Shown here: positions 1 to 17,566 of the stretch, one piece after another
How positions within the stretch are numbered: the first letter of the stretch is position 1
Layout: each line of letters opens with the position of its first letter
IMG/VR virus record: IMGVR_UViG_3300045988_103705
Source: a virus
Strand: one strand, 5' to 3'
Length of the DNA stretch: 17,566 nt
Notes under the pieces: model-generated
Told to the model about the DNA's origin: nothing
Databases searched by the model: none
What the model saw: the letters and a program-made list of their open reading frames with translations, nothing else
Made by a program: the position numbers and the translations under genes

Positions 1-1035
1 ATCGAATAAAACATACTTAACTTCATGCTCACGGATATTCTTTTTTATCTTATTTTCTACATCTTGCAAAGAAAAATCCGGCAATTCTTCAATCCAAATC
101 GGACTTCTTTTAATAATTTCCGCGGCTTTGAGAACTCGATCCTTTTCTCCATCAAAATATTGGCCATTCAAGATATGCTCTTCATTTACATCAGAAAGAA
201 ATGCTAACATCATAGTTTGCACTTCTCCTTTATCTTGCTCTGTCGCAATAAACAAAGTTGGTTGAGAAGTTCCGTTTTTAATCCAACCAAATTGATCATG
301 ATAGATCTCATTACACGCAAAATTACAAGCATCCGCAATCATTGATCTAGTTTTTCCAGTTCCTGTAGCAGCTGACCGCAAATAAAATTTTCTCAATCTT
401 GCGCCTCTTGTTACTGTATTAATCAATGGGCCATATAGAGGAATACCGACTTCTGGATGTTGTTCTAAATCACTGATTAAATCGTCGATTCCGTCTCCGG
501 CTTGATACCCCAATCCTAAATCATCTTCAATATATTTACTCTTGATTTCATCTATTTTTACATCAATAGCATGAGCTATTTCAACTAAACTTGTATTATC
601 TAACCAATCTTCTTGCATTTGTCTCTTTTTAGTATCAAGAATATTATTTGGGTCGTAAAGATAGGTTACATCAAGTCCAAAGCTATTATATGCCCTTAAT
701 AGAGTAAATTTTTTTAATCTATTATAGTAGTAATTAAAAGTATCCTATCGAGCGTTTTGTGATGCTTCAAGAAGATAATCTACACCTTTATTTTGTTTAA
801 ATATAGCATCAAATTTGGGTCTATTCGCTAAATAATCTATAATTGCATCAATATTGACTTGACTGCCTGTTAGATGAATATTATAGATACTCCCAAAGAT
901 AATTTTGTGAAAATCCTCTTGAAAATCATCTTCATGAATTATATATTTATCTGCATCATCGAGAATAGAGGCATTATTAAATACACACCCAATTATTTGA
1001 GTAATTGCTGCTGTATCTACATAGTTACTCTTCAT
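1..1035 (-). CDS. dnaB: DnaB-like replicative DNA helicase, C-terminal ~100 aa lie beyond window start. Two in-frame TAG codons (745-747, 577-579) read as sense.
   Basis: One continuous minus-strand frame from 1035 to 1 apart from the two TAGs. N-terminal DnaB-like domain (MKSNYVDTAAITQIIG...IFGSIY...IDAIIDYL). Linker LGLGYQAGDGIDDL. P-loop region GIPLYGPLINTVTRGARLRKFYLRSAATGTGKTRSM, then ...KYVLFD. RBS GAGGAGG lies 6 nt before the second ATG (1033-1035); the ORF-track M at 1050 is the first ATG. Confidence 0.8.
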
Positions 1036-1558
1036 GTGTTTCCTCCTCATTTAAGAAAGTAAATAGCTTTCGTATATGTTTCATTGGTTGTCGCTGAGGA
1101 GGCTCTATATGAACTTCTCTTACAGGCAAAATAAATTCTTTTATATCTACCCGCTCATTTCTTTCTCTTGCTTCCCACAATGCTCTCCAATATAGATATG
1201 CTTCATCATAAACAAAAGGAACAATACCAATTCCACCATTGGCCTTTTCAATAGAATTTCCTTTTATCTCAAAAAAATATTTTAATGTTTTATATATTCC
1301 TGTATATGAATAATTTCTATCTTTTTTAAAGGTTTCTATTTGTTTTTTAATTTTTGGGGAGATACAATTAATTCCAAATAAATCCTTTATATATTTTTCT
1401 AATAATTCTTTATCTTTTTCTTCTTGAGTTTTATTTTCTTCTGCCGTTTGCGCACAAGTTTTATGAGCGTAACGTCTTGAATTTGGTTTAACGTATGGGG
1501 TGGTTGATGCATCAAATATTTCTCCACAGTAAAAACATTTTACCATGTGTTTCGCCAT
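1025..1558 (-). CDS. Zinc-ribbon protein (CxxC...HxxC) immediately upstream of and overlapping dnaB. Possible helicase loader or replication accessory protein.
   Basis: Intact 177-aa ORF. N-terminal CFYCGEIF...RRYAHKTC motif. RBS AAAGGAG 8 nt upstream of the ATG. Overlaps the dnaB start by about 10 nt. Confidence 0.55.
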   Translation of the reverse strand: MAKHMVKCFYCGEIFDASTTPYVKPNSRRYAHKTCAQTAEENKTQEEKDKELLEKYIKDLFGINCISPKIKKQIETFKKDRNYSYTGIYKTLKYFFEIKGNSIEKANGGIGIVPFVYDEAYLYWRALWEARERNERVDIKEFILPVREVHIEPPQRQPMKHIRKLFTFLNEEETHEE

Positions 1559-1593
1559 ACATTACGCTCCTTTCTTTATAACCTTATATAAAT

Positions 1594-1622
1594 ATAATAT
1601 CATATTTTAGATAAAAAATCAA
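1594..1622 (-). promoter_or_regulatory. Sigma-70-like promoter for the Zn-ribbon/dnaB transcription unit: TTGATT-N17-TATTAT with extended -10 TG (minus-strand reading).
   Basis: Minus strand reads TTGATT TTTTATCTAAAATATGA TATTAT. The -35 is the reverse complement of 1617-1622 and the -10 that of 1594-1599. The same architecture recurs at five other sites. Confidence 0.55.
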
Positions 1623-1656
1623 GGAAGGAGAAATATCCTTGATACTCTCCTTCCTT
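1621..1656 (-). terminator. Hairpin terminator downstream of the AAA_24 gene (11-bp stem, aaggaaggaga...tctccttcctt) followed on the minus strand by GATTTTTTAT. Overlaps the next promoter's -35.
   Basis: Perfect inverted repeat 1621-1631 / 1646-1656 with a T-run after it in the direction of transcription. Confidence 0.55.
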
Positions 1657-1660
1657 TCAT

Positions 1661-2641
1661 TTAGGTCTTAATTAAGTCTTCTAATTCATGAATAATTAGA
1701 TCCAATTGTTCAGACTGTTCGGGAGTGCAGTCTCCAACTTTTTTCCCTTTGCCTAAAAATTTATCAACAATAGCAGTAATTTTAACTGCATTGGATTGAT
1801 TTTCTGACATAAGATTTCCAACTAAATCATTAAATCTTGTCATTAGATAATCAAAATCATAAGTAACATCTTCTGTGACAACTTGTGTTGCCTCATCTGT
1901 AATATACTTGCCACCAGTTTCTTCTGCTTGCTTATCAATAGCATCAGAAATTGCTTTTACAAGATTATCATATGTAAATTCAATAGATTCTGGAACATAC
2001 TTAAATCTTGAACCGGCAACATATTGCGGAGTTCCGCGCATAAAGAGACGAGTTTCTGTGCCTCCAGATTCATTGGTTACAGAACGAGAATAACCAATAA
2101 TATCACAAGTTCTCTCACAAATTAATCTACCTCTATTGTCAAGAGTTGGTACAATTTGAGAAGCGACATCTTCTCCTTTTGCATTTTTTTCTGTCTTTAC
2201 TTTGGCATGAGAAATCAAAATAAGACCATAATTAAGTTGTAGAATTTTACGAATTGCTTCATCAAATTCTGTACTAACAAGTGCATATCCCTTTCCATAA
2301 GGAATATCACCAATAGTATCAACAGCCTCGCGTCCGCAAATAAACTTCTCACAATAGCCATATGCAATATCTGCTGTATCAATTACAATAGTTTGGAATT
2401 TTTCTTGAACTTCTGGAGTTTTTAATTCACTAAAAAGTTTCTTAAATTCACCCCAACTATTGATTGGTTGAGCATATACTCCTGGCAAGGCATTATAACC
2501 TTTCTCAAAAGCAAGTAGTAGCGCTTTTGGAAACTTACTAGCAATAGTTGTTTTGCCAGACTTTGGATCCCCATAGAAAAATACTGAATAACCTCTTAAA
2601 TCTCTTGATACTTCGTGTGGTTTAATATCTAATAAACTCAT
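1661..2641 (-). CDS. AAA_24 / Sak4-like RecA-family phage nucleotide-binding ATPase.
   Basis: Intact 326-aa ORF. Walker A GDPKSGKTT followed by LLLAFEKG, typical of the AAA_24 family. RBS GAAGGAG upstream. Confidence 0.75.
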   Translation of the reverse strand: MSLLDIKPHEVSRDLRGYSVFFYGDPKSGKTTIASKFPKALLLAFEKGYNALPGVYAQPINSWGEFKKLFSELKTPEVQEKFQTIVIDTADIAYGYCEKFICGREAVDTIGDIPYGKGYALVSTEFDEAIRKILQLNYGLILISHAKVKTEKNAKGEDVASQIVPTLDNRGRLICERTCDIIGYSRSVTNESGGTETRLFMRGTPQYVAGSRFKYVPESIEFTYDNLVKAISDAIDKQAEETGGKYITDEATQVVTEDVTYDFDYLMTRFNDLVGNLMSENQSNAVKITAIVDKFLGKGKKVGDCTPEQSEQLDLIIHELEDLIKT

Positions 2642-2673
2642 TTATTAATCGCTCCTTCTAAAATTAATTGGGA

Positions 2674-2700
2674 AAGAAAGGGAAAAAATCTCCCTTTCTT
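2674..2700 (-). terminator. 10-bp-stem hairpin (aagaaaggga / tccctttctt) overlapping the stop of the upstream gene. Possible attenuator or weak terminator between the SSB-like and AAA_24 genes.
   Basis: Perfect inverted repeat with a 7-nt loop. T-rich tract follows on the minus strand. Confidence 0.4.
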
Positions 2701-3655
2701 AGAATTTATATTCTCCCTTTGCAGGAGCGGAAGTAGAAGTACCGCTAAGTGCGTTACCCTTTGTAGCCTGATACTCGTCTTGACGCTTTTTAATTTCTGC
2801 AAGAGTAACTTCGCGAGCCGCCATCTTTTCATTAAGTTCAGAAACAAGAAGAGTTTCTTCGCTATCCCATGCATAAGTTTCAGGCTGTGCCCAGTTAATC
2901 ACAAAATCTCGCTGAGAGTTACGAACCTCTTTTACCTTTGTATCACCAAAAGCACTTTCTTCTTCAATTTTGCGGATTACTGTCTTAGAAATTTGAACAC
3001 CTTGTACTCTAGTAAATACTGGAGAACTAGAAGTTGCTCCAAGATTCTCAAAATAATCAAGAGCCTTTTCTGGTGCATAAGGAGTATATACATTAAATTC
3101 AACAGGAAGCAGAGATCCACGGAAATCAAAAATGCACCCTTTTACAGTTACCTTTTCAGGTAAATCGCGCTCTTCATCAGCTTCTGTACGAATTACATTA
3201 GTAATAACCATATCAGTATCAAATGTTGCACGATTCTTTTCTTCCGCGAGCTCCTGAGTCACATGGACAAACCCACCCTCATTTCTTTTTACACTTACAA
3301 GAGGGTGACCAGTAGTATTATTATCATACCACTCATTTAGACCAATAGCAGAATCAATACGGAGCTTTCCTGCGTTTTCTTTACCATGCTCCATTACAGA
3401 GCCAATCTTTCCCTCAATAATATTCAAAAGAACTCCATAGGTAGAATTTGCTTTTCCGTTTTTAGTAGTCTCAGTTACATAACTAAAATGAACATCAACT
3501 ACATTGAGCATTTCATCATCGGTTGCAATTCTCAAAATACCGTTAATAAACTCTGTTCCAGGATTTTTAGAATTTTCTCCAGAAACTTTCTTTTCGAGCT
3601 TATGCTCATAGACATACCCTTCAATATGAGTAGCATTAATCATTTTCTTTTTCAT
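2699..3655 (-). CDS. Hypothetical protein, possible ssDNA-binding or recombination-associated protein. The C-terminus ends in an aromatic residue (..KGEYKF) and the gene sits next to the Sak4-like ATPase.
   Basis: Intact 318-aa ORF with RBS GAGGAGAG. Function is inferred from genomic context only; no diagnostic motif recognised. Confidence 0.35.
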   Translation of the reverse strand: MKKKMINATHIEGYVYEHKLEKKVSGENSKNPGTEFINGILRIATDDEMLNVVDVHFSYVTETTKNGKANSTYGVLLNIIEGKIGSVMEHGKENAGKLRIDSAIGLNEWYDNNTTGHPLVSVKRNEGGFVHVTQELAEEKNRATFDTDMVITNVIRTEADEERDLPEKVTVKGCIFDFRGSLLPVEFNVYTPYAPEKALDYFENLGATSSSPVFTRVQGVQISKTVIRKIEEESAFGDTKVKEVRNSQRDFVINWAQPETYAWDSEETLLVSELNEKMAAREVTLAEIKKRQDEYQATKGNALSGTSTSAPAKGEYKF

Positions 3656-4031
3656 TATTTAACTCTCCTCTATACTTTTCAATATCAAAATTTTTACCTT
3701 TTTCGGTCAGGGTATAAACCACAGGATTAGAACCAAACTTCTCAACAAAACCATCAGAAACTAACTTTCTAATAGAACCAGAAACTTTTCTGGAAGAAAT
3801 CTCCATCCCATCAGCTATATCTTTTGCTTTTAAAGATTTAGCATTACTATTTTGAAGATACTCAAGGATTTGAAATCCAGTTTCAGTAAAAAGAGGTTTA
3901 TCAATATGCTTGTCTTGTTGTGAACGAAGAATATCATAAAATTCTTTTACTTCATCCGGGATAATAACAGGTTCTTTACAATTAGCTATAAGCCAATCAA
4001 AATAATTTAAAAAAGTCTCACATTTGTTCAT
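3636..4031 (-). CDS. Winged-helix (MarR-like) DNA-binding transcriptional regulator.
   Basis: 131 aa. wHTH signature KDIADGMEISSRKVSGSIRKLVSDGFVEK...PVVYTLTEKG. An own promoter lies directly upstream. Confidence 0.65.
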   Translation of the reverse strand: MNKCETFLNYFDWLIANCKEPVIIPDEVKEFYDILRSQQDKHIDKPLFTETGFQILEYLQNSNAKSLKAKDIADGMEISSRKVSGSIRKLVSDGFVEKFGSNPVVYTLTEKGKNFDIEKYRGELNNEKEND

Positions 4032-4059
4032 ATCATTTTCCTCTTTATTTTATATAAAT

Positions 4060-4088
4060 ATAATAACATATAAAATAAAGATTGTCAA
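4060..4088 (-). promoter_or_regulatory. Promoter TTGACA-N17-TATTAT driving the wHTH regulator gene. The -35 overlaps the thyX stop codon.
   Basis: Minus strand reads TTGACA ATCTTTATTTTATATGT TATTAT, followed by AAAGAGGAAAA and the ATG. Confidence 0.55.
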
Positions 4089-4711
4089 TCAAGAGCAATA
4101 TCATCAAAGATTACAGGGATTTTTTCCTTGACTTTATTAAGTGCAATAATTGCTACTTCTCTTATTTGCGGATGGGCGGCTGAAGAGCAGCGAAGCTTGA
4201 AGAAATGCCGCCACTCCCGCAAATTCGCAGTCATAACTACCTCTGTTTTTAAACTATTAGGTAGAACTGCTCTTGCTTCCTAAGGAGTGCATCCGGCAGA
4301 GAGCATATTAAAATATTCTTCTTCCGCATTTTGACAAGCATTATACCAATGATTGTAGGCTGGACTGCTCTTGATTAAGAAACAAGGTTCAATAACAGTA
4401 ATTTCATTTCCGAACCCGTCTTTTGAATAATTGCAATATCTTGTAGATTCTTGACAATAGGCAGCCAATCTATGACGAACAATTTCATGGCTAACACCTC
4501 TATCGCAAATAAATTTAAGAGTAAAAGAGCAATGCTCGAGGACTGCTTCATGTCCTCTTTTAATAATATTCTAAACAAATTTTACAGCACTATCTTCTGT
4601 AATCTTATCTTCAGATTTATAACAAACTCTACCGCACTGTTCAATTCGTTTAAGAATTATCTTACCGTCAATAGGTGTAATCAGTTCAACATCTGGCTTA
4701 ATAATTTTCAT
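4085..4711 (-). CDS. thyX: Flavin-dependent thymidylate synthase ThyX with two in-frame TAG codons (4571-4573 and 4280-4282). Stop is TGA.
   Basis: One frame gives MKIIKPDVELITP...KFV[TAG]NIIKRGHEAVLEHCSFTLKF...HEIVRHRLAAYCQESTRY (the RHR-x7-S-x-R ThyX motif) ...SAGCTP[TAG]EARAVLPNSLKTEVVMTANLREWRHFFKLRCSSAAHPQIREVA. The ORF-track pieces 4375..4578 and 4280..4468 are fragments of this gene. RBS AGGAATAAT upstream. Confidence 0.85.
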
Positions 4712-4712
4712 A

Positions 4713-4988
4713 TTATTCCTCACTTAAATTATATCCAATAAGTTCCATACAAGGATTTATTAATCGCAATAATATCTCTACTTCATCAATTACGAATTTT
4801 TCCTTCAAATCTCTATTTTTTAGAAATTCAGAATAACTAATACAATTTAGTCCAATAATTCCATATTGTTCTGCTTTAATTCTCATTGAGCGTGGATTGC
4901 TACATACAAAAATAGCATCATTATCTTTAGCATATTGCATTAGTTGATAGGTTTTTCCAGTACATCTGTTACCAATAATTCTAAACAT
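4713..4988 (-). CDS. Small (91 aa) P-loop NTPase-like protein with a minimal Walker A (GNRCTGKT) and Walker B (FVIDE).
   Basis: Intact ORF. RBS GGAGGG 6 nt upstream. Start codon overlaps the GIY-YIG gene stop (TAATG). Confidence 0.45.
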   Translation of the reverse strand: MFRIIGNRCTGKTYQLMQYAKDNDAIFVCSNPRSMRIKAEQYGIIGLNCISYSEFLKNRDLKEKFVIDEVEILLRLINPCMELIGYNLSEE

Positions 4989-5892
4989 TAAGACCCTCCG
5001 CGAGTGGTATTTAAACCAAAATCTTTCGTTTTATAAAACTCAATCCAATAAGTTTCTCTCTCATTTAAATTTTCCCTTGAAACTTCTTCTAAAATCTCAA
5101 AGGTAAAACTCCAGATTTCTACATGGTAGAATATAGTTTATTGGTTGCTTTTCCGTAAGTTAAAGCAGATTTAATATGTTGTCTAAAACGTTCTTTTATA
5201 TCAACTGACTATCCTATATAGGATTTCCCAGTGGTCAAATCAGTTATCCTATAAATTCCACAATATTTAATTGCTTTTGGGAATAACCGAGCTGTTAATA
5301 TATCATAAGCTGGTTTATAATACACTTCCCATATTAACTTATCTATGCTTTCTTTTTTGACAAATCTAGGTTGCAACTCACGCAATAATGTAATATCATT
5401 TATATCAATTTCATCAAGAGCTAAACGATAGTAATCTTGATTAGAGTCAATCTCTTCCTATCTTTGTTGAGCCTAAATATAAGCAAGTTGTTTAGCTTGT
5501 AAATCCGCTAATTTACTGGATTCGATAGAAATTTTATTTGATAAATCTTGACTTTTAGCATTAAAAGTCATAGTAAGCTCATTTTCTTTTTCTTCATAGG
5601 ATTTTAAAAGCGCGGAAATGCGAATCTAGTATGCCTCATCAGCTTGCTTTTGTGCATTTTCCCGCATTTCTTCCTAAGATTTTACTAGAGAAGAAAGAAT
5701 TTCATTTTCAGAGTATATATTTTCTTTTATATTAGATAATACTTCTCTATTATGTTTTATTTCCTATTCTATCTCTGAGTTTTTCCTCTAATTATTTATA
5801 TTAACTTCAATTATTTGATGCTCTTGTTTCTTGAGATAATAGATATAAATTATTAACCCGATTATAGTAATTAATAATAACCCTATAATCAT
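4988..5892 (-). CDS. Membrane-anchored coiled-coil protein with a C-terminal GIY-YIG nuclease domain. Eight in-frame TAG codons plus an apparent 1-nt deletion near 5105-5108, so it may be a frameshifted pseudogene or carry a sequencing error.
   Basis: ATG at 5890-5892. Protein is MIIGLLLITIIGLIIYIYYL (TM helix), then an EKQ-rich coiled coil containing TAGs, then CGIYRITDLTTGKSYIG[TAG]SVDIKERFRQHIK...NKLYSTM[TAG]KSGV, and after a frame change FTFEILEEVSRENLNERETYWIEFYKTKDFGLNTTRGGS. The span is 905 nt, not a multiple of 3. Confidence 0.55.
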
Positions 5893-5902
5893 ATTTAAAA
5901 AA

Positions 5903-5929
5903 TTCGGGGAGAGTTAACCTCTCCCCGAA
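5903..5929 (-). terminator. Strong intrinsic terminator (11-bp GC-rich stem ttcggggagag / ctctccccgaa, loop ttaac) downstream of the 5935..6210 gene.
   Basis: Perfect inverted repeat followed on the minus strand by a TTTTTT run. Confidence 0.7.
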
Positions 5930-5934
5930 TAAAA

Positions 5935-6210
5935 TTACTCTTGAGCGTCTGGGTCGAGATCTAGCCCGCTTTGAGTTAAATGGAGATACTTTACCTTCTG
6001 ATGAGAACCATCTTCAAGAGTTACCTCATCAGGAACGCGCTCTCCAAGTCCCTTGCGTTGGAAAGCAGAAGTAAAAATACCATCAACTTGACGCTTCTCA
6101 AGTCCAAGAGCTTCAGCAACATCTGCCGCTGTTAAATTTTCACCATTATGCTCCTTTAAATAATCTAAAACCTTACGAGTATTTTCTTTCATAGCTGCCA
6201 TAGTAGACAT
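5935..6210 (-). CDS. Small winged-helix DNA-binding protein in a GC-enriched gene. Putative regulator.
   Basis: 91-aa ORF. wHTH-like LTAADVAEALGLEKRQVDGIFTSAFQRKGL. Codon usage is markedly GC-richer than neighbouring genes. RBS AAAGGAGA; the true start may be the second ATG at 6199-6201. Confidence 0.45.
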   Translation of the reverse strand: MSTMAAMKENTRKVLDYLKEHNGENLTAADVAEALGLEKRQVDGIFTSAFQRKGLGERVPDEVTLEDGSHQKVKYLHLTQSGLDLDPDAQE

Positions 6211-6238
6211 TCTCCTTTAATAATAAATTTATTTTAAT

Positions 6239-6442
6239 TTAATTTGTTGCTAAATCTTGAACCATAGTGTCAATTTCTAGCATAATATTTATCCCGTCGC
6301 TTAATGACATAATTTGATTGGTAATCTGCATAATTCGATTATCAGCTCGGGATTTTTCTTCCTTTGAGGAAGTTTCATTTTGGTGAATTTGCTCACATTT
6401 ATAAAGTTCTTGAGCGAGCTTTTTCATCTATTTTCGGGTCAT
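6239..6442 (-). CDS. Small hypothetical protein (67 aa) whose N-terminus is extended through an in-frame TAG at 6428-6430.
   Basis: A consensus promoter and RBS AAGGA are correctly spaced for the ATG at 6440-6442. The ORF-track ATG at 6427 has no SD and lies just after the TAG. Confidence 0.4.
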
Positions 6443-6477
6443 ATAATTTCTATCCTTTATCCCTGAATTACATATAT

Positions 6478-6506
6478 ATTATATCTAAAATATTTTTTTA
6501 AGTCAA
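6478..6506 (-). promoter_or_regulatory. Consensus sigma-70 promoter TTGACT-N17-TATAAT.
   Basis: Minus strand reads TTGACT TAAAAAAATATTTTAGA TATAAT, about 30 nt upstream of the ATG at 6442. Confidence 0.65.
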
Positions 6507-6540
6507 GAATTTTAGGTAAATATCTCAGCAAAGTTAGATT

Positions 6541-7647
6541 TTATGAGAAAATTTCATCTATAATACAATCTTTTGCGTCTTTATCTTCTCTCCACAACTT
6601 TAATACTGGGTGTCTTAATGTATGTTCTTTTTTATCAATAGACATGCAATCAAGAGAAACAACTTTATTAAGATAGTTCTGCGGATTTTCAGTCATATCG
6701 CGCTTCATGTCATCAGTTAGACCAGAACTAACCGTACCTAATTCTATTAGTTCGCCTTGATTATCATAAGCGCCAACTTTAATTGCTGTATTCCATCCAT
6801 AGAAATAGTATCTACTAATAGGGATTGTTCTATAATTGGGAGATCTAATTGCTTTATAGGAATTTATTTTTTCTTGTTCTACCCATACTCCATTCTCGCC
6901 TTGTTTTTCAATAGCCCAATACTCCCATGTATCTATCTCTTTTCCTGTATATTCTTTTGTTGGAGGACAAAAACCTATGCAGATTAAATCAATAGAATCC
7001 ATCTGTTTAATTTTAATTGTAGACCAAGCGGGACGTTTTCCAGGAGTATAAGGATAATCCCTTTTCTTTAAAACCGCGCCTTCGCCGCCACTTTTCAAGA
7101 TTCGAGAGATTTCTTCTTCAAGATTAGTGTCTACTTTTACTGCTAGCCGCAAGAAATTATATTGTGATAAATTATGTTTTTCCCATACTGCCGCGAGGAT
7201 TTTATATCTATCTTCTGCACCGACATTTACTAAATTGATATTATCATATTCAATTATGTCATGTATATAATAATGAATAGGATTATCTTTTTGCCTTTTG
7301 ATAGCTAAATCTGGTAGGCATCCCATTATGCTTGTTACTGTTTTAGATGTTCCTCCAGGATAATAAATCTCGCCAATTAAAATTGTATTTGATGGCATAC
7401 AATTTAAGGCTTCAATAATATGAGGTACATTTGCACCTTTTTCAGAGAGTAATCCAGTTGTTGTACTTGTATTACGAGAAAATAGATAACTGTAGTTATC
7501 TGTCTTTTCAAACTCATACCAATATCCATCAATTTTTTCTTCGAGAAAATAATCTCCAGATTGGCACATTTCAGAAAGCATAGATTCTTTACCAGCAGGT
7601 AATTTCCACACCTTCATAGCATCTATCATTTTAGCTTCAGGATACAT
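6541..7647 (-). CDS. ATP-dependent DNA ligase.
   Basis: 368 aa. Motif I EEKIDG (KxDG). EGAVLKK...PGKRPAWSTIKIK matches the EGhhhK and K-x-K ligase motifs. Confidence 0.7.
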   Translation of the reverse strand: MYPEAKMIDAMKVWKLPAGKESMLSEMCQSGDYFLEEKIDGYWYEFEKTDNYSYLFSRNTSTTTGLLSEKGANVPHIIEALNCMPSNTILIGEIYYPGGTSKTVTSIMGCLPDLAIKRQKDNPIHYYIHDIIEYDNINLVNVGAEDRYKILAAVWEKHNLSQYNFLRLAVKVDTNLEEEISRILKSGGEGAVLKKRDYPYTPGKRPAWSTIKIKQMDSIDLICIGFCPPTKEYTGKEIDTWEYWAIEKQGENGVWVEQEKINSYKAIRSPNYRTIPISRYYFYGWNTAIKVGAYDNQGELIELGTVSSGLTDDMKRDMTENPQNYLNKVVSLDCMSIDKKEHTLRHPVLKLWREDKDAKDCIIDEIFS

Positions 7648-7841
7648 TATTTATCAAACTCCTTATATTCTTTATATCCAAAGTAAATTCCTATAGGAAT
7701 GGCATATAAAAATAAAAACCAAGGACTAACAGTAAAACATAAGATGATTGGTAAAAATATCGTCATAGCTAAAACGAAGACAAGAAGGATGTCAACTAGT
7801 ATGAATTTAATAAGGGTGGAATTTTTTAATTTATCAATCAT
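7647..7841 (-). CDS. Small two-TM membrane protein. The likely start is the second ATG at 7839-7841, preceded by TGAGGT; the ORF-track start is at 7853.
   Basis: Hydrophobic segments LIKFILVDILLVFVLAMTIFL and PWFLFLYAIPIGIYF. Stop overlaps the ligase ATG. Confidence 0.45.
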   Translation of the reverse strand: MIDKLKNSTLIKFILVDILLVFVLAMTIFLPIILCFTVSPWFLFLYAIPIGIYFGYKEYKEFDK

Positions 7842-7873
7842 ATAAAACCTCATTTTTTTCTCTTTATATAAAT

Positions 7874-7902
7874 ATATTATAATAATAAAAAAGAAAAATC
7901 AA
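7874..7902 (-). promoter_or_regulatory. Promoter TTGATT-N17-TAATAT upstream of the membrane-protein/ligase unit.
   Basis: Minus strand reads TTGATT TTTCTTTTTTATTATTA TAATAT. Confidence 0.5.
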
Positions 7903-7904
7903 CT

Positions 7905-7937
7905 AAAGATAAGAGTGGTTTTACCACTTTTATCTTT
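7905..7937 (-). terminator. Hairpin terminator (about 15-bp stem with one mismatch) overlapping the stop codon of the GyrA-like gene.
   Basis: aaagataagagtggt / accacttttatcttt followed on the minus strand by AGTTGATTTTTCTTTTTT. Confidence 0.55.
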
Positions 7938-10302
7938 AAATCTTGGCTACTGAAATAATCTTATCATTATTTTTTATCATTATATTTCCCATAGAAATTC
8001 TTGATAGCTTGGGAAAATCTTTTACACTAACGACAATAGAACTCTTATTACCAGAAATTAAAATATCATTATCATCAGACACCAATTCTGCTCCGACAAC
8101 TGTTCCTTTGTAACATGATACTCCTTTGCCACCGCGGTTTTGTTTATTAAACTCTTTTAGCTCAATTTTCTTTCCAAGACCATCTTCTGAAATAATAGCA
8201 AGATAATCTGCATTATTACTTATTGGTAATGCAGCGATAATACTATCATCATCGGATATATTCATTCCTTTTACTCCTTGCGCAGTTCTAGAAGAAATTG
8301 GCATTTCCGCAGTATCAAATCTTATAGTCATTCCATTTTTAGTAACAAGTATCATTTCCTCTTGATTTATAAAAGTTACTGCGGCGAGTTCGTCACCGTC
8401 TTTTAACTTAATTGATACAATTCCAGTTCTCTTCATTGCATCATATTCTTCCAGAGGAACTTTTTTGACTATTCCTTTTTTAGTAGCAAAGAATATAAAC
8501 TTTTTATCTGTATCTCTTGTTAAAGTAGTATATGCCATAGGAACTTCATTATCTTCAAAAGTAATCAGAGTAGATAAGGATACGCCGATAGAATTGTTAT
8601 TTCCTTCTGGAATATTGTCCACGAACAGTCTATACATCTTTCCTTTTGATGAAAATATCATCAAAGTATCTTGTGTATTCGTGGCAGAAGAAAATGTTAT
8701 GATGTCATTAATTTTCATTCCAGTAGTATTTCTTTTTTGAGGTTTAAAAACCTTTTTTGCGATTCTTTTTACTGTACCTTTATTAGAAATAATAACAACA
8801 CAATCTTCTGGCTCTACAACCACTTGTTCTTTCTCTTGTTTAGGGATTTCTGTATTAATAAGTTTTGTGCGGCGAGCATCTCCATATGTATCTTTAAGTT
8901 CGGTAATAAGTTTAATTAACTTATTATTCCTTACTTCTTTATTATTTAACAACTCATTACACTTAGCTATAAACTCTATTTTTTCGTTTAGCTCGTCAAC
9001 TAACTCTTGTTTATCAATGCGAGTTAATTTGCCAAGTTTCATATCTAAAATAGCTTTAGCTTGAATATCATCTACATCTAAGAAAGCAATTAGTTCTTTC
9101 TTTGCTTCATTAGTGTTATTTGCACTTTTAATAATTTTAATAACTTCATCAATCTTATCAACAGCAGCGATCAATCCCTCAAGAATATGTTTGCGGGCCT
9201 CAGCTTTTTCCTTATCAAACTGAGTTGCTTTAATTAATACATCTTCCTGATGGCTGACATAAATCTGTAATAAATCTATCATTGAGCAAAGTCTAGGAGT
9301 TCCATTTACAATATAATTCATATTATAAGAAATAGAAGATTGTAAGTCAGTTAATACAAATAATTGATTTAATGCTTTAGATACAGAAACACCATCTTTT
9401 ACATAAAATACAAGCCTATTATTACCGATATTTGATTCATCATCAAAATCTTCAATAATCTCACTTAATGTTTCAATATTCTTCTCTATTTGCTCTTTTA
9501 TTTTATTTCGATAGGTTCTATAAGGAATACTTGTAAAGATAATTTTTTGCCCATCAATCTCATAGTCGCCTTGAATTTTCAAAGAGATTGTGGATTTTCC
9601 CGTTTTAAACGCGCTCTTTACATCCTTGATATTTAGAACAGTTCCGCCAAGAGGGAAATCTGGGCCAGGAATATAGGTTAGTAATTCATCAATAGTGAGC
9701 GAGCCTTTTTGAATTAGAGCAATTGCTGCATTACATACTTCTGTTAAATTATGTGGAGCGCTATTATGGGCCATGGAAATACCAATGGCTTGTCTTCCAT
9801 TGCAAATAGCATTTGGAAAAAGGGCTGGTAAAATCACTGGCTCCATAAATTCTCCATTATATGTTTCTTTAATTGGAACTACATTTTTCTTGTAATCATT
9901 CATCATTATATCAGCAAATAGTGAAGGTTTTGCCTCTGTATAACGAGAAGAAGAAAACATATCATTATTTTCTTGAGTTCCTAATTGTCCTTGTCCTGTA
10001 ATAAGAGGATAACGCATTAAAAATGGTTGTGCCATCTTTCGAAGAACACCATAGCAAGCAATATCGCCATGAAAGTAAGAGGTGGCTAGAGTAGAACCAA
10101 CAATAGCATTACACTTTTTGGTCTTACTCTTATTATTCATCTTCAAATAATCTTCCATAGTCCAAATGATTTTTCTTTGCGCGCTTAACAGCCCATCCTC
10201 CGCCGCAGGAATGGCTCTATCAGTTAAAACCTCTTCTGCATATGTTAAGAATGTGTTTTTTGCTTCATCAAGAATATCTACTTCTGTAATTAAACTACTC
10301 AT
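7936..10302 (-). CDS. Type II DNA topoisomerase subunit A (GyrA/ParC-like).
   Basis: 788 aa. N-terminal region conserved with GyrA (GDIACYGVLRKMAQPFLMRYPLITGQGQLG). Active-site tyrosine motif FSSSRYTEAK. Confidence 0.85.
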   Translation of the reverse strand: MSSLITEVDILDEAKNTFLTYAEEVLTDRAIPAAEDGLLSAQRKIIWTMEDYLKMNNKSKTKKCNAIVGSTLATSYFHGDIACYGVLRKMAQPFLMRYPLITGQGQLGTQENNDMFSSSRYTEAKPSLFADIMMNDYKKNVVPIKETYNGEFMEPVILPALFPNAICNGRQAIGISMAHNSAPHNLTEVCNAAIALIQKGSLTIDELLTYIPGPDFPLGGTVLNIKDVKSAFKTGKSTISLKIQGDYEIDGQKIIFTSIPYRTYRNKIKEQIEKNIETLSEIIEDFDDESNIGNNRLVFYVKDGVSVSKALNQLFVLTDLQSSISYNMNYIVNGTPRLCSMIDLLQIYVSHQEDVLIKATQFDKEKAEARKHILEGLIAAVDKIDEVIKIIKSANNTNEAKKELIAFLDVDDIQAKAILDMKLGKLTRIDKQELVDELNEKIEFIAKCNELLNNKEVRNNKLIKLITELKDTYGDARRTKLINTEIPKQEKEQVVVEPEDCVVIISNKGTVKRIAKKVFKPQKRNTTGMKINDIITFSSATNTQDTLMIFSSKGKMYRLFVDNIPEGNNNSIGVSLSTLITFEDNEVPMAYTTLTRDTDKKFIFFATKKGIVKKVPLEEYDAMKRTGIVSIKLKDGDELAAVTFINQEEMILVTKNGMTIRFDTAEMPISSRTAQGVKGMNISDDDSIIAALPISNNADYLAIISEDGLGKKIELKEFNKQNRGGKGVSCYKGTVVGAELVSDDNDILISGNKSSIVVSVKDFPKLSRISMGNIMIKNNDKIISVAKI

Positions 10303-10314
10303 TTATACACTTCC

Positions 10315-12204
10315 TCATTCAAAATTAAATCCTAATTCTTCTGCATTATCATAGATATATTGCTTGCGGGGTTCAACTGCGCTTCCCATCAAAATTTCGA
10401 GCAATTCTGTGGTAGCTTTGGCATCACTGATAGTAATGCGTTTATATCTTTCATTCATAAAACATACTTTTTGCAGATCCTCTGGATTTAATTCTCCCAA
10501 TCCCTTAGCTCTAAGTAAATCATAACTGCCGCTATGATTCTTTTTCCACTCTTCAAGTTCATTGTCACTATAACAGTAATACTCTTTTCCTTTTTGTCGA
10601 ATAATATATAATGGAGTTACAGCTCTATATAACTTACCAGCTTCAATAAGAGGACGCATATATGTATAGAAGAAAGTAATAAGCATTAATTCAATATCTG
10701 CACCATCACTATCTGCATCGGCCGTGATTACAACTTTATCAACGGTCAATTTACTAATATCAAAATCTTTACCAAAGCCTCCACCAAGGATCCTAATAAT
10801 ATCAGACATTTCTTGGTTAGAAAGCAGCTTATCAATAGCAGTCTTTAATGGGCTGATAATTTTTCCTCGCAACATATAAATGCAATCCGTTTTAGGATTT
10901 CGCGCTTCTACTGCGGAAGCTCCTGCGGATAGTCCCTCAACAAGCAAGAGATTACGATCTTTAGGGATACGATTTCCGCAATCAATAAACTTATTACTAA
11001 GTTTCATTTTTGCCTTTAATCCGGTTTCTTTCTTTGTCTTTATTCCTCTTGCTGCCTCTCTTGCTTTACGAGCTGCCTCTCTTGCTTTTCTAGCATTTAA
11101 TGCTTTATCCGCGATACTTTTAATTTCTTTTTCATTTGTTGTGAACCAATATTGCAGCTCTTCTGCTATTGCTTGCGTAAAAGGTTTCATATCTAGTTTT
11201 GTGACACGAGATTTTACTTGAGCATCATATCCAATATTTGGTGCTGTAATATTAAAAACAAGATACATTCCTTCTTGGCAATCATCTCCAGAGAGATTTT
11301 CATCCTTATCTTTTAGCCACCCTTTTTCTCGGAAGAATTTATTAAATTCTCTTGTTAAAAGGGTTTTAATTTGCGTAATATGCGGACCAGCTTCTGTTAA
11401 ACCAGTATTTACATATGGGACAATCGTAGAAGAGTAGTTATTTGTATAAGTTAGAGCTAAATCCAACTTATTTTTACCTTCGGAAAAATTAATTGAGAAA
11501 CGATTTTTCAGAATCTCTTTTCCCTTAACGCCTTCATCTAACAAATCCATAAGACCATTCTTAGAGAAGAACTCTGTCTTTTTTCCATTATCATCTAGTT
11601 TGATAGTTAGCCCCGGACAGAGACATACAATAGTTTTAAATAAGGAGCTTAATGCTTTTGTGTCTGGCTTTGGATCAGTAAAAAACTCTTCACTTGCAAT
11701 CCAGAAAACAGAAGTTCCATGAACATTTTTATCAACCTTACAAGAATCTCTAGATTCAAAAATGCCCTCTTTGAATCTTACTTGTTCTCCTTCTCCATCT
11801 CTATATGTCCACACAGTTAATTCGTGACTAAGATAAGTTGCAAGTTTGCTACCAATACCAAAACTACCAAGAGAAGTTCCCTCATAAGTTCCATCTTCTC
11901 TATATTTACCACTGGTATTTAATACACTAAATGCGGCTTCTAGAATTGTTTTCCCATCTTCTCTAAAAGAATTAGGAATAAATCCTTGACCATGATCGCT
12001 GACAGACACTCTGGTACCATTAATTTGTACGTCTATTTCATTACCGTGACCCAATCTAAATTCATCTACCGAGTTTGATACAATCTCTACTACTAATTGA
12101 GTAGAAGTTGATGTATCTCCGCAATATACCCCAGGTCTTAAACGAGTAAATTCTAGAGGACTTAATGACTCAATACTTTTTTCATTATATAACTTATCTG
12201 ACAT
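10315..12204 (-). CDS. Type II DNA topoisomerase subunit B (GyrB/ParE-like). Stop is TGA.
   Basis: 629 aa. GHKL ATPase N-terminus (LRPGVYCGDT...VVEIVSNSVDE). Toprim LLVEGLSAGAS and MLRGKI. Contains a short tandem KAREAAR KAREAAR repeat. Confidence 0.85.
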   Translation of the reverse strand: MSDKLYNEKSIESLSPLEFTRLRPGVYCGDTSTSTQLVVEIVSNSVDEFRLGHGNEIDVQINGTRVSVSDHGQGFIPNSFREDGKTILEAAFSVLNTSGKYREDGTYEGTSLGSFGIGSKLATYLSHELTVWTYRDGEGEQVRFKEGIFESRDSCKVDKNVHGTSVFWIASEEFFTDPKPDTKALSSLFKTIVCLCPGLTIKLDDNGKKTEFFSKNGLMDLLDEGVKGKEILKNRFSINFSEGKNKLDLALTYTNNYSSTIVPYVNTGLTEAGPHITQIKTLLTREFNKFFREKGWLKDKDENLSGDDCQEGMYLVFNITAPNIGYDAQVKSRVTKLDMKPFTQAIAEELQYWFTTNEKEIKSIADKALNARKAREAARKAREAARGIKTKKETGLKAKMKLSNKFIDCGNRIPKDRNLLLVEGLSAGASAVEARNPKTDCIYMLRGKIISPLKTAIDKLLSNQEMSDIIRILGGGFGKDFDISKLTVDKVVITADADSDGADIELMLITFFYTYMRPLIEAGKLYRAVTPLYIIRQKGKEYYCYSDNELEEWKKNHSGSYDLLRAKGLGELNPEDLQKVCFMNERYKRITISDAKATTELLEILMGSAVEPRKQYIYDNAEELGFNFE

Positions 12205-12669
12205 TTATTCACCATACTCTCTTAAAATTTCTTCTGAGGTCATTCTTCCAGTAGCCAATGCATCAGCTAGTTCATTATAAAGCTCTCCGTCATGACCTTT
12301 GATTTTTCTTAAATCAATTCTATAGTCTTTGCTTAACATATCATAGGTCTTAATTAAATCAAGATTTTCTAGCTTTTTACCTCCAGCTCTTGTCCAACTA
12401 TTAGCTTTCCATCCTTTAATCCATGAAGTAAAACTATTTACACAATAAGCGGAATCGCTATAAACAATAGGGGCAAAGAAATCTCCATCTTTAGCTCCAT
12501 AGTTTTCAAGAGCATAAATTATAGCAGACATTTCCATCCTATTATTAGTAGTTTTAGGTTCACGCTCTGCATAAGCAGCTATAACAATACCATTATCATC
12601 AACTACTATAACCCCAAAACCTCCTGGGCCGGGATTTCCTAAGCAAGAACCATCAGTATATATAGTCAT
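12205..12669 (-). CDS. rnhA: Ribonuclease HI.
   Basis: 154 aa. Begins MTIYTDGSCLGNPGPGGFGVIV. Confidence 0.85.
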   Translation of the reverse strand: MTIYTDGSCLGNPGPGGFGVIVVDDNGIVIAAYAEREPKTTNNRMEMSAIIYALENYGAKDGDFFAPIVYSDSAYCVNSFTSWIKGWKANSWTRAGGKKLENLDLIKTYDMLSKDYRIDLRKIKGHDGELYNELADALATGRMTSEEILREYGE

Positions 12670-12715
12670 AAATATAAATGCTCCTTTATTTTTATTCTTT
12701 TTATTTTCTTAATAT

Positions 12716-12744
12716 ATAATATCATATATTTTAAGAAAAATCAA
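12716..12744 (-). promoter_or_regulatory. Promoter TTGATT-N17-TATTAT (extended -10 TGATATTAT) for the rnhA/topoisomerase operon.
   Basis: Minus strand reads TTGATT TTTCTTAAAATATATGA TATTAT. Confidence 0.55.
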
Positions 12745-12757
12745 ACTACAAACAAAT

Positions 12758-12793
12758 AAAGGCTTAATGAGTATTTAACTCATTAAGCCTTTA
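12758..12793 (-). terminator. Intrinsic terminator (15-bp perfect stem aaaggcttaatgagt / actcattaagccttt) ending the lysis cassette.
   Basis: Perfect inverted repeat, followed on the minus strand by ATTTGTTTGTAGTTTGATTTTT. Confidence 0.7.
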
Positions 12794-12795
12794 TA

Positions 12796-13131
12796 TTAAA
12801 TAGGACCATCGAGATCAATGGGAATATCATTAGAGGCTGAAAAATCTTCTGCGGGGATGTTATATGCAGAATTGAATTCAGTTTCTTTTAAAGCTAGGTC
12901 ATAAGTAATGCCGCCCTTTTTGTGATCTGATTTAGCCATTGCTAAATAAAAAGAACAAACTACTCCGTGGGCGCTCCATGGTAGACCAACAAGAGCACTA
13001 ATCCATGGAAGGGTTCCTAAATATCCCATATAAACACACATAAATGCCAAAAGGATACCTGACACAGTCACGACCCATAATAACATACGAATATCATTTA
13101 TAAGTTTTTTGGAAAATTCTAATTTTTTCAT
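12796..13131 (-). CDS. Holin-like protein: two TM segments, charged C-terminus, ATGA overlap with the endolysin stop.
   Basis: 111 aa. Hydrophobic helices LLWVVTVSGILLAFMCVYMGYL and ISALVGLPWSAHGVVCSFYLAMA. Lies immediately downstream of the endolysin. Confidence 0.5.
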   Translation of the reverse strand: MKKLEFSKKLINDIRMLLWVVTVSGILLAFMCVYMGYLGTLPWISALVGLPWSAHGVVCSFYLAMAKSDHKKGGITYDLALKETEFNSAYNIPAEDFSASNDIPIDLDGPI

Positions 13132-14537
13132 TTTAAACCCAGCTTTTCAGCCAATCTTCTTAACATAGTTACAGTTTCTAATCTAGTGCAGAATTTATTT
13201 GGCATCATTCTTCCAGCACTGTCTCCAGCCATAATCCCATTTGCTTTAGCCCATTCAAGATTATCGGTGCCCCAAGTTTCTTTTTCATTAGCTTTATTAG
13301 TAAGCCAAGTATTCATAAGTTCAGCGAATTTCTCGTCAGTCATATCTTCATCATCCTCCTAGATATTTGACATTAAATTATAAACATCTGTTCTTGCGGT
13401 TTCCATGCTTTTTCCAAATTTTGGAAACCAATGGTTTACATCTGCATGATTAGATCCTAACCCTAACTTGTGACTATCAGCATGACATAAAATAGTTGGA
13501 ACGGTGATACCATTTAAAGTAGTGGTTCCCAATGGATTTATGTTATACATTTTACATAAATAAGCAGTAATTTGACAAGCCTCTTCATAAATTTTGTTAA
13601 AATAATTTGCATCATTTAATCCATCTTCGCAAATTTCAAACTGAATCCATCCATTATTACAAGAACCTTTAGACCCAGAACCGCATCCCCAAGGACGATA
13701 ATTCCATGGCATCGTCTATACTGTTGTTACCGTTCCATCAGCTAATTTACCAATCCAACAGTTTAATCCAGCTTGAATAGATATATGATTCCAGTCATTC
13801 TTGCTAGTATTTTTTCCTAATTTATTTATTAAACTGGTATAGTTAGGATCATTATCGCTTGGCTGTACGTATCTTTTTAAATTAGGATTATTTGCACCAG
13901 TACTATGCCATAAGATTCCTTTGACTTGCATGGTGCGTGTTTGTTTATAGCAAGTGCTATTTGTCATCATACATTGAAGTGGTTTATTGCTATCGCTATA
14001 TTTCATTTTATTACCTCCTTCAATTACATTTGAAATGTTAGCAAATTTATTATAATACTATTGACCATAATTAGCCCTCTTTTGTTGCATAGAAAAACTC
14101 TAGTCTGAAGGTCGTTCAAACTAGAGTAATACCGCGGTAGAAGCTTCTGTGACAGAAGTAGCAGAAATCAAAATTTTAACTAAACTAGAAAAACTTGTAA
14201 TTAATTCCTAATATAAAAAATCTAATTGAGTATTTAAATCTCCAATGGATTTACCTCGACTTTGACAGAACTAAAGCAAATTTTGTTTTCTGCTCCAAAA
14301 TGTCCATTGAGCCAATCCATACCCCGCTCCATCTTTTACAAAGTTTTTGTATCTTCCGTCATCAACTGCGGAAGTATATTCTGTATCGGTCATTTTTAAT
14401 TTTTTTTCATATGTGTTCTATAAGTTAATAGAATTAAGTTCACTCTCGGCATAAAGATTGCCCATTAAACCGGCAATTCCGCAATCACTAAAACCTTTGC
14501 CTTTAAAGTATTTCCAAATAACTTGGGCATTAGTCAT
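13128..14537 (-). CDS. Modular endolysin: phage-tail-lysozyme-like domain (GIAGLMGNLYAESELN...QLDFLY...FERP), Amidase_2/PGRP N-acetylmuramoyl-L-alanine amidase, and SLH cell-wall-binding domain. Contains 8 in-frame TAG codons.
   Basis: A single frame runs from ATG 14535-14537 to TGA 13128-13130. Its only interruptions are TAGs at 14418-14420, 14271-14273, 14208-14210, 14121-14123, 14100-14102, 14058-14060, 13716-13718 and 13359-13361. ORF-track fragments 13716..14006, 13359..13712 and 13128..13343 are in-frame pieces of it. Amidase motifs are ILWHSTGANNP and NNGWIQFEICED; SLH motif is WAKANGIMAGDSAGRMMPNKFCTRLETVTMLRRL. An internal SD GAAGGAGGT lies 7 nt before the ATG at 14004-14006. Confidence 0.8.
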
Positions 14538-14539
14538 TT

Positions 14540-15394
14540 TTATTTTTTTGTAATGAAAGAGCTATATCCAGCGGATTTTAATTTATCTTTTAGTCTTTCT
14601 GCATTTAATTTCACAGAGAAAGCGCCTAATTGAACTTTATAAAAAACTCCTACTTTCTTGACATATCCGCTAAATCCTTTCTCTTCCAATTCCTTTAACA
14701 TATTCTCTGCATTGGTTTTAGATAGAAATGCTCCTACTTGAACTCTGTAAAGAACTACCTCTTGTTCTTTCTTAAAATATACACACATTACATTATCAAC
14801 TGGTCTTGCATAAATTTGAGAAGTTTTTCTTTTCCCATCTATTAGTAATCTAGTAGATCCGCCTCCATCTAAATTAATAGCATATTCTACTTTCAATTCA
14901 AGAAAAATTTGCTATAGGGCAGCATAAGCAAGACCTGGAGAATCTACGGTTACAATATAATAATTATTTTTATTCCATCCAATACAAGTCCTGCGGGCTT
15001 TATGATCTAATTCTTTTCCATCTGTTATAACTATCTTTTTGCTATCTACAATTAATGCAGGATAAGCTGCAATAAAATCTCTGGCGGTTTGTAATCTTTT
15101 TAATGTTGTATATATAAGTGTTTTATTGCCGCTAATTGCAACCCCATGGCGAAAATCAGACTAAATAACAGTTCCTTCGTCTTTATAACTAAAGCAGGTA
15201 TTGCCATTGTTCATAGCAAAGAACCCTCCATTAGTAACAATATCTGGTTTAGTAGTCTGTCTTTTATAATAAACATCTGGAGTTTCCGTCGGTTGATTAC
15301 ATAAGGCAAAGTCAATTTTTTCAATGTCTACGAAGGGAATTGTTACAATTTGAACATAAGAATAGAGACTATGTTTTTTAATGCTATATCCCAT
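14540..15394 (-). CDS. NAGPA (phosphodiester glycosidase-like) domain protein with two C-terminal SPOR domains. Interrupted by in-frame TAGs at 15161-15163 and 14912-14914 and an in-frame TGA at 14897-14899.
   Basis: ORFs 15161..15394 (..NGGFF..) and 14540..14896 (AINLDGGGST..., then two SPOR repeats YRVQVGAF.. and YKVQLGAF..) share one frame. The intervening frame encodes ..IVTVDSPGLAYAAL[TAG]QIFL[TGA]LKVEYAINLDGGGS, which fits the conserved NAGPA domain core without gaps. RBS AAAGGAGATAAAGT upstream. Confidence 0.6.
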
Positions 15395-15416
15395 ACTTTA
15401 TCTCCTTTCAATAATA

Positions 15417-15444
15417 AAACCCAATCTCTTTAGAGATTGGGTTT
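15417..15444 (-). terminator. Intrinsic terminator (13-bp perfect stem aaacccaatctct / gagattgggttt) between phoH and the lysis genes. No promoter follows it.
   Basis: Perfect inverted repeat followed on the minus strand by TTTTATTATTG, then directly the RBS and ATG of the NAGPA gene. Confidence 0.65.
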
Positions 15445-15447
15445 AAA

Positions 15448-16704
15448 TCAAATATATTCAGCTATTTGCGCGATTCTAGATCTATAAATATTACGGAGTT
15501 CTACTTCACCGTATATATCTTGTCCTCTATAAACTTTAGAAACTCGTTTCATTCCATTGTTTATGCCAGCAAAATGAATATCATCAACTTGAGTTTTTTC
15601 ATCGCCGTCAATGATACAAATGCAATCCTCTCCAATTCTTTGAAGAGCCAACTTAATAAGTGTACGATCTAAATTCTGAGCTTCAGAAATGTATATACCT
15701 GCTCTTGAACCATTGGTATCATATCCTCTAATATCCGACATTGGTAGTAAAATTAATTTTTCTTCGCTCATAAGATGTTCTACTCCCGTTCTACCGCCGA
15801 ATTTAGATATTAGGAGATTGCCGATTTGAGAGTCTAATAGTTTTTCATCTCTTGTTCCAGGGAGAAATCCTAATCTTGCACTATTGGCTGTTGCAACGGT
15901 ATTGCAAAATACAATAATATGATCGAGTTCGCCTTTTTCTAGCTTAGACATTAAATAGGCTAGACTAATAAATGTCTTACCAGATCCCGCGGGCCCTTTA
16001 ATTAAAGTAATTTTATTATTAGATAAACTATCAAAAAGTAACTTTTGGTAAATATCATTTTGATATGGCTTTACTTTTCCAAACCAGTTTGAATTAAAGT
16101 CACTATAATTTAAATATCTATGGTCGTTTCCAGTCCACACTCTCAAATCTACTACTTTATCATCTATATCTCTTATAATGAGATATTCTCCAACATGAAG
16201 ATTAAAATGATTCAGCTCTGGTTTTTGATAAAACTCTGTAAGATTCTCATCACTAGCAGAAATTTCTTTATATCCACTATAATTATCAGTTTCTTCTGGA
16301 ATACTTTCTATCATGTCAGACCCGAAGAATAGATTTGCAATATGCTTTAGGCTTAAATCATTTGTTACAAAGATGACTTCATCCACTCTTTTATTATTAT
16401 TATACCAAATTGCATCAGACAGTATCCTTGTATCATCCGTTACGTCAAGACACATTTCTTTAATATAGTCTTCAAAATCTGTTTGATGGATTACTACTTC
16501 ATACATATCAGGGTGCGTTTCAAATAAATGTAGCAATAATCTAGCTGAATATTTTATATCTGAATCTTTATTGTTAGCGGTTTTAATTCTTTCCAATTCC
16601 TGAAAAGTAATTGATGATACAATAAATTTTTCATCATTATTGAATAAGCCTTCTCCGCATATCAATAGTGAACAAGTATCATAGAACCGAATATCTTTAT
16701 TCAT
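15448..16704 (-). CDS. phoH: PIN-domain plus PhoH-like ATPase (YlaK-like). Stop is TGA.
   Basis: 418 aa. N-terminal PIN-like region (RFYDTCSLL...). PhoH P-loop LIKGPAGSGKTFISLAYLM. Confidence 0.8.
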   Translation of the reverse strand: MNKDIRFYDTCSLLICGEGLFNNDEKFIVSSITFQELERIKTANNKDSDIKYSARLLLHLFETHPDMYEVVIHQTDFEDYIKEMCLDVTDDTRILSDAIWYNNNKRVDEVIFVTNDLSLKHIANLFFGSDMIESIPEETDNYSGYKEISASDENLTEFYQKPELNHFNLHVGEYLIIRDIDDKVVDLRVWTGNDHRYLNYSDFNSNWFGKVKPYQNDIYQKLLFDSLSNNKITLIKGPAGSGKTFISLAYLMSKLEKGELDHIIVFCNTVATANSARLGFLPGTRDEKLLDSQIGNLLISKFGGRTGVEHLMSEEKLILLPMSDIRGYDTNGSRAGIYISEAQNLDRTLIKLALQRIGEDCICIIDGDEKTQVDDIHFAGINNGMKRVSKVYRGQDIYGEVELRNIYRSRIAQIAEYI

Positions 16705-16927
16705 AATTTTCCTCTTCCTCTTCTGATGTAGTAGTAGTAAATCCTATAACTTTTACACTCTTATTTATAGAGTTATTTAATTTATCTATTTTAGCATTAC
16801 ACTCTACTATTTTTATACTTAATCTCGCTTTTAAGAGTTCTACAAAGACAGAAATAAGCTCTTTCAAGTCCAAAATGATTGGAATACCCAACGATCCAAT
16901 AAGAATACCTATAAGTAAATATAACAA
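16697..16927 (-). CDS. Small membrane protein with an acidic C-terminus (..SEEEEENYE). TTG start preceded by AAGGTGG. Overlaps the phoH start.
   Basis: 76 aa. N-terminal hydrophobic helix LYLLIGILIGSLGIPIIL. Confidence 0.4.
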   Translation of the reverse strand: MLYLLIGILIGSLGIPIILDLKELISVFVELLKARLSIKIVECNAKIDKLNNSINKSVKVIGFTTTTSEEEEENYE

Positions 16928-16972
16928 AATGTACCACCTTCTTCTTTATATATAACAAAAAAAGAAGGAGAT

Positions 16973-17434
16973 TTAATTATTATTGCCCTGACGAAATTTT
17001 CTAACTATCGAGAGCGCCTTAGTTTGATTTTTAATGTAAGTTTTTAAGTTAGTTTCTTCTGTTTTTAATGCTTTTTCAAGTGCGGAAATTCGAGCTGAGC
17101 AGCGTCCAATTGCATAATAAAAGTTTCCAGTGGGGTCAACTTCCGCAGGACTTAATCGCTCATATTTTGTTGCCTCTTGATAATAGTCATATCTATATTG
17201 TAATTCTTTGCGAGTTTTTTTCATTTCATATTGCATAGCATTTATTCTTGCTTTTGATAAAGCGATAGTTTTACCTACCTTTTCAGAAAAAAAATCTTTA
17301 TCGCTTTCCGCTAACTTGGCTCGTCCGCTAAAGATTTTTCCATTATAATTAATTCCAACAATACATATGCCAGATTTTTCATTAACTAGCTATGTAATTG
17401 TTGGAGCTTTATATATAGCACTAATAACACTCAT
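16973..17434 (-). CDS. Hypothetical protein (153 aa) with its N-terminus extended through an in-frame TAG at 17390-17392.
   Basis: ATG at 17432-17434 is preceded by RBS AGGAGA and a promoter. The frame runs MSVISAIYKAPTIT[TAG]LVNEKSGICIVGINYNGKIFSGRAKLAESDKDFFSEKVGKTIALSKARINAMQYEMKK... and joins the ORF-track ORF 16973..17236. Confidence 0.5.
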
Positions 17435-17472
17435 TATTGTTTTCTCCTAATCTTTTAAATCTTTATATTAAA

Positions 17473-17502
17473 ATTATATCATTTATTTATAGAAAAATCC
17501 AA
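17473..17502 (-). promoter_or_regulatory. Promoter TTGGAT-N18-TATAAT with extended -10 TGATATAAT.
   Basis: Minus strand reads TTGGAT TTTTCTATAAATAAATGA TATAAT, about 35 nt upstream of the RBS and ATG at 17434. Confidence 0.5.
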
Positions 17503-17566
17503 TTTTAAGGATTTTGAAAGAAAAATTTGGTGAGCCTGCGCGAACGGAAACTCGGAGCAGAACGAG

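What the first reader, a model, noticed from the sequence alone, without database searches (positions are those of the whole stretch)
4085..4711. ThyX interrupted twice by TAG near catalytic motifs: a clean functional test of the recoding
Both TAGs lie in well-conserved parts of the flavin-dependent thymidylate synthase fold. One is just before the GHE..LEH helix and the other just before the ..ARxVLP.. segment, while the RHR-x7-S-x-R motif is intact between them. A functional ThyX requires both to be decoded, which makes this gene a compact reporter for the identity of the inserted amino acid.
Basis: partly seen in the sequence, partly recalled or inferred. Interest (0 to 1): 0.5.

Follow-up and report, generated by a model that had tools for sequence, protein, structure and literature searches.

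The report
Phage ThyX gene with two glutamine-coding TAGs
This is an intact thymidylate synthase (ThyX) gene from a roughly 146-kb gut phage that reads the stop codon TAG as glutamine; that is a known kind of phage code change, so the gene is a tidy example rather than a new phenomenon.

Summary
Window 4085-4711 (minus strand) is a 208-codon ThyX gene ending in TGA. In-frame TAGs sit at codon 47 (4571-4573) and codon 144 (4280-4282), with RHR-x7-S-x-R intact between them.

It is not a pseudogene:
- dN/dS is 0.05-0.14, and purifying selection also holds after the second TAG.
- The identical two-TAG allele occurs in three independent assemblies.

Both TAGs stand for glutamine. The nearest allele has CAA at codon 144, the next lineage has CAA at both sites, and column 144 is Gln in 71 of 71 relatives read codon by codon. 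Across the orthologous genes compared, the residue opposite a TAG is Gln in 42 of 81 cases, against a 3.3% background.

A canonical tRNA(CUA) lies about 17.4 kb beyond the window on a contig of the same phage species.

TAG→Gln recoding (code 15) is already described and proteomically validated in gut phages. Phage Phass-1 already carries a TAG-interrupted thyX.

The reporter idea is only partly sound. Codon 47 is a variable column (Ala, Gln, Arg, Glu), so enzyme activity would report read-through, not amino-acid identity.

Verdict: a new member of a known kind, of low interest.

The parts
4085..4711 (-). ThyX (flavin-dependent thymidylate synthase) coding sequence: 208 codons plus a TGA stop at 4085-4087, ATG at 4709-4711
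   Evidence: Translation. Pfam PF02511 E=1.5e-51 covering profile positions 11-191 of 191. PDB ThyX sequence matches down to E=6e-25. The AlphaFold model of the 95%-identical allele matches ThyX structures at TM 0.72-0.80.
4571..4573 (-). In-frame TAG, codon 47, read as Gln. It lies in helix 41-52, six residues before the GHE motif.
   Evidence: TAG is shared by the nearest allele (L001, L011, L013-15). The site is CAA in L002/L003 and Ala in most other relatives.
4280..4282 (-). In-frame TAG, codon 144, read as Gln. It lies at the start of helix 143-149, three residues before Arg147.
   Evidence: The site is CAA in L001 and L002. The column is Gln in 71/71 relatives (CAA 57, CAG 14), Gln in M. 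tuberculosis and C. glutamicum ThyX, and Glu144 in T. maritima.
4532..4555 (-). G53-H54-E55-A-V-L-E59-H60 motif. H54 corresponds to T. maritima His53.
   Evidence: G53, H54, E55, E59 and H60 are invariant in alignment A1.
4439..4477 (-). ThyX signature R79-H80-R81-x7-S89-x-R91, including Gln87
   Evidence: All these residues are invariant in alignment A1.
4259..4276 (-). A146-R147-A-V-L-P151 segment. R147 corresponds to T. maritima Arg147.
4717..4721 (-). Shine-Dalgarno-like GAGGA, 5 nt upstream of the ThyX ATG. It lies inside the end of the upstream 91-codon ORF, whose TAA stop is at 4713-4715.
   Evidence: Read directly from the sequence and the ORF list. That it functions as a ribosome-binding site is inferred.
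5065..5892 (-). GIY-YIG endonuclease-like ORF upstream of thyX, with 9 in-frame TAGs (41% of its Gln-type codons). It is context showing that recoding is genome-wide.
   Evidence: The Pfam GIY-YIG assignment is for the ortholog.
13128..14537 (-). Lysozyme/amidase ORF with 8 in-frame TAGs (context)
7936..12204 (-). GyrB (10315-12204) and GyrA (7936-10302). They have 0 TAG among 37 Gln codons and are TAG-free in four lineages (context: TAG avoidance).

Best explanation
The region is a functional flavin-dependent thymidylate synthase (ThyX) gene. It belongs to a roughly 140-149-kb uncultured gut phage, probably one infecting Oscillospirales (Clostridia), that uses TAG as a glutamine codon (genetic code 15).

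Proposed mechanism: a phage-encoded tRNA with anticodon CUA reads the two UAG codons in the thyX mRNA. The tRNA lies outside this window. Read-through yields a 208-residue enzyme with Gln47 and Gln144.

The two TAGs arose from ordinary Gln codons. Codon 47 went from Ala to CAA to TAG and is now fixed in this species. Codon 144 went from CAA/CAG to TAG and is still polymorphic. They behave like synonymous variants of Gln.

What is shown and what is inferred:
- Shown: gene identity, purifying selection, TAG/Gln equivalence at the codon level, genome-wide TAG use, and a tRNA(CUA) in the same species.
- Inferred: that this tRNA is charged with Gln, that it out-competes host release factor 1, and that the enzyme is active.
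For: Gene identity:
- Pfam Thy1 E=1.5e-51.
- Catalytic residues H54, R79/H80/R81, Q87, S89, R91, R147 and R174 are present and invariant.
- ThyX fold, TM 0.72-0.80.

Not a pseudogene or an error:
- dN/dS is 0.14 against L001 and 0.05 against L002.
- pN is far below pS in all three segments, including codons 145-208.
- The identical two-TAG allele occurs in independent assemblies L009, L010 and L012.

TAG means Gln:
- Window TAG/TAG, L001 TAG/CAA, L002 CAA/CAA at codons 47/144.
- Column 144 is Gln in 71/71 relatives.
- Other lineages put TAG on column 25 (Gln in 61 of 72), and on column 87 where the other 71 of 72 are Gln.
- Opposite a TAG in the orthologous genes compared, Gln appears 42 of 81 times against a 3.3% background, p about 6e-40.

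Genome-wide recoding:
- 24 in-frame TAGs in 7 of 20 genes.
- The coding fraction is 94% with read-through, and 68% if every TAG terminates.

Suppressor tRNA:
- tRNA(CUA) at L094:2544-2619 scores 61 bits against Rfam tRNA.
- L094 overlaps window 16288-17566 at 99.2% identity.
- The tRNA has U1 unpaired with position 72, G73 and canonical D and T loops.
- It is 84% identical to the Phass-1 tRNA-Sup-CTA, for which PMC10607447 reports that tRNAscan-SE analysis of the phAss-1 tRNA-SUP-CTA gene indicated Gln.

Precedent: PMC9523058 and bioRxiv 10.1101/2021.08.26.457843.
Against: - No tRNA lies in the window itself. The tRNA(CUA) is on another contig of the same species, and its charging identity is not tested.
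- Overall similarity does not settle the tRNA's isotype: 0.71 to a phage tRNA-Gln and 0.66 to a tRNA-Trp, and its anticodon stem-loop resembles tRNA-Trp.
- Likely hosts (Clostridia) lack GlnRS and use GatCAB (general knowledge), so how a CUA tRNA acquires Gln is unclear.
- Some residues opposite TAGs are Lys, Glu or Ser. This is expected for variable Gln sites but is not proof.
- There are no expression, proteomic or enzymatic data for this gene.
Confidence: 0.9

Rival explanations
1. The TAGs are a selected translational gate. ThyX, and so dTMP supply, would be made only once the phage suppressor tRNA has accumulated, and each extra TAG would lower the yield. The TAGs would then control timing or dose rather than being neutral Gln synonyms. 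This extends the best explanation and does not replace it.
For: - TAG use is strongly uneven across genes (permutation p about 0.001).
- GyrA, GyrB and ligase have 0 of 45 Gln-type codons as TAG (p=8e-4), and these three genes are TAG-free in four lineages.
- Lysin plus GIY-YIG have 17 of 45 (p=3e-7).
- The literature proposes that recoding times late genes and notes that replication genes are variably recoded (bioRxiv 10.1101/2021.08.26.457843).
Against: - ThyX's own TAG share (2 of 6) does not differ from the rest of the window (Fisher p=0.18).
- The number and positions of TAGs in thyX vary from 0 to 3 among close relatives (L002 none; L001 one; window two; L018 three). No site is conserved as TAG across lineages.
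- DnaB, Pol III alpha and RNA ligase also carry TAGs, so suppression must already be active during replication.
Confidence: 0.25
2. TAG is decoded as an amino acid other than glutamine (pyrrolysine, Trp, Glu, Lys or another).
For: - ARAGORN labels CUA tRNAs 'Pyl' by default.
- The anticodon stem-loop of the tRNA resembles tRNA-Trp.
- Column 47 tolerates several residues, and T. maritima has Glu at both equivalent positions.
Against: - Gln dominates opposite TAGs: 42 of 81 overall, 71/71 at column 144, and all 71 other relatives at column 87.
- The tRNA has canonical G18/G19 and TΨC-type loops, unlike tRNA-Pyl (tRNA-Pyl features are from general knowledge).
- Amber suppressors derived from tRNA-Trp are known to accept Gln in E. 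coli (my recollection, not checked here).
- Mass spectrometry on other code-15 phages found Gln (PMC9523058).
Confidence: 0.04
3. The gene is a decaying or inactivated ThyX pseudogene, and the TAGs are true stops.
For: Under the standard code the ORF breaks into fragments of 46 codons (50 from an upstream GTG), 62 and 49. GenBank annotates the Phass-1 homolog as a truncated 91-residue CDS.
Against: - dN/dS is 0.05-0.14, and selection persists after the second TAG.
- There are no TAA or TGA codons and no frameshifts in 208 codons.
- All catalytic residues are intact.
- The same pattern occurs in six other genes of the window.
Confidence: 0.02
4. The TAGs are sequencing or assembly errors, or a chimera of strains.
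For: Codon 144 lies in a patch of raised divergence from L001 (15 mismatches in window 4226-4475).
Against: thyX is 100% identical, with both TAGs, in three assemblies from different samples (L009, L010, L012). TAG47 is present in at least five further contigs.
Confidence: 0.01

Closest known systems
Genetic-code-15 (TAG→Gln) recoded gut phages: crAss-like, Lak, Agate and other clades (Borges et al., bioRxiv 10.1101/2021.08.26.457843; Peters et al., PMC9523058)
   Same: - In-frame TAGs in many genes, aligned with Gln in homologs.
- A phage tRNA(CUA).
- Heavy TAG use in lysis genes, with variable use in replication genes.
- A large genome: Agate is given as about 154 kb, and this species is 140-149 kb.
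   Different: Clade membership was not tested; no shared marker phylogeny was made. No close relative is in the GenBank phage set: megablast gave nothing, and GyrA reaches at most 35% identity. The proteomic validation was done on crAss-like phages, not on this lineage.
Phage Phass-1 (OQ749652) and the proposed Phassvirus genus, 'Caudoviricetes code 15 clade' (Babkin et al. 2023, PMC10607447)
   Same: - A 136-kb human-gut phage, TAG→Gln, with tRNA-Sup-CTA genes.
- A probable Clostridia host.
- The same set of replication and nucleotide-metabolism genes in the 30-kb locus around thyX (GyrB/GyrA-like, GIY-YIG, ThyX, YorF-like, AAA_24).
- Its thyX also carries an in-frame TAG at codon 22 and has Gln at the column of the window's TAG144.
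- Its first tRNA-Sup is 84% identical to the one found here.
   Different: ThyX is only 58% identical, and the other shared proteins are about 30% identical. The TAG sits at a different codon. In Phass-1 the tRNA-Sup genes lie about 3.7 kb upstream of thyX; here the tRNA is about 30 kb away.
Characterised ThyX enzymes (T. maritima TM0449, M. tuberculosis and C. glutamicum ThyX)
   Same: The fold, the RHR-x7-S signature, and the equivalents of His53, Arg147 and Arg174, with the last two at the same residue numbers as in T. maritima. The column of TAG144 is Gln in M. tuberculosis and C. glutamicum. It is Glu144 in T. maritima, a residue that was mutated for structural work (E144R; PDB 4GTC, 4GTD, 4GTE).
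   Different: Sequence identity is only about 24-28%. The nearest cellular homologs are Oscillospirales thyX at about 77%. No activity data exist.
Classical amber suppression by tRNA-Gln-derived suppressors (E. coli supE) — from general knowledge
   Same: A CUA-anticodon tRNA inserts Gln at UAG in competition with release factor 1.
   Different: Here the suppressor is phage-encoded and UAG is used as a routine sense codon (13% of Gln-type codons in the window), not as a rare mutation.

Membership tests
ThyX / flavin-dependent thymidylate synthase (Pfam PF02511 Thy1) | Profile match above the curated threshold over the whole domain | tested here: met
   175.4 bits against a cut-off of 24.8, E=1.5e-51, covering profile positions 11-191 of 191.
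ThyX / flavin-dependent thymidylate synthase (Pfam PF02511 Thy1) | ThyX signature RHR-x7-S, plus the substrate-binding Arg residues and the GHE histidine | tested here: met
   R79-H80-R81-x7-S89-x-R91, H54, R147 and R174 are present and invariant in 39 relatives. They align with T. maritima H53, R78/H79/R80, S88, R90, R147 and R174 (residue numbering from my knowledge of TM0449).
ThyX / flavin-dependent thymidylate synthase (Pfam PF02511 Thy1) | ThyX fold | tested here: met
   AlphaFold model of P0001, the 95%-identical allele: pLDDT 85.9, pTM 0.83. Its best PDB matches are all ThyX, with TMq 0.72-0.80 and probability 1.00. The exact window protein could not be submitted.
ThyX / flavin-dependent thymidylate synthase (Pfam PF02511 Thy1) | FAD-dependent conversion of dUMP to dTMP, or complementation of a thyA-deficient strain | not testable with these tools
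   Requires an experiment.
TAG→Gln (code 15) recoded phage | In-frame TAGs in several conserved genes, with ORFs restored by read-through | tested here: met
   24 in-frame TAGs in 7 of 20 genes. Coding fraction is 94% with read-through and 68% if TAG terminates.
TAG→Gln (code 15) recoded phage | TAG positions correspond to Gln in homologs, read at codon level | tested here: met
   Gln is opposite TAG in 42 of 81 cases against a 3.3% background. Column 144 is Gln in 71/71 relatives.
TAG→Gln (code 15) recoded phage | A suppressor tRNA with anticodon CUA encoded by the phage | tested here: met
   Not in the window. Present at L094:2544-2619 on a contig of the same species, which shares 99.2% identity over 1,279 overlapping bases with the window. 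Also present in the 89%-related lineage (L099, L119).
TAG→Gln (code 15) recoded phage | The suppressor tRNA is charged with glutamine | tested here: inconclusive
   U1 unpaired with position 72, G2:C71, G10, G73 and U35 fit tRNA-Gln identity rules (the rules are from general knowledge). Overall similarity does not separate Gln (0.71) from other isotypes.
TAG→Gln (code 15) recoded phage | Peptide evidence for Gln at TAG | not testable with these tools
   Shown only for crAss-like phages (PMC9523058).
Phassvirus (proposed genus, PMC10607447) | High genome-wide nucleotide identity and synteny with phAss-1 (members share 80-86%) | tested here: not met
   No megablast or blastn match. ThyX is 58% identical and other proteins about 30%. 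This is a distant relative at most.

The most novel reading that the evidence does not exclude
The TAG codons in thyX are not neutral Gln synonyms. They would form a selected gate that ties dTMP synthesis to the phage's switch of genetic code. This would place nucleotide metabolism in the suppression-dependent expression class, alongside lysis genes, while gyrase and ligase are kept TAG-free so they can be made before the switch.
Probability: 0.2. Interest if true: 0.45.

Novelty: new member of a known kind. Interest (0 to 1): 0.22.

Why it matters
It matters mainly for annotation and as a teaching-grade example. Under the standard code this essential-looking enzyme is split into three fragments, and GenBank already holds a related phage whose thyX is annotated as a truncated 91-residue protein for this reason.

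The allele series CAA/CAA, TAG/CAA, TAG/TAG in closely related genomes shows the conversion of Gln codons into TAG still in progress.

As an experimental handle, thyX complementation could give a convenient selectable read-out of amber read-through by the phage tRNA(CUA) in a heterologous host. It would not by itself identify the inserted amino acid.

Tried and rejected
- Megablast of the whole window and blastn of the gyrase region against GenBank phages found nothing useful. GyrA tblastn gave at most 35% identity. The lineage therefore could not be named from annotated records.
- The first homolog table seemed to show Gln at both sites, but P0001 had itself been translated with a recoded table (its locus is flagged as not translating to the query). 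I discarded protein-level counts for column 47 and re-read all relatives at codon level.
- No tRNA was found in the window or in the first 12 related loci. The tRNA(CUA) turned up only after walking upstream through IMG/VR with the RNA ligase.
- Assigning the tRNA's isotype by overall similarity to phage tRNAs was inconclusive.
- Rfam found nothing in the window, and no ribozyme beside the tRNAs.
- A test for TAG enrichment in ThyX against the rest of the window was not significant (p=0.18). My earlier Fisher test against a set chosen after the fact for being TAG-free should be disregarded.
- A literature search for the role of T. maritima Glu144 found no open text. Only the PDB titles confirm that E144R mutants exist.

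Full report
**Observation.** Window 4085-4711 on the minus strand translates to a 208-residue protein ending at a TGA. It has exactly two internal stops, both TAG, at codons 47 and 144. On the plus strand these are the CTA triplets at 4571-4573 and 4280-4282. The frame has no TAA or TGA, although off-frame TAA+TGA density on this strand is 6-8% of codons. An open run of this length is therefore not chance.

With the TAGs bridged, the protein matches Pfam Thy1 over the whole domain (E=1.5e-51) and solved ThyX structures by sequence.
- FV-TAG-NIIKR-GHEAVLEH.
- RHR-LAAYCQE-S-T-R.
- TP-TAG-E-ARAVLP.

A GAGGA lies 5 nt upstream of the ATG, inside the end of the preceding ORF.

**Is the gene alive?** Two related phage contigs give orthologs at 96.5% (L001) and 81.7% (L002) nucleotide identity.
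- Counting TAG as Gln, dN/dS is 0.14 and 0.05.
- Non-synonymous differences are far rarer than synonymous ones in each of the three segments set off by the TAGs. For codons 145-208 against L002, pS is 0.51 and pN is 0.07.
- The two-TAG allele is 100% identical in three further assemblies from other samples (L009, L010, L012).
- All catalytic residues are invariant across 39 relatives.
- An AlphaFold model of the 95%-identical allele (pLDDT 85.9) matches only ThyX structures, with TM 0.72-0.80.

Pseudogene and sequencing-error explanations are therefore rejected.

**What TAG stands for.** The first protein search showed Gln at both columns. However, the top hit had itself been translated with a recoded table, so I re-read everything at codon level.
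- The allele series at codons 47/144 is: window TAG/TAG, L001 TAG/CAA, L002 CAA/CAA.
- In 72 distinct thyX genes from related contigs, column 144 is Gln in all 71 others (CAA 57, CAG 14).
- Column 47 is Ala 62, TAG 7, Gln 2, Arg 1.
- Other lineages carry TAG at column 25 (Gln in 61), and at column 87 where all the others have Gln. Column 87 is the Gln of the signature motif (L018).
- Two phage contigs binned into Oscillospiraceae and Eubacterium MAGs add TAG25+TAG47 and TAG25.
- Across the orthologous genes compared in four lineages, the residue opposite a TAG is Gln in 42 of 81 cases, followed by Lys, Glu and Ser. The Gln background is 3.3%, giving p about 6e-40.

TAG therefore behaves as a Gln codon.

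**Genome context.** All genes in the window lie on the minus strand.
- Reading through TAG gives 20 genes covering 94% of the window. If TAG terminated, only 68% would be translated.
- TAG makes up 24 of 182 Gln-type codons, and its use is uneven. Lysozyme/amidase has 8 and the GIY-YIG ORF has 9. NAGPA-SPOR and ThyX have 2 each. DnaB and two small ORFs have 1 each. GyrA, GyrB, ligase, PhoH-like, YorF, AAA_24, YorH and the TrmB-like gene have none, and RNase H has no Gln-type codon at all.
- The heterogeneity is significant (permutation p about 0.001). GyrA+GyrB+ligase avoid TAG (0 of 45, p=8e-4), and all three stay TAG-free in four lineages.
- ThyX itself does not differ from the rest of the window (p=0.18).

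**The decoder.** The window has no tRNA. Relatives show the flanks: a tRNA-repair and NAD module upstream, and DnaB, RecJ-like, PIF1-like and Pol III alpha genes downstream. Walking upstream in IMG/VR found a tRNA cluster, Ser(UGA)-tRNA(CUA)-Leu(CAA)-Cys(GCA), at L094:1803-3678.
- L094 overlaps window 16288-17566 at 99.2% identity. This places the tRNA(CUA) about 17.4 kb beyond window position 17566 on the coding strand.
- The tRNA scores 61 bits against Rfam tRNA.
- It has normal D and T loops, U1 unpaired with position 72, G73 and an encoded CCA.
- It is 84% identical to a tRNA-Sup-CTA gene of phage Phass-1; tRNAscan-SE analysis of the phAss-1 tRNA-SUP-CTA gene indicated Gln (PMC10607447).
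- Its isotype could not be settled here.

**How the two sites relate to the active site.** By HMMER alignment, TAG144 corresponds to Gln in M. tuberculosis and C. glutamicum ThyX and to Glu144 in T. maritima, three residues before Arg147. PDB 4GTC, 4GTD and 4GTE are E144R mutants at exactly this column. TAG47 corresponds to T. maritima Glu46 and M. tuberculosis Arg, in a helix preceding the GHE histidine; this column varies naturally. The claim 'near catalytic motifs' is right. The claim 'both well conserved' holds only for codon 144.

**Comparison with what is known.** TAG→Gln recoding in gut phages, with phage suppressor tRNAs and heavy use in lysis and structural genes, is described (bioRxiv 10.1101/2021.08.26.457843). 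It has been validated by metaproteomics in crAss-like phages (PMC9523058).

Phage Phass-1 (136 kb, 'Caudoviricetes code 15 clade') shares the same set of replication and nucleotide-metabolism genes around thyX at about 30-58% protein identity. Its own thyX has an in-frame TAG at codon 22, and GenBank consequently annotates it as a 91-residue fragment.

The window's lineage is not in the GenBank phage set. It is common in metagenome assemblies as 140-149-kb contigs. The nearest cellular thyX genes are from Oscillospirales (Faecousia, Faecalibacterium, Angelakisella; about 77% identity), and whole-phage contigs were binned with Oscillospiraceae and Eubacterium MAGs. This is a weak host hint.

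**Verdict.** The 'clean reporter of amino-acid identity' claim is overstated, and the identity (Gln) is already inferable and has precedent. This is a new member of a known kind. The one slightly less ordinary reading, that thyX is deliberately placed in the suppression-dependent expression class, is not excluded. It is weakened by the 0-3 TAGs at shifting positions among close relatives.

Noticed in passing
L005:2015-2464, L006:2041-2490 and L007:2921-3370; about 8-9 kb beyond window end 17566 in relatives: A 149-residue YqeY-domain protein (PF09424, the GatB-like tRNA-Gln-binding domain) sits in a module with RNA ligase, Thg1, a PNK-like kinase, phosphoesterases and NAD-salvage genes, near the tRNA cluster. 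The likely hosts make Gln-tRNA through GatCAB. In that setting, this protein could help a CUA-anticodon tRNA acquire Gln.
   Followed up: no
window 7936-12204 and 6541-7647, and their orthologs in L002, L016 and L018: GyrA, GyrB and DNA ligase have no TAG among 45 Gln-type codons and stay TAG-free in four lineages. The GIY-YIG ORF (6-11 TAGs) and the lysin (3-10 TAGs) are TAG-rich in every lineage where an ortholog was found. This looks like a conserved split into TAG-avoiding and TAG-using genes.
   Followed up: partly
window 5065-5892 (minus strand): A GIY-YIG endonuclease-like ORF with a long coiled-coil-like N-terminal part lies just upstream of the thyX block. It has the highest TAG share in the window: 9 of 22 Gln-type codons.
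   Followed up: no
window 4226-4475, 14226-14475, 8476-8725 and 2476-2725: Against the 98.4%-identical relative L001, differences cluster in short patches of 11-24 mismatches per 250 bases, against 0-3 in most other 250-base bins. One patch lies inside thyX and contains codon 144. This suggests strain-level recombination mosaics.
   Followed up: partly
L004:15001-15654 (OQ749652.1, 58187-58840): The GenBank record of phage Phass-1 annotates thyX as a 91-residue CDS beginning after an in-frame TAG at codon 22. The full 217-codon frame is intact if TAG is read as Gln.
   Followed up: yes
L004:11309-11399 and L141:4314-4404: Some CUA-anticodon tRNAs in distant relatives are 91 nt long, with an extra hairpin in the variable region. 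The 75-76-nt form is the one found in the window's species.
   Followed up: no
L177 (Faecousia intestinalis CLA-AA-H192, contig of 146,701 bp) and L178 (Faecalibacterium tardum CLA-AA-H175): Two cultured Oscillospirales isolates carry identical thyX proteins that are 77% identical to the window's. They have no TAG and no phage-like neighbours within 3 kb. The sequence identity between two genera hints at a shared mobile element.
   Followed up: no
window 13128-14537 and 14540-15394; also L009:15433-16200: The species encodes at least three cell-wall hydrolase-type proteins: lysozyme2+amidase_2, NAGPA+SPOR, and a second lysozyme2. The first two lie next to a 111-residue membrane protein (12796-13131) that could be a holin.
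   Followed up: no

What the first reader, a model, noticed from the sequence alone, without database searches (positions are those of the whole stretch)
4988..5892. Unusual architecture: N-terminal TM helix, Q/E/K-rich coiled coil and C-terminal GIY-YIG nuclease, with 8 amber codons and an apparent 1-nt frameshift
GIY-YIG homing endonucleases in phages normally have the nuclease domain at the N-terminus and a DNA-binding domain at the C-terminus. Here a complete GIY-YIG catalytic core (GIY..YIG..R..H..E..N) sits at the C-terminus of a protein that starts with a predicted transmembrane helix (MIIGLLLITIIGLIIYIYYL) and about 180 aa of coiled coil. TAG density is the highest in the window: 8 in about 300 codons, several within QAKQLAYI[TAG]AQQR[TAG]EE. 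The reading frame also changes between ..MQKSGV and FTFEILEE.., consistent with loss of one A in the A4 run at 5105-5108. The gene may be a decaying homing endonuclease, a tightly suppressor-gated toxic nuclease, or a membrane-associated nuclease of new function.
Basis: partly seen in the sequence, partly recalled or inferred. Interest (0 to 1): 0.6.

Follow-up and report, generated by a model that had tools for sequence, protein, structure and literature searches.

The report
Membrane-tethered GIY-YIG nuclease, frameshifted copy
A gut-phage gene, read with the stop codon TAG as glutamine, encodes a DNA-cutting enzyme tethered to the cell membrane by a long helical stalk; it belongs to a large unnamed phage family built like the recently described anti-phage nuclease SNIPE, and this copy is broken by a 7-base deletion.

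Summary
Window 4988-5892 (minus strand) is one gene with 8 in-frame TAG codons, an N-terminal transmembrane helix, a helix of about 130 residues, a small conserved helical domain and a complete C-terminal GIY-YIG core.

Relatives change three points:
- TAG is glutamine. At shared columns, orthologues alternate TAG with CAA/CAG. Close relatives carry a tRNA(CUA).
- The frame break is a 7-nt deletion, not a lost A. Relatives read KSGV-HN-FTFEILEE. It is the only indel in 15.9 kb against the nearest contig.
- The gene is not a decaying homing endonuclease. It is a syntenic core gene of a clade of 100-150 kb gut phages, with dN/dS about 0.1. The N-terminal half alone finds 316 clusters.

In two lineages it is the TAG-richest gene in an otherwise mostly TAG-free replication module. 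It follows an intrinsic terminator and has no Shine-Dalgarno sequence.

Best reading: a tightly dosed, membrane-sequestered nuclease, probably used for superinfection exclusion. The function is inferred, not shown.

The parts
4988..5892 (-). Whole gene. The orthologue in relatives is 303 aa (TAG = Gln). Here it is split into two frames by a 7-nt deletion. The product as encoded would be 275 aa, ending ..KSGVLPLRFQKKFQGKI, with stop TAA at 5065-5067.
5833..5892 (-). Codons 1-20: the single transmembrane helix MIIGLLLITIIGLIIYIYYL. There is no charge before it and KK follows it, so the predicted topology is N-out, C-in.
   Evidence: hydropathy; the same pattern in relatives; topology inferred from the positive-inside rule
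5443..5832 (-). Codons 21-150: Q/E/K-rich long helix forming the stalk. A coiled coil is probable. Residues 21-127 are poorly conserved (35% mean pairwise identity); residues 128-150 are conserved (74%).
   Evidence: helix 2-150; matches to SMC-type coiled-coil models
5263..5442 (-). Codons 151-210: conserved small helical domain (QDYYRL..LLRELQ..KKESIDKLIWEVYYKPAYD). It has no match to any Pfam family or solved fold.
5107..5262 (-). Codons 211-262: first two thirds of the GIY-YIG domain (GIY 212-214, YIG 225-227, R235, H239), in the frame of the start codon.
5105..5109 (-). Junction of the 7-nt deletion. Relatives read GGAG-TTCATAA-TTTTACC. The position is ambiguous by 2 nt of TT microhomology. 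The deletion removes H263 and N264 and shifts the frame.
4988..5104 (-). Last third of the GIY-YIG domain (TFEILEEV..NERETYWIEFYKTKDFGLNTTRGGS*). It carries catalytic E282 and N297 and is out of frame with the rest in this window.
5209..5211 (-). TAG codon 228, the Q of the YIGQS motif. It is given as the example of the 8 in-frame TAGs. In 39 orthologues this column is TAG 17 times, Gln 21 times and Lys once.
5902..5930 (-). Intrinsic-terminator hairpin (12-bp stem, 7 G-C pairs, 5-nt loop) followed by U6. It ends 9 nt before the ATG, and no Shine-Dalgarno lies between. A hairpin plus U-tract sits at the same place in nearly all relatives, with unrelated stem sequences.
5935..6210 (-). Upstream 91-aa gene, possibly a winged-helix/HTH protein (not significant). 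It is immediately upstream of the nuclease gene in nearly all relatives, down to 32% nuclease identity.
4713..4988 (-). Downstream 91-aa mini P-loop protein (GNRCTGKT .. VIDEVE). Its ATG overlaps the nuclease stop (TAATG) and its SD (GGAGGG) lies in the last nuclease codons. It is present in the closer relatives.

Best explanation
SHOWN. The locus is one gene of a TAG=Gln-recoded gut phage related to phAss-1 (100-150 kb; contigs binned with Clostridia MAGs). The protein has a single N-terminal membrane anchor, a helix of about 130 residues, a conserved 60-residue helical domain, and a C-terminal I-TevI-type GIY-YIG domain with every catalytic residue conserved. It is a conserved, syntenic core gene of the replication and nucleotide-metabolism module. 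It is under purifying selection and is not mobile. The copy in this window carries a private 7-nt deletion that puts catalytic E282 and N297 out of frame.

INFERRED. The bulk of the protein faces the cytoplasm. The stalk dimerises and holds two nuclease heads close to the membrane. Tethering keeps a poorly specific nuclease away from resident DNA, both host DNA and the phage's own replicating DNA. The nuclease can still cut DNA that arrives at the membrane, so it would exclude superinfecting phages. This is the mechanism demonstrated for SNIPE/PD-lambda-1, which has the same build. Output is held very low and is tied to the phage's own suppressor tRNA by three layers: an upstream terminator, no Shine-Dalgarno, and 8-15 TAG codons. 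If the deletion is real, the window copy is a loss-of-function allele.

My confidence in the SHOWN part is about 0.9. My confidence in the SNIPE-like exclusion function is about 0.35. The overall figure given is a compromise between the two.
For: One gene, real family: 691 homologues, dozens of them 303-aa proteins at 54-99% identity on 90-150 kb contigs. The N-terminal 209 aa alone finds 316 clusters at 50% identity, and essentially all full-length ones start with a TM helix and end in GIY-YIG.

TAG = Gln: orthologues carry 0-15 TAG. At column 228 (YIGQS) there are 17 TAG, 21 Gln and 1 Lys. Column 135 has 18 TAG and 13 Gln. Column 140 has 20 TAG and 10 Gln. A tRNA with anticodon CUA lies on the contigs of close relatives. 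phAss-1 is a code-15 phage with Sup-CTA tRNAs.

Core gene: the order ligase - 62 aa - 91 aa - nuclease - (91 aa) - ThyX or ThyA/DHFR - YorF is kept down to about 32% nuclease identity. dN/dS is 0.08-0.17 overall and 0.05-0.11 in the C-terminal half.

Topology cue identical to SNIPE: a short uncharged N-tail, the TM helix, then K/R. SNIPE topology was shown experimentally (PMC13190303).

SNIPE precedent: TM + coiled-coil/DUF4041 + C-terminal GIY-YIG. It cuts phage DNA during injection, the TM-less form is toxic, and it is itself prophage-borne.

Same conservation pattern as reported for SNIPE: anchor and stalk variable (0.35-0.46 identity), nuclease most conserved (0.81) (PMC13190303).

Expression restraint: terminator hairpin (-23.7 kcal/mol, z -4.1) 9 nt before the ATG, conserved in position but not in sequence. 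Anti-SD pairing is +0.1 kcal/mol, against -7 to -12 for most genes. TAG share of Gln codons is 40% here and 52% in L004, while most neighbouring replication genes have 0.

Deletion: it is the only indel in 15,892 nt (4 mismatches) against L003. The truncated product is absent from the 15-billion-protein collection.
Against: No experiment bears on any member of this family. The function rests on analogy of architecture alone.

The family is not a detectable SNIPE homologue. It has no DUF4041, T5orf172/MUG113 or PD-Lambda-1 model hit, while SNIPE itself scores 658 bits as a positive control. hhalign probability is 4%.

SNIPE's DUF4041 binds DNA and probably tape-measure proteins. The 60-residue domain here is unrelated and has net charge about 0.

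Exclusion functions are usually early. Heavy TAG use groups this gene with the lysis genes, which suggests late or very low expression.

The gene sits in a nucleotide-metabolism and replication context (ThyX, ThyA/DHFR; RNR in phAss-1), which fits a host-DNA-degrading role as well.

Coiled-coil dimerisation is not shown. A crude periodicity test on residues 25-150 peaked at 3.6 rather than 3.5 residues.

Membrane insertion and orientation are predictions.

The deletion could be an assembly artefact. No reads are available.
Confidence: 0.45

Rival explanations
1. Host-DNA-degrading nuclease for nucleotide salvage, like T4 endonuclease II (DenA). The enzyme nicks or cuts the host chromosome so that its nucleotides feed phage DNA synthesis. 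The membrane tether and low dose limit damage to phage DNA.
Confidence: 0.17
2. A replication or packaging factor. It would be a membrane-anchored protein that holds or processes replicating or concatemeric phage DNA at the membrane. phi29 p16.7 (TM + coiled coil + DNA-binding domain) is the model for anchoring. A structure-specific GIY-YIG nuclease such as Slx1, trimming branches before packaging, is the model for processing.
For: It has a constant position inside the SPbeta-like replication module (YorF, AAA_24, YorH, DnaB, RecJ-like, ligase, topoisomerase) in all relatives. Late-type codon usage would suit a packaging-stage resolvase. The p16.7 architecture is from my own knowledge.
Confidence: 0.12
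3. The frameshift is an assembly or sequencing artefact. The phage in the source sample has the intact 303-codon gene like all its relatives.
For: Every one of more than 40 near-identical proteins in the databases is 303 aa with HN at the junction. The truncated 275-aa product is found nowhere else. The family is under strong purifying selection.
Against: The window otherwise matches L003 with 4 mismatches and no other indel in 15.9 kb, so this is not a noisy assembly. A clean 7-nt loss flanked by 2-nt microhomology is a typical replication-slippage deletion, not a typical homopolymer error.
Confidence: 0.35
4. A degenerating or domesticated homing endonuclease: a selfish GIY-YIG element that lost its DNA-binding domain and is decaying, with the TAGs being true stops.
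For: The nuclease domain is of the homing-endonuclease type (TIGR01453 61 bits; phrog_314, phrog_5123 and phrog_7168 'homing endonuclease'). This copy is frameshifted.
Against: TAG columns alternate with CAA/CAG across orthologues. dN/dS is about 0.1. The position is fixed and syntenic in all relatives. The N-terminal module is conserved with it in 316 clusters. Genuine free-standing homing endonucleases (GIY-YIG+NUMOD) occur sporadically elsewhere in the same genomes. In some relatives the gene is itself the target of an intron-like insertion carrying a GIY-YIG ORF.
Confidence: 0.03

Closest known systems
SNIPE / PD-lambda-1 (E. coli, WP_000195116; Saxton et al., Nature 2026, PMC13190303; Vassallo et al. 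2022, PMC9519451)
   Same: Single N-terminal TM helix with a short uncharged N-tail followed by K/R. Elongated helical or coiled-coil middle. GIY-YIG-superfamily nuclease at the C-terminus. Anchor poorly conserved and nuclease most conserved. Carried by a phage genome: SNIPE sits in a lambdoid prophage next to ren/P/O.
   Different: No detectable homology. SNIPE has DUF4041 plus a T5orf172/MUG113-type nuclease and is 500 aa. This family has no DUF4041, an I-TevI-type PF01541 nuclease, and is about 303 aa. It gives no PD-Lambda-1 HMM hit, against 658 bits for SNIPE. hhalign probability is 4%. SNIPE is a moron in a temperate prophage expressed in standard code. This gene is a core gene of a large recoded phage and is full of TAG.
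I-TevI catalytic domain (PDB 1LN0/1MK0) and phage GIY-YIG homing endonucleases
   Different: Domain order is reversed, with the nuclease C-terminal. There is no NUMOD, HTH or zinc-finger DNA-binding domain. It has a TM anchor and stalk instead. It is not mobile: fixed synteny and purifying selection.
T4 endonuclease II (DenA, PDB 2WSH)
   Different: EndoII is a small soluble protein without an anchor or stalk. Identity is only 14%.
UzuA of the Uzume defence system (PADLOC PDLC03973/4)
   Same: Similar size (about 280-310 aa) with the GIY-YIG domain at the C-terminus. Weak HMM hit (29-34 bits) over the nuclease part.
   Different: A true UzuA (L. plantarum plasmid, 152 bits over the full model) has a soluble globular N-terminal domain, with no TM and no long helix. 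The match here is restricted to the GIY-YIG domain and is weaker than to generic homing endonuclease models.
TAG-to-Gln recoded gut phages (phAss-1 / 'Caudoviricetes code 15 clade', PMC10607447; Borges et al. preprint 10.1101/2021.08.26.457843; Peters et al. PMC9523058)
   Same: TAG read as Gln, phage-borne tRNA(CUA), TAG concentrated in lysis and late genes. phAss-1 carries an orthologue of this gene.
   Different: The orthologue in phAss-1 is annotated only as a truncated 144-aa hypothetical protein. The family and its TAG enrichment inside a replication module have not been described in the papers I could read.

Membership tests
GIY-YIG nuclease superfamily (Pfam PF01541) | GIY and YIG motifs plus conserved R, H, E and N, on the beta-beta-alpha-alpha-beta-alpha fold | tested here: met
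I-TevI-type homing endonuclease (free-standing or intron-encoded) | N-terminal catalytic domain joined to a C-terminal sequence-tolerant DNA-binding module (NUMOD, HTH or zinc finger) | tested here: not met
   The nuclease is C-terminal. No NUMOD or HTH hit appears in Pfam at E<=1. True homing endonucleases in relatives do show NUMOD1/3.
I-TevI-type homing endonuclease (free-standing or intron-encoded) | Mobile and sporadic distribution between related genomes | tested here: not met
   Same position between the 91-aa gene and the thymidylate synthase/YorF block in nearly all of about 85 loci. dN/dS is about 0.1.
SNIPE / PD-lambda-1 | N-terminal membrane-targeting region, with the rest of the protein cytoplasmic | tested here: inconclusive
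   A single strongly hydrophobic helix at 2-20 with KK after it predicts N-out/C-in. SNIPE has the same sequence pattern and a verified topology.
SNIPE / PD-lambda-1 | Central DUF4041 domain (PF13250) | tested here: not met
   No DUF4041 hit at E<=1 or in 43 members. SNIPE itself scores 70 bits. The 151-210 domain has no structural match.
SNIPE / PD-lambda-1 | C-terminal T5orf172/MUG113-type GIY-YIG domain, and a match to the PD-Lambda-1 family models | tested here: not met
   There are no T5orf172 or MUG113 hits. There is no PD-Lambda-1 hit at E<=1, while SNIPE scores 658 bits. hhalign of A1 against SNIPE gives probability 4%.
SNIPE / PD-lambda-1 | Cleaves phage DNA during injection; the TM-less form is toxic through nuclease activity | not testable with these tools
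   This needs expression, localisation and infection assays.
UzuA (Uzume) | Full-length match to the UzuA model, including its N-terminal globular domain | tested here: not met
   Only model positions 183-277 of 278 match, at 29-34 bits. A true UzuA matches positions 5-278 at 152 bits and has no TM or stalk.
Code-15 (TAG=Gln) recoded phage gene | In-frame TAG aligned with Gln codons in orthologues, and a suppressor tRNA(CUA) in the genome | tested here: met
   Gln is 19% of residues at TAG-aligned columns against a 5% background. Conserved-Gln columns alternate TAG with CAA/CAG. tRNA(CUA) lies on the contigs of relatives L006, L008, L009 and L013. No tRNA lies within the window itself.

The most novel reading that the evidence does not exclude
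A large clade of gut phages independently assembled a SNIPE-like weapon from different parts: an I-TevI-type nuclease on a transmembrane stalk. The phages keep it as a core gene and couple its translation to their own genetic-code switch. The toxic nuclease would then be made only in cells already committed to that phage. There it would destroy DNA arriving at the membrane from competing phages (or membrane-proximal host DNA) while sparing the phage's own genome by spatial sequestration.
Probability: 0.3. Interest if true: 0.75.

Novelty: new variant of a known kind. Interest (0 to 1): 0.58.

Why it matters
- Self/non-self discrimination by location was shown only in 2026, for SNIPE. A second, unrelated family with the same build, found in more than 300 sequence clusters and as a core gene of abundant human-gut phages, would show the principle is general and arose more than once. 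It would also show that phages use it against each other during lytic growth.
- This is a clear case for the idea that stop-codon recoding gates dangerous proteins. In two lineages the gene is the TAG-richest of its stretch, in an otherwise mostly TAG-free replication module. Its TAG positions are mostly lineage-specific, and it also has a terminator upstream and no SD.
- Practically, the family is invisible or truncated in standard-code annotation. phAss-1 has it as a 144-aa hypothetical protein, so recoded phage genomes need code-15 calling.
- The compact 176-residue nuclease module (mid domain plus GIY-YIG) may interest enzymologists.

Tried and rejected
- blastn of the window and of the gene against 50,697 GenBank phages found no match.
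- tblastn with three family members found only phAss-1 beyond the nuclease domain. The hits in Enterococcus phage EF1, Klebsiella phage cp18 and Synechococcus phage MA10 were ordinary homing-endonuclease-type GIY-YIG genes.
- The AFDB50 fold library was not available.
- No source gives a name to any family member.
An exact-sequence look-up found it absent.
- UzuA was considered as the family and rejected.
- SNIPE homology was tested and rejected, although the shared architecture stands.
- Programmed frameshifting was rejected, because relatives have a continuous ORF.
- A cleavable signal peptide or SAR-type releasable anchor was judged unlikely. The helix is I/L-rich (KD 2.6), with no n-region charge and no AXA-like site (inference).
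- A crude hydrophobic-periodicity test on residues 25-150 did not show a clean 3.5-residue signal, so the coiled coil remains an inference.
- An Rfam search of the intron-like insertion in L094 found nothing at E<=0.01.
- A PDB sequence search of the upstream 91-aa protein gave only non-significant HTH and Z-alpha-like hits.
- There are no tRNA genes in the window or in the 12-21 kb loci around the gene, except in phAss-1.
Full report
WHAT IS IN THE SEQUENCE

All long ORFs of the window lie on the minus strand. Between 5892 and 4988 the minus strand reads, from an ATG, MIIGLLLITIIGLIIYIYYLKKQEH.., through eight TAG codons but no TAA or TGA, as far as ..STM(TAG)KSGV. The sequence FTFEILEEVSRENLNERETYWIEFYKTKDFGLNTTRGGS-TAA then continues in another frame. 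The eight TAGs are codons 35, 43, 73, 89, 140, 145, 228 and 258. With TAG read as Gln and the frames joined, Pfam finds a GIY-YIG domain at residues 211-289 (E 2.8e-9). NCBIfam finds TIGR01453, 'group I intron endonuclease', at 61.1 bits against a cut-off of 56.05. PHROGs finds homing-endonuclease families.

TAG IS GLUTAMINE HERE

Treating TAG as sense also repairs four other genes in the window:
- ThyX (2 TAG)
- an Amidase_2 lysin (8 TAG)
- a NAGPA/SPOR protein (2 TAG)
- a 153-aa protein (1 TAG)

DnaB also runs through a TAG. The topoisomerase subunits, ligase, RNase H, YorF, AAA_24, YorH and PhoH have none.

I collected 39 orthologues of the nuclease gene with their DNA. They carry from 0 to 15 in-frame TAGs. 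At conserved glutamine columns, TAG and CAA/CAG alternate:
- The Q of the YIGQS motif is TAG in 17 sequences, Gln in 21 and Lys in 1.
- Column 135 is TAG in 18 and Gln in 13.
- Column 140 is TAG in 20 and Gln in 10.

A pattern search found a tRNA with anticodon CUA on the very contigs that hold the close relatives L006, L008, L009 and L013. The one GenBank relative, phAss-1, is filed under 'Caudoviricetes code 15 clade', and its authors showed TAG=Gln with phage suppressor tRNAs (PMC10607447).

THE FRAMESHIFT

Every relative reads KSGV-HN-FTFEILEE. At DNA level the window is identical to contigs L002 and L003 across the gene, except that GGAG-TTCATAA-TTTTACC has become GGAGTTTTACC. This is a 7-nt deletion flanked by a 2-nt TT repeat. 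It is not the loss of one A from the A4 run, although the net effect on the frame is the same.

Over 15,892 aligned bases the window differs from L003 by four substitutions and this single gap. The assembly is therefore not generally indel-prone. The 275-aa product the window would encode is absent from a 15-billion-protein collection.

The product retains GIY, YIG, R235 and H239 but loses E282 and N297. From my own knowledge, the equivalent E75 of I-TevI is essential for catalysis. If the deletion is real, it should inactivate the enzyme. Whether it is a real private allele or an artefact cannot be decided without reads. I put it at roughly 2:1 for real.

ONE GENE, AND A LARGE FAMILY

A search of 5.8 billion protein clusters returned 691 hits. 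Dozens are 303-aa proteins at 54-99% identity, from contigs of 90-150 kb, and none carries a name. An HMMER scan of 1.84 billion representatives with the N-terminal 209 residues alone (no nuclease domain) found 316 clusters. The full-length ones are 290-340 aa, begin with a hydrophobic helix followed by K/R, and end in GIY-YIG.

All 43 diverse members tested match PF01541. None matches T5orf172, MUG113 or DUF4041.

ANATOMY

AlphaFold2 on 29 sequences (mean pLDDT 87) gives:
- one continuous helix over residues 2-150
- a small helical domain (helices 161-176 and 180-203)
- a beta-beta-alpha-alpha-beta-alpha GIY-YIG domain at 212-288

Residues 2-20 are the only membrane-grade hydrophobic segment. 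No member has a charge before the helix, and all have K/R just after it. By the positive-inside rule this predicts a cytoplasmic body.

Conservation is uneven: anchor 0.46, stalk 0.35, junction helix 0.74, middle domain 0.69 and nuclease 0.81 mean pairwise identity. The stalk region gives weak matches to SMC-type coiled-coil models such as MksF, LmuB and JetC. My crude periodicity test was not decisive, so 'coiled coil' and 'dimer' remain inferences.

NOT A HOMING ENDONUCLEASE

The gene keeps the same place in nearly every locus examined, down to about 32% protein identity. The order is: topoisomerase, ligase, a 62-aa gene, a 91-aa gene, the nuclease, often a 91-103-aa mini P-loop gene whose ATG overlaps the nuclease stop, thymidylate synthase (ThyX, or ThyA+DHFR), then the SPbeta-like YorF/AAA_24/YorH/DnaB block.

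dN/dS is 0.08-0.17 for the whole gene and 0.05-0.11 for the C-terminal half.

Real free-standing homing endonucleases (GIY-YIG with NUMOD1 or NUMOD3) are present sporadically at other sites in L001 and L002. In one sublineage the nuclease gene is itself interrupted exactly after YIGQSV. The interruption is a 1.4-kb insertion carrying its own 309-aa GIY-YIG ORF, with the reading frame resuming at DIKERFRQHIK. That is how introns with homing endonucleases colonise conserved phage genes. Rfam did not confirm a group I intron.

EXPRESSION SIGNALS

A 12-bp, G+C-rich hairpin followed by U6 lies between the stop of the upstream gene and the ATG, ending 9 nt before it (-23.7 kcal/mol; z -4.1). A hairpin plus U-tract occupies the same place in nearly all relatives, but with unrelated stem sequences. 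That is what is expected of a terminator conserved for its structure.

Pairing of the 5' leader to the anti-Shine-Dalgarno sequence is +0.1 kcal/mol. It is -7 to -12 for most genes of the window.

TAG makes up 40% of the gene's Gln codons here. In the 58%-identical orthologue of L004 it is 52% (13 of 25), the highest share among that locus's genes, where most replication genes have none and the lysis genes do carry TAG. Only two TAG positions (140 and 228) are shared between these lineages, so TAGs have accumulated in this gene repeatedly. Terminator, missing SD and TAG load together point to a protein made in small amounts, and only when the suppressor tRNA is present.

COMPARISON WITH KNOWN SYSTEMS

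The PADLOC scan gave a weak UzuA hit. A genuine UzuA from a Lactiplantibacillus plasmid matches that model end to end at 152 bits and has a soluble globular N-terminal domain. UzuA therefore shares only the nuclease domain.

A literature search then found SNIPE (PD-lambda-1; PMC13190303). It is a single-pass inner-membrane protein with a periplasmic N-terminus, a cytoplasmic elongated body with DUF4041, and a C-terminal GIY-YIG nuclease. It cuts phage DNA during injection. Its TM-less form attacks the host chromosome. It spares a phage genome already resident in the cell. [quoted passage not shown]

I recovered the SNIPE gene from a primer sequence in the paper's supplement. It lies in a lambdoid prophage next to ren, P and O. 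It scores 658 bits on the PD-Lambda-1 model and carries DUF4041 plus MUG113/T5orf172. The phage family here has none of these, and a profile comparison gives 4% probability.

The two families thus share architecture, predicted topology and conservation pattern, but not detectable ancestry. The family works like a SNIPE on paper. It is not a member of the SNIPE family.

MOST LIKELY MECHANISM

Shown: it is a conserved, selected, membrane-anchor-bearing protein with an intact I-TevI-type active site.

Inferred: the anchor and stalk hold the nuclease at the inner face of the membrane, away from the bulk of the host DNA and the phage's own replicating DNA. From there it can cut DNA that enters through the membrane, excluding superinfecting phages during the long infection cycle of a 100-150 kb phage.

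The main reservations are these:
- There is no experiment on any member.
- The unrelated middle domain carries no net positive charge.
- The codon usage is of the late type, whereas exclusion is usually early.
- The nucleotide-metabolism neighbourhood would also suit a host-DNA-degrading role like T4 EndoII.

My estimates are about 0.35 for exclusion, 0.17 for host-DNA degradation, 0.12 for a replication or packaging role, and the rest for something else.

NOVELTY AND VERDICT

The GIY-YIG domain, the TAG recoding and, since 2026, the membrane-tethered-nuclease principle are all known. What is new is this family:
- It is large, unnamed and phage-core.
- It is built from different parts than SNIPE.
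- It is truncated in the one GenBank annotation that contains it (phAss-1).
- It shows a striking, repeated enrichment of TAG.

I rate it a new variant of a known kind, with moderate to fairly high interest. The specific copy in this window is a disrupted allele, or an assembly error, of an otherwise well-kept gene.

Noticed in passing
L094 4001-6190 and L095 (Logan SRR22923234 / SRR22923220); also representatives P0123, P0125, P0128, P0131, P0180, P0244, P0250: In some relatives the nuclease gene is split exactly after YIGQSV by an insertion of about 1.4 kb. The insertion carries its own 309-aa GIY-YIG ORF, which also contains TAGs. The frame resumes at DIKERFRQHIK. Several cluster representatives end in the same read-through tail, KYRPVKNFSQ. 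This looks like an intron with a homing endonuclease inside a GIY-YIG gene. Rfam gave no group I hit at E<=0.01.
   Followed up: partly
window 5902-5930 (-), and the same position in L001-L081: A strong intrinsic-terminator hairpin plus U-tract lies directly before the ATG of the nuclease gene, with no Shine-Dalgarno. Its position is conserved across relatives but the stem sequences are unrelated. Some distant relatives (for example L047, L051, L081) do have an SD after the hairpin.
   Followed up: partly
window 4713-4988 (-): A 91-aa mini P-loop protein (Walker A GNRCTGKT, Walker B-like VIDEVE; phrog_1828, unknown function). Its ATG overlaps the nuclease stop (TAATG) and its SD lies in the last nuclease codons. 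A recognisable copy sits at that position in roughly half of the loci, mainly the closer relatives. It could be a partner or regulator of the nuclease.
   Followed up: partly
window 5935-6210 (-): A 91-aa protein sits immediately upstream of the nuclease gene in nearly all relatives. It is better conserved than the nuclease (77% where the nuclease is 55%). It gives only non-significant HTH / Z-alpha-like and 'Cas9_a' hits. Function unknown.
   Followed up: partly
window 13128-14537, 14540-15394, 4085-4723, 16973-17434, 745-1050 (all -): Other genes need TAG=Gln to be read whole: the Phage_lysozyme2+Amidase_2 lysin (8 TAG), the NAGPA+SPOR protein (2), ThyX (2), a 153-aa protein (1), and DnaB, which runs through the TAG at 745-747. 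The holin-like 111-aa gene and most replication genes have no TAG.
   Followed up: partly
L001 2932-3681; L002 12302-12964: Near-identical relatives differ by free-standing homing endonuclease genes. A GIY-YIG+NUMOD3 gene lies between RNase H and gyrB in L001. A GIY-YIG+NUMOD1 gene lies before YorF in L002. Both are absent from the window.
   Followed up: no
L004 vs L015, nuclease gene: Synonymous divergence is 0.13 in the first 130 codons but 1.07 in the rest. This suggests recombination within the gene, with the stalk and the nuclease halves having different histories.
   Followed up: no
representatives P0127, P0141, P0162, P0171, P0207, P0231 and others: Many family members in the database stop right after ..YIGQ[SA]V.IGR, where full-length members continue with W. 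These may come from TGA=Trp-recoded phages or hosts whose genes were called with the standard code. Not checked at DNA level.
   Followed up: no
L193 1531-3033 (E. coli CFSAN061770 chromosome): The SNIPE/PD-lambda-1 gene sits inside a lambdoid prophage, between a P22AR-C-domain gene and ren/P/O. It was found in 109 of 5,426 complete E. coli genomes by its last 30 nt.
   Followed up: partly
L090 6737-6998 (phAss-1): In phAss-1 the orthologue of the nuclease gene is annotated only as its last 144 codons. It lies about 400 nt upstream of two tRNA(CUA) genes and a class III ribonucleotide reductase.
   Followed up: no

What the first reader, a model, noticed from the sequence alone, without database searches (positions are those of the whole stretch)
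7936..12669. Amber codons are absent from the longest genes (GyrA-like 788 aa, GyrB-like 629 aa, PhoH 418 aa, ligase 368 aa, AAA_24 326 aa) but dense in the lysis and nuclease genes
About 2,850 codons of these genes contain zero TAG, whereas the endolysin and GIY-YIG genes have about 1 TAG per 40-60 codons. This strong partitioning suggests either expression before suppressor availability (TAG-free early genes) or recent acquisition of the TAG-free genes from a standard-code source. DnaB and ThyX (2 TAGs each) are intermediate, which argues against a simple early/late split and deserves explanation.
Basis: seen in the sequence. Interest (0 to 1): 0.55.

Follow-up and report, generated by a model that had tools for sequence, protein, structure and literature searches.

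The report
Amber-recoded phage: early genes TAG-free
This is part of an uncultured human-gut phage that reads the TAG stop codon as glutamine, keeps TAG out of the genes it probably needs first, and packs it into lysis and nuclease genes; this gene-timing pattern is already published for other recoded phages.

Summary
With TAG read as sense, the window holds 21 co-directional minus-strand genes. GyrA, GyrB, PIN-PhoH, ligase and AAA_24 (2,529 codons) contain no TAG. The endolysin has 8 and the GIY-YIG gene 8, plus one artefact caused by a 7-bp deletion. No gene ends in TAG.

The skew survives normalisation by Gln codons (P = 1.6e-5 in the window; permutation p ≤ 5e-5 over 79 genes of the extended genome). 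It is conserved in diverged relatives: GyrB has 0 TAG among 433 Gln codons in 30 orthologues, while RuvC uses TAG for 59% of Gln-like codons, GIY-YIG 51% and RecJ 26%.

TAG aligns with CAA/CAG in relatives, so it encodes Gln. Near-identical relatives carry a tRNA(CUA) suppressor about 17 kb upstream. Codon usage is the same in TAG-free and TAG-rich genes, so recent import of the TAG-free genes is rejected.

Best explanation: code-15 recoding acts as a translational gate on late or dangerous genes, as proposed by Borges et al. (2021/2022). The number of TAGs per gene may give a graded delay, which would account for DnaB and ThyX. Expression timing is inferred, not shown.

Verdict: a new member of a known kind, of modest interest.

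The parts
7936..10302 (-). GyrA-like topoisomerase subunit A, 788 aa, 0 in-frame TAG (24 CAA/CAG)
   Evidence: Pfam DNA_topoisoIV 1e-103 plus GyrA_C. Counts. The family has 2 TAG among 678 Gln-like codons in 27 orthologues.
10315..12204 (-). GyrB-like topoisomerase subunit B, 629 aa, 0 TAG
   Evidence: Pfam DNA_gyraseB, Toprim and GyrB_C. The family has 0 TAG among 433 Gln codons in 30 orthologues.
12205..12669 (-). RNase H, 154 aa, 0 TAG and no Gln codon in this strain
   Evidence: Pfam RNase_H 1.7e-33. The family has 0 TAG among 108 Gln codons.
12756..12794 (-). Terminator-like hairpin (17-bp stem) directly after the holin-like gene; a promoter-like site follows at 12744-12716
   Evidence: Consensus scan. 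Function not shown.
12796..13131 (-). Holin-like membrane protein, 111 aa, overlapping the endolysin stop; 0 TAG but also 0 Gln codons
   Evidence: Assigned from hydrophobic segments and position only; no Pfam or PHROG match. 20 of 29 relatives carry a TAG.
13128..14537 (-). Endolysin (Phage_lysozyme2 + Amidase_2 + weak SLH), 469 aa, 8 in-frame TAG at 14418, 14271, 14208, 14121, 14100, 14058, 13716 and 13359 (first base of each on the + strand)
   Evidence: Pfam. TAG coordinates. Codons 40, 146 and 274 are CAA/CAG in most relatives. fTAG is 0.42 in the >=90%-identity clade.
14540..15394 (-). NAGPA (phosphodiester glycosidase) + SPOR cell-wall protein, 284 aa, 2 TAG (15161, 14912)
   Evidence: Pfam. 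Both TAGs are conserved in 5 of 5 close relatives.
15417..15444 (-). Terminator-like hairpin (12-bp stem) directly after the PhoH stop and just upstream of the lysis cassette
   Evidence: Function not shown.
15448..16704 (-). PIN-PhoH ATPase, 418 aa, 0 TAG
   Evidence: Pfam PhoH and PIN_4. Family fTAG is 0.057, with TAG in 9 of 28 relatives.
16973..17434 (-). Hypothetical protein, 153 aa, 1 TAG (17390)
   Evidence: No family match.
6541..7647 (-). ATP-dependent DNA ligase, 368 aa, 0 TAG
   Evidence: Pfam DNA_ligase_A_M. The family has 0 TAG among 146 Gln codons in 22 orthologues.
6239..6442 (-). Hypothetical protein, 67 aa, 1 TAG at codon 5 (6428)
   Evidence: Relatives have CAG (16) or TAG (5) at that codon. 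All 8 distinct orthologues carry a TAG.
5902..5930 (-). Strong terminator-like hairpin (12-bp stem, 7 GC pairs, T-run) 10 nt upstream of the GIY-YIG start codon
   Evidence: The same hairpin occurs in relative L012.
4981..5892 (-). TM helix + coiled coil + GIY-YIG nuclease gene. It has 8 genuine in-frame TAG (5788, 5764, 5674, 5626, 5473, 5458, 5209, 5119). In this strain a 7-bp deletion between 5106 and 5107 frameshifts it; the intact form in relatives is 303 aa.
   Evidence: Pfam GIY-YIG 4.4e-9 on the intact form. PHROG homing-endonuclease models match the nuclease domain only. Family fTAG is 0.51, with TAG in 20 of 20 orthologues.
4085..4723 (-). ThyX thymidylate synthase, 208-212 aa, 2 TAG (4571, 4280)
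   Evidence: Pfam Thy1 1.6e-51. The second TAG aligns with the conserved Gln of solved ThyX structures and is CAA in 4 relatives.
1661..2641 (-). AAA_24 ATPase, 326 aa, 0 TAG
   Evidence: Pfam AAA_24 3.8e-38. Family fTAG is 0.019.
2699..3655 (-). YorF-like protein, 318 aa, 0 TAG
   Evidence: PF27337 YorF in the collection's annotation. PHROG 2367.
1..1050 (-). DnaB-like helicase, N-terminal 350 codons (the gene runs off the window); 1 TAG here (745) and a second beyond the window
   Evidence: Pfam DnaB and DnaB_C. The full 512-aa gene has 2 TAG. Family fTAG is 0.042.

Best explanation
**What it is.** The window is the replication/lysis region of a phage of about 147 kb from the human gut. The phage is distantly SPbeta-like and uses genetic code 15 (TAG = glutamine). 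Its host is probably a standard-code Clostridia bacterium.

**How it most likely works.** The phage carries its own amber-suppressor tRNA(CUA). TAG codons are kept out of genes that must be translated by the unmodified host machinery at the start of infection:
- topoisomerase, ligase, RNase H, AAA_24 and YorF-like genes in the window;
- the tRNA-repair and NAD-salvage genes further upstream.

TAG codons are concentrated in genes whose products are harmful if made early:
- the endolysin cassette;
- DNA nucleases (the GIY-YIG gene here; RecJ and RuvC just outside the window);
- the tail and other late genes.

Full-length product needs every TAG to be suppressed, so yield should fall roughly as (suppression efficiency)^(number of TAGs). 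Genes with 1-2 TAGs (DnaB, ThyX, PolIII-alpha, NrdD) would come on as soon as some suppressor is present. Genes with 8-13 TAGs would wait until it is abundant. That gives a graded timer rather than a two-state early/late switch.

**Shown here:** recoding, TAG = Gln, the suppressor in near-identical relatives, the conserved partition, and the absence of a compositional difference.

**Inferred:** the timing, the host's code, and the graded-yield mechanism.
For: 1. **Recoding.** TAG-as-sense restores ORFs and domains. No gene ends in TAG.
2. **TAG = Gln.** ThyX TAG-148 aligns with the conserved Gln in PDB ThyX. Window TAG sites are CAA/CAG in relatives, and Gln is the majority residue in 39 of 98 TAG-containing columns.
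3. **Suppressor.** A tRNA with anticodon CUA (Rfam tRNA, 61 bits) lies in a Ser-Sup-Leu-Cys array on the same strand. It sits about 7.4 kb upstream of the RNA ligase gene in L140, whose upstream region is 96-100% identical to other members of the window's clade. It is also present in L146 and L161.
4. **Partition beyond chance.** Window P = 1.6e-5. Over 79 genes and 19,416 codons the permutation p is <= 5e-5 after Gln normalisation. Out-of-frame TAG is equally common in both classes.
5. **Conserved across relatives.** GyrB 0/433, GyrA 2/678, ligase 0/146, RNase H 0/108 and Thg1 0/246 Gln-like codons are TAG. By contrast fTAG is 0.59 for RuvC (29/29 orthologues), 0.51 for GIY-YIG (20/20), 0.26 for RecJ (30/30), 0.22 for the holin-like gene, and 0.42 for the endolysin in the window's clade.
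6. **Evolutionary rate does not explain it.** Fast-evolving families (metallophosphatase, AAA_33, NAD synthase; 50-60% identity) are still TAG-free.
7. **Gradient along the co-directional array.** The order is: tRNA array, about 25 kb TAG-free, the mixed window, PolIII/Nrd genes with 1-2 each, RuvC 9 and TM143 4, then a convergent module where nearly every gene has TAG.
8. **Gene-specific control.** RecJ and RuvC abut or overlap TAG-poor neighbours with no terminator between them, so control would be translational and gene-specific.
9. **Same model in the literature.** Borges et al. proposed it, including preferential recoding of lysis genes and of a homing endonuclease. TAG-to-Gln was confirmed by metaproteomics in crAss-like phages (abstract, PMC9523058).
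Against: - There are no expression or proteomic data for this phage, so 'early' and 'late' are assigned from gene function and position only.
- The suppressor lies on the same strand at the head of the TAG-free block. It may therefore be transcribed early, which weakens a strict late switch and is why a graded model is preferred.
- DnaB, PolIII-alpha and NrdD, which are needed for replication, do contain TAG.
- The holin-like gene and a second lysozyme-domain gene have no TAG in this strain.
- TAG shows no significant 5' bias within genes (p = 0.15).
- The suppressor was not seen in the window or on its own contig. It is also absent at the syntenic spot in a more distant recoded clade.
- The host and its genetic code are not established; there is only a hint from Band7 homologues in Clostridia.
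- Only about 75 kb of the roughly 147-kb genome was examined. Capsid, portal and terminase genes were not reached.
Confidence: 0.72

Rival explanations
1. Suppression is effectively constitutive during infection. The TAG distribution then reflects selection for translational efficiency and accuracy rather than timing. Genes needing high or error-free output avoid an inefficiently decoded codon, and low-demand genes tolerate it.
For: The suppressor tRNA sits with the TAG-free 'early' block on the same strand. The replication enzymes DnaB, PolIII-alpha and NrdD carry TAG. Nucleases such as GIY-YIG, RecJ and RuvC are plausibly needed in small amounts.
Against: Tail-fibre-like and other late-module genes, normally well expressed, are TAG-rich. 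Gene length, a proxy for the cost of premature termination, does not predict fTAG (rho = -0.17, p = 0.23). The complete absence of TAG in GyrB, ligase, RNase H and the counter-defence block across hundreds of Gln codons looks like an absolute constraint rather than a graded efficiency preference.
Confidence: 0.15
2. The TAG-free genes were recently acquired from a standard-code source and have not yet accumulated TAG.
For: Two TAG-free genes outside the window do look foreign: Band7 (GC3 0.44, 16 CAG / 0 CAA, RSCU r = 0.33) and a TROVE-like gene (GC3 0.44, r = 0.51). Band7 is 74-79% identical to proteins encoded in gut Clostridia genomes.
Against: The five named genes have fully phage-typical codon usage: GyrA r = 0.97, GyrB 0.93, PhoH 0.90, AAA_24 0.90, ligase 0.86, and GC3 0.17-0.23, the same as TAG-rich genes. 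They are syntenic and TAG-free in 18-30 diverged orthologues down to 31-41% identity, with hundreds of CAG codons one transition away from TAG.
Confidence: 0.03
3. After the suppressor was acquired, TAG accumulated by neutral drift. The uneven distribution is chance, or reflects Gln content and evolutionary rate.
For: TAG-rich genes are Gln-rich (GIY-YIG about 8%, endolysin 4.9%, against 2.6% in the five genes). They also evolve fairly fast (58-65% median identity).
Against: Heterogeneity persists after conditioning on Gln-like codons. The same families are enriched or depleted in independent diverged lineages. Equally fast-evolving families are TAG-free.
Confidence: 0.03
4. The TAG-dense nuclease genes are mobile selfish elements (homing endonucleases). 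They move between recoded phages and carry their TAG load with them, independently of any timing role in this phage.
For: The GIY-YIG domain matches homing-endonuclease models. A 303-aa DUF2726 gene with 4 TAG is an insertion in L142 relative to L140, next to tRNA-Cys. The window's GIY-YIG copy is frameshifted. Borges et al. report a preferentially recoded intron endonuclease.
Against: The GIY-YIG gene sits at the same locus in 20 of 20 relatives. It has an N-terminal TM helix and a coiled coil instead of a homing-endonuclease DNA-binding domain. RecJ and RuvC are core recombination and packaging enzymes, not mobile elements. This rival also does not explain the endolysin.
Confidence: 0.07

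Closest known systems
Stop-codon-recoded (code 15, TAG to Gln) gut phages as described by Borges et al. 2021 bioRxiv 10.1101/2021.08.26.457843 (published 2022): crAss-like, Lak, Garnet, Amethyst, Topaz, Agate and others
   Same: - Recoding is partial: some genes are standard-code compatible and others carry in-frame TAG.
- TAG encodes Gln and the phage encodes a suppressor tRNA(CUA).
- The genome is low in GC, and TAG is not seen as a stop codon.
- Lysis genes, and in one clade a homing endonuclease, prefer the recoded codon.
- Use of the alternative code in replication genes is variable.
- A standard-code Firmicutes or Bacteroidetes host is inferred.
   Different: - This lineage is SPbeta-like in its replication module (YorF/YorH/YorL-type PolIII-alpha). 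Whether it belongs to one of the named clades was not tested, because no terminase gene was recovered.
- The lysis cassette is embedded among TAG-free replication genes rather than in a late structural block.
- The strongest TAG preference is in DNA nucleases (RuvC, GIY-YIG, RecJ), not only in lysis genes.
phAss-1 / proposed 'Phassvirus' (PMC10607447): 136-kb TAG-recoded human-gut phages with three tRNA-Sup(CTA) genes
   Same: Human gut origin, genomes above 130 kb, TAG to Gln, suppressor tRNAs, and about 28% of ORFs interrupted by TAG.
   Different: No nucleotide match to any GenBank phage. The best GenBank GyrA and PolIII-alpha matches are at or below 40% identity and come from other phages. 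It is therefore not the same genus. A direct comparison with OQ749652 was not made.
Bacillus phage SPbeta and large Enterococcus phages (EF1/EF5, VRE9 series)
   Same: Comparable genome size (125-142 kb in those records against about 147 kb here), PolIII-alpha (yorL-type) at 38-40% identity, YorF and YorH homologues, and a Bacillota host range.
   Different: As far as I know (my own knowledge, not tested here) these phages use the standard code. The identity is low, and the gut phage has gyrase-like, NAD-salvage and tRNA-repair modules.
SNIPE membrane-bound GIY-YIG defence nuclease (PMC13190303)
   Same: The GIY-YIG protein here has the same order of parts: an N-terminal single TM helix, an elongated middle region and a C-terminal GIY-YIG domain.
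   Different: The defining DUF4041 middle domain is not detected. The protein is shorter (303 aa) and phage-encoded. Only the nuclease domain matches defence or homing-endonuclease models. This is a resemblance only.

Membership tests
Code-15 (TAG to Gln) recoded phage | In-frame TAG codons inside conserved genes; reading through them restores full-length domains | tested here: met
   The TAGs are conserved in independent assemblies.
Code-15 (TAG to Gln) recoded phage | TAG positions align with glutamine in homologues | tested here: met
   ThyX against PDB sequences. CAA/CAG at the window's TAG columns, with Gln the majority residue in 39 of 98 TAG columns.
Code-15 (TAG to Gln) recoded phage | TAG not used as a terminator | tested here: met
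   All 20 complete genes in the window end in TAA (16) or TGA (4). A hidden TAG stop followed by a short extension cannot be fully excluded.
Code-15 (TAG to Gln) recoded phage | Phage-encoded suppressor tRNA with anticodon CUA | tested here: inconclusive
   No tRNA in the window or in the 12 kb of its own contig that could be read (L006). A tRNA(CUA) is present in close relatives L140, L146 and L161. The far end of the window's own contig could not be read.
Code-15 (TAG to Gln) recoded phage | Host uses the standard code | not testable with these tools
   Only a hint: Band7 homologues in gut Clostridia genomes, plus SPOR and SLH wall-binding domains.
Recoding as a temporal gate (Borges model) | Standard-code-compatible gene set versus recoded lysis/late set, beyond chance and conserved | tested here: met
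Recoding as a temporal gate (Borges model) | TAG-containing proteins appear later than TAG-free proteins during infection | not testable with these tools
   This needs transcriptomics or proteomics of an infected culture. The phage is uncultured.
Named Borges clades (Agate, Sapphire and others) | Placement in the large-terminase phylogeny | not tested
   The terminase gene was not reached in about 75 kb of walking.
SPbeta-like phages | YorF, YorH and YorL (PolIII-alpha)-type replication module | tested here: met
   PF27337 YorF and PF26927 Phage_SPbeta_YorH. PolIII-alpha is 38% identical to SPbeta yorL. This is a distant, module-level similarity only.
SNIPE-like membrane nuclease | DUF4041 middle domain between the TM helix and GIY-YIG | tested here: not met
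   No DUF4041 hit at E <= 10. GIY-YIG is present (4.4e-9) and the TM helix is visible in the sequence.

The most novel reading that the evidence does not exclude
In this SPbeta-like gut-phage lineage, the number of amber codons per gene acts as a graded, gene-specific translational delay (yield roughly proportional to suppression efficiency raised to the number of TAGs). Its main targets are self-endangering DNA nucleases (RuvC resolvase, a membrane-anchored GIY-YIG nuclease, RecJ) as much as lysis proteins. These genes sit inside otherwise TAG-poor, apparently co-transcribed operons. Recoding would then substitute for separate late promoters and act as a safety lock on nucleases.
Probability: 0.3. 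Interest if true: 0.55.

Novelty: new member of a known kind. Interest (0 to 1): 0.3.

Why it matters
The finding adds an independent lineage to the evidence that phages use stop-codon recoding to hold back dangerous genes. This lineage is a large SPbeta-like phage, probably infecting gut Clostridia.

It also offers a clean natural test set. TAG-free and TAG-dense genes lie side by side in the same apparent operons, with TAG counts from 0 to 13. That makes the dose-response idea directly testable with reporters and the phage's own tRNA(CUA).

Practically, it shows again that such contigs are mis-annotated under code 11: the endolysin, GIY-YIG, RecJ and RuvC genes would all be fragmented.

Tried and rejected
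- **Megablast of the whole window against GenBank phages:** no match. tblastn with GyrA and PolIII-alpha found only relatives at or below 40% identity. No annotated complete relative was therefore available, and the whole-genome count had to be replaced by walking. About 75 kb was covered. Terminase, portal and capsid genes were not reached.
- **tRNA scans:** nothing in the window or within +/-10 kb of the endolysin in 60 relatives. The suppressor turned up only further upstream.
- **Rfam scan around the suppressor** for the theta/HDV-like ribozymes reported next to phage suppressor tRNAs: only the four tRNAs were found.
- **'TAG-dense genes sit behind terminators':** true for the lysis cassette and GIY-YIG but not for RecJ or RuvC, so rejected as a general rule.
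- **TAG clustered near the 5' ends of genes:** a weak trend only (mean relative position 0.46 vs 0.50, p = 0.15).
- **Longer genes avoid TAG:** rejected (rho = -0.17, p = 0.23). RecJ (583 aa) has 13 TAG and a 598-aa tail-fibre-like gene has 8.
- **Recent import of the TAG-free genes:** rejected on codon usage.
- **GIY-YIG protein as a SNIPE homologue:** no DUF4041 was detected.


Full report
**1. What is in the window**

All long ORFs lie on the minus strand. GC content is 28-37%, and no tRNA is present.

Calling ORFs with TAG as a sense codon raises minus-strand coding from 3,962 to 5,163 codons. Making TGA sense adds nothing on the coding strand. TAA read-through mostly inflates the non-coding strand, as expected for AT-rich DNA.

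The resulting 21 genes are, in order of transcription:
- a 153-aa hypothetical protein and a 76-aa hypothetical protein
- PIN-PhoH
- a NAGPA-SPOR wall protein
- an endolysin (Phage_lysozyme2 + Amidase_2)
- a holin-like membrane protein
- RNase H
- GyrB-like and GyrA-like topoisomerase subunits
- a 68-aa membrane protein
- ATP-dependent DNA ligase
- two small proteins
- a GIY-YIG nuclease
- a 91-aa protein
- ThyX
- a winged-helix protein
- a YorF-like protein
- AAA_24
- a YorH-like protein
- the first 350 codons of DnaB

**2. Check of the observation**

- GyrA, GyrB, PhoH, ligase and AAA_24 total 2,529 codons with zero TAG.
- The endolysin has 8 TAG.
- The GIY-YIG ORF has 9.
- NAGPA-SPOR and ThyX have 2 each.
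- DnaB has 1 inside the window.
- Two small genes have 1 each.
- All 20 complete genes end in TAA or TGA.

Given 24 TAGs in 5,556 codons, zero in the five genes has P = 5e-7 by length and 1.6e-5 by Gln-like codon content. Out-of-frame TAG trinucleotides are equally frequent in the TAG-free and TAG-dense genes (14.5 vs 12.1 per kb). The absence is therefore specific to the reading frame.

One correction is needed. The window's GIY-YIG gene carries a 7-bp deletion (between 5106 and 5107) that all six relatives lack. The conserved C-terminal 'FTFEILEEV...ERETYWI' continues in another frame, so the ninth 'TAG' is an artefact and the gene is disrupted in this strain.

**3. Where the window comes from**

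The PhoH and AAA_24 proteins occur on many human-gut metagenome contigs. The window is 100% identical to the end of a 120,963-bp contig (L006). It is 98.7-99.97% identical to contigs of 146-149 kb.

No GenBank phage matches at the nucleotide level. The nearest PolIII-alpha genes are in SPbeta and large Enterococcus phages, at 38-40% identity. YorF and YorH domains are present.

Band7, a gene with foreign-looking codon usage just upstream of the window, is 74-79% identical to proteins encoded in gut Clostridia genomes. This hints at a Bacillota host that uses the standard code.

**4. TAG means glutamine, and a suppressor exists**

- ThyX TAG-148 aligns with the conserved Gln in solved ThyX structures.
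- In 80 IMG/VR loci encoding endolysin relatives (51-97% identity), the window's TAG columns are mostly CAA/CAG:
  - endolysin codons 40, 146 and 274;
  - GIY-YIG codons 35, 43, 145, 228 and 258;
  - hyp67 codon 5.
- Gln is the majority residue in 39 of 98 columns that contain any TAG.
- Walking upstream found a tRNA array, Ser(UGA)-Sup(CUA)-Leu(CAA)-Cys(GCA), on the same strand as the genes.
  - It lies about 7.4 kb upstream of the RNA ligase gene in L140.
  - L140's upstream region is 96-100% identical to other members of the window's clade.
  - That places the array about 17 kb upstream of the window's right end.
  - Rfam scores the suppressor as a tRNA at 61 bits.
- The suppressor sequence shows U1-U72, G2-C71, a G73 discriminator and an encoded CCA. 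The first three resemble bacterial tRNA-Gln identity features; that comparison rests on my own knowledge, not on a test.
- The suppressor is also present in L146 and L161. It is missing from the syntenic spot in a more distant but still recoded clade.

**5. The partition beyond the window**

A composite of 79 genes and 19,416 codons from near-identical contigs has 115 TAG among 711 Gln-like codons (fTAG 0.16). Heterogeneity among genes is significant (permutation p <= 5e-5).

Along the co-directional array the pattern is graded:
1. The tRNA array comes first.
2. About 25 kb follows with almost no TAG. It holds a TROVE-like gene, metallophosphatases, RNA ligase, Thg1, AAA_33 kinase, NAPRTase, NAD synthase and Band7.
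3. The mixed window comes next.
4. PIF1, PolIII-alpha, NrdD and NrdG carry 1-2 TAG each.
5. RuvC has 9 TAG in 159 codons, and a 143-aa membrane protein has 4.
6. A convergent module follows in which nearly every gene has TAG. A tail-fibre-like protein has 8, a resolvase 6, and two small Gln-rich proteins 9 and 5.

RecJ (DHH + DHHA1 + RecJ_OB) has 13 TAG. The lysozyme-domain gene right after it, which has a signal-peptide-like N-terminus, has none.

**6. Conservation**

Counts are over distinct orthologues across all fetched loci.

| Gene family | TAG use | Orthologues |
|---|---|---|
| GyrB | 0 of 433 Gln-like codons | 30 |
| GyrA | 2 of 678 | 27 |
| ligase | 0 of 146 | 22 |
| RNase H | 0 of 108 | 30 |
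| Thg1 | 0 of 246 | 18 |
| TROVE-like | 0 of 170 | 16 |
| RuvC | fTAG 0.59 | TAG in 29 of 29 |
| GIY-YIG | fTAG 0.51 | TAG in 20 of 20 |
| TM143 | fTAG 0.36 | TAG in 25 of 25 |
| RecJ | fTAG 0.26 | TAG in 30 of 30 |
| hyp67 | fTAG 0.26 | TAG in 8 of 8 |
| holin-like | fTAG 0.22 | TAG in 20 of 29 |

The intermediate families are DnaB (0.042), NrdD (0.055), PhoH (0.057), PolIII-alpha (0.013) and AAA_24 (0.019).

Endolysin fTAG is 0.11 in the 60-90% identity clade and 0.42 in the window's own clade. TAG load in the lysin has therefore risen recently.

Families that evolve as fast as the lysin are TAG-free (metallophosphatase, AAA_33 and NAD synthase at 50-60% identity). Evolutionary rate alone does not explain the pattern.

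**7. Tests of the alternatives**

- *Recent import.* Codon usage is the same in TAG-free and TAG-containing genes (RSCU r = 0.95).
  - GyrA (r = 0.97), GyrB (0.93) and PolIII-alpha (0.98) are the most typical genes.
  - Band7 (0.33) and the TROVE-like gene (0.51) show what recent import looks like.
- *Gene length.* Length does not predict fTAG (rho = -0.17, p = 0.23).
- *Position within genes.* TAGs are not significantly shifted toward 5' ends (p = 0.15). In every gene with at least 4 TAGs the first one falls within the first 5-64 codons.
- *Terminators.*
  - Terminator-like hairpins on the coding strand bracket the lysis cassette (15444-15417 and 12794-12756).
  - Another sits 10 nt before the GIY-YIG start (5930-5902).
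  - RecJ and RuvC have no such hairpin and abut or overlap TAG-poor neighbours.
  - The common denominator is therefore the codon, not a transcription boundary.

**8. Mechanism**

The best-supported reading is the published one. Translation of TAG-containing genes depends on the phage's suppressor. TAG-free genes work in the naive host, and TAG-rich genes are held back.

In this phage the TAG-free set makes functional sense as an immediate-early set: tRNA repair, NAD salvage, topoisomerase, ligase and RNase H. That assignment is inferred from known roles of such genes, not shown.

The suppressor lies with the TAG-free block on the same strand, and replication enzymes carry 1-2 TAGs. I therefore favour a graded version. 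Full-length yield falls multiplicatively with the number of TAGs. Genes with 1-2 TAGs follow quickly, and those with 8-13 need abundant suppressor.

It remains an inference. No expression data exist, the host is unknown, and about half the genome was not examined.

**9. Comparison with what is known, and novelty**

- Borges et al. describe partial recoding, TAG to Gln, suppressor tRNAs, preferential recoding of lysis genes and of an intron homing endonuclease, and variable recoding of replication genes.
- Peters et al. confirmed code 15 by metaproteomics in crAss-like phages (abstract).
- phAss-1 is another TAG-recoded gut phage above 130 kb, but it is not closely related.

This window is therefore a new member of a known kind. 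Two modest additions emerge:
- the lysis cassette is embedded in the replication region;
- DNA nucleases (RuvC, GIY-YIG, RecJ) are the most TAG-biased families.

**10. Verdict**

The phenomenon is already described in the literature, so interest is about 0.3.

Noticed in passing
window 5106/5107 (GIY-YIG gene, 4981-5892, minus strand): A 7-bp deletion ('TTCATAA' on the coding strand) relative to all six relatives frameshifts the GIY-YIG gene in this strain. The conserved C-terminus continues in another frame. This is either a pseudogene or an assembly error.
   Followed up: yes
window 4981-5892, minus strand; intact 303-aa form in L012 6743-7654: The GIY-YIG protein has an N-terminal TM helix, a long coiled coil and a C-terminal GIY-YIG domain. 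This is the same layout as the SNIPE defence nuclease that cuts injected phage DNA (PMC13190303), and the nuclease domain matches the C-terminus of UzuA. No DUF4041 was detected. It may be a superinfection-exclusion nuclease rather than a homing endonuclease.
   Followed up: partly
window 14408 and 12946 (compared with L002 and L004): In two 99.9%-identical strains the endolysin has an extra A in a poly-A run (A8 to A9), which is a frameshift. In L002 the holin-like gene also has TAT to TAA. Either the lysis genes are disrupted in some strains or these are homopolymer and assembly errors.
   Followed up: partly
window 15417-15444, 12756-12794 and 5902-5930 (minus strand): Strong terminator-like hairpins bracket the NAGPA-endolysin-holin cassette, and another lies 10 nt upstream of the GIY-YIG start. 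There is almost no room for a promoter between hairpin and start codon, so these genes may depend on terminator read-through.
   Followed up: partly
L002 1-9100 and L140 3900-10000 (upstream of the window): A 20-25-kb TAG-free block encodes a TROVE/Ro-like protein, RNA ligase, Thg1-like protein, AAA_33 kinase, two metallophosphatases, nicotinamidase-like isochorismatase, a PRTase, NAPRTase and NAD synthase. It looks like a tRNA-repair plus NAD-reconstitution counter-defence module.
   Followed up: no
L002 8193-9089 (Band7) and L140 3922-5442 (TROVE-like): These two genes have foreign codon usage (GC3 0.44, almost only CAG for Gln, RSCU r = 0.33 and 0.51 against the genome). Band7 is 74-79% identical to proteins encoded in gut Clostridia genomes. 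Both are probably recent acquisitions from the host lineage.
   Followed up: partly
L166 1452-5481 (minus strand in that locus): The locus holds a reverse transcriptase (RVT_1), a small 164-aa protein, and a 598-aa Big_3 tail-fibre-like protein with a C-terminal DUF6273 region rich in N and Y. This looks like a diversity-generating retroelement targeting a receptor-binding protein.
   Followed up: no
L142 139-1050 versus L140 about 3680-3950: A 303-aa Cys-rich protein with a DUF2726 (nuclease-fold) C-terminus and 4 TAG is inserted next to tRNA-Cys in one strain and absent in another. Its ORF ends TAG-TAA. It is probably a mobile endonuclease gene.
   Followed up: partly
L147, L149-L155 and L160 (positions about 280-1250): In a more distant but still TAG-recoded clade, the syntenic tRNA array is Ser-Leu-Cys with no CUA suppressor between Ser and Leu. 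Their suppressor must lie elsewhere or have an unusual structure.
   Followed up: no
L012 16516-17283 (merged region 30587-31354): A second Phage_lysozyme2-domain protein has a lipoprotein-like signal sequence and no TAG in the close strains. It sits directly after the 13-TAG RecJ gene. It may be a secreted wall hydrolase with a role other than final lysis.
   Followed up: no
L166 7121-7792: A serine recombinase (Resolvase domain, 6 TAG) lies in the TAG-rich module. It could be an invertase or could point to a temperate lifestyle.
   Followed up: no

What the first reader, a model, noticed from the sequence alone, without database searches (positions are those of the whole stretch)
13128..14537. 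Three-domain endolysin (lysozyme-like, Amidase_2, SLH) encoded through 8 amber codons
The lysis enzyme exists as a single polypeptide only if eight TAGs are decoded. Six lie in the N-terminal lysozyme-like domain and one at each domain junction (amidase start 13716-13718, amidase-SLH linker 13359-13361). Under standard decoding only a roughly 39-aa N-terminal peptide would be made. This is the kind of arrangement proposed for recoded phages, in which accumulation of suppressor tRNA late in infection licenses lysis. Here the dependency is extreme, at 8 TAGs in 470 codons.
Basis: partly seen in the sequence, partly recalled or inferred. Interest (0 to 1): 0.8.

Follow-up and report, generated by a model that had tools for sequence, protein, structure and literature searches.

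The report
Amber-recoded phage endolysin gene
A gut-phage gene for a cell-wall-cutting enzyme carries eight TAG "stop" codons that the phage reads as glutamine, probably with its own suppressor tRNA; this genetic-code trick is real but already described, and here it comes with two conserved internal start sites.

Summary
Window 14537..13128 (minus strand) is one 469-codon frame with eight in-frame TAGs at the stated coordinates and no TAA or TGA before the final TGA.

TAG means glutamine here:
- 47 TAG-free homologues are single uninterrupted ORFs with the same domain order.
- They carry CAA/CAG at the two conserved TAG sites (45/47 and 47/47).
- Codons after the first TAG are under strong purifying selection (dN/dS 0.03-0.11).
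- A genome of the same phage species (about 98% nt identity) encodes a tRNA with anticodon CUA about 24 kb upstream.

- TAG274 lies inside the amidase domain, not at its start.
- The SLH call is just below the Pfam threshold.
- Eight TAGs is not extreme, since close relatives have 9-11.
- The N-terminal clustering follows glutamine content.
- Two conserved Shine-Dalgarno + ATG sites (M178, M399) sit exactly at the domain linkers. Shorter isoforms are therefore likely, and the SLH-only one needs no TAG decoding.

"Suppressor tRNA licenses lysis" is the published Borges et al. hypothesis. It remains plausible here but untested, and ThyX and a DnaB-like gene also contain TAG. Verdict: a solid new member of a known kind, of moderate interest.

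The parts
13128..14537 (-). Endolysin ORF: 469 codons plus TGA, 8 in-frame TAG read as Gln
14418..14420 (-). TAG codon 40. The site is conserved Gln; TAG-free homologues have CAG/CAA in 45/47
14271..14273 (-). TAG codon 89 (variable site; TAG in 22 recoded homologues)
14208..14210 (-). TAG codon 110 (Gln or Lys in homologues)
14121..14123 (-). TAG codon 139 (Gln or Asn in homologues); lies in the 5' arm of the internal hairpin
14100..14102 (-). TAG codon 146 (CAA/CAG in 30/47 TAG-free homologues); lies in the 3' arm of the internal hairpin
14058..14060 (-). TAG codon 160, at the end of the lysozyme domain (variable site; TAG only in this clade)
13716..13718 (-). TAG codon 274, inside the Amidase_2 domain. 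The site is invariant Gln; CAA/CAG in 47/47 TAG-free homologues
13359..13361 (-). TAG codon 393 in the amidase-SLH linker. Its AG forms the first two bases of the AGGAGG before M399
14043..14531 (-). Phage_lysozyme2 domain (residues 3-165)
13479..13934 (-). Amidase_2 domain (residues 202-353)
13176..13274 (-). Single SLH-like motif (residues 422-454). Sub-threshold in this protein; matches 16/35 family members at E <= 0.01 (best 5.3e-7)
14004..14020 (-). Internal start 1: AAGGAGG, 7 nt, then ATG (M178), at the end of the lysozyme-amidase linker
   Evidence: Start codon + SD >= 5/6 in 80/82 homologues although the linker peptide varies (31 distinct peptides). It is the native gene start of stand-alone amidase genes
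13341..13360 (-). Internal start 2: AGGAGG, 11 nt, then ATG (M399), at the end of the amidase-SLH linker
   Evidence: Start codon + SD >= 5/6 in 66/80 homologues, that is all those sharing this C-terminal domain; two have GTG
14540..15394 (-). Upstream cassette gene: NAGPA (phosphodiester glycosidase) + SPOR, with 2 TAG (15161-15163, 14912-14914). Its TAA lies 2 nt before the endolysin ATG
12796..13131 (-). Downstream 111-aa membrane protein (holin candidate, unverified). It has no TAG and no Gln codon. Its ATG overlaps the endolysin TGA (ATGA)
15417..15444 (-). Terminator-like hairpin between the PhoH gene and the cassette
12756..12794 (-). Terminator-like hairpin (17 pairs) just after the membrane-protein gene

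Best explanation
Shown:
- The ORF is a normal, selected gene of an uncultured, roughly 147-kb, AT-rich phage that writes part of its glutamine codons as TAG (genetic code 15).
- Its hosts are most likely Clostridia. Relatives of the endolysin sit in Oscillospiraceae, Acutalibacteraceae and Lachnospiraceae genomes.
- Reading TAG as Gln yields a 469-aa endolysin: a phi29-gp13-type lysozyme domain, a PGRP/T7-type N-acetylmuramoyl-L-alanine amidase, and one SLH-like wall-binding motif.
- A genome of the same species encodes a tRNA with anticodon CUA.

Inferred with good support:
- That tRNA is charged with Gln (or with Glu that is then converted to Gln) by host enzymes and competes with host RF1 at TAG.
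- Two conserved internal ribosome-binding sites give nested isoforms: amidase-SLH from M178 (2 TAGs to pass) and SLH alone from M399 (0 TAGs).

Inferred only:
- If each TAG is read through with efficiency e, full-length yield scales as e^8, against e^2 for the M178 isoform. The complete two-enzyme lysin would then appear only when suppressor activity is high. This is the lysis-gating idea proposed for recoded phages.
- The gene start has no SD and sits 2 nt after the stop of the upstream NAGPA-SPOR gene, which itself has 2 TAGs. Full-length initiation may therefore also depend on read-through upstream.
For: TAG means Gln:
- 47 of 81 IMG/VR homologues have no TAG and are single ORFs.
- At window TAG sites 40 and 274 these homologues have CAG/CAA in 45/47 and 47/47; at site 146 in 30/47.

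The gene is translated past the TAGs:
- dN/dS against the 93%-identical L006 is 0.11 for codons 41-177, 0.03 for the amidase part and 0.03 for the SLH part.
- All eight stops are TAG.

Suppressor tRNA:
- tRNA-CUA lies at L099:5088-5163. L099 comes from contig IMGVR_UViG_3300045988_084596, which also holds the 97%-identical endolysin about 24 kb downstream on the same strand.
- It is present in 6/6 relatives.
- The window is 97.8-98.7% identical at nucleotide level to these genomes.
- The tRNA has an unpaired 1:72 position, G73 and an encoded CCA.

Gene-specific TAG use:
- The endolysin has 8 TAG in 23 Gln positions, against 0 of 37 in gyrA plus gyrB and 0 in the ligase and PhoH genes. Fisher p = 0.004 against all other genes.
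- The upstream metabolic block in L001 has no TAG.

Internal starts:
- Only two alignment columns combine a start codon with an SD match of at least 5/6: M178 (80/82) and M399 (66/80). The background is 3.6% of codons.
- These are the only perfect AGGAGG+ATG sites in the window. No annotated gene start there has a 6/6 match.
- Before M178, 30 of 32 distinct upstream 21-mers keep the SD, although they encode 31 different peptides.
- In 57/76 bacterial-genome loci the amidase is a separate gene starting at that ATG, GTG or TTG.
- The low-pLDDT linkers end exactly at these Met residues.

Precedents: lysis genes preferentially recoded (bioRxiv 10.1101/2021.08.26.457843); in-frame internal starts predicted in about half of the endolysins surveyed and confirmed in several (PMC9430671, PMC4777826, PMC12203907).
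Against: - No tRNA lies in the window itself. The suppressor is shown only in same-species genomes.
- The tRNA's amino-acid identity is inferred from alignments, not from the tRNA.
- Timing is untestable here. ThyX (2 TAGs inside the Thy1 domain) and a DnaB-like gene (1 TAG) also need TAG decoding, so suppression cannot be strictly late unless those genes are late too.
- The TAG fraction of the endolysin (35%) is no higher than in other TAG-using genes: 21-45% in three unannotated repeat proteins, 40% in an HNH nuclease and 41% in the GIY-YIG ORF.
- TAG positions shared with the 65%-identical recoded clade (sites 40 and 89) are not more than chance (p = 0.14).
- The SD before M399 is encoded by a conserved acidic linker (EEDDED), so its conservation could be at protein level.
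- Ribosomes starting at M399 would reach the ATGA overlap without meeting any TAG. The downstream membrane protein may therefore not be gated.
Confidence: 0.75

Rival explanations
1. TAG is simply a third glutamine codon in a fully reassigned code. Its distribution among genes reflects mutation bias, gene age or horizontal origin, not regulation of lysis. The decoding is as in the best explanation; only the regulatory meaning differs.
For: - TAG also occurs in ThyX and the DnaB-like gene.
- The endolysin's TAG fraction is similar to that of other TAG-using genes.
- TAG sites are not conserved beyond chance between recoded clades.
- The N-terminal clustering is explained by Gln content.
- TAG number drifts between close relatives: 8, 9, 10 and 11.
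Against: - The distribution is very uneven: 0 TAG in 37 Gln codons of gyrA/gyrB and none in about 10 upstream metabolic genes, against 35-45% in lysis, nuclease and repeat-protein genes.
- The same bias toward lysis genes is reported in two unrelated recoded lineages (bioRxiv 10.1101/2021.08.26.457843).
- TAG fraction falls along the gene (lysozyme, then amidase, then SLH) in four lineages pooled: 14/51 against 4/47, p = 0.02. The lineages are not fully independent.
Confidence: 0.3
2. There are three separate cistrons in one frame: lysozyme ending at TAG160, amidase from M178 to TAG393, and SLH from M399. TAG would act as the terminator at the junctions.
For: - Strong SD+ATG sites follow both junction TAGs.
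- The amidase module is a stand-alone gene starting at the M178 equivalent in most prophage loci.
Against: - Six further TAGs lie inside the two catalytic domains, so TAG must be decoded anyway.
- 47 TAG-free relatives have no stop of any kind between the domains.
- TAG160 and TAG393 exist only in the narrow clade and sit at variable positions.
- The Pfam lysozyme match runs through codon 160 to residue 165.
Confidence: 0.05
3. The gene is a decaying pseudogene or an assembly artefact, with nonsense mutations accumulating in a dead endolysin.
For: There are eight stops under the standard code.
Against: - All eight are TAG, and there is no TAA or TGA in 469 codons (P about 3e-6 and 1.6e-15).
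- dN/dS is 0.03-0.11 downstream of the TAGs.
- The TAGs align to Gln.
- The same TAGs are present in independent assemblies from several samples.
Confidence: 0.01
4. The host itself reads TAG as Gln, or has a strong natural amber suppressor, so the phage gene is merely adapted to its host's code.
For: None found. The window has no tRNA.
Against: - The phage species carries its own tRNA-CUA.
- Many of the phage's genes avoid TAG entirely.
- Homologous endolysins in Oscillospiraceae and Lachnospiraceae genomes are mostly bounded by ordinary stops and are TAG-free.
- Published recoded phages infect standard-code hosts (bioRxiv 10.1101/2021.08.26.457843).
Confidence: 0.03

Closest known systems
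Stop-codon-recoded (TAG to Gln, code 15) gut phages with preferentially recoded lysis genes (Borges et al., bioRxiv 10.1101/2021.08.26.457843; proteomic validation in crAss-like phages, PMC9523058)
   Same: - In-frame TAG at Gln positions.
- A phage-encoded tRNA-CUA.
- TAG absent from many replication and metabolic genes and frequent in lysis genes.
- An AT-rich genome.
- An amidase-type lysin among the most recoded genes.
   Different: - A different phage lineage: about 147 kb, a Bacillota-type lysis cassette and no spanin.
- The cassette sits between PhoH and the RNase H/gyrase genes rather than in a structural block.
- Some nucleotide-metabolism and replication genes (ThyX, DnaB-like) also carry TAG.
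- The endolysin has two conserved internal start sites. The papers I read do not discuss these in connection with recoding.
phAss-1 / proposed Phassvirus group: TAG-recoded phages of about 136 kb, with predicted Clostridia hosts and tRNA-Sup-CTA genes (PMC10607447)
   Same: - Large uncultured gut phages of Clostridia.
- Code 15 and suppressor tRNA genes.
- TAG in structural and some DNA-processing genes, and in the holin of some members.
   Different: - No close sequence relative in the GenBank phage collection. The best endolysin, GyrA and PhoH protein matches are all below 60% identity, and blastn of the gene found nothing.
- The same-species genome region I examined holds four tRNA genes and one CUA tRNA, against 36 tRNAs and three suppressors in phAss-1.
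Endolysin genes with in-frame internal translation start sites: Lys170/LysIME-EF1, CTP1L/CD27L, phi2638A (PMC9430671, PMC4777826, PMC12203907, PMC7098653)
   Same: - SD + start codon in the linker before the wall-binding domain, and (as in phi2638A) between two catalytic domains.
- The site is conserved at the same relative position across the family, which is the criterion used in PMC9430671.
   Different: - There are two nested sites rather than one.
- No protein evidence exists here.
- The isoforms differ in how many TAG codons must be decoded (8, 2 and 0).
Solved domain relatives: phi29 gp13 lysozyme domain (3csr/3csq); PlyL, PlyG and AmiA/AmiE amidases (1yb0, 2l47, 4knk, 3lat)
   Same: Fold and profile similarity of the two catalytic domains.
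   Different: - Sequence identity is low (14-22%).
- In those proteins the domains occur in other combinations.

Membership tests
Code-15 (TAG to Gln) recoded phage gene | In-frame TAGs in an otherwise open, homology-supported reading frame | tested here: met
   8 TAG and no TAA/TGA in 469 codons; the Pfam matches run across the TAGs
Code-15 (TAG to Gln) recoded phage gene | TAG positions align with glutamine codons in relatives that do not use TAG | tested here: met
   Sites 40 and 274 have CAA/CAG in 45/47 and 47/47 TAG-free homologues; site 146 in 30/47
Code-15 (TAG to Gln) recoded phage gene | Sequence downstream of the TAGs is under purifying selection, so it is translated | tested here: met
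   dN/dS 0.03-0.11 by segment against L006 and L075
Code-15 (TAG to Gln) recoded phage gene | Phage-encoded suppressor tRNA with anticodon CUA | tested here: met
   Absent from the window. Present in 6/6 relatives, including a same-species genome, about 24 kb upstream of the endolysin
Code-15 (TAG to Gln) recoded phage gene | TAG is not used as a terminator by the phage's genes | tested here: inconclusive
   All 19 complete genes can be closed by TAA (14) or TGA (5). However, my ORF definition and the code-15 gene calls exclude TAG stops by construction
Code-15 (TAG to Gln) recoded phage gene | Peptides with Gln at TAG positions detected | not testable with these tools
   Needs proteomics
Recoding as a lysis-timing gate (Borges et al. 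hypothesis) | Lysis genes are enriched in the recoded stop relative to the synonymous standard codons | tested here: inconclusive
   Enriched against all other window genes (p = 0.004), but not against other TAG-using genes (21-45%). ThyX and the DnaB-like gene also have TAG
Recoding as a lysis-timing gate (Borges et al. hypothesis) | Suppressor activity rises late in infection, and premature translation of the lysin is blocked | not testable with these tools
   Needs time-resolved tRNA, ribosome and protein data
Modular Gram-positive-type endolysin (catalytic domains + wall-binding domain, next to a holin) | Peptidoglycan hydrolase domain(s) | tested here: met
   Phage_lysozyme2 E 2e-34 and Amidase_2 E 2e-11; PHROG endolysin families; fold matches
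Modular Gram-positive-type endolysin (catalytic domains + wall-binding domain, next to a holin) | [quoted passage not shown] | tested here: inconclusive
   SLH scores 19.7 bits against a cut-off of 20.8 in this protein; it matches 16/35 family members at E <= 0.01, best 5.3e-7. Foldseek gave no SLH match, and this part of the model has pLDDT of about 45-80
Modular Gram-positive-type endolysin (catalytic domains + wall-binding domain, next to a holin) | Adjacent holin | tested here: inconclusive
   The 111-aa protein overlapping the stop codon has one clear hydrophobic span and possibly a second, an acidic C-terminus, and no Pfam or PHROG holin match
Endolysin genes with in-frame internal translation start sites | In-frame start codon preceded by an SD in an inter-domain linker, at the same relative position in most family members | tested here: met
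   M178 in 80/82 and M399 in 66/80 homologues, against a background of 3.6%. The linkers are located by pLDDT
Endolysin genes with in-frame internal translation start sites | Shorter polypeptide(s) actually produced and associating with the full-length enzyme | not testable with these tools
   Needs expression or Western blotting, N-terminal proteomics or start-site profiling

The most novel reading that the evidence does not exclude
The gene encodes a suppressor-titrated isoform series.
- Conserved internal starts would make the SLH-only module without any TAG decoding.
- The amidase-SLH enzyme needs two read-throughs.
- The full lysozyme-amidase-SLH enzyme needs eight. It may need ten, counting translational coupling to the upstream 2-TAG gene.

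Rising tRNA-CUA activity would then change not just the amount but the composition of the lysin. For example, free single-SLH modules made early could later assemble with catalytic chains into a three-SLH wall-binding unit. This would link genetic-code switching to the stoichiometry of a multimeric endolysin, a link not described in the papers read here.
Probability: 0.15. Interest if true: 0.65.

Novelty: new member of a known kind. Interest (0 to 1): 0.35.

Why it matters
It is a clean, well-supported example of code-15 recoding in a lysis gene of a Clostridia-type phage lineage that has no close relative in GenBank phage records.

The comparative material is unusually good:
- TAG-free single-ORF homologues;
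- same-species genomes that carry the suppressor tRNA;
- relatives with 2 to 11 TAGs in the same gene.

That makes it a convenient test case for the open question of whether stop-codon recoding times lysis.

In practice, standard-code annotation would split this gene into fragments. The conserved internal starts suggest that expressing it for enzybiotic work will give several products.

Tried and rejected
- An exact-match search for the gene in IMG/VR found nothing. blastn against GenBank phages found nothing. Protein searches with the endolysin, GyrA and PhoH found only matches below 60% identity, so no named relative could be given.
- tRNA scans of the window and of 35 endolysin-centred loci were empty. 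A first 10-kb walk upstream also found none in the close clade.
- Searching IMG/VR with the anticodon arm of a suppressor from a more distant clade returned only that clade. A second walk found the tRNA-CUA.
I used the 97-98%-identical database protein P0001 instead.
- Foldseek on the whole model did not recover an SLH fold.
- The idea that TAG positions are conserved by selection between recoded clades is not supported (p = 0.14).
- The idea that TAGs are concentrated in the lysozyme domain of this gene is not significant once Gln content is counted (p = 0.40).
- The idea that the internal hairpin spanning TAG139 and TAG146 is a conserved read-through element fails. It is present only in the ~98%-nt-identity relatives (97% at protein level) and decays at 91% protein identity.
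- The sigma-70 promoter scan was no better than shuffled sequence (31 found against 26.9 expected), so no promoter is claimed.
Full report
**1. The observation**

Translating window 14537..13128 on the minus strand gives a 469-residue frame that ends in TGA. Off-frame TAA+TGA density on this strand is 7% per codon. An open run of this length therefore has P about 1.6e-15, and eight of eight stops being TAG has P about 3e-6.

Pfam places three domains:
- Phage_lysozyme2 at residues 3-165 (E 2e-34);
- Amidase_2 at 202-353 (E 2e-11);
- a single SLH motif at 422-454, just below the curated threshold (19.7 against 20.8 bits).

The SLH model matches 16 of 35 family members at E <= 0.01. An AlphaFold model of the 97-98%-identical database protein P0001 shows three folded blocks separated by low-confidence linkers at 168-176 and 392-399. 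Foldseek and a PDB profile search tie the N-terminal block to the phi29 gp13 lysozyme domain and the middle block to the PlyL, PlyG and AmiA/AmiE amidases.

Two details of the description are wrong. Codon 274 is inside the amidase domain, not at its start. The excess of TAGs in the N-terminal domain only mirrors its higher glutamine content (6 of 14 against 2 of 9, p = 0.40).

**2. Surroundings**

All genes in the window run on the minus strand, and the content is that of a large phage. The genes are a PIN-PhoH protein, an NAGPA-SPOR protein, the endolysin, a 111-aa membrane protein, RNase H, GyrB, GyrA, a ligase, a GIY-YIG ORF, ThyX and a DnaB-like helicase.

TAG use is very uneven:

| Gene | TAG count |
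|---|---|
| Endolysin | 8 of 23 Gln positions |
| Coiled-coil/GIY-YIG ORF | 9 |
| NAGPA-SPOR | 2 |
| ThyX | 2 |
| Three other genes | 1 each |
| gyrA, gyrB, ligase, PhoH and others | 0 |

The comparison of the endolysin with all other genes gives Fisher p = 0.004.

The three genes NAGPA-SPOR, endolysin and membrane protein are bracketed by terminator-like hairpins at 15444-15417 and 12794-12756. They are packed tightly. The endolysin ATG lies 2 nt after the upstream TAA and has no Shine-Dalgarno sequence. Its TGA overlaps the next ATG as ATGA.

**3. What TAG means**

The protein has thousands of database relatives. The best are full-length (443-490 aa) and sit on contigs of 145-150 kb. A 96%-identical copy lies on a 148,793-bp ENA scaffold. 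There the gene was called as one 469-aa protein, yet it does not translate to that protein under table 11, so the gene caller used an alternative code.

Among 81 IMG/VR loci, 47 homologues contain no TAG at all. They are uninterrupted ORFs with the same domain order. At the two window TAG sites that are conserved in the family, these TAG-free genes have CAG/CAA in 45/47 (site 40) and 47/47 (site 274). Site 146 has Gln in 30/47. The other sites are variable.

Codons downstream of the first TAG are under strong purifying selection. Against a 93%-identical relative, dN/dS is 0.11 for codons 41-177, 0.03 for the amidase and 0.03 for the SLH part. The pseudogene and artefact readings are therefore excluded, and TAG = Gln is established as firmly as sequence analysis allows.

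**4. The suppressor tRNA**

The window has no tRNA, and neither do 35 endolysin-centred loci. I walked upstream in IMG/VR contigs of the same species. The window is 97.8-98.7% identical to them at nucleotide level over 14.4 kb.

This found a tRNA with anticodon CUA in a small cluster, Ser(UGA)-CUA-Leu(CAA)-Cys, in 6 of 6 relatives. One of these loci comes from contig IMGVR_UViG_3300045988_084596, which also carries the 97%-identical endolysin about 24 kb downstream on the same strand.

The tRNA has an unpaired 1:72 position, discriminator G73 and an encoded CCA. From my own knowledge, a weak first pair plus G73 resembles tRNA-Gln identity. I could not run an isotype classifier.

Next to the tRNA lie three unannotated repeat-rich proteins with 3, 5 and 3 TAGs, and an HNH-type homing endonuclease with 4. 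The metabolic block between the tRNA and the window is almost TAG-free: NAPRTase, NAD synthase, Thg1, RNA ligase and a Ro-like RNA-binding protein.

**5. Internal starts**

Reading the DNA shows GAAGGAGGTAATAAAATG before M178 and TAGGAGGATGATGAAGATATG before M399. These are the only perfect AGGAGG+ATG combinations in the window. No annotated gene start there scores 6/6.

Across 82 homologues, only two alignment columns combine a start codon with an SD match of at least 5/6. They are exactly these two: 80/82 for M178 and 66/80 for M399, against a 3.6% background.

- **M178.** Of 32 distinct upstream 21-mers, 30 keep the motif although they encode 31 different linker peptides. This argues for selection at the RNA level.
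- **M399.** The motif is encoded by a conserved acidic linker, so the evidence is weaker. Two homologues do have GTG at the start position.

In bacterial genomes the amidase module is mostly a stand-alone gene that begins at the M178-equivalent ATG, GTG or TTG, with a stop a few codons upstream (57 of 76 loci). In about 14 loci the lysozyme domain lies downstream of the amidase instead. M178 is therefore the native start of the amidase module, kept after fusion.

In-frame internal starts are well documented in endolysins (PMC9430671, PMC4777826, PMC12203907). The likely products here are:
- full length, needing 8 TAGs decoded;
- amidase-SLH from M178, needing 2 TAGs;
- a 71-aa SLH-like module from M399, needing 0 TAGs.

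**6. Mechanism and what is inferred**

Shown:
- a selected three-domain gene;
- TAG = Gln;
- a same-species suppressor tRNA;
- gene-specific TAG use;
- conserved internal SD + start sites.

Inferred:
- host enzymes charge the tRNA;
- the tRNA competes with RF1;
- full-length yield scales as the eighth power of per-codon read-through (0.4% at 50%, 43% at 90%), so it responds steeply to suppressor level.

This is the lysis-gating hypothesis of Borges et al. (bioRxiv 10.1101/2021.08.26.457843). That study already reports preferential recoding of an amidase-type lysin and a spanin in crAss-like phages, of lysis-cassette genes in Agate phages, and of an intron homing endonuclease.

Several observations count against a strict late-only switch in this phage:
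- ThyX and the DnaB-like gene need TAG decoding.
- The endolysin's TAG fraction is not higher than that of other TAG-using genes.
- TAG sites are not conserved beyond chance between recoded clades.
- Ribosomes starting at M399 reach the overlap with the membrane-protein gene without meeting a TAG.

A neutral "TAG is just another Gln codon in some gene classes" reading therefore keeps about 0.3.

**7. Comparison and novelty**

This is a member of the known class of code-15 phage genes; four of the five defining features that could be tested were met (TAG never serving as a terminator was inconclusive), and peptide evidence could not be tested. The closest described systems are:
- the recoded lysis cassettes of crAss-like and Agate phages;
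- the TAG-recoded ~136-kb phAss-1 group of Clostridia phages (PMC10607447);
- endolysins with internal starts, for the nested products.

No close relative is in the GenBank phage collection. Eight TAGs is not exceptional: same-clade relatives have 9-11, and a 239-kb phage homologue has 16 in 823 codons.

The only element I did not find described is the combination of recoding with nested internal starts. That combination would make isoform composition depend on suppressor level. It is a hypothesis with no direct support.

**8. Verdict**

- Observation: confirmed.
- Interpretation: partly supported. The recoding is supported. The junction placement, the "extreme" label and the "only 39 aa" claim are corrected. 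The lysis licensing is untested.
- Novelty: new member of a known kind.
- Interest: 0.35.

Noticed in passing
window 14097-14127 (-): A 13-bp hairpin inside the endolysin ORF. Each of its two arms contains a TAG codon (139 and 146), and it is followed by TTTTTC. Energy is -19 kcal/mol, z = -5.1. It is present only in the ~98%-nt-identity relatives (97% at protein level) and decays in the 91% relative, so it is probably not a conserved element.
   Followed up: yes
window 5065-5892 (-); L099:6272-7174: Homing-endonuclease genes are among the most TAG-rich. The coiled-coil + GIY-YIG ORF has 9 TAGs (41% of Gln positions), and its GIY-YIG match covers only 34 of 78 profile positions, so it may be degenerate. 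The HNH-type nuclease next to the tRNA cluster has 4. This echoes the recoded intron endonuclease reported for Agate phages.
   Followed up: partly
window 4571-4573, 4280-4282 (ThyX) and 745-747 (DnaB-like): Nucleotide-metabolism and replication genes also contain in-frame TAG inside their conserved domains. Suppression is therefore needed for more than late functions.
   Followed up: partly
window 14535-14542 and 13128-13131: A translational-coupling chain. The NAGPA-SPOR TAA lies 2 nt before the SD-less endolysin ATG, and the endolysin TGA overlaps the ATG of the 111-aa membrane protein (ATGA). Read-through upstream could control initiation downstream.
   Followed up: no
window 14540-15394 (-): A second wall-related protein lies in the cassette. 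It combines a phosphodiester glycosidase (NAGPA) domain with a SPOR peptidoglycan-binding domain and has 2 TAGs. Its role in lysis is unknown; it might act on wall-linked polymers.
   Followed up: no
L089-L093 (IMG/VR contigs of 93-138 kb, NAPRTase 69-70% identical): A related clade carries a 24-25-gene tRNA array upstream of NAPRTase. A tRNA-CUA sits between tRNA-Glu(CUC) and tRNA-Cys in two contigs and is missing from the same slot in three others, so the suppressor is gained or lost over short distances.
   Followed up: partly
L001:1-7000, L084:1-10000, L099:7211-8734 (same species, upstream of the window): A cluster of tRNA- and RNA-related and NAD genes: a YqeY (GatB-like) protein, Thg1, a KTI12/AAA_33 kinase, RNA ligase, a Ro/TROVE-like RNA-binding protein, NAPRTase and NAD synthase. 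The YqeY-like protein might bear on Gln-tRNA formation for the suppressor, but this is speculative.
   Followed up: no
L112, L114, L122, L123, L129, L130, L134, L137, L138, L142-L144, L146 (bacterial genome contigs): The same two catalytic modules occur in swapped order (amidase first, lysozyme second). The amidase also occurs alone in most prophage loci, showing free shuffling of these modules in Clostridia prophages.
   Followed up: partly

What the first reader, a model, noticed from the sequence alone, without database searches (positions are those of the whole stretch)
13990..14025. Strong Shine-Dalgarno (GAAGGAGGT) embedded in the endolysin linker 7 nt before an in-frame ATG: possible internal start giving an Amidase_2-SLH isoform
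The linker codons att gaa gga ggt (IEGG) form a near-perfect SD, correctly spaced for the ATG at 14004-14006 (MKYSDSNKP...). Initiation there would bypass 6 of the 8 TAGs and produce an amidase-SLH product needing only two readthroughs. Internal-start isoforms are known for some Gram-positive phage endolysins. The SD could also simply be a remnant of domain fusion.
Basis: inference. Interest (0 to 1): 0.5.

Follow-up and report, generated by a model that had tools for sequence, protein, structure and literature searches.

The report
Conserved internal start inside phage endolysin
A phage cell-wall-lysis gene carries a strong, evolutionarily conserved ribosome-binding site and start codon between its two enzyme domains, so it very probably makes a shorter amidase-only enzyme alongside the full-length one; this is a known trick of such genes, seen here in an uncultured gut phage that reads the stop codon TAG as glutamine.

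Summary
On the minus strand, GAAGGAGGT (14021..14013) lies 7 nt before the in-frame ATG 14006..14004. This is codon 178 of a 469-codon TAG=Gln endolysin ORF (14537..13128) with the architecture Phage_lysozyme2 / Amidase_2 / single SLH motif. The heptamer alone is not beyond chance. However, this is the strongest SD before any ATG in the window, stronger than at all 19 gene starts, and it ranks 1 of 476 in-frame positions in its ORF. In relatives sharing 48-98% identity, the Met (MKY) is conserved in every sequence examined while the linker is hypervariable. An SD persists through different linker peptides (EGG, KEE, TGG, QGG, EKGD). The first Gly of linker Gly-Gly is GGA in 17/18 linkers versus 5/59 elsewhere (p=9e-12). 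Stand-alone amidase genes start at this same Met, so the site is a fusion remnant that has been kept. It matches the published "Type I" internal start sites (Ply2638A, Ms6 LysA). A second conserved SD+ATG (13343) before the SLH module suggests a third, 71-aa product. The bypass of 6 of 8 TAGs is correct arithmetic but is not conserved. No protein-level evidence was available here.

The parts
13128..14537 (-). Endolysin ORF, 469 codons plus TGA. It is read with TAG=Gln and has the architecture Phage_lysozyme2 - Amidase_2 - single SLH motif.
   Evidence: More than 100 full-length fused homologues of 443-487 aa at 60-98% identity. Five of the 8 TAGs fall on invariant or near-invariant Gln columns (Q40, Q139, Q146, Q274; TAG at Q299 of WIQFEIC in relatives).
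14535..14537 (-). Start codon of the full-length product. It has no SD (+2.0 kcal/mol) and lies 2 nt after the TAA of the upstream gene (TAAAAATG).
   Evidence: Most relatives have an SD of -9 to -12 at this start.
14043..14531 (-). Phage_lysozyme2 domain (residues 3-165), containing 6 in-frame TAG codons.
   Evidence: E=2e-34; phrog_20388 endolysin; phi29 gp13 lysozyme fold.
14007..14042 (-). Linker 1 (residues 166-177). It is hypervariable in relatives and disordered in the model.
   Evidence: variable length and sequence; 27% pairwise identity; pLDDT<50 at residues 168-176.
14013..14021 (-). Shine-Dalgarno sequence GAAGGAGGT, encoded by the linker codons GAA GGA GGT (E G G).
   Evidence: -13.4 kcal/mol, strongest before any ATG in the window; conserved at nucleotide level in relatives.
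14004..14006 (-). Internal in-frame ATG (Met178). This is the proposed Type I internal translation start and the first residue of the amidase module.
   Evidence: Invariant M-K-Y in 37/37 aligned homologues and in 78 viral loci, one of which uses GTG. Stand-alone amidase genes start here.
13362..14006 (-). Amidase_2 module (residues 178-392), with one TAG at codon 274.
   Evidence: One search gives AmiE/PlyL/PlyG-type amidase folds..
13355..13360 (-). Second SD, AGGAGG, built from the in-frame TAG codon 393 plus GAG plus G (cTAGGAGGat).
   Evidence: -10.2 kcal/mol, third of 380 intragenic ATGs. GAGGAGG is conserved in relatives, with Glu codons GAG 32/34 at positions -5/-4 and GAA 21/21 at -3..-1.
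13341..13343 (-). Second internal in-frame ATG (Met399). This is a candidate Type II start for a 71-aa SLH-only product with no TAG inside it.
   Evidence: Near-invariant M399. Ranks 1-6 of about 470 positions in most relatives. pLDDT<50 at residues 393-398, just before it. ORF 13128..13343 is listed.
13128..13340 (-). Single SLH motif module (residues 400-469 plus stop), with the conserved T451-R452-x-E454 motif.
   Evidence: SLH 23.7 bits; relatives 33 bits. (R452 and E454 invariant). (three helices).
14540..15394 (-). Upstream gene: NAGPA (phosphodiester glycosidase) + SPOR, 284 aa, 2 TAGs, own SD AAGGAGA. Its stop codon abuts the endolysin start.
   Evidence: It is absent at this position in more distant relatives, where PhoH is followed directly by the endolysin.
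12796..13131 (-). Downstream 111-aa hydrophobic ORF overlapping the endolysin stop (ATGA). It is a holin candidate by position only.
   Evidence: No significant family hit. A small ORF occupies the same position in relatives.
14097..14127 (-). Terminator-like hairpin inside the ORF. Its two arms contain TAG codons 139 and 146. It is specific to this lineage and of unknown role.

Best explanation
ATG 14006..14004, with its AAGGAGGT ribosome-binding site, is a conserved in-frame internal translation start between the two catalytic domains of a lysozyme-amidase-SLH endolysin. This is a 'Type I iTSS' in the terminology of Zinsli et al. 2025. Ribosomes that bind there make a 292-aa amidase-SLH isoform alongside the 469-aa full-length enzyme.

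Historically, the site is the original RBS and start codon of a once-separate amidase gene. Fusion turned the intergenic RBS into linker codons: EGG and KEE linkers are in-frame translations of AGGAGG. Selection has since kept the site.

In this particular phage the internal site is likely a major entry point for ribosomes. The full-length start has no SD and depends on coupling to the upstream gene. Six UAG codons must also be suppressed before an upstream ribosome reaches the linker.

Shown here: sequence anatomy, domain boundaries, conservation and codon-level selection. Inferred: that initiation actually occurs, and the relative amounts of the isoforms.
For: (1) Anatomy. An 8-nt perfect anti-SD complement, a 7-nt spacer and an AUG, in a weakly structured A/U-rich context (local MFE -4.2 against an ORF mean of -7.8). 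It is the strongest SD in the window.
(2) Position. It sits exactly at the end of the disordered linker and outside both Pfam domains.
(3) Conservation. M-K-Y is invariant after a hypervariable linker. The SD is -9 kcal/mol or better in 24/32 distinct fused junction sequences and ranks 1 of about 460-870 in-frame positions in 16 of them. This was replicated in prophages and MAGs of Oscillospiraceae and other Clostridia.
(4) Different linker peptides (EGG, KEE, TGG, QGG, SGG, KGG, EKGD) all encode an SD.
(5) Codon-level selection. The first Gly of a linker GG is GGA in 17/18 distinct linkers against 5/59 for GG elsewhere in the same ORFs (Fisher p=9e-12).
(6) The fusion is old. Lysozyme and amidase identities co-vary (r=0.75) down to about 55-60% identity.
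(7) Independent fusions keep it. CHAP-amidase fusions have it. Lysozyme2 fused to unrelated second catalytic domains, in Faecalibacterium phage FP_Lagaffe (M184) and in MT835491 (M186), has the ORF's strongest SD at the junction ATG.
(8) Negative controls. Amidase-first/lysozyme-second proteins have no Met in that linker, and five of the six have no strong SD there. MYRVRKSW-type binding domains have a Met but no SD.
(9) Precedent. Type I iTSSs have been proven for Ply2638A and Ms6 LysA, with a fitness benefit (PMC12203907). About 50% of Gram-positive endolysins have a predicted iTSS (PMC9430671).
Against: No protein, ribosome-profiling or N-terminal data exist for this uncultured phage. Predicted and conserved internal RBS/ATG pairs have failed to give a second polypeptide for LysP008 and Lysc2 (PMC9371310), and Pinto et al. 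estimate some false positives (15% in portal proteins). Two sub-lineages have lost the SD completely while keeping the Met (L083, L084), and six have only weak SDs, so the site is dispensable in some backgrounds. K179 and Y180 are also invariant, so Met178 could be conserved partly for structural reasons. Per-lineage synonymous resampling is only modestly significant (median p about 0.14). Lineages are not phylogenetically independent, and recombination with stand-alone cassettes could renew the site. A terminator-like hairpin 90 nt upstream is unexplained.
Confidence: 0.75

Rival explanations
1. Inert fusion scar. The SD and ATG are merely left over from the fusion of a lysozyme gene with a downstream amidase gene. 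They persist by inertia or because the linker likes Gly/Glu, and they give no meaningful second product.
For: Stand-alone amidase genes start at this very Met with an SD in the intergenic region. Gly-rich linkers are common. The SD is lost in L083/L084 and weak in six other lineages without loss of the gene. Some predicted iTSSs are not used (PMC9371310).
Against: The linker has turned over completely (27% identity, indels) while the SD and its spacing persist. GGA is used in 17/18 linker GG dipeptides but in only 8.5% of GG elsewhere. KEE linkers use the rarer AAG GAG codons. Other inter-domain linkers in the same protein families lack an SD-plus-Met pair. An exposed AAGGAGGT-N7-AUG would be expected to recruit ribosomes in a Bacillota host whether or not that is 'intended' (established knowledge).
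Confidence: 0.15
2. The SD-like element acts on elongating ribosomes, for example as a pause at the domain boundary that aids co-translational folding of the lysozyme domain, and not as an initiation site.
For: It sits exactly at a domain boundary. SD-like motifs inside ORFs have been proposed to pause ribosomes (own knowledge; this is disputed in later literature).
Against: A pause does not need an in-frame ATG at a 5-12 nt spacing, yet the ATG is present in every fused sequence examined. The same SD-ATG is the true start of stand-alone genes. Linkers of the reverse domain order have no Met, and five of six lack a strong SD.
Confidence: 0.05
3. There are two separate genes. TAG at codon 160 is a real stop that ends a lysozyme gene, and the amidase gene starts at 14006. 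On this view the 'fusion' is an artefact of reading TAG as sense.
For: Under the standard code the region breaks into fragments, and ATG 14006 opens a listed ORF. No suppressor tRNA is present in the window.
Against: TAGs sit on invariant Gln columns in both domains, including inside the amidase (Q274) and at WIQFEIC in relatives, so TAG must be read as Gln. The lysozyme2 profile extends to residue 165, past codon 160. Many relatives have zero TAGs and an uninterrupted fused ORF.
Confidence: 0.03

Closest known systems
Ply2638A endolysin of Staphylococcus phage phi2638A (Type I iTSS; Abaev 2013; Zinsli 2025, PMC12203907)
   Same: It has two catalytic domains plus one binding domain in one ORF. 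An in-frame SD+ATG sits in the inter-catalytic-domain linker, and the short isoform is Amidase_2 plus the binding domain. A gene-fusion origin was proposed there, and the data here support that origin.
   Different: The N-terminal domain is M23 peptidase there and Phage_lysozyme2 here. The binding domain is SH3b there and a single SLH motif here. The standard code is used there and TAG=Gln here. In Ply2638A the product, the heterodimer and the fitness effect are experimentally shown; here nothing is shown at protein level.
LysA (Lysin384/Lysin241) of mycobacteriophage Ms6, and LysPollywog and LysJavan488 (PMC3111421, PMC9430671)
   Same: A second endolysin is embedded in frame, starting between two catalytic domains. 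In Ms6 both isoforms are needed for normal lysis timing.
   Different: Different hosts and domains. No recoded stop codons. A single internal start has been described.
Type II iTSS endolysins: Lys170, LysIME-EF1, CTP1L, CD27L, CS74L, LysP7951 (PMC4777826, PMC7098653, PMC9430671)
   Same: The second site found here (SD + ATG 13343 before the binding module) has the same layout. It would give a binding-domain-only chain that could co-assemble with the longer chains.
   Different: Those genes have one catalytic domain and one internal start. Here the Type II-like site co-occurs with a Type I site in one gene. The binding module is a single SLH motif and not an EF1-type or Amidase02_C-type domain. 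Assembly has not been tested here.
LysBT1 of a Brevibacillus thermoruber prophage (amidase + single SLH; PMC12285257)
   Same: It combines an N-acetylmuramoyl-L-alanine amidase with one C-terminal SLH domain. A single SLH trimerises into the three-prong spindle. The TRAE-type motif is present here as T-R-x-E.
   Different: LysBT1 has no lysozyme domain, and the terms 'internal translation' and 'SLH motif' do not occur in the paper's text. Pfam families are shared, but close homology was not tested here.
Lysis genes of TAG-recoded (code 15) gut phages (Borges et al. preprint 10.1101/2021.08.26.457843; PMC9523058)
   Same: In-frame TAG read as Gln is concentrated in lysis genes. In this window there are 8 TAGs in the endolysin and 2 in the NAGPA-SPOR gene, against 0 in the large replication genes.
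   Different: In the search made here (hit list only, papers not read for this point), no title or abstract start mentions an interplay between recoded codons and nested internal starts. Here the three nested reading frames carry 8, 2 and 0 TAGs.

Membership tests
Type I iTSS endolysin (internal start between two catalytic domains) | Two enzymatically active domains plus a cell-wall-binding domain in one ORF | tested here: met
   Phage_lysozyme2 3-165, Amidase_2 202-353, SLH 422-454. Folds confirmed.
Type I iTSS endolysin (internal start between two catalytic domains) | In-frame start codon in the inter-domain linker, outside conserved domains and not near the gene ends (Pinto 2022 filters) | tested here: met
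   Met178 follows the disordered segment 168-176 and lies between the two Pfam domains.
Type I iTSS endolysin (internal start between two catalytic domains) | RBS whose strength is an outlier for that coding sequence | tested here: met
   It ranks 1/476 in the ORF and is stronger than all 19 gene starts. A duplex-energy proxy was used; RBS Calculator was not available.
Type I iTSS endolysin (internal start between two catalytic domains) | Site present at the same relative position in most cluster members | tested here: met
   The ATG is present at this position in every fused sequence examined, and the SD is -9 kcal/mol or better in 24/32 distinct junction sequences. Codon test p=9e-12.
Type I iTSS endolysin (internal start between two catalytic domains) | Two polypeptides actually produced from the gene | not testable with these tools
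   This needs expression with western blot, N-terminal MS or ribosome profiling.
Type II iTSS endolysin (binding-domain-only secondary product) | In-frame SD + start codon in the linker between the last catalytic domain and the binding domain, conserved in relatives | tested here: met
   AGGAGG 13360..13355 and ATG 13343. Ranks 1-6 in most SLH-bearing relatives. GAG/GAA positional codon bias p=3e-13. pLDDT<50 at residues 393-398.
Type II iTSS endolysin (binding-domain-only secondary product) | The binding-domain chain is produced and multimerises with the full-length chain | not testable with these tools
   Only an analogy is available: a single SLH trimerises in LysBT1 (PMC12285257). No multimer prediction or experiment was possible.
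Genetic code 15 (TAG=Gln) phage gene | In-frame TAG codons at positions where homologues have Gln | tested here: met
   TAG at invariant or near-invariant Q40, Q139, Q146 and Q274. TAG at Q299 of WIQFEIC in L087/L088.
Genetic code 15 (TAG=Gln) phage gene | Phage-encoded suppressor tRNA(CUA) | tested here: inconclusive
   No tRNA in the 17.6-kb window. Related contigs are about 148 kb and were not scanned as a whole.
SLH domain (PF00395) | Score above the Pfam gathering threshold; conserved TRAE-like motif | tested here: met
   19.7 bits in the whole protein (below 20.8) but 23.7 bits for the isolated module and 33 bits in relatives. T451 is near-invariant and R452 and E454 are invariant. Only one motif per chain.

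The most novel reading that the evidence does not exclude
One endolysin gene encodes three nested products from three starts: a 469-aa lysozyme-amidase-SLH chain, a 292-aa amidase-SLH chain and a 71-aa SLH-only chain. Each carries one SLH motif, and they co-assemble three at a time into the SLH 'three-prong spindle'. Because the three reading frames contain 8, 2 and 0 UAG codons, the mix of isoforms, and therefore the catalytic make-up of the trimer, would be set by how efficiently the phage suppresses UAG at that moment of infection. That would couple code switching to a graded arming of the lysin. No report of an endolysin with both Type I and Type II internal starts turned up in the literature searches made here.
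Probability: 0.2. Interest if true: 0.75.

Novelty: new member of a known kind. Interest (0 to 1): 0.45.

Why it matters
Internal starts in endolysin genes are known, but why inter-catalytic-domain (Type I) starts persist is an open question. Zinsli et al. 2025 state that 'limited data is available' for the gene-fusion theory. This family supplies that data in one comparative series. It contains stand-alone amidase genes that start at the Met, fusions to two different N-terminal enzymes that keep the RBS as linker codons, codon-level evidence of maintenance, and a few lineages that lost it. It also affects annotation and enzyme engineering: the linker sequence is constrained by an RBS, and recombinant expression would give mixtures of products. 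Finally, it flags Faecalibacterium phage FP_Lagaffe, which is cultured, as a tractable relative for experiments. If the second start is also used, this would be a three-isoform lysin whose stoichiometry depends on stop-codon suppression.

Tried and rejected
- tRNA and Rfam scans of the window found nothing. My first suspicion, that 14010-14540 was a non-coding structured RNA or an intron, was dropped once TAG=Gln reading showed a complete lysozyme2 domain.
- blastn of the lysis region against GenBank phages gave no match.
- Motif frequency alone is not significant.
- Sigma-70-like promoter hits are at chance level (16 against 14.1 expected), and none is placed to give a separate amidase transcript.
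- Per-lineage synonymous-codon resampling has low power (median p 0.14 at site 1 and 0.11 at site 2). It was replaced by the pooled positional codon tests.
- The idea that TAGs are concentrated upstream of the internal start was rejected. TAG accounts for 6/14 against 2/9 Gln codons (p=0.40), and relatives show no consistent split.
- The idea that any linker, or any Met that begins a domain, carries an SD was rejected by the controls.
- The 'two separate genes' reading was rejected.
It was rerun on the 98%-identical P0002.
- The phAss-1 paper (PMC10607447) gave no information on this endolysin.
Full report
**What is in the window.** All long ORFs are on the minus strand. The window is 32.5% G+C. 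If only TAA and TGA are treated as stops, several broken ORFs join up. One of them is a 469-codon ORF (14537..13128) with 8 in-frame TAGs. Translated with TAG=Gln, it has three Pfam hits:
- Phage_lysozyme2, residues 3-165, E=2e-34.
- Amidase_2, residues 202-353, E=2e-11.
- A single SLH motif, residues 422-454. It scores 19.7 bits in the whole protein and 23.7 bits as an isolated module.

PHROGs calls both halves endolysin. TAG=Gln is well supported. TAG codons 40, 139, 146 and 274 fall on invariant or near-invariant Gln columns of the family alignment, and relatives even place TAG at the invariant Gln of WIQFEIC. No tRNA or Rfam family is present in the window.

The gene sits in a small lysis cassette:
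- Upstream is a NAGPA+SPOR gene (15394..14540, 2 TAGs).
- Then comes the endolysin.
- Downstream is an overlapping 111-aa hydrophobic ORF (13131..12796), a holin candidate by position only.
- The cassette is bracketed by terminator-like hairpins at 15444..15417 and 12794..12756.

**The observation.** It is exactly as described. Codons 172-178 are ATT GAA GGA GGT AAT AAA ATG. GAAGGAGGT occupies 14021..14013, and 7 nt separate GGAGG from ATG 14006..14004. Six TAGs lie upstream and two downstream.

The heptamer AAGGAGG occurs once in the window against 1.9 expected, so its mere presence is not significant. Its placement is:
- Duplex energy to the anti-SD ACCUCCUUU is -13.4 kcal/mol.
- That is the best of 380 intragenic ATGs on the coding strand.
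- It is better than every one of the 19 gene starts (median -6.2, best -10.0).
- It ranks 1 of 476 in-frame positions in its own ORF.
- Local RNA structure is weak: -4.2 kcal/mol for positions -30..+30, against an ORF mean of -7.8.
- An AlphaFold2 model of a 98%-identical relative has pLDDT<50 for residues 168-176, so Met178 is the first residue after the disordered linker. The folds on either side match the phi29 gp13 lysozyme and the AmiE/PlyL/PlyG amidases.

**Relatives.** A protein search returned more than 7,000 homologues. The top 120 are all full-length fusions of 442-487 aa at 60-98% identity, several on contigs of about 145-149 kb. In a 37-sequence alignment, M178-K179-Y180 is invariant and directly follows a linker that varies in length and sequence. 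Mean pairwise identity is 27% in the linker against 68% for the lysozyme domain and 73% for the amidase domain. Lysozyme and amidase identities co-vary (r=0.75), which indicates long co-inheritance as one gene.

DNA for 79 viral loci, 8 metagenome contigs and 80 bacterial-genome loci gave three results.

First, stand-alone amidase genes start exactly at this Met (MKY...). They have a stop codon a few codons upstream and an SD in the intergenic region. So the internal ATG is homologous to a genuine start codon.

Second, among 32 distinct lysozyme-amidase junction sequences in the viral and metagenome set:
- 24 have an SD of -9 kcal/mol or better at 5-12 nt from the ATG.
- In 16 of them it is the strongest SD-like site of the whole ORF.
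- Six are weak.
- Two have none (L083, L084).

The pattern is replicated in the genome set. One example is L091, which is 77% identical, lies on a 148,971-bp contig binned with an Oscillospiraceae MAG, and ranks 1/507.

Third, the SD is written in different amino acids: EGG (gaaggaggt), KEE (aaggaggaa), QGG, TGG, SGG, KGG and EKGD (gagaaaggagat). The linker peptide is, in effect, an in-frame translation of the RBS.

**Is it selected, or only a Gly-rich linker?**
- In 18 distinct linker peptides that contain Gly-Gly, the first Gly codon is GGA in 17, which creates GGAGG. For Gly-Gly elsewhere in the same ORFs it is GGA in 5 of 59 (Fisher p=9e-12).
- KEE linkers use AAG GAG, which are not the commoner AAA and GAA codons.
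- Per-lineage synonymous resampling is weaker (median p=0.14).
- Negative control 1: proteins with the reverse order (amidase first, lysozyme2 second) have no Met in their inter-domain linker. Five of the six have no strong SD there either; the sixth, L063, has -9.3 kcal/mol at rank 5.
- Negative control 2: binding domains of the MYRVRKSW type begin with Met, or with Leu, but have no SD (about 0 kcal/mol, ranks 400-550).
- Independent fusions show the same feature. CHAP-amidase genes keep SD+ATG. Lysozyme2 fused to unrelated second catalytic domains, in Faecalibacterium phage FP_Lagaffe (M184, TQGGKTM) and in MT835491 (M186), has the ORF's strongest SD precisely at the junction ATG.

**A second site.** ATG 13343..13341 (Met399, near-invariant) opens a 71-codon frame that covers only the SLH module. 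It is preceded by cTAGGAGGat, that is AGGAGG with an 11-nt spacer (-10.2 kcal/mol, third best intragenic ATG in the window). Here the recoded TAG codon 393 supplies part of the SD.
- In most SLH-bearing relatives the acidic linker reads GAG GAG GAx GAx GAx ATG, and the site ranks 1-6 of about 470 positions. It is weak only in L087 and L088 (-5.6 kcal/mol, ranks 36 and 32).
- It is the top or a top-three site in the two lineages that lost site 1.
- Glu codons at positions -5/-4 are GAG in 32/34 cases, and at -3..-1 they are GAA in 21/21 (p=3e-13).
- Residues 393-398 are the other pLDDT<50 segment.
- This has the layout of a 'Type II' iTSS, which gives a binding-domain-only product.
- A single SLH motif must trimerise to form the three-prong spindle, as shown for the amidase-SLH endolysin LysBT1 (PMC12285257). 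Extra SLH-only chains therefore have an obvious possible use. This last step is inference.

**Mechanism proposed.** The gene most likely yields at least two proteins, the 469-aa full-length chain and a 292-aa amidase-SLH chain initiated at 14006. A 71-aa SLH chain is probable as well.

In this lineage the full-length start has no SD (+2.0 kcal/mol) and lies 2 nt after the stop of the NAGPA-SPOR gene (TAAAAATG). Most relatives have a good SD at that start. More distant relatives have PhoH followed directly by the endolysin, so the NAGPA-SPOR gene appears to have replaced the endolysin leader. Full-length synthesis therefore probably depends on translational coupling and on suppressing 8 UAGs, whereas the internal site recruits ribosomes directly (inference).

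Relatives have 5/5, 3/3, 9/5, 3/1 or 0/0 TAGs before/after the ATG. TAG is also not enriched among Gln codons upstream (p=0.40). The internal start predates recoding, because many standard-code relatives have it.

**Comparison with what is known.** Zinsli et al. 2025 (PMC12203907) define two types. Type I iTSSs lie between two catalytic domains (Ply2638A, Ms6 LysA). Type II iTSSs lie before the binding domain (Lys170, LysIME-EF1, CTP1L). Pinto et al. 2022 (PMC9430671) predict an iTSS in about 50% of Gram-positive endolysins and confirmed four. The site at 14006 meets every sequence-level criterion of a Type I iTSS. Production of the protein could not be tested. Predicted sites can fail: LysP008 and Lysc2 gave one polypeptide (PMC9371310). 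Searches found no report of one endolysin gene with both types of start, but absence from these searches is weak evidence.

**Verdict.** Because the mechanism is already known, this is a new member of a known kind. Three points add interest:
- The clear fusion-then-retention history.
- The probable second internal start.
- The interplay with TAG recoding.

**Unexplained.** A 13-bp terminator-like hairpin lies inside the ORF at 14127..14097 (about -19 kcal/mol). Its arms are formed by TAG codons 139 and 146, and it is present only in relatives of 94% identity or more.

Noticed in passing
window 13341-13361 (minus strand): A second conserved internal SD+ATG (Met399) lies before the SLH module and would give a 71-aa SLH-only product. 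In this lineage the SD AGGAGG is partly made of the recoded TAG codon 393, where relatives have GAG.
   Followed up: yes
window 14097-14127 (minus strand): A terminator-like hairpin (13 bp plus TTTTCT, about -19 kcal/mol) lies inside the lysozyme-coding part. Its arms contain the in-frame TAG codons 139 and 146. It is conserved only in L004 and L048 (94% identity or more) and is absent in L091 and beyond. Its role is unknown.
   Followed up: partly
window 14535-14545 (minus strand): The full-length endolysin start has no SD and sits 2 nt after the TAA of the NAGPA-SPOR gene (TAAAAATG). More distant relatives have PhoH followed directly by an endolysin with its own SD, so the NAGPA-SPOR gene looks like an insertion that replaced the leader.
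   Followed up: partly
window 5065-5892 (minus strand): A 275-codon ORF carries 9 in-frame TAGs, the densest in the window. It has a hydrophobic N-terminus and only the first 34 positions of a GIY-YIG profile, and may be degenerate or unusual.
   Followed up: no
L002 (Faecalibacterium phage FP_Lagaffe MG711461, endolysin at locus 1480-3063): This cultured phage's 527-aa lysozyme2-amidase-SPOR endolysin has its strongest in-ORF SD (-12.5 kcal/mol) exactly before Met184 at the inter-domain junction. It would be a tractable system for testing this class of internal start.
   Followed up: partly
L063, L066, L071, L077, L080, L081: The same amidase and lysozyme2 modules occur in the reverse order (amidase first). 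There the inter-domain linker has no Met, and no strong SD in five of the six loci.
   Followed up: partly
L083, L084 (metagenome contigs encoding P0048, P0093): This sub-lineage has lost the first internal SD entirely (linkers IVNNN and IADSN) but keeps Met178 and a top-ranked second SD. L083 has a strong SD at the full-length start.
   Followed up: partly
window 4085-4711, 16973-17434 and 1-1050 (minus strand): A few non-lysis ORFs also carry one or two in-frame TAGs, while the large topoisomerase/gyrase-like, ligase-like and PhoH ORFs carry none. This is consistent with uneven use of the recoded codon across the genome.
   Followed up: no

What the first reader, a model, noticed from the sequence alone, without database searches (positions are those of the whole stretch)
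14540..15444. Lysis cassette sits directly behind an intrinsic terminator with no promoter of its own
The 13-bp-stem terminator at 15417-15444 is followed immediately by the RBS and ATG of the NAGPA-SPOR gene. The endolysin start is coupled to its stop (TAAAAATG), and the holin start overlaps the endolysin stop (ATGA). Lysis-gene expression therefore appears to need both transcriptional readthrough or antitermination and amber suppression. That would be a two-layer gate on lysis timing.
Basis: inference. Interest (0 to 1): 0.55.

Follow-up and report, generated by a model that had tools for sequence, protein, structure and literature searches.

The report
Terminator-bracketed, TAG-recoded phage lysis cassette
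In a large uncultivated phage that reads the TAG stop codon as glutamine, the cell-lysis genes form a promoterless block between two conserved transcription terminators inside the early replication gene arm, so a known translation-level lock on lysis is combined here with a transcription-level one.

Summary
A 12-bp hairpin with a 4-nt loop and a U-rich tail (15444-15417, "T1") starts 3 nt after the PIN-PhoH stop codon. It ends 22 nt before the ATG of a NAGPA-SPOR gene.

Read with TAG as a sense codon, the cassette is NAGPA-SPOR (2 TAG), one 469-aa Phage_lysozyme2 + Amidase_2 + SLH-like endolysin (8 TAG), and a 111-aa two-TM putative holin (0 TAG). A second, stronger terminator (T2, 12794-12756) follows, then a promoter.

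In about 26 related viral contigs a hairpin with a T-tract occupies the T1 position. Seven unrelated stem sequences and two compensatory changes are seen. One relative has no in-frame TAG in the 12 kb sampled and still has T1.

A sigma-A-like promoter class occurs six times in the window and at orthologous sites in relatives. It is absent for 700 nt upstream of every lysis cassette.

So "no recognisable promoter, must pass a terminator" is supported. Active antitermination and the "two-layer timing gate" are not shown. The holin here can be reached from a TAG-free internal start. TAGs also occur in DnaB, ThyX and RecJ-like genes. Both layers have precedents, so this is a new variant of a known kind.

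The parts
17473..17502 (-). Nearest upstream promoter of the phage's sigma-A-like class (TTGGAT-18-TGATATAAT). It heads the unit g17434 - g16927 - PIN-PhoH.
   Evidence: PWM score 31 bits. An orthologous promoter is found upstream of the g17434 homologue in all nine relatives tested.
15448..16704 (-). PIN-PhoH gene (418 aa, 0 TAG). Last gene before the terminator.
   Evidence: Pfam PhoH 4.5e-26 and PIN_4 2.6e-10; PHROG 2765 8e-69. No unusual synonymous constraint at its 3' end.
15417..15444 (-). T1: intrinsic-terminator-like hairpin (12 bp, 4-nt loop) followed by UAUUAUUG.
   Evidence: dG -17.5, z -5.2. Positionally conserved, with seven unrelated stems and two compensatory changes. Pairing probability 0.96 with 150 nt of upstream context.
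15401..15409 (-). Shine-Dalgarno GAAAGGAGA for the first cassette gene.
   Evidence: SD duplex -9.0 kcal/mol. 7-nt spacer to ATG 15394.
14540..15394 (-). NAGPA (phosphodiester glycosidase) + SPOR gene, 284 aa, with in-frame TAGs at 15163 and 14914.
   Evidence: Present only in the window's subclade L001-L004.
14535..14542 (-). TAAAAATG stop/start junction. The endolysin start has no SD.
   Evidence: SD dG +2.0. Termination-reinitiation coupling is inferred, not shown.
13128..14537 (-). 469-aa endolysin ORF (Phage_lysozyme2 + Amidase_2 + SLH-like tail). In-frame TAGs at 14420, 14273, 14210, 14123, 14102, 14060, 13718 and 13361.
   Evidence: The fused architecture is conserved in relatives. TAG positions align mostly with CAA/CAG.
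14004..14021 (-). In-frame internal SD (GAAGGAGG) + ATG 14006 at the start of the amidase domain.
   Evidence: Strongest SD in the window, -13.4. The SD and ATG-AAA-TAT are conserved at nucleotide level in six other lineages although the linker residues differ.
13341..13360 (-). In-frame internal SD (AGGAGG, overlapping TAG 13361) + ATG 13343. It opens a TAG-free 71-codon frame (SLH-like tail) that ends at the holin start.
   Evidence: SD -10.2. Conserved in L004, L005, L008 and L013.
12796..13131 (-). Putative holin: 111 aa, two hydrophobic segments, 0 TAG. Its ATG overlaps the endolysin TGA (ATGA, 13131-13128).
   Evidence: Hydropathy. Weak SD, -4.2. No family hit. 353 unnamed homologues. 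Homologues in relatives carry 1-5 TAGs.
12756..12794 (-). T2: 17-bp hairpin terminator directly after the holin stop.
   Evidence: dG -23.3, z -7.0. Present after the holin in all lineages examined, and more stable than T1 in 9 of 9.
12716..12744 (-). Sigma-A-like promoter (TTGATT-17-TGATATTAT) that restarts transcription for RNase H and the topoisomerase genes.
   Evidence: 34 bits. An orthologous promoter sits right after T2 in all nine relatives.

Best explanation
T1 is a genuine Rho-independent terminator. It closes the sigma-A-driven unit g17434 - g16927 - PIN-PhoH and acts as an attenuator in front of a promoterless lysis module (NAGPA-SPOR, three-domain endolysin, putative holin). T2 then closes the module and a fresh promoter restarts the replication genes.

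The module lies deep inside a same-strand, TAG-poor early/metabolic/replication arm of a roughly 115-146-kb phage that decodes TAG as Gln (code 15). The host is probably a Firmicute.

Lysis mRNA is made only by polymerases that read through T1. I favour partial, passive readthrough that gives a low mRNA dose. The three catalytic domains become functional only when TAG is decoded: 10 in-frame TAGs, the first at codon 78 of NAGPA-SPOR and at codon 40 of the endolysin.

Within the cassette, ribosomes load at three SD sites (15409, 14021, 13360). The endolysin start and the holin start depend on coupling to the upstream frame.

Shown: the anatomy, conservation of T1 and T2, absence of the phage's promoter class, TAG = Gln, and TAG enrichment.
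Inferred: that T1 terminates, that it is leaky, and the timing consequences.
For: - T1 has canonical terminator anatomy and beats all shuffles.
- A hairpin plus T-tract occupies the same position (-2 to +17 nt from the PhoH stop) in 26 of the 27 related loci checked. Detailed scans of eight lineage representatives gave seven unrelated stem families plus G-C>A-T (L005/L007) and C-G>T-A (L018/L019) compensatory changes.
- The one relative whose PhoH is not followed by a lysis cassette (L024) has no T1.
- In eight diverged lineages, T1 and T2 are the only long-stem (9-17 bp) terminator-like hairpins in the PhoH-to-RNase H interval. The only extra hits there are marginal 8-bp stems inside coding sequence. 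The window subclade alone adds an internal 13-bp hairpin at 14127-14097.
- Promoter PWM: six sites score 26-42 bits in the window, against 5.1 bits at best upstream of the cassette. In nine relatives the orthologous promoters are recovered (12.9-34 bits), but nothing above 3.9 bits lies within 700 nt of the lysis start. The generic scan is at chance.
- T1 is less stable than T2 in 9 of 9 lineages (sign test p = 0.004; about 7 of these are independent). This fits an attenuator followed by a full stop.
- There is no alternative fold: P(pair) is 0.92-0.99.
- TAG aligns with Gln 98 times, against 42 for the next residue. TAG/(TAG+CAA+CAG) is 10/34 in the lysis enzymes and 0/48 in the flanking PhoH, RNase H and topoisomerase genes (p = 6e-5).
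- Precedent for harmless early transcription of an endolysin and a holin in a Firmicute siphophage: SPP1 promoter PE5 (PMC6316719).
- Precedent for recoded lysis cassettes: Borges et al. (bioRxiv 10.1101/2021.08.26.457843).
Against: - There are no transcript data. Termination efficiency cannot be computed reliably.
- A promoter of an unknown class (phage sigma factor, or a -10-only late promoter) could overlap the U-tract. The T1 tails all contain TAT(A/T)-like strings.
- L028 has no in-frame TAG in its lysis genes yet keeps T1. Something other than the code must time lysis there, which leaves room for active antitermination.
- The holin in this window is TAG-free and reachable from the SD+ATG at 13343. 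Leaky early transcription would therefore make holin early, which could be harmful.
- TAGs in DnaB, ThyX and RecJ-like genes imply that suppression is already needed for replication-stage genes.
- No suppressor tRNA was seen in 42.7 kb.
Confidence: 0.5

Rival explanations
1. Active, factor-dependent antitermination, working like lambda Q. T1 is tight, and a phage-encoded protein or RNA made later modifies RNA polymerase so that it reads through T1 (and perhaps other promoterless terminators such as 5930-5902). That would switch the lysis module on late.
For: - The cassette is promoterless behind a conserved terminator in all lineages.
- L028 keeps T1 although its lysis genes carry no TAG. T1 alone must be compatible with correct timing there.
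- The window's holin has no TAG, so transcription is its only visible gate.
- A 'Q-dependent antitermination protein' is annotated in the similar phAss-1 group (PMC10607447 supplements).
Against: - No Q, N, LoaP or NusG-like gene, and no put-like or other Rfam element, in the window or its flanks.
- No promoter or pause-site module lies within 700 nt of T1, unlike pR'-qut-tR'.
- The window's clade is not the phAss-1 group: the PhoH length and the holin position differ.
- T1 is consistently the weaker of the two terminators.
Confidence: 0.2
2. The cassette has its own late promoter of an unrecognised type. For example, a -10-only element read by a phage sigma factor or a modified polymerase (as with T4 late promoters) could lie in the U-tract of T1, with a start site a few nt upstream of the SD. 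T1 would then only end the PhoH unit.
For: - All T1 tails hold a T-run followed by TAT(A/T)A-like strings: TTTTATTATTG, TTTTTATACCC, TTTTATATACCC, TTTTTATTAAAC, TTTTTATAAGTC. T2 tails are TTTGTTTG-like.
- TATACCCTAA(T/A)TGGAGG is conserved between the L005 and L008 groups although their hairpins differ.
- In SPP1 no consensus late promoter could be recognised either (PMC6316719).
Against: - No shared motif longer than an AT-rich trinucleotide pattern occurs across lineages.
- There is no TG extended -10.
- The window's 22-nt gap would leave a leader that starts inside or at the SD.
- The hairpin sequence, which would have to supply any upstream element, is not conserved.
- There is no extra synonymous constraint at the PhoH 3' end.
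Confidence: 0.2
3. The hairpin is mainly an RNA-stability or processing element, not a transcriptional gate. It would protect the 3' end of the PhoH mRNA, or serve as an RNase III site separating two mRNAs.
For: Stable hairpins at 3' ends protect mRNA from exonucleases (established knowledge). Conservation of structure without sequence is also what such an element would show.
Against: A U-rich tract directly follows the stem in every lineage. That is specific to intrinsic termination and is not required for a stabiliser. The same terminator-then-promoter grammar recurs at T2, 7935 and 1660, where a new promoter follows. That shows these hairpins delimit transcription units.
Confidence: 0.05

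Closest known systems
Recoded (code 15, TAG>Gln) lysis cassettes of gut phages: Borges et al., 'Stop codon recoding is widespread...' (bioRxiv 10.1101/2021.08.26.457843); experimental support for code 15 in PMC9523058
   Same: TAG is a sense codon (Gln). It is concentrated in the endolysin-type genes and absent from the neighbouring replication genes. The proposed role is to block premature production of lysis proteins.
   Different: - In the examples described there, the recoded lysis cassettes are shown alongside recoded structural (tail) genes. Promoters, terminators and antitermination are not mentioned at all (0 occurrences).
- Here the cassette is embedded in the early/replication arm, has no promoter and is bracketed by two conserved terminators.
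- The holin in this window carries no TAG.
- No suppressor tRNA or code-change module was seen within 42.7 kb.
Lambda late/lysis control: pR' - qut - tR' - S R Rz with the Q antiterminator (established knowledge; see also PMC7547250, PMC6266700)
   Same: An intrinsic terminator stands immediately upstream of a lysis cassette that has no promoter of its own downstream of it. Lysis-gene expression requires readthrough.
   Different: In lambda, a constitutive promoter and a Q-loading site lie about 200 nt upstream of the terminator, and the Q gene is adjacent. Here the nearest promoter is about 2.1 kb upstream and drives ordinary early-type genes. No Q-like gene or loading site was detected.
Bacillus phage SPP1 early-transcribed lysis genes: genes 25 and 26 from promoter PE5 (PMC6316719)
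   Same: A Firmicute siphophage in which the endolysin and a holin sit in a sigma-A-driven early unit delimited by stem-loop terminators. Early mRNA is harmless because one component is missing until late.
   Different: In SPP1 the missing late component is a second holin subunit (gp24.1), and PE5 is a mapped promoter inside the preceding gene. Here the missing component would be TAG decoding, and a terminator rather than a promoter precedes the cassette.
Endolysins with in-frame internal translation starts: CTP1L (PMC4777826), the survey in PMC9430671, phi2638A (PMC12203907)
   Same: A strong SD+ATG inside the endolysin ORF just before the C-terminal wall-binding module (13360-13341), and another before the second catalytic domain (14021-14004).
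   Different: Here one internal SD contains a recoded TAG. The internal frame is TAG-free and is coupled to the holin start. No products have been demonstrated.
phAss-1 / proposed 'Phassvirus' group (PMC10607447)
   Same: Human-gut phages of about 133-138 kb with siphovirus-type tails. They use TAG>Gln, have a predicted Clostridia host, and show PhoH next to lysozyme next to amidase on one strand.
   Different: The PhoH there is about 280 aa with no PIN fusion. The holin lies upstream of PhoH, next to tail genes, and the lysozyme and amidase are separate genes. Three tRNA-Sup(CTA) genes are reported. Sequence relationship to this window could not be tested because the records are not held locally.

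Membership tests
Rho-independent (intrinsic) terminator | Stable G+C-containing stem with a short loop | tested here: met
   12 bp (5 G-C) with a 4-nt loop. dG -16.5 for the hairpin alone and -17.5 in context; z = -5.2.
Rho-independent (intrinsic) terminator | U-rich tract immediately 3' of the stem | tested here: met
   GGG-UUUUAUUAUU, 8 U of 10. A T-rich tail follows the stem in every relative.
Rho-independent (intrinsic) terminator | Placed at the end of a transcription unit, on the coding strand, and kept in place by selection | tested here: met
   3 nt after the PhoH stop here, and -2 to +17 nt in relatives. Seven unrelated stem families and two compensatory changes at the same position.
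Rho-independent (intrinsic) terminator | Releases transcripts in vitro or in vivo | not testable with these tools
   No transcript data are available.
Code-15 (TAG>Gln) recoded phage | In-frame TAGs inside conserved domains; ORFs and domain hits are restored when TAG is read as sense | tested here: met
   ORF coverage of the window rises from 0.64 to 0.82.
Code-15 (TAG>Gln) recoded phage | TAG positions align with Gln codons in homologues | tested here: met
   Gln 98, Lys 42, Glu 40.
Code-15 (TAG>Gln) recoded phage | TAG not used as the terminal stop codon | tested here: met
   All 20 complete genes end in TAA or TGA.
Code-15 (TAG>Gln) recoded phage | Phage-encoded suppressor tRNA(CTA) or other code-change gene | tested here: not met
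   No tRNA in the window, in L001-L028, or across contig 084596 positions 91,048-133,727. The rest of the genome was not available. Recoded phages without suppressor tRNA genes are reported (PMC10607447).
Recoded-lysis-cassette pattern (Borges et al.) | Preferential TAG use in lysis genes relative to replication genes | tested here: met
   10/34 against 0/48 in the flanking genes, p = 6e-5; against all other genes, p = 0.003. Exceptions: ThyX, DnaB, g17434, a GIY-YIG ORF and a RecJ-like ORF also carry TAGs.
Lambda-type Q antitermination unit | Terminator directly upstream of the lysis genes | tested here: met
   T1 at 15444-15417, 22 nt before the first lysis-gene ATG.
Lambda-type Q antitermination unit | Dedicated promoter with a factor-loading or pause site shortly upstream of that terminator | tested here: not met
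   The best phage-class promoter score within about 700 nt is 5.1 bits, against 26-42 for real sites. The generic scan is at chance. No synonymous constraint at the PhoH 3' end.
Lambda-type Q antitermination unit | Q-family (or other) antiterminator gene | tested here: not met
   None among the window proteins or L001 flank proteins scanned with Pfam, PHROGs and NCBIfam. Several small window ORFs (g7853, g6427, g4988) were not scanned. Only about 43 kb of a genome of roughly 115-146 kb was seen.
Holin-endolysin lysis cassette | Peptidoglycan hydrolase gene(s) | tested here: met
   Phage_lysozyme2 2e-34 and Amidase_2 2e-11; PHROG endolysin families 9e-65 and 2e-34.
Holin-endolysin lysis cassette | Adjacent small membrane protein that is a member of a holin family | tested here: inconclusive
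   111 aa with two hydrophobic segments, and conserved next to the endolysin in all lineages. No Pfam, PHROG or NCBIfam family, and no named homologue among 353.
Endolysins with internal translation start (two-product endolysins) | In-frame SD+start codon inside the ORF, upstream of the wall-binding module | tested here: met
   AGGAGG + ATG 13343 (-10.2) and GAAGGAGG + ATG 14006 (-13.4). The latter is conserved at nucleotide level although the amino acids vary.
Endolysins with internal translation start (two-product endolysins) | Short product actually made and assembled with the full-length enzyme | not testable with these tools
   Needs protein work.

The most novel reading that the evidence does not exclude
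In this clade the lysis module is transcribed from the start of infection, as leak-through from a host-type early promoter across an attenuating terminator. It is kept harmless mainly by genetic-code incompatibility, so the switch of the cell's code, rather than a late promoter, would be the lysis timer. Lineages with TAG-rich holins, with TAG-free holins (this window), and with no TAG at all in the region sampled (L028), all sharing the same T1-cassette-T2 frame, would then be natural variants of one circuit. They would allow a direct test of the Borges hypothesis.
Probability: 0.3. Interest if true: 0.65.

Novelty: new variant of a known kind. Interest (0 to 1): 0.4.

Why it matters
The idea that stop-codon recoding protects phages from premature lysis is still a genomic inference. 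It carries most weight if lysis mRNA is present before the code changes.

This clade places a promoterless lysis module inside an early, host-promoter-driven arm, behind a conserved and comparatively weak terminator. That is the arrangement in which translation-level gating would matter most. The clade also supplies natural controls: a TAG-free holin in this window, TAG-bearing holins in sister lineages, and a relative with no TAG in the region sampled.

This makes the hypothesis testable with a few reporter constructs or with time-resolved metatranscriptomics.

Practically, the region shows how standard-code gene callers break such cassettes apart: NAGPA-SPOR into three pieces and the endolysin into nine. 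It also shows that terminator and promoter grammar can be read reliably in uncultivated phages.

Tried and rejected
- Rfam at gathering thresholds on the window, L028 and L030: no hits. No known antitermination RNA, riboswitch or intron model.
- tRNA search in the window and 48 related loci: none. The suppressor tRNA remains unlocated.
- Extending coverage 10 kb beyond each end of the neighbourhood (DnaB side; NAD synthase side) to reach late genes and derive a late-promoter motif. Both directions are still TAG-poor metabolic or replication genes. No late-promoter model could be built and I stopped there.
- Cultured-phage records: no close relative. The best PhoH match is 40% identity to Alicyclobacillus, Geobacillus and Bacillus phages.
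- phAss-1 relatives BK025033 and BK046881 are not in the local collections. The supplement gene tables show a different arrangement, so I did not file the window under that group.
- Cis-acting attenuator or riboswitch idea: rejected. T1 pairs with probability 0.92-0.99 in all 12 variants, with no competing fold.
- Hidden promoter embedded in the PhoH 3' end: no excess synonymous conservation (0.25, against a range of 0.25-0.42).
- g17434, the conserved first gene of the unit, as a candidate regulator: no hit in Pfam, PHROGs, NCBIfam or PDB sequences.
- The internal TAG-bearing hairpin at 14127-14097 as a conserved translation-coupled attenuator: rejected as a clade feature. It occurs only in the near-identical L001-L003 and is degraded in L004.
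- TAGs clustering at domain boundaries just before the internal SDs (L021, L026, window): not pursued as significant. TAG density in the lysozyme domain is about 1 per 30 codons anyway.
Full report
**What is there**

All genes in the window lie on the minus strand. The standard code breaks the region 15394-12796 into fragments. With TAG read as sense it resolves into three ORFs:
- a 284-aa NAGPA + SPOR protein (15394-14540, 2 TAG);
- a single 469-aa ORF with Phage_lysozyme2, Amidase_2 and an SLH-like tail (14537-13128, 8 TAG);
- a 111-aa protein with two hydrophobic segments (13131-12796, 0 TAG).

Domain hits are strong for the enzymes (NAGPA 1.6e-20, SPOR 7e-16, lysozyme2 2e-34, Amidase_2 2e-11; PHROG endolysin families). 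The 'holin' has no hit in Pfam, PHROGs or NCBIfam, and none of its 353 homologues is named. Its role is inferred from position, size and hydropathy.

Upstream is a PIN-PhoH gene (16704-15448, 0 TAG). Downstream are RNase H and two type II topoisomerase subunits (0 TAG).

**The observation**

The hairpin at 15444-15417 is real. dG is -17.5 kcal/mol, z = -5.2, and no shuffle out of 200 folds as well. It begins 3 nt after the PhoH TGA and is followed by UAUUAUUG. The SD GAAAGGAGA (15409-15401) and ATG 15394 come next.

The junction TAAAAATG (14542-14535) and the ATGA overlap (13131-13128) are as described. The endolysin start has no SD (+2.0 kcal/mol) and the holin start has a weak one (-4.2). 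Both therefore look coupled to the upstream frame. Terminator-like sites are enriched in the window, 20 against 6.7 +/- 2.7 in shuffles.

**Conservation**

Using PhoH as a handle, 29 IMG/VR loci were fetched, from contigs of up to 148 kb. The order g17434 - PhoH - endolysin - holin - RNase H - topoisomerase holds down to 55% PhoH identity. The NAGPA-SPOR gene is an addition found only in the window's subclade.

Directly after the PhoH stop, 26 of the 27 loci checked have a hairpin plus T-tract. Across lineages there are seven unrelated stem sequences. Within lineages there are two compensatory changes: G-C to A-T between L005 and L007, and C-G to T-A between L018 and L019.

In eight diverged representatives, T1 (after PhoH) and T2 (after the holin) are the only long-stem terminator-like hairpins in the PhoH-to-RNase H interval. 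The remaining hits there are marginal 8-bp stems inside coding sequence. The window subclade has one extra internal hairpin, described below.

L024 is the only relative whose PhoH is not followed by a lysis cassette, and it has no hairpin. L028 has no TAG at all in its 13 ORFs, neither in frame nor as a stop, and still has both T1 and T2. The terminator bracket is therefore a property of the lysis module and does not depend on recoding.

**Promoters**

Six intergenic sites in the window share one extended sigma-A-like architecture, TTGAyTTTTT...TGATATTATATwTATATAAAG. Their -35 elements start at 17502, 12744, 7902, 6506, 4088 and 1622, and several sit immediately after a terminator hairpin.

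A weight matrix built from them scores the six sites at 26-42 bits (5.6-33 bits when each is left out). The best score anywhere in 15400-16100 is 5.1 bits, below the mean maximum of shuffled sequence, 10.4. The generic sigma-70 scan of 15380-16100 is at chance level, and its only minus-strand hit is upstream of T1 anyway.

The same matrix, built only from the window, recovers the orthologous promoters in nine relatives: upstream of the g17434 homologue and right after T2, at 12.9-34 bits. It finds nothing above 3.9 bits within 700 nt of any lysis start.

The gap between hairpin and start codon is only 22-30 nt in the lineages where it could be read, apart from the L018 group, where it is longer. 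The 3' end of PhoH shows no excess synonymous conservation.

So any polymerase entering the cassette must cross T1, unless an unknown -10-only promoter sits in the U-tract.

**How T1 probably behaves**

With 150 nt of upstream context T1 pairs with probability 0.92-0.99 in 12 sequence variants. There is no built-in antiterminator fold, so it is not a cis-acting attenuator.

T1 is less stable than T2 in all nine lineages compared, for example -16.5 against -22.8 kcal/mol in the window. About seven of these are independent. That fits a partial terminator followed by a full stop and a fresh promoter.

No antiterminator gene or RNA element was found in the window or its flanks. Only about 43 kb of a roughly 115-146-kb genome could be examined.

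**The code layer**

TAG positions align predominantly with CAA/CAG in relatives: Gln 98, against 42 for the next residue. No gene ends in TAG. This is genetic code 15.

TAG makes up 10 of 34 Gln-type codons in the two lysis enzymes and 0 of 48 in the flanking PhoH, RNase H and topoisomerase genes (p = 6e-5). This matches the pattern Borges et al. proposed as a guard against premature lysis.

Three facts limit the 'amber gate on lysis timing' reading.
- TAGs also occur in ThyX (2), DnaB (1-2), g17434 (1), a GIY-YIG ORF (9) and a RecJ-like ORF (13) in the replication arm. Suppression must therefore already work when replication genes are expressed.
- The holin in this window has no TAG. A strong in-frame SD+ATG at 13360-13341 opens a TAG-free 71-codon frame that ends in the ATGA overlap. 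Ribosomes can therefore reach the holin without decoding any TAG. In sister lineages the holin carries 1-5 TAGs.
- No suppressor tRNA was found in the window, in 48 related loci, or across 42.7 kb of the closest relative's contig.

**Context**

The genes 15 kb upstream encode NAD salvage, Thg1-like, kinase, phosphoesterase and ligase-like functions. The genes 20 kb downstream encode primase, RecJ-like and helicase functions, plus a long ORF that runs off the locus. Almost all are TAG-free and on the same strand. The lysis module is an island inside the early arm, not the tail of a structural operon.

A precedent for harmless early transcription of lysis genes exists in SPP1. Its endolysin and one holin are made from early promoter PE5, and lysis waits for a late holin subunit (PMC6316719).

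**Verdict**

The inference 'no promoter of its own, must pass a terminator' is well supported for the promoter class this phage visibly uses.

'Antitermination' and 'two-layer timing gate' remain hypotheses. I rate partial readthrough combined with a code-dependent block on the enzymes as most likely (0.5). Factor-dependent antitermination (0.2) and an unrecognised late promoter (0.2) are the main rivals.

Each layer has a well-known precedent: lambda tR'/Q for the terminator, and recoded lysis cassettes for the code. The combination and its placement inside an early arm are a new variant, and a useful test bed rather than a new principle.

Noticed in passing
window 14021-14004 and 13360-13341 (minus strand): The 469-aa endolysin ORF contains two in-frame internal SD+ATG sites, before the amidase domain and before the SLH-like tail. 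The first has the strongest SD in the window and is conserved at nucleotide level in all lineages although the linker amino acids differ. The second SD overlaps the recoded TAG at 13361. The enzyme may be made as several products, as in CTP1L-type endolysins.
   Followed up: partly
window 14127-14097 (minus strand): A 13-bp hairpin with a T-rich tail lies inside the lysozyme domain, and each arm contains an in-frame TAG (14123, 14102). It is present only in the window and the near-identical L001-L003 and is degraded in L004. It is probably a by-product of two palindromic CTAGs, although a ribosome-dependent internal terminator is conceivable.
   Followed up: partly
window 5930-5902 and 5892-5065 (minus strand): A second TAG-rich ORF (9 TAGs; N-terminal TM segment, coiled coil, partial GIY-YIG domain) also sits directly behind a strong terminator (12 bp, 7 G-C, U6). 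It has no promoter and no SD. This is the same 'terminator then TAG-rich gene' pattern as the lysis cassette. A third promoterless terminator junction (2698-2642) precedes a TAG-free AAA_24 gene.
   Followed up: partly
window -35 starts at 17502, 12744, 7902, 6506, 4088, 1622 (minus strand): Six copies of one extended sigma-A-like promoter (TTGAyTTTTT - 17/18 nt - TGATATTAT - ATwTATATAAAG), several directly abutting a terminator hairpin. The motif is recovered at orthologous sites in relatives and could be used to map early units in this clade.
   Followed up: yes
window 15394-14540; loci L001-L004 versus L005-L028: The NAGPA (phosphodiester glycosidase) + SPOR gene is present only in the window's subclade, inserted between T1 and the endolysin. 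Its SD took over the post-terminator position and the endolysin lost its own SD. It may be an accessory wall-polymer-cleaving lysis enzyme. Endolysin catalytic domains are swapped between lineages (amidase-only in L018, peptidase-like in L028, 616-815 aa versions in L020, L021 and L026), while the T1/T2 frame stays in place.
   Followed up: partly
L028 5350-7914: In a relative with no TAG in the 12 kb sampled, PhoH is split by a roughly 1.3-kb insert carrying a 314-aa ORF with LAGLIDADG motifs. This is probably an intron or homing-endonuclease insertion. No Rfam intron model matched.
   Followed up: partly
window 4723-4085 (ThyX), 1050-1 (DnaB), 17434-16973; L030 13134-14885: In-frame TAGs also occur in replication and nucleotide-metabolism genes, including a RecJ/DHH-like ORF with 13 TAGs in the middle of the replication operon. 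Small Zn-finger endonuclease-like ORFs (L003 4341-5087, L008 4617-5396) are also TAG-rich. TAG use is therefore not restricted to late or lysis genes in this clade.
   Followed up: partly
L001 1-5270; L072 1-10000: The arm upstream of the PhoH unit encodes NAD salvage (NAPRTase, NAD synthase). It also holds a set of tRNA-repair-like genes (Thg1-like guanylyltransferase, AAA_33 kinase, metallophosphoesterases). No tRNA gene occurs anywhere in the 42.7 kb examined.
   Followed up: no
window 16927-16697 (minus strand): A 76-aa ORF with an N-terminal hydrophobic segment and an acidic tail overlaps the PhoH start by 8 nt. It has no family hit. Whether it is a membrane protein related to lysis control is unknown.
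   Followed up: no
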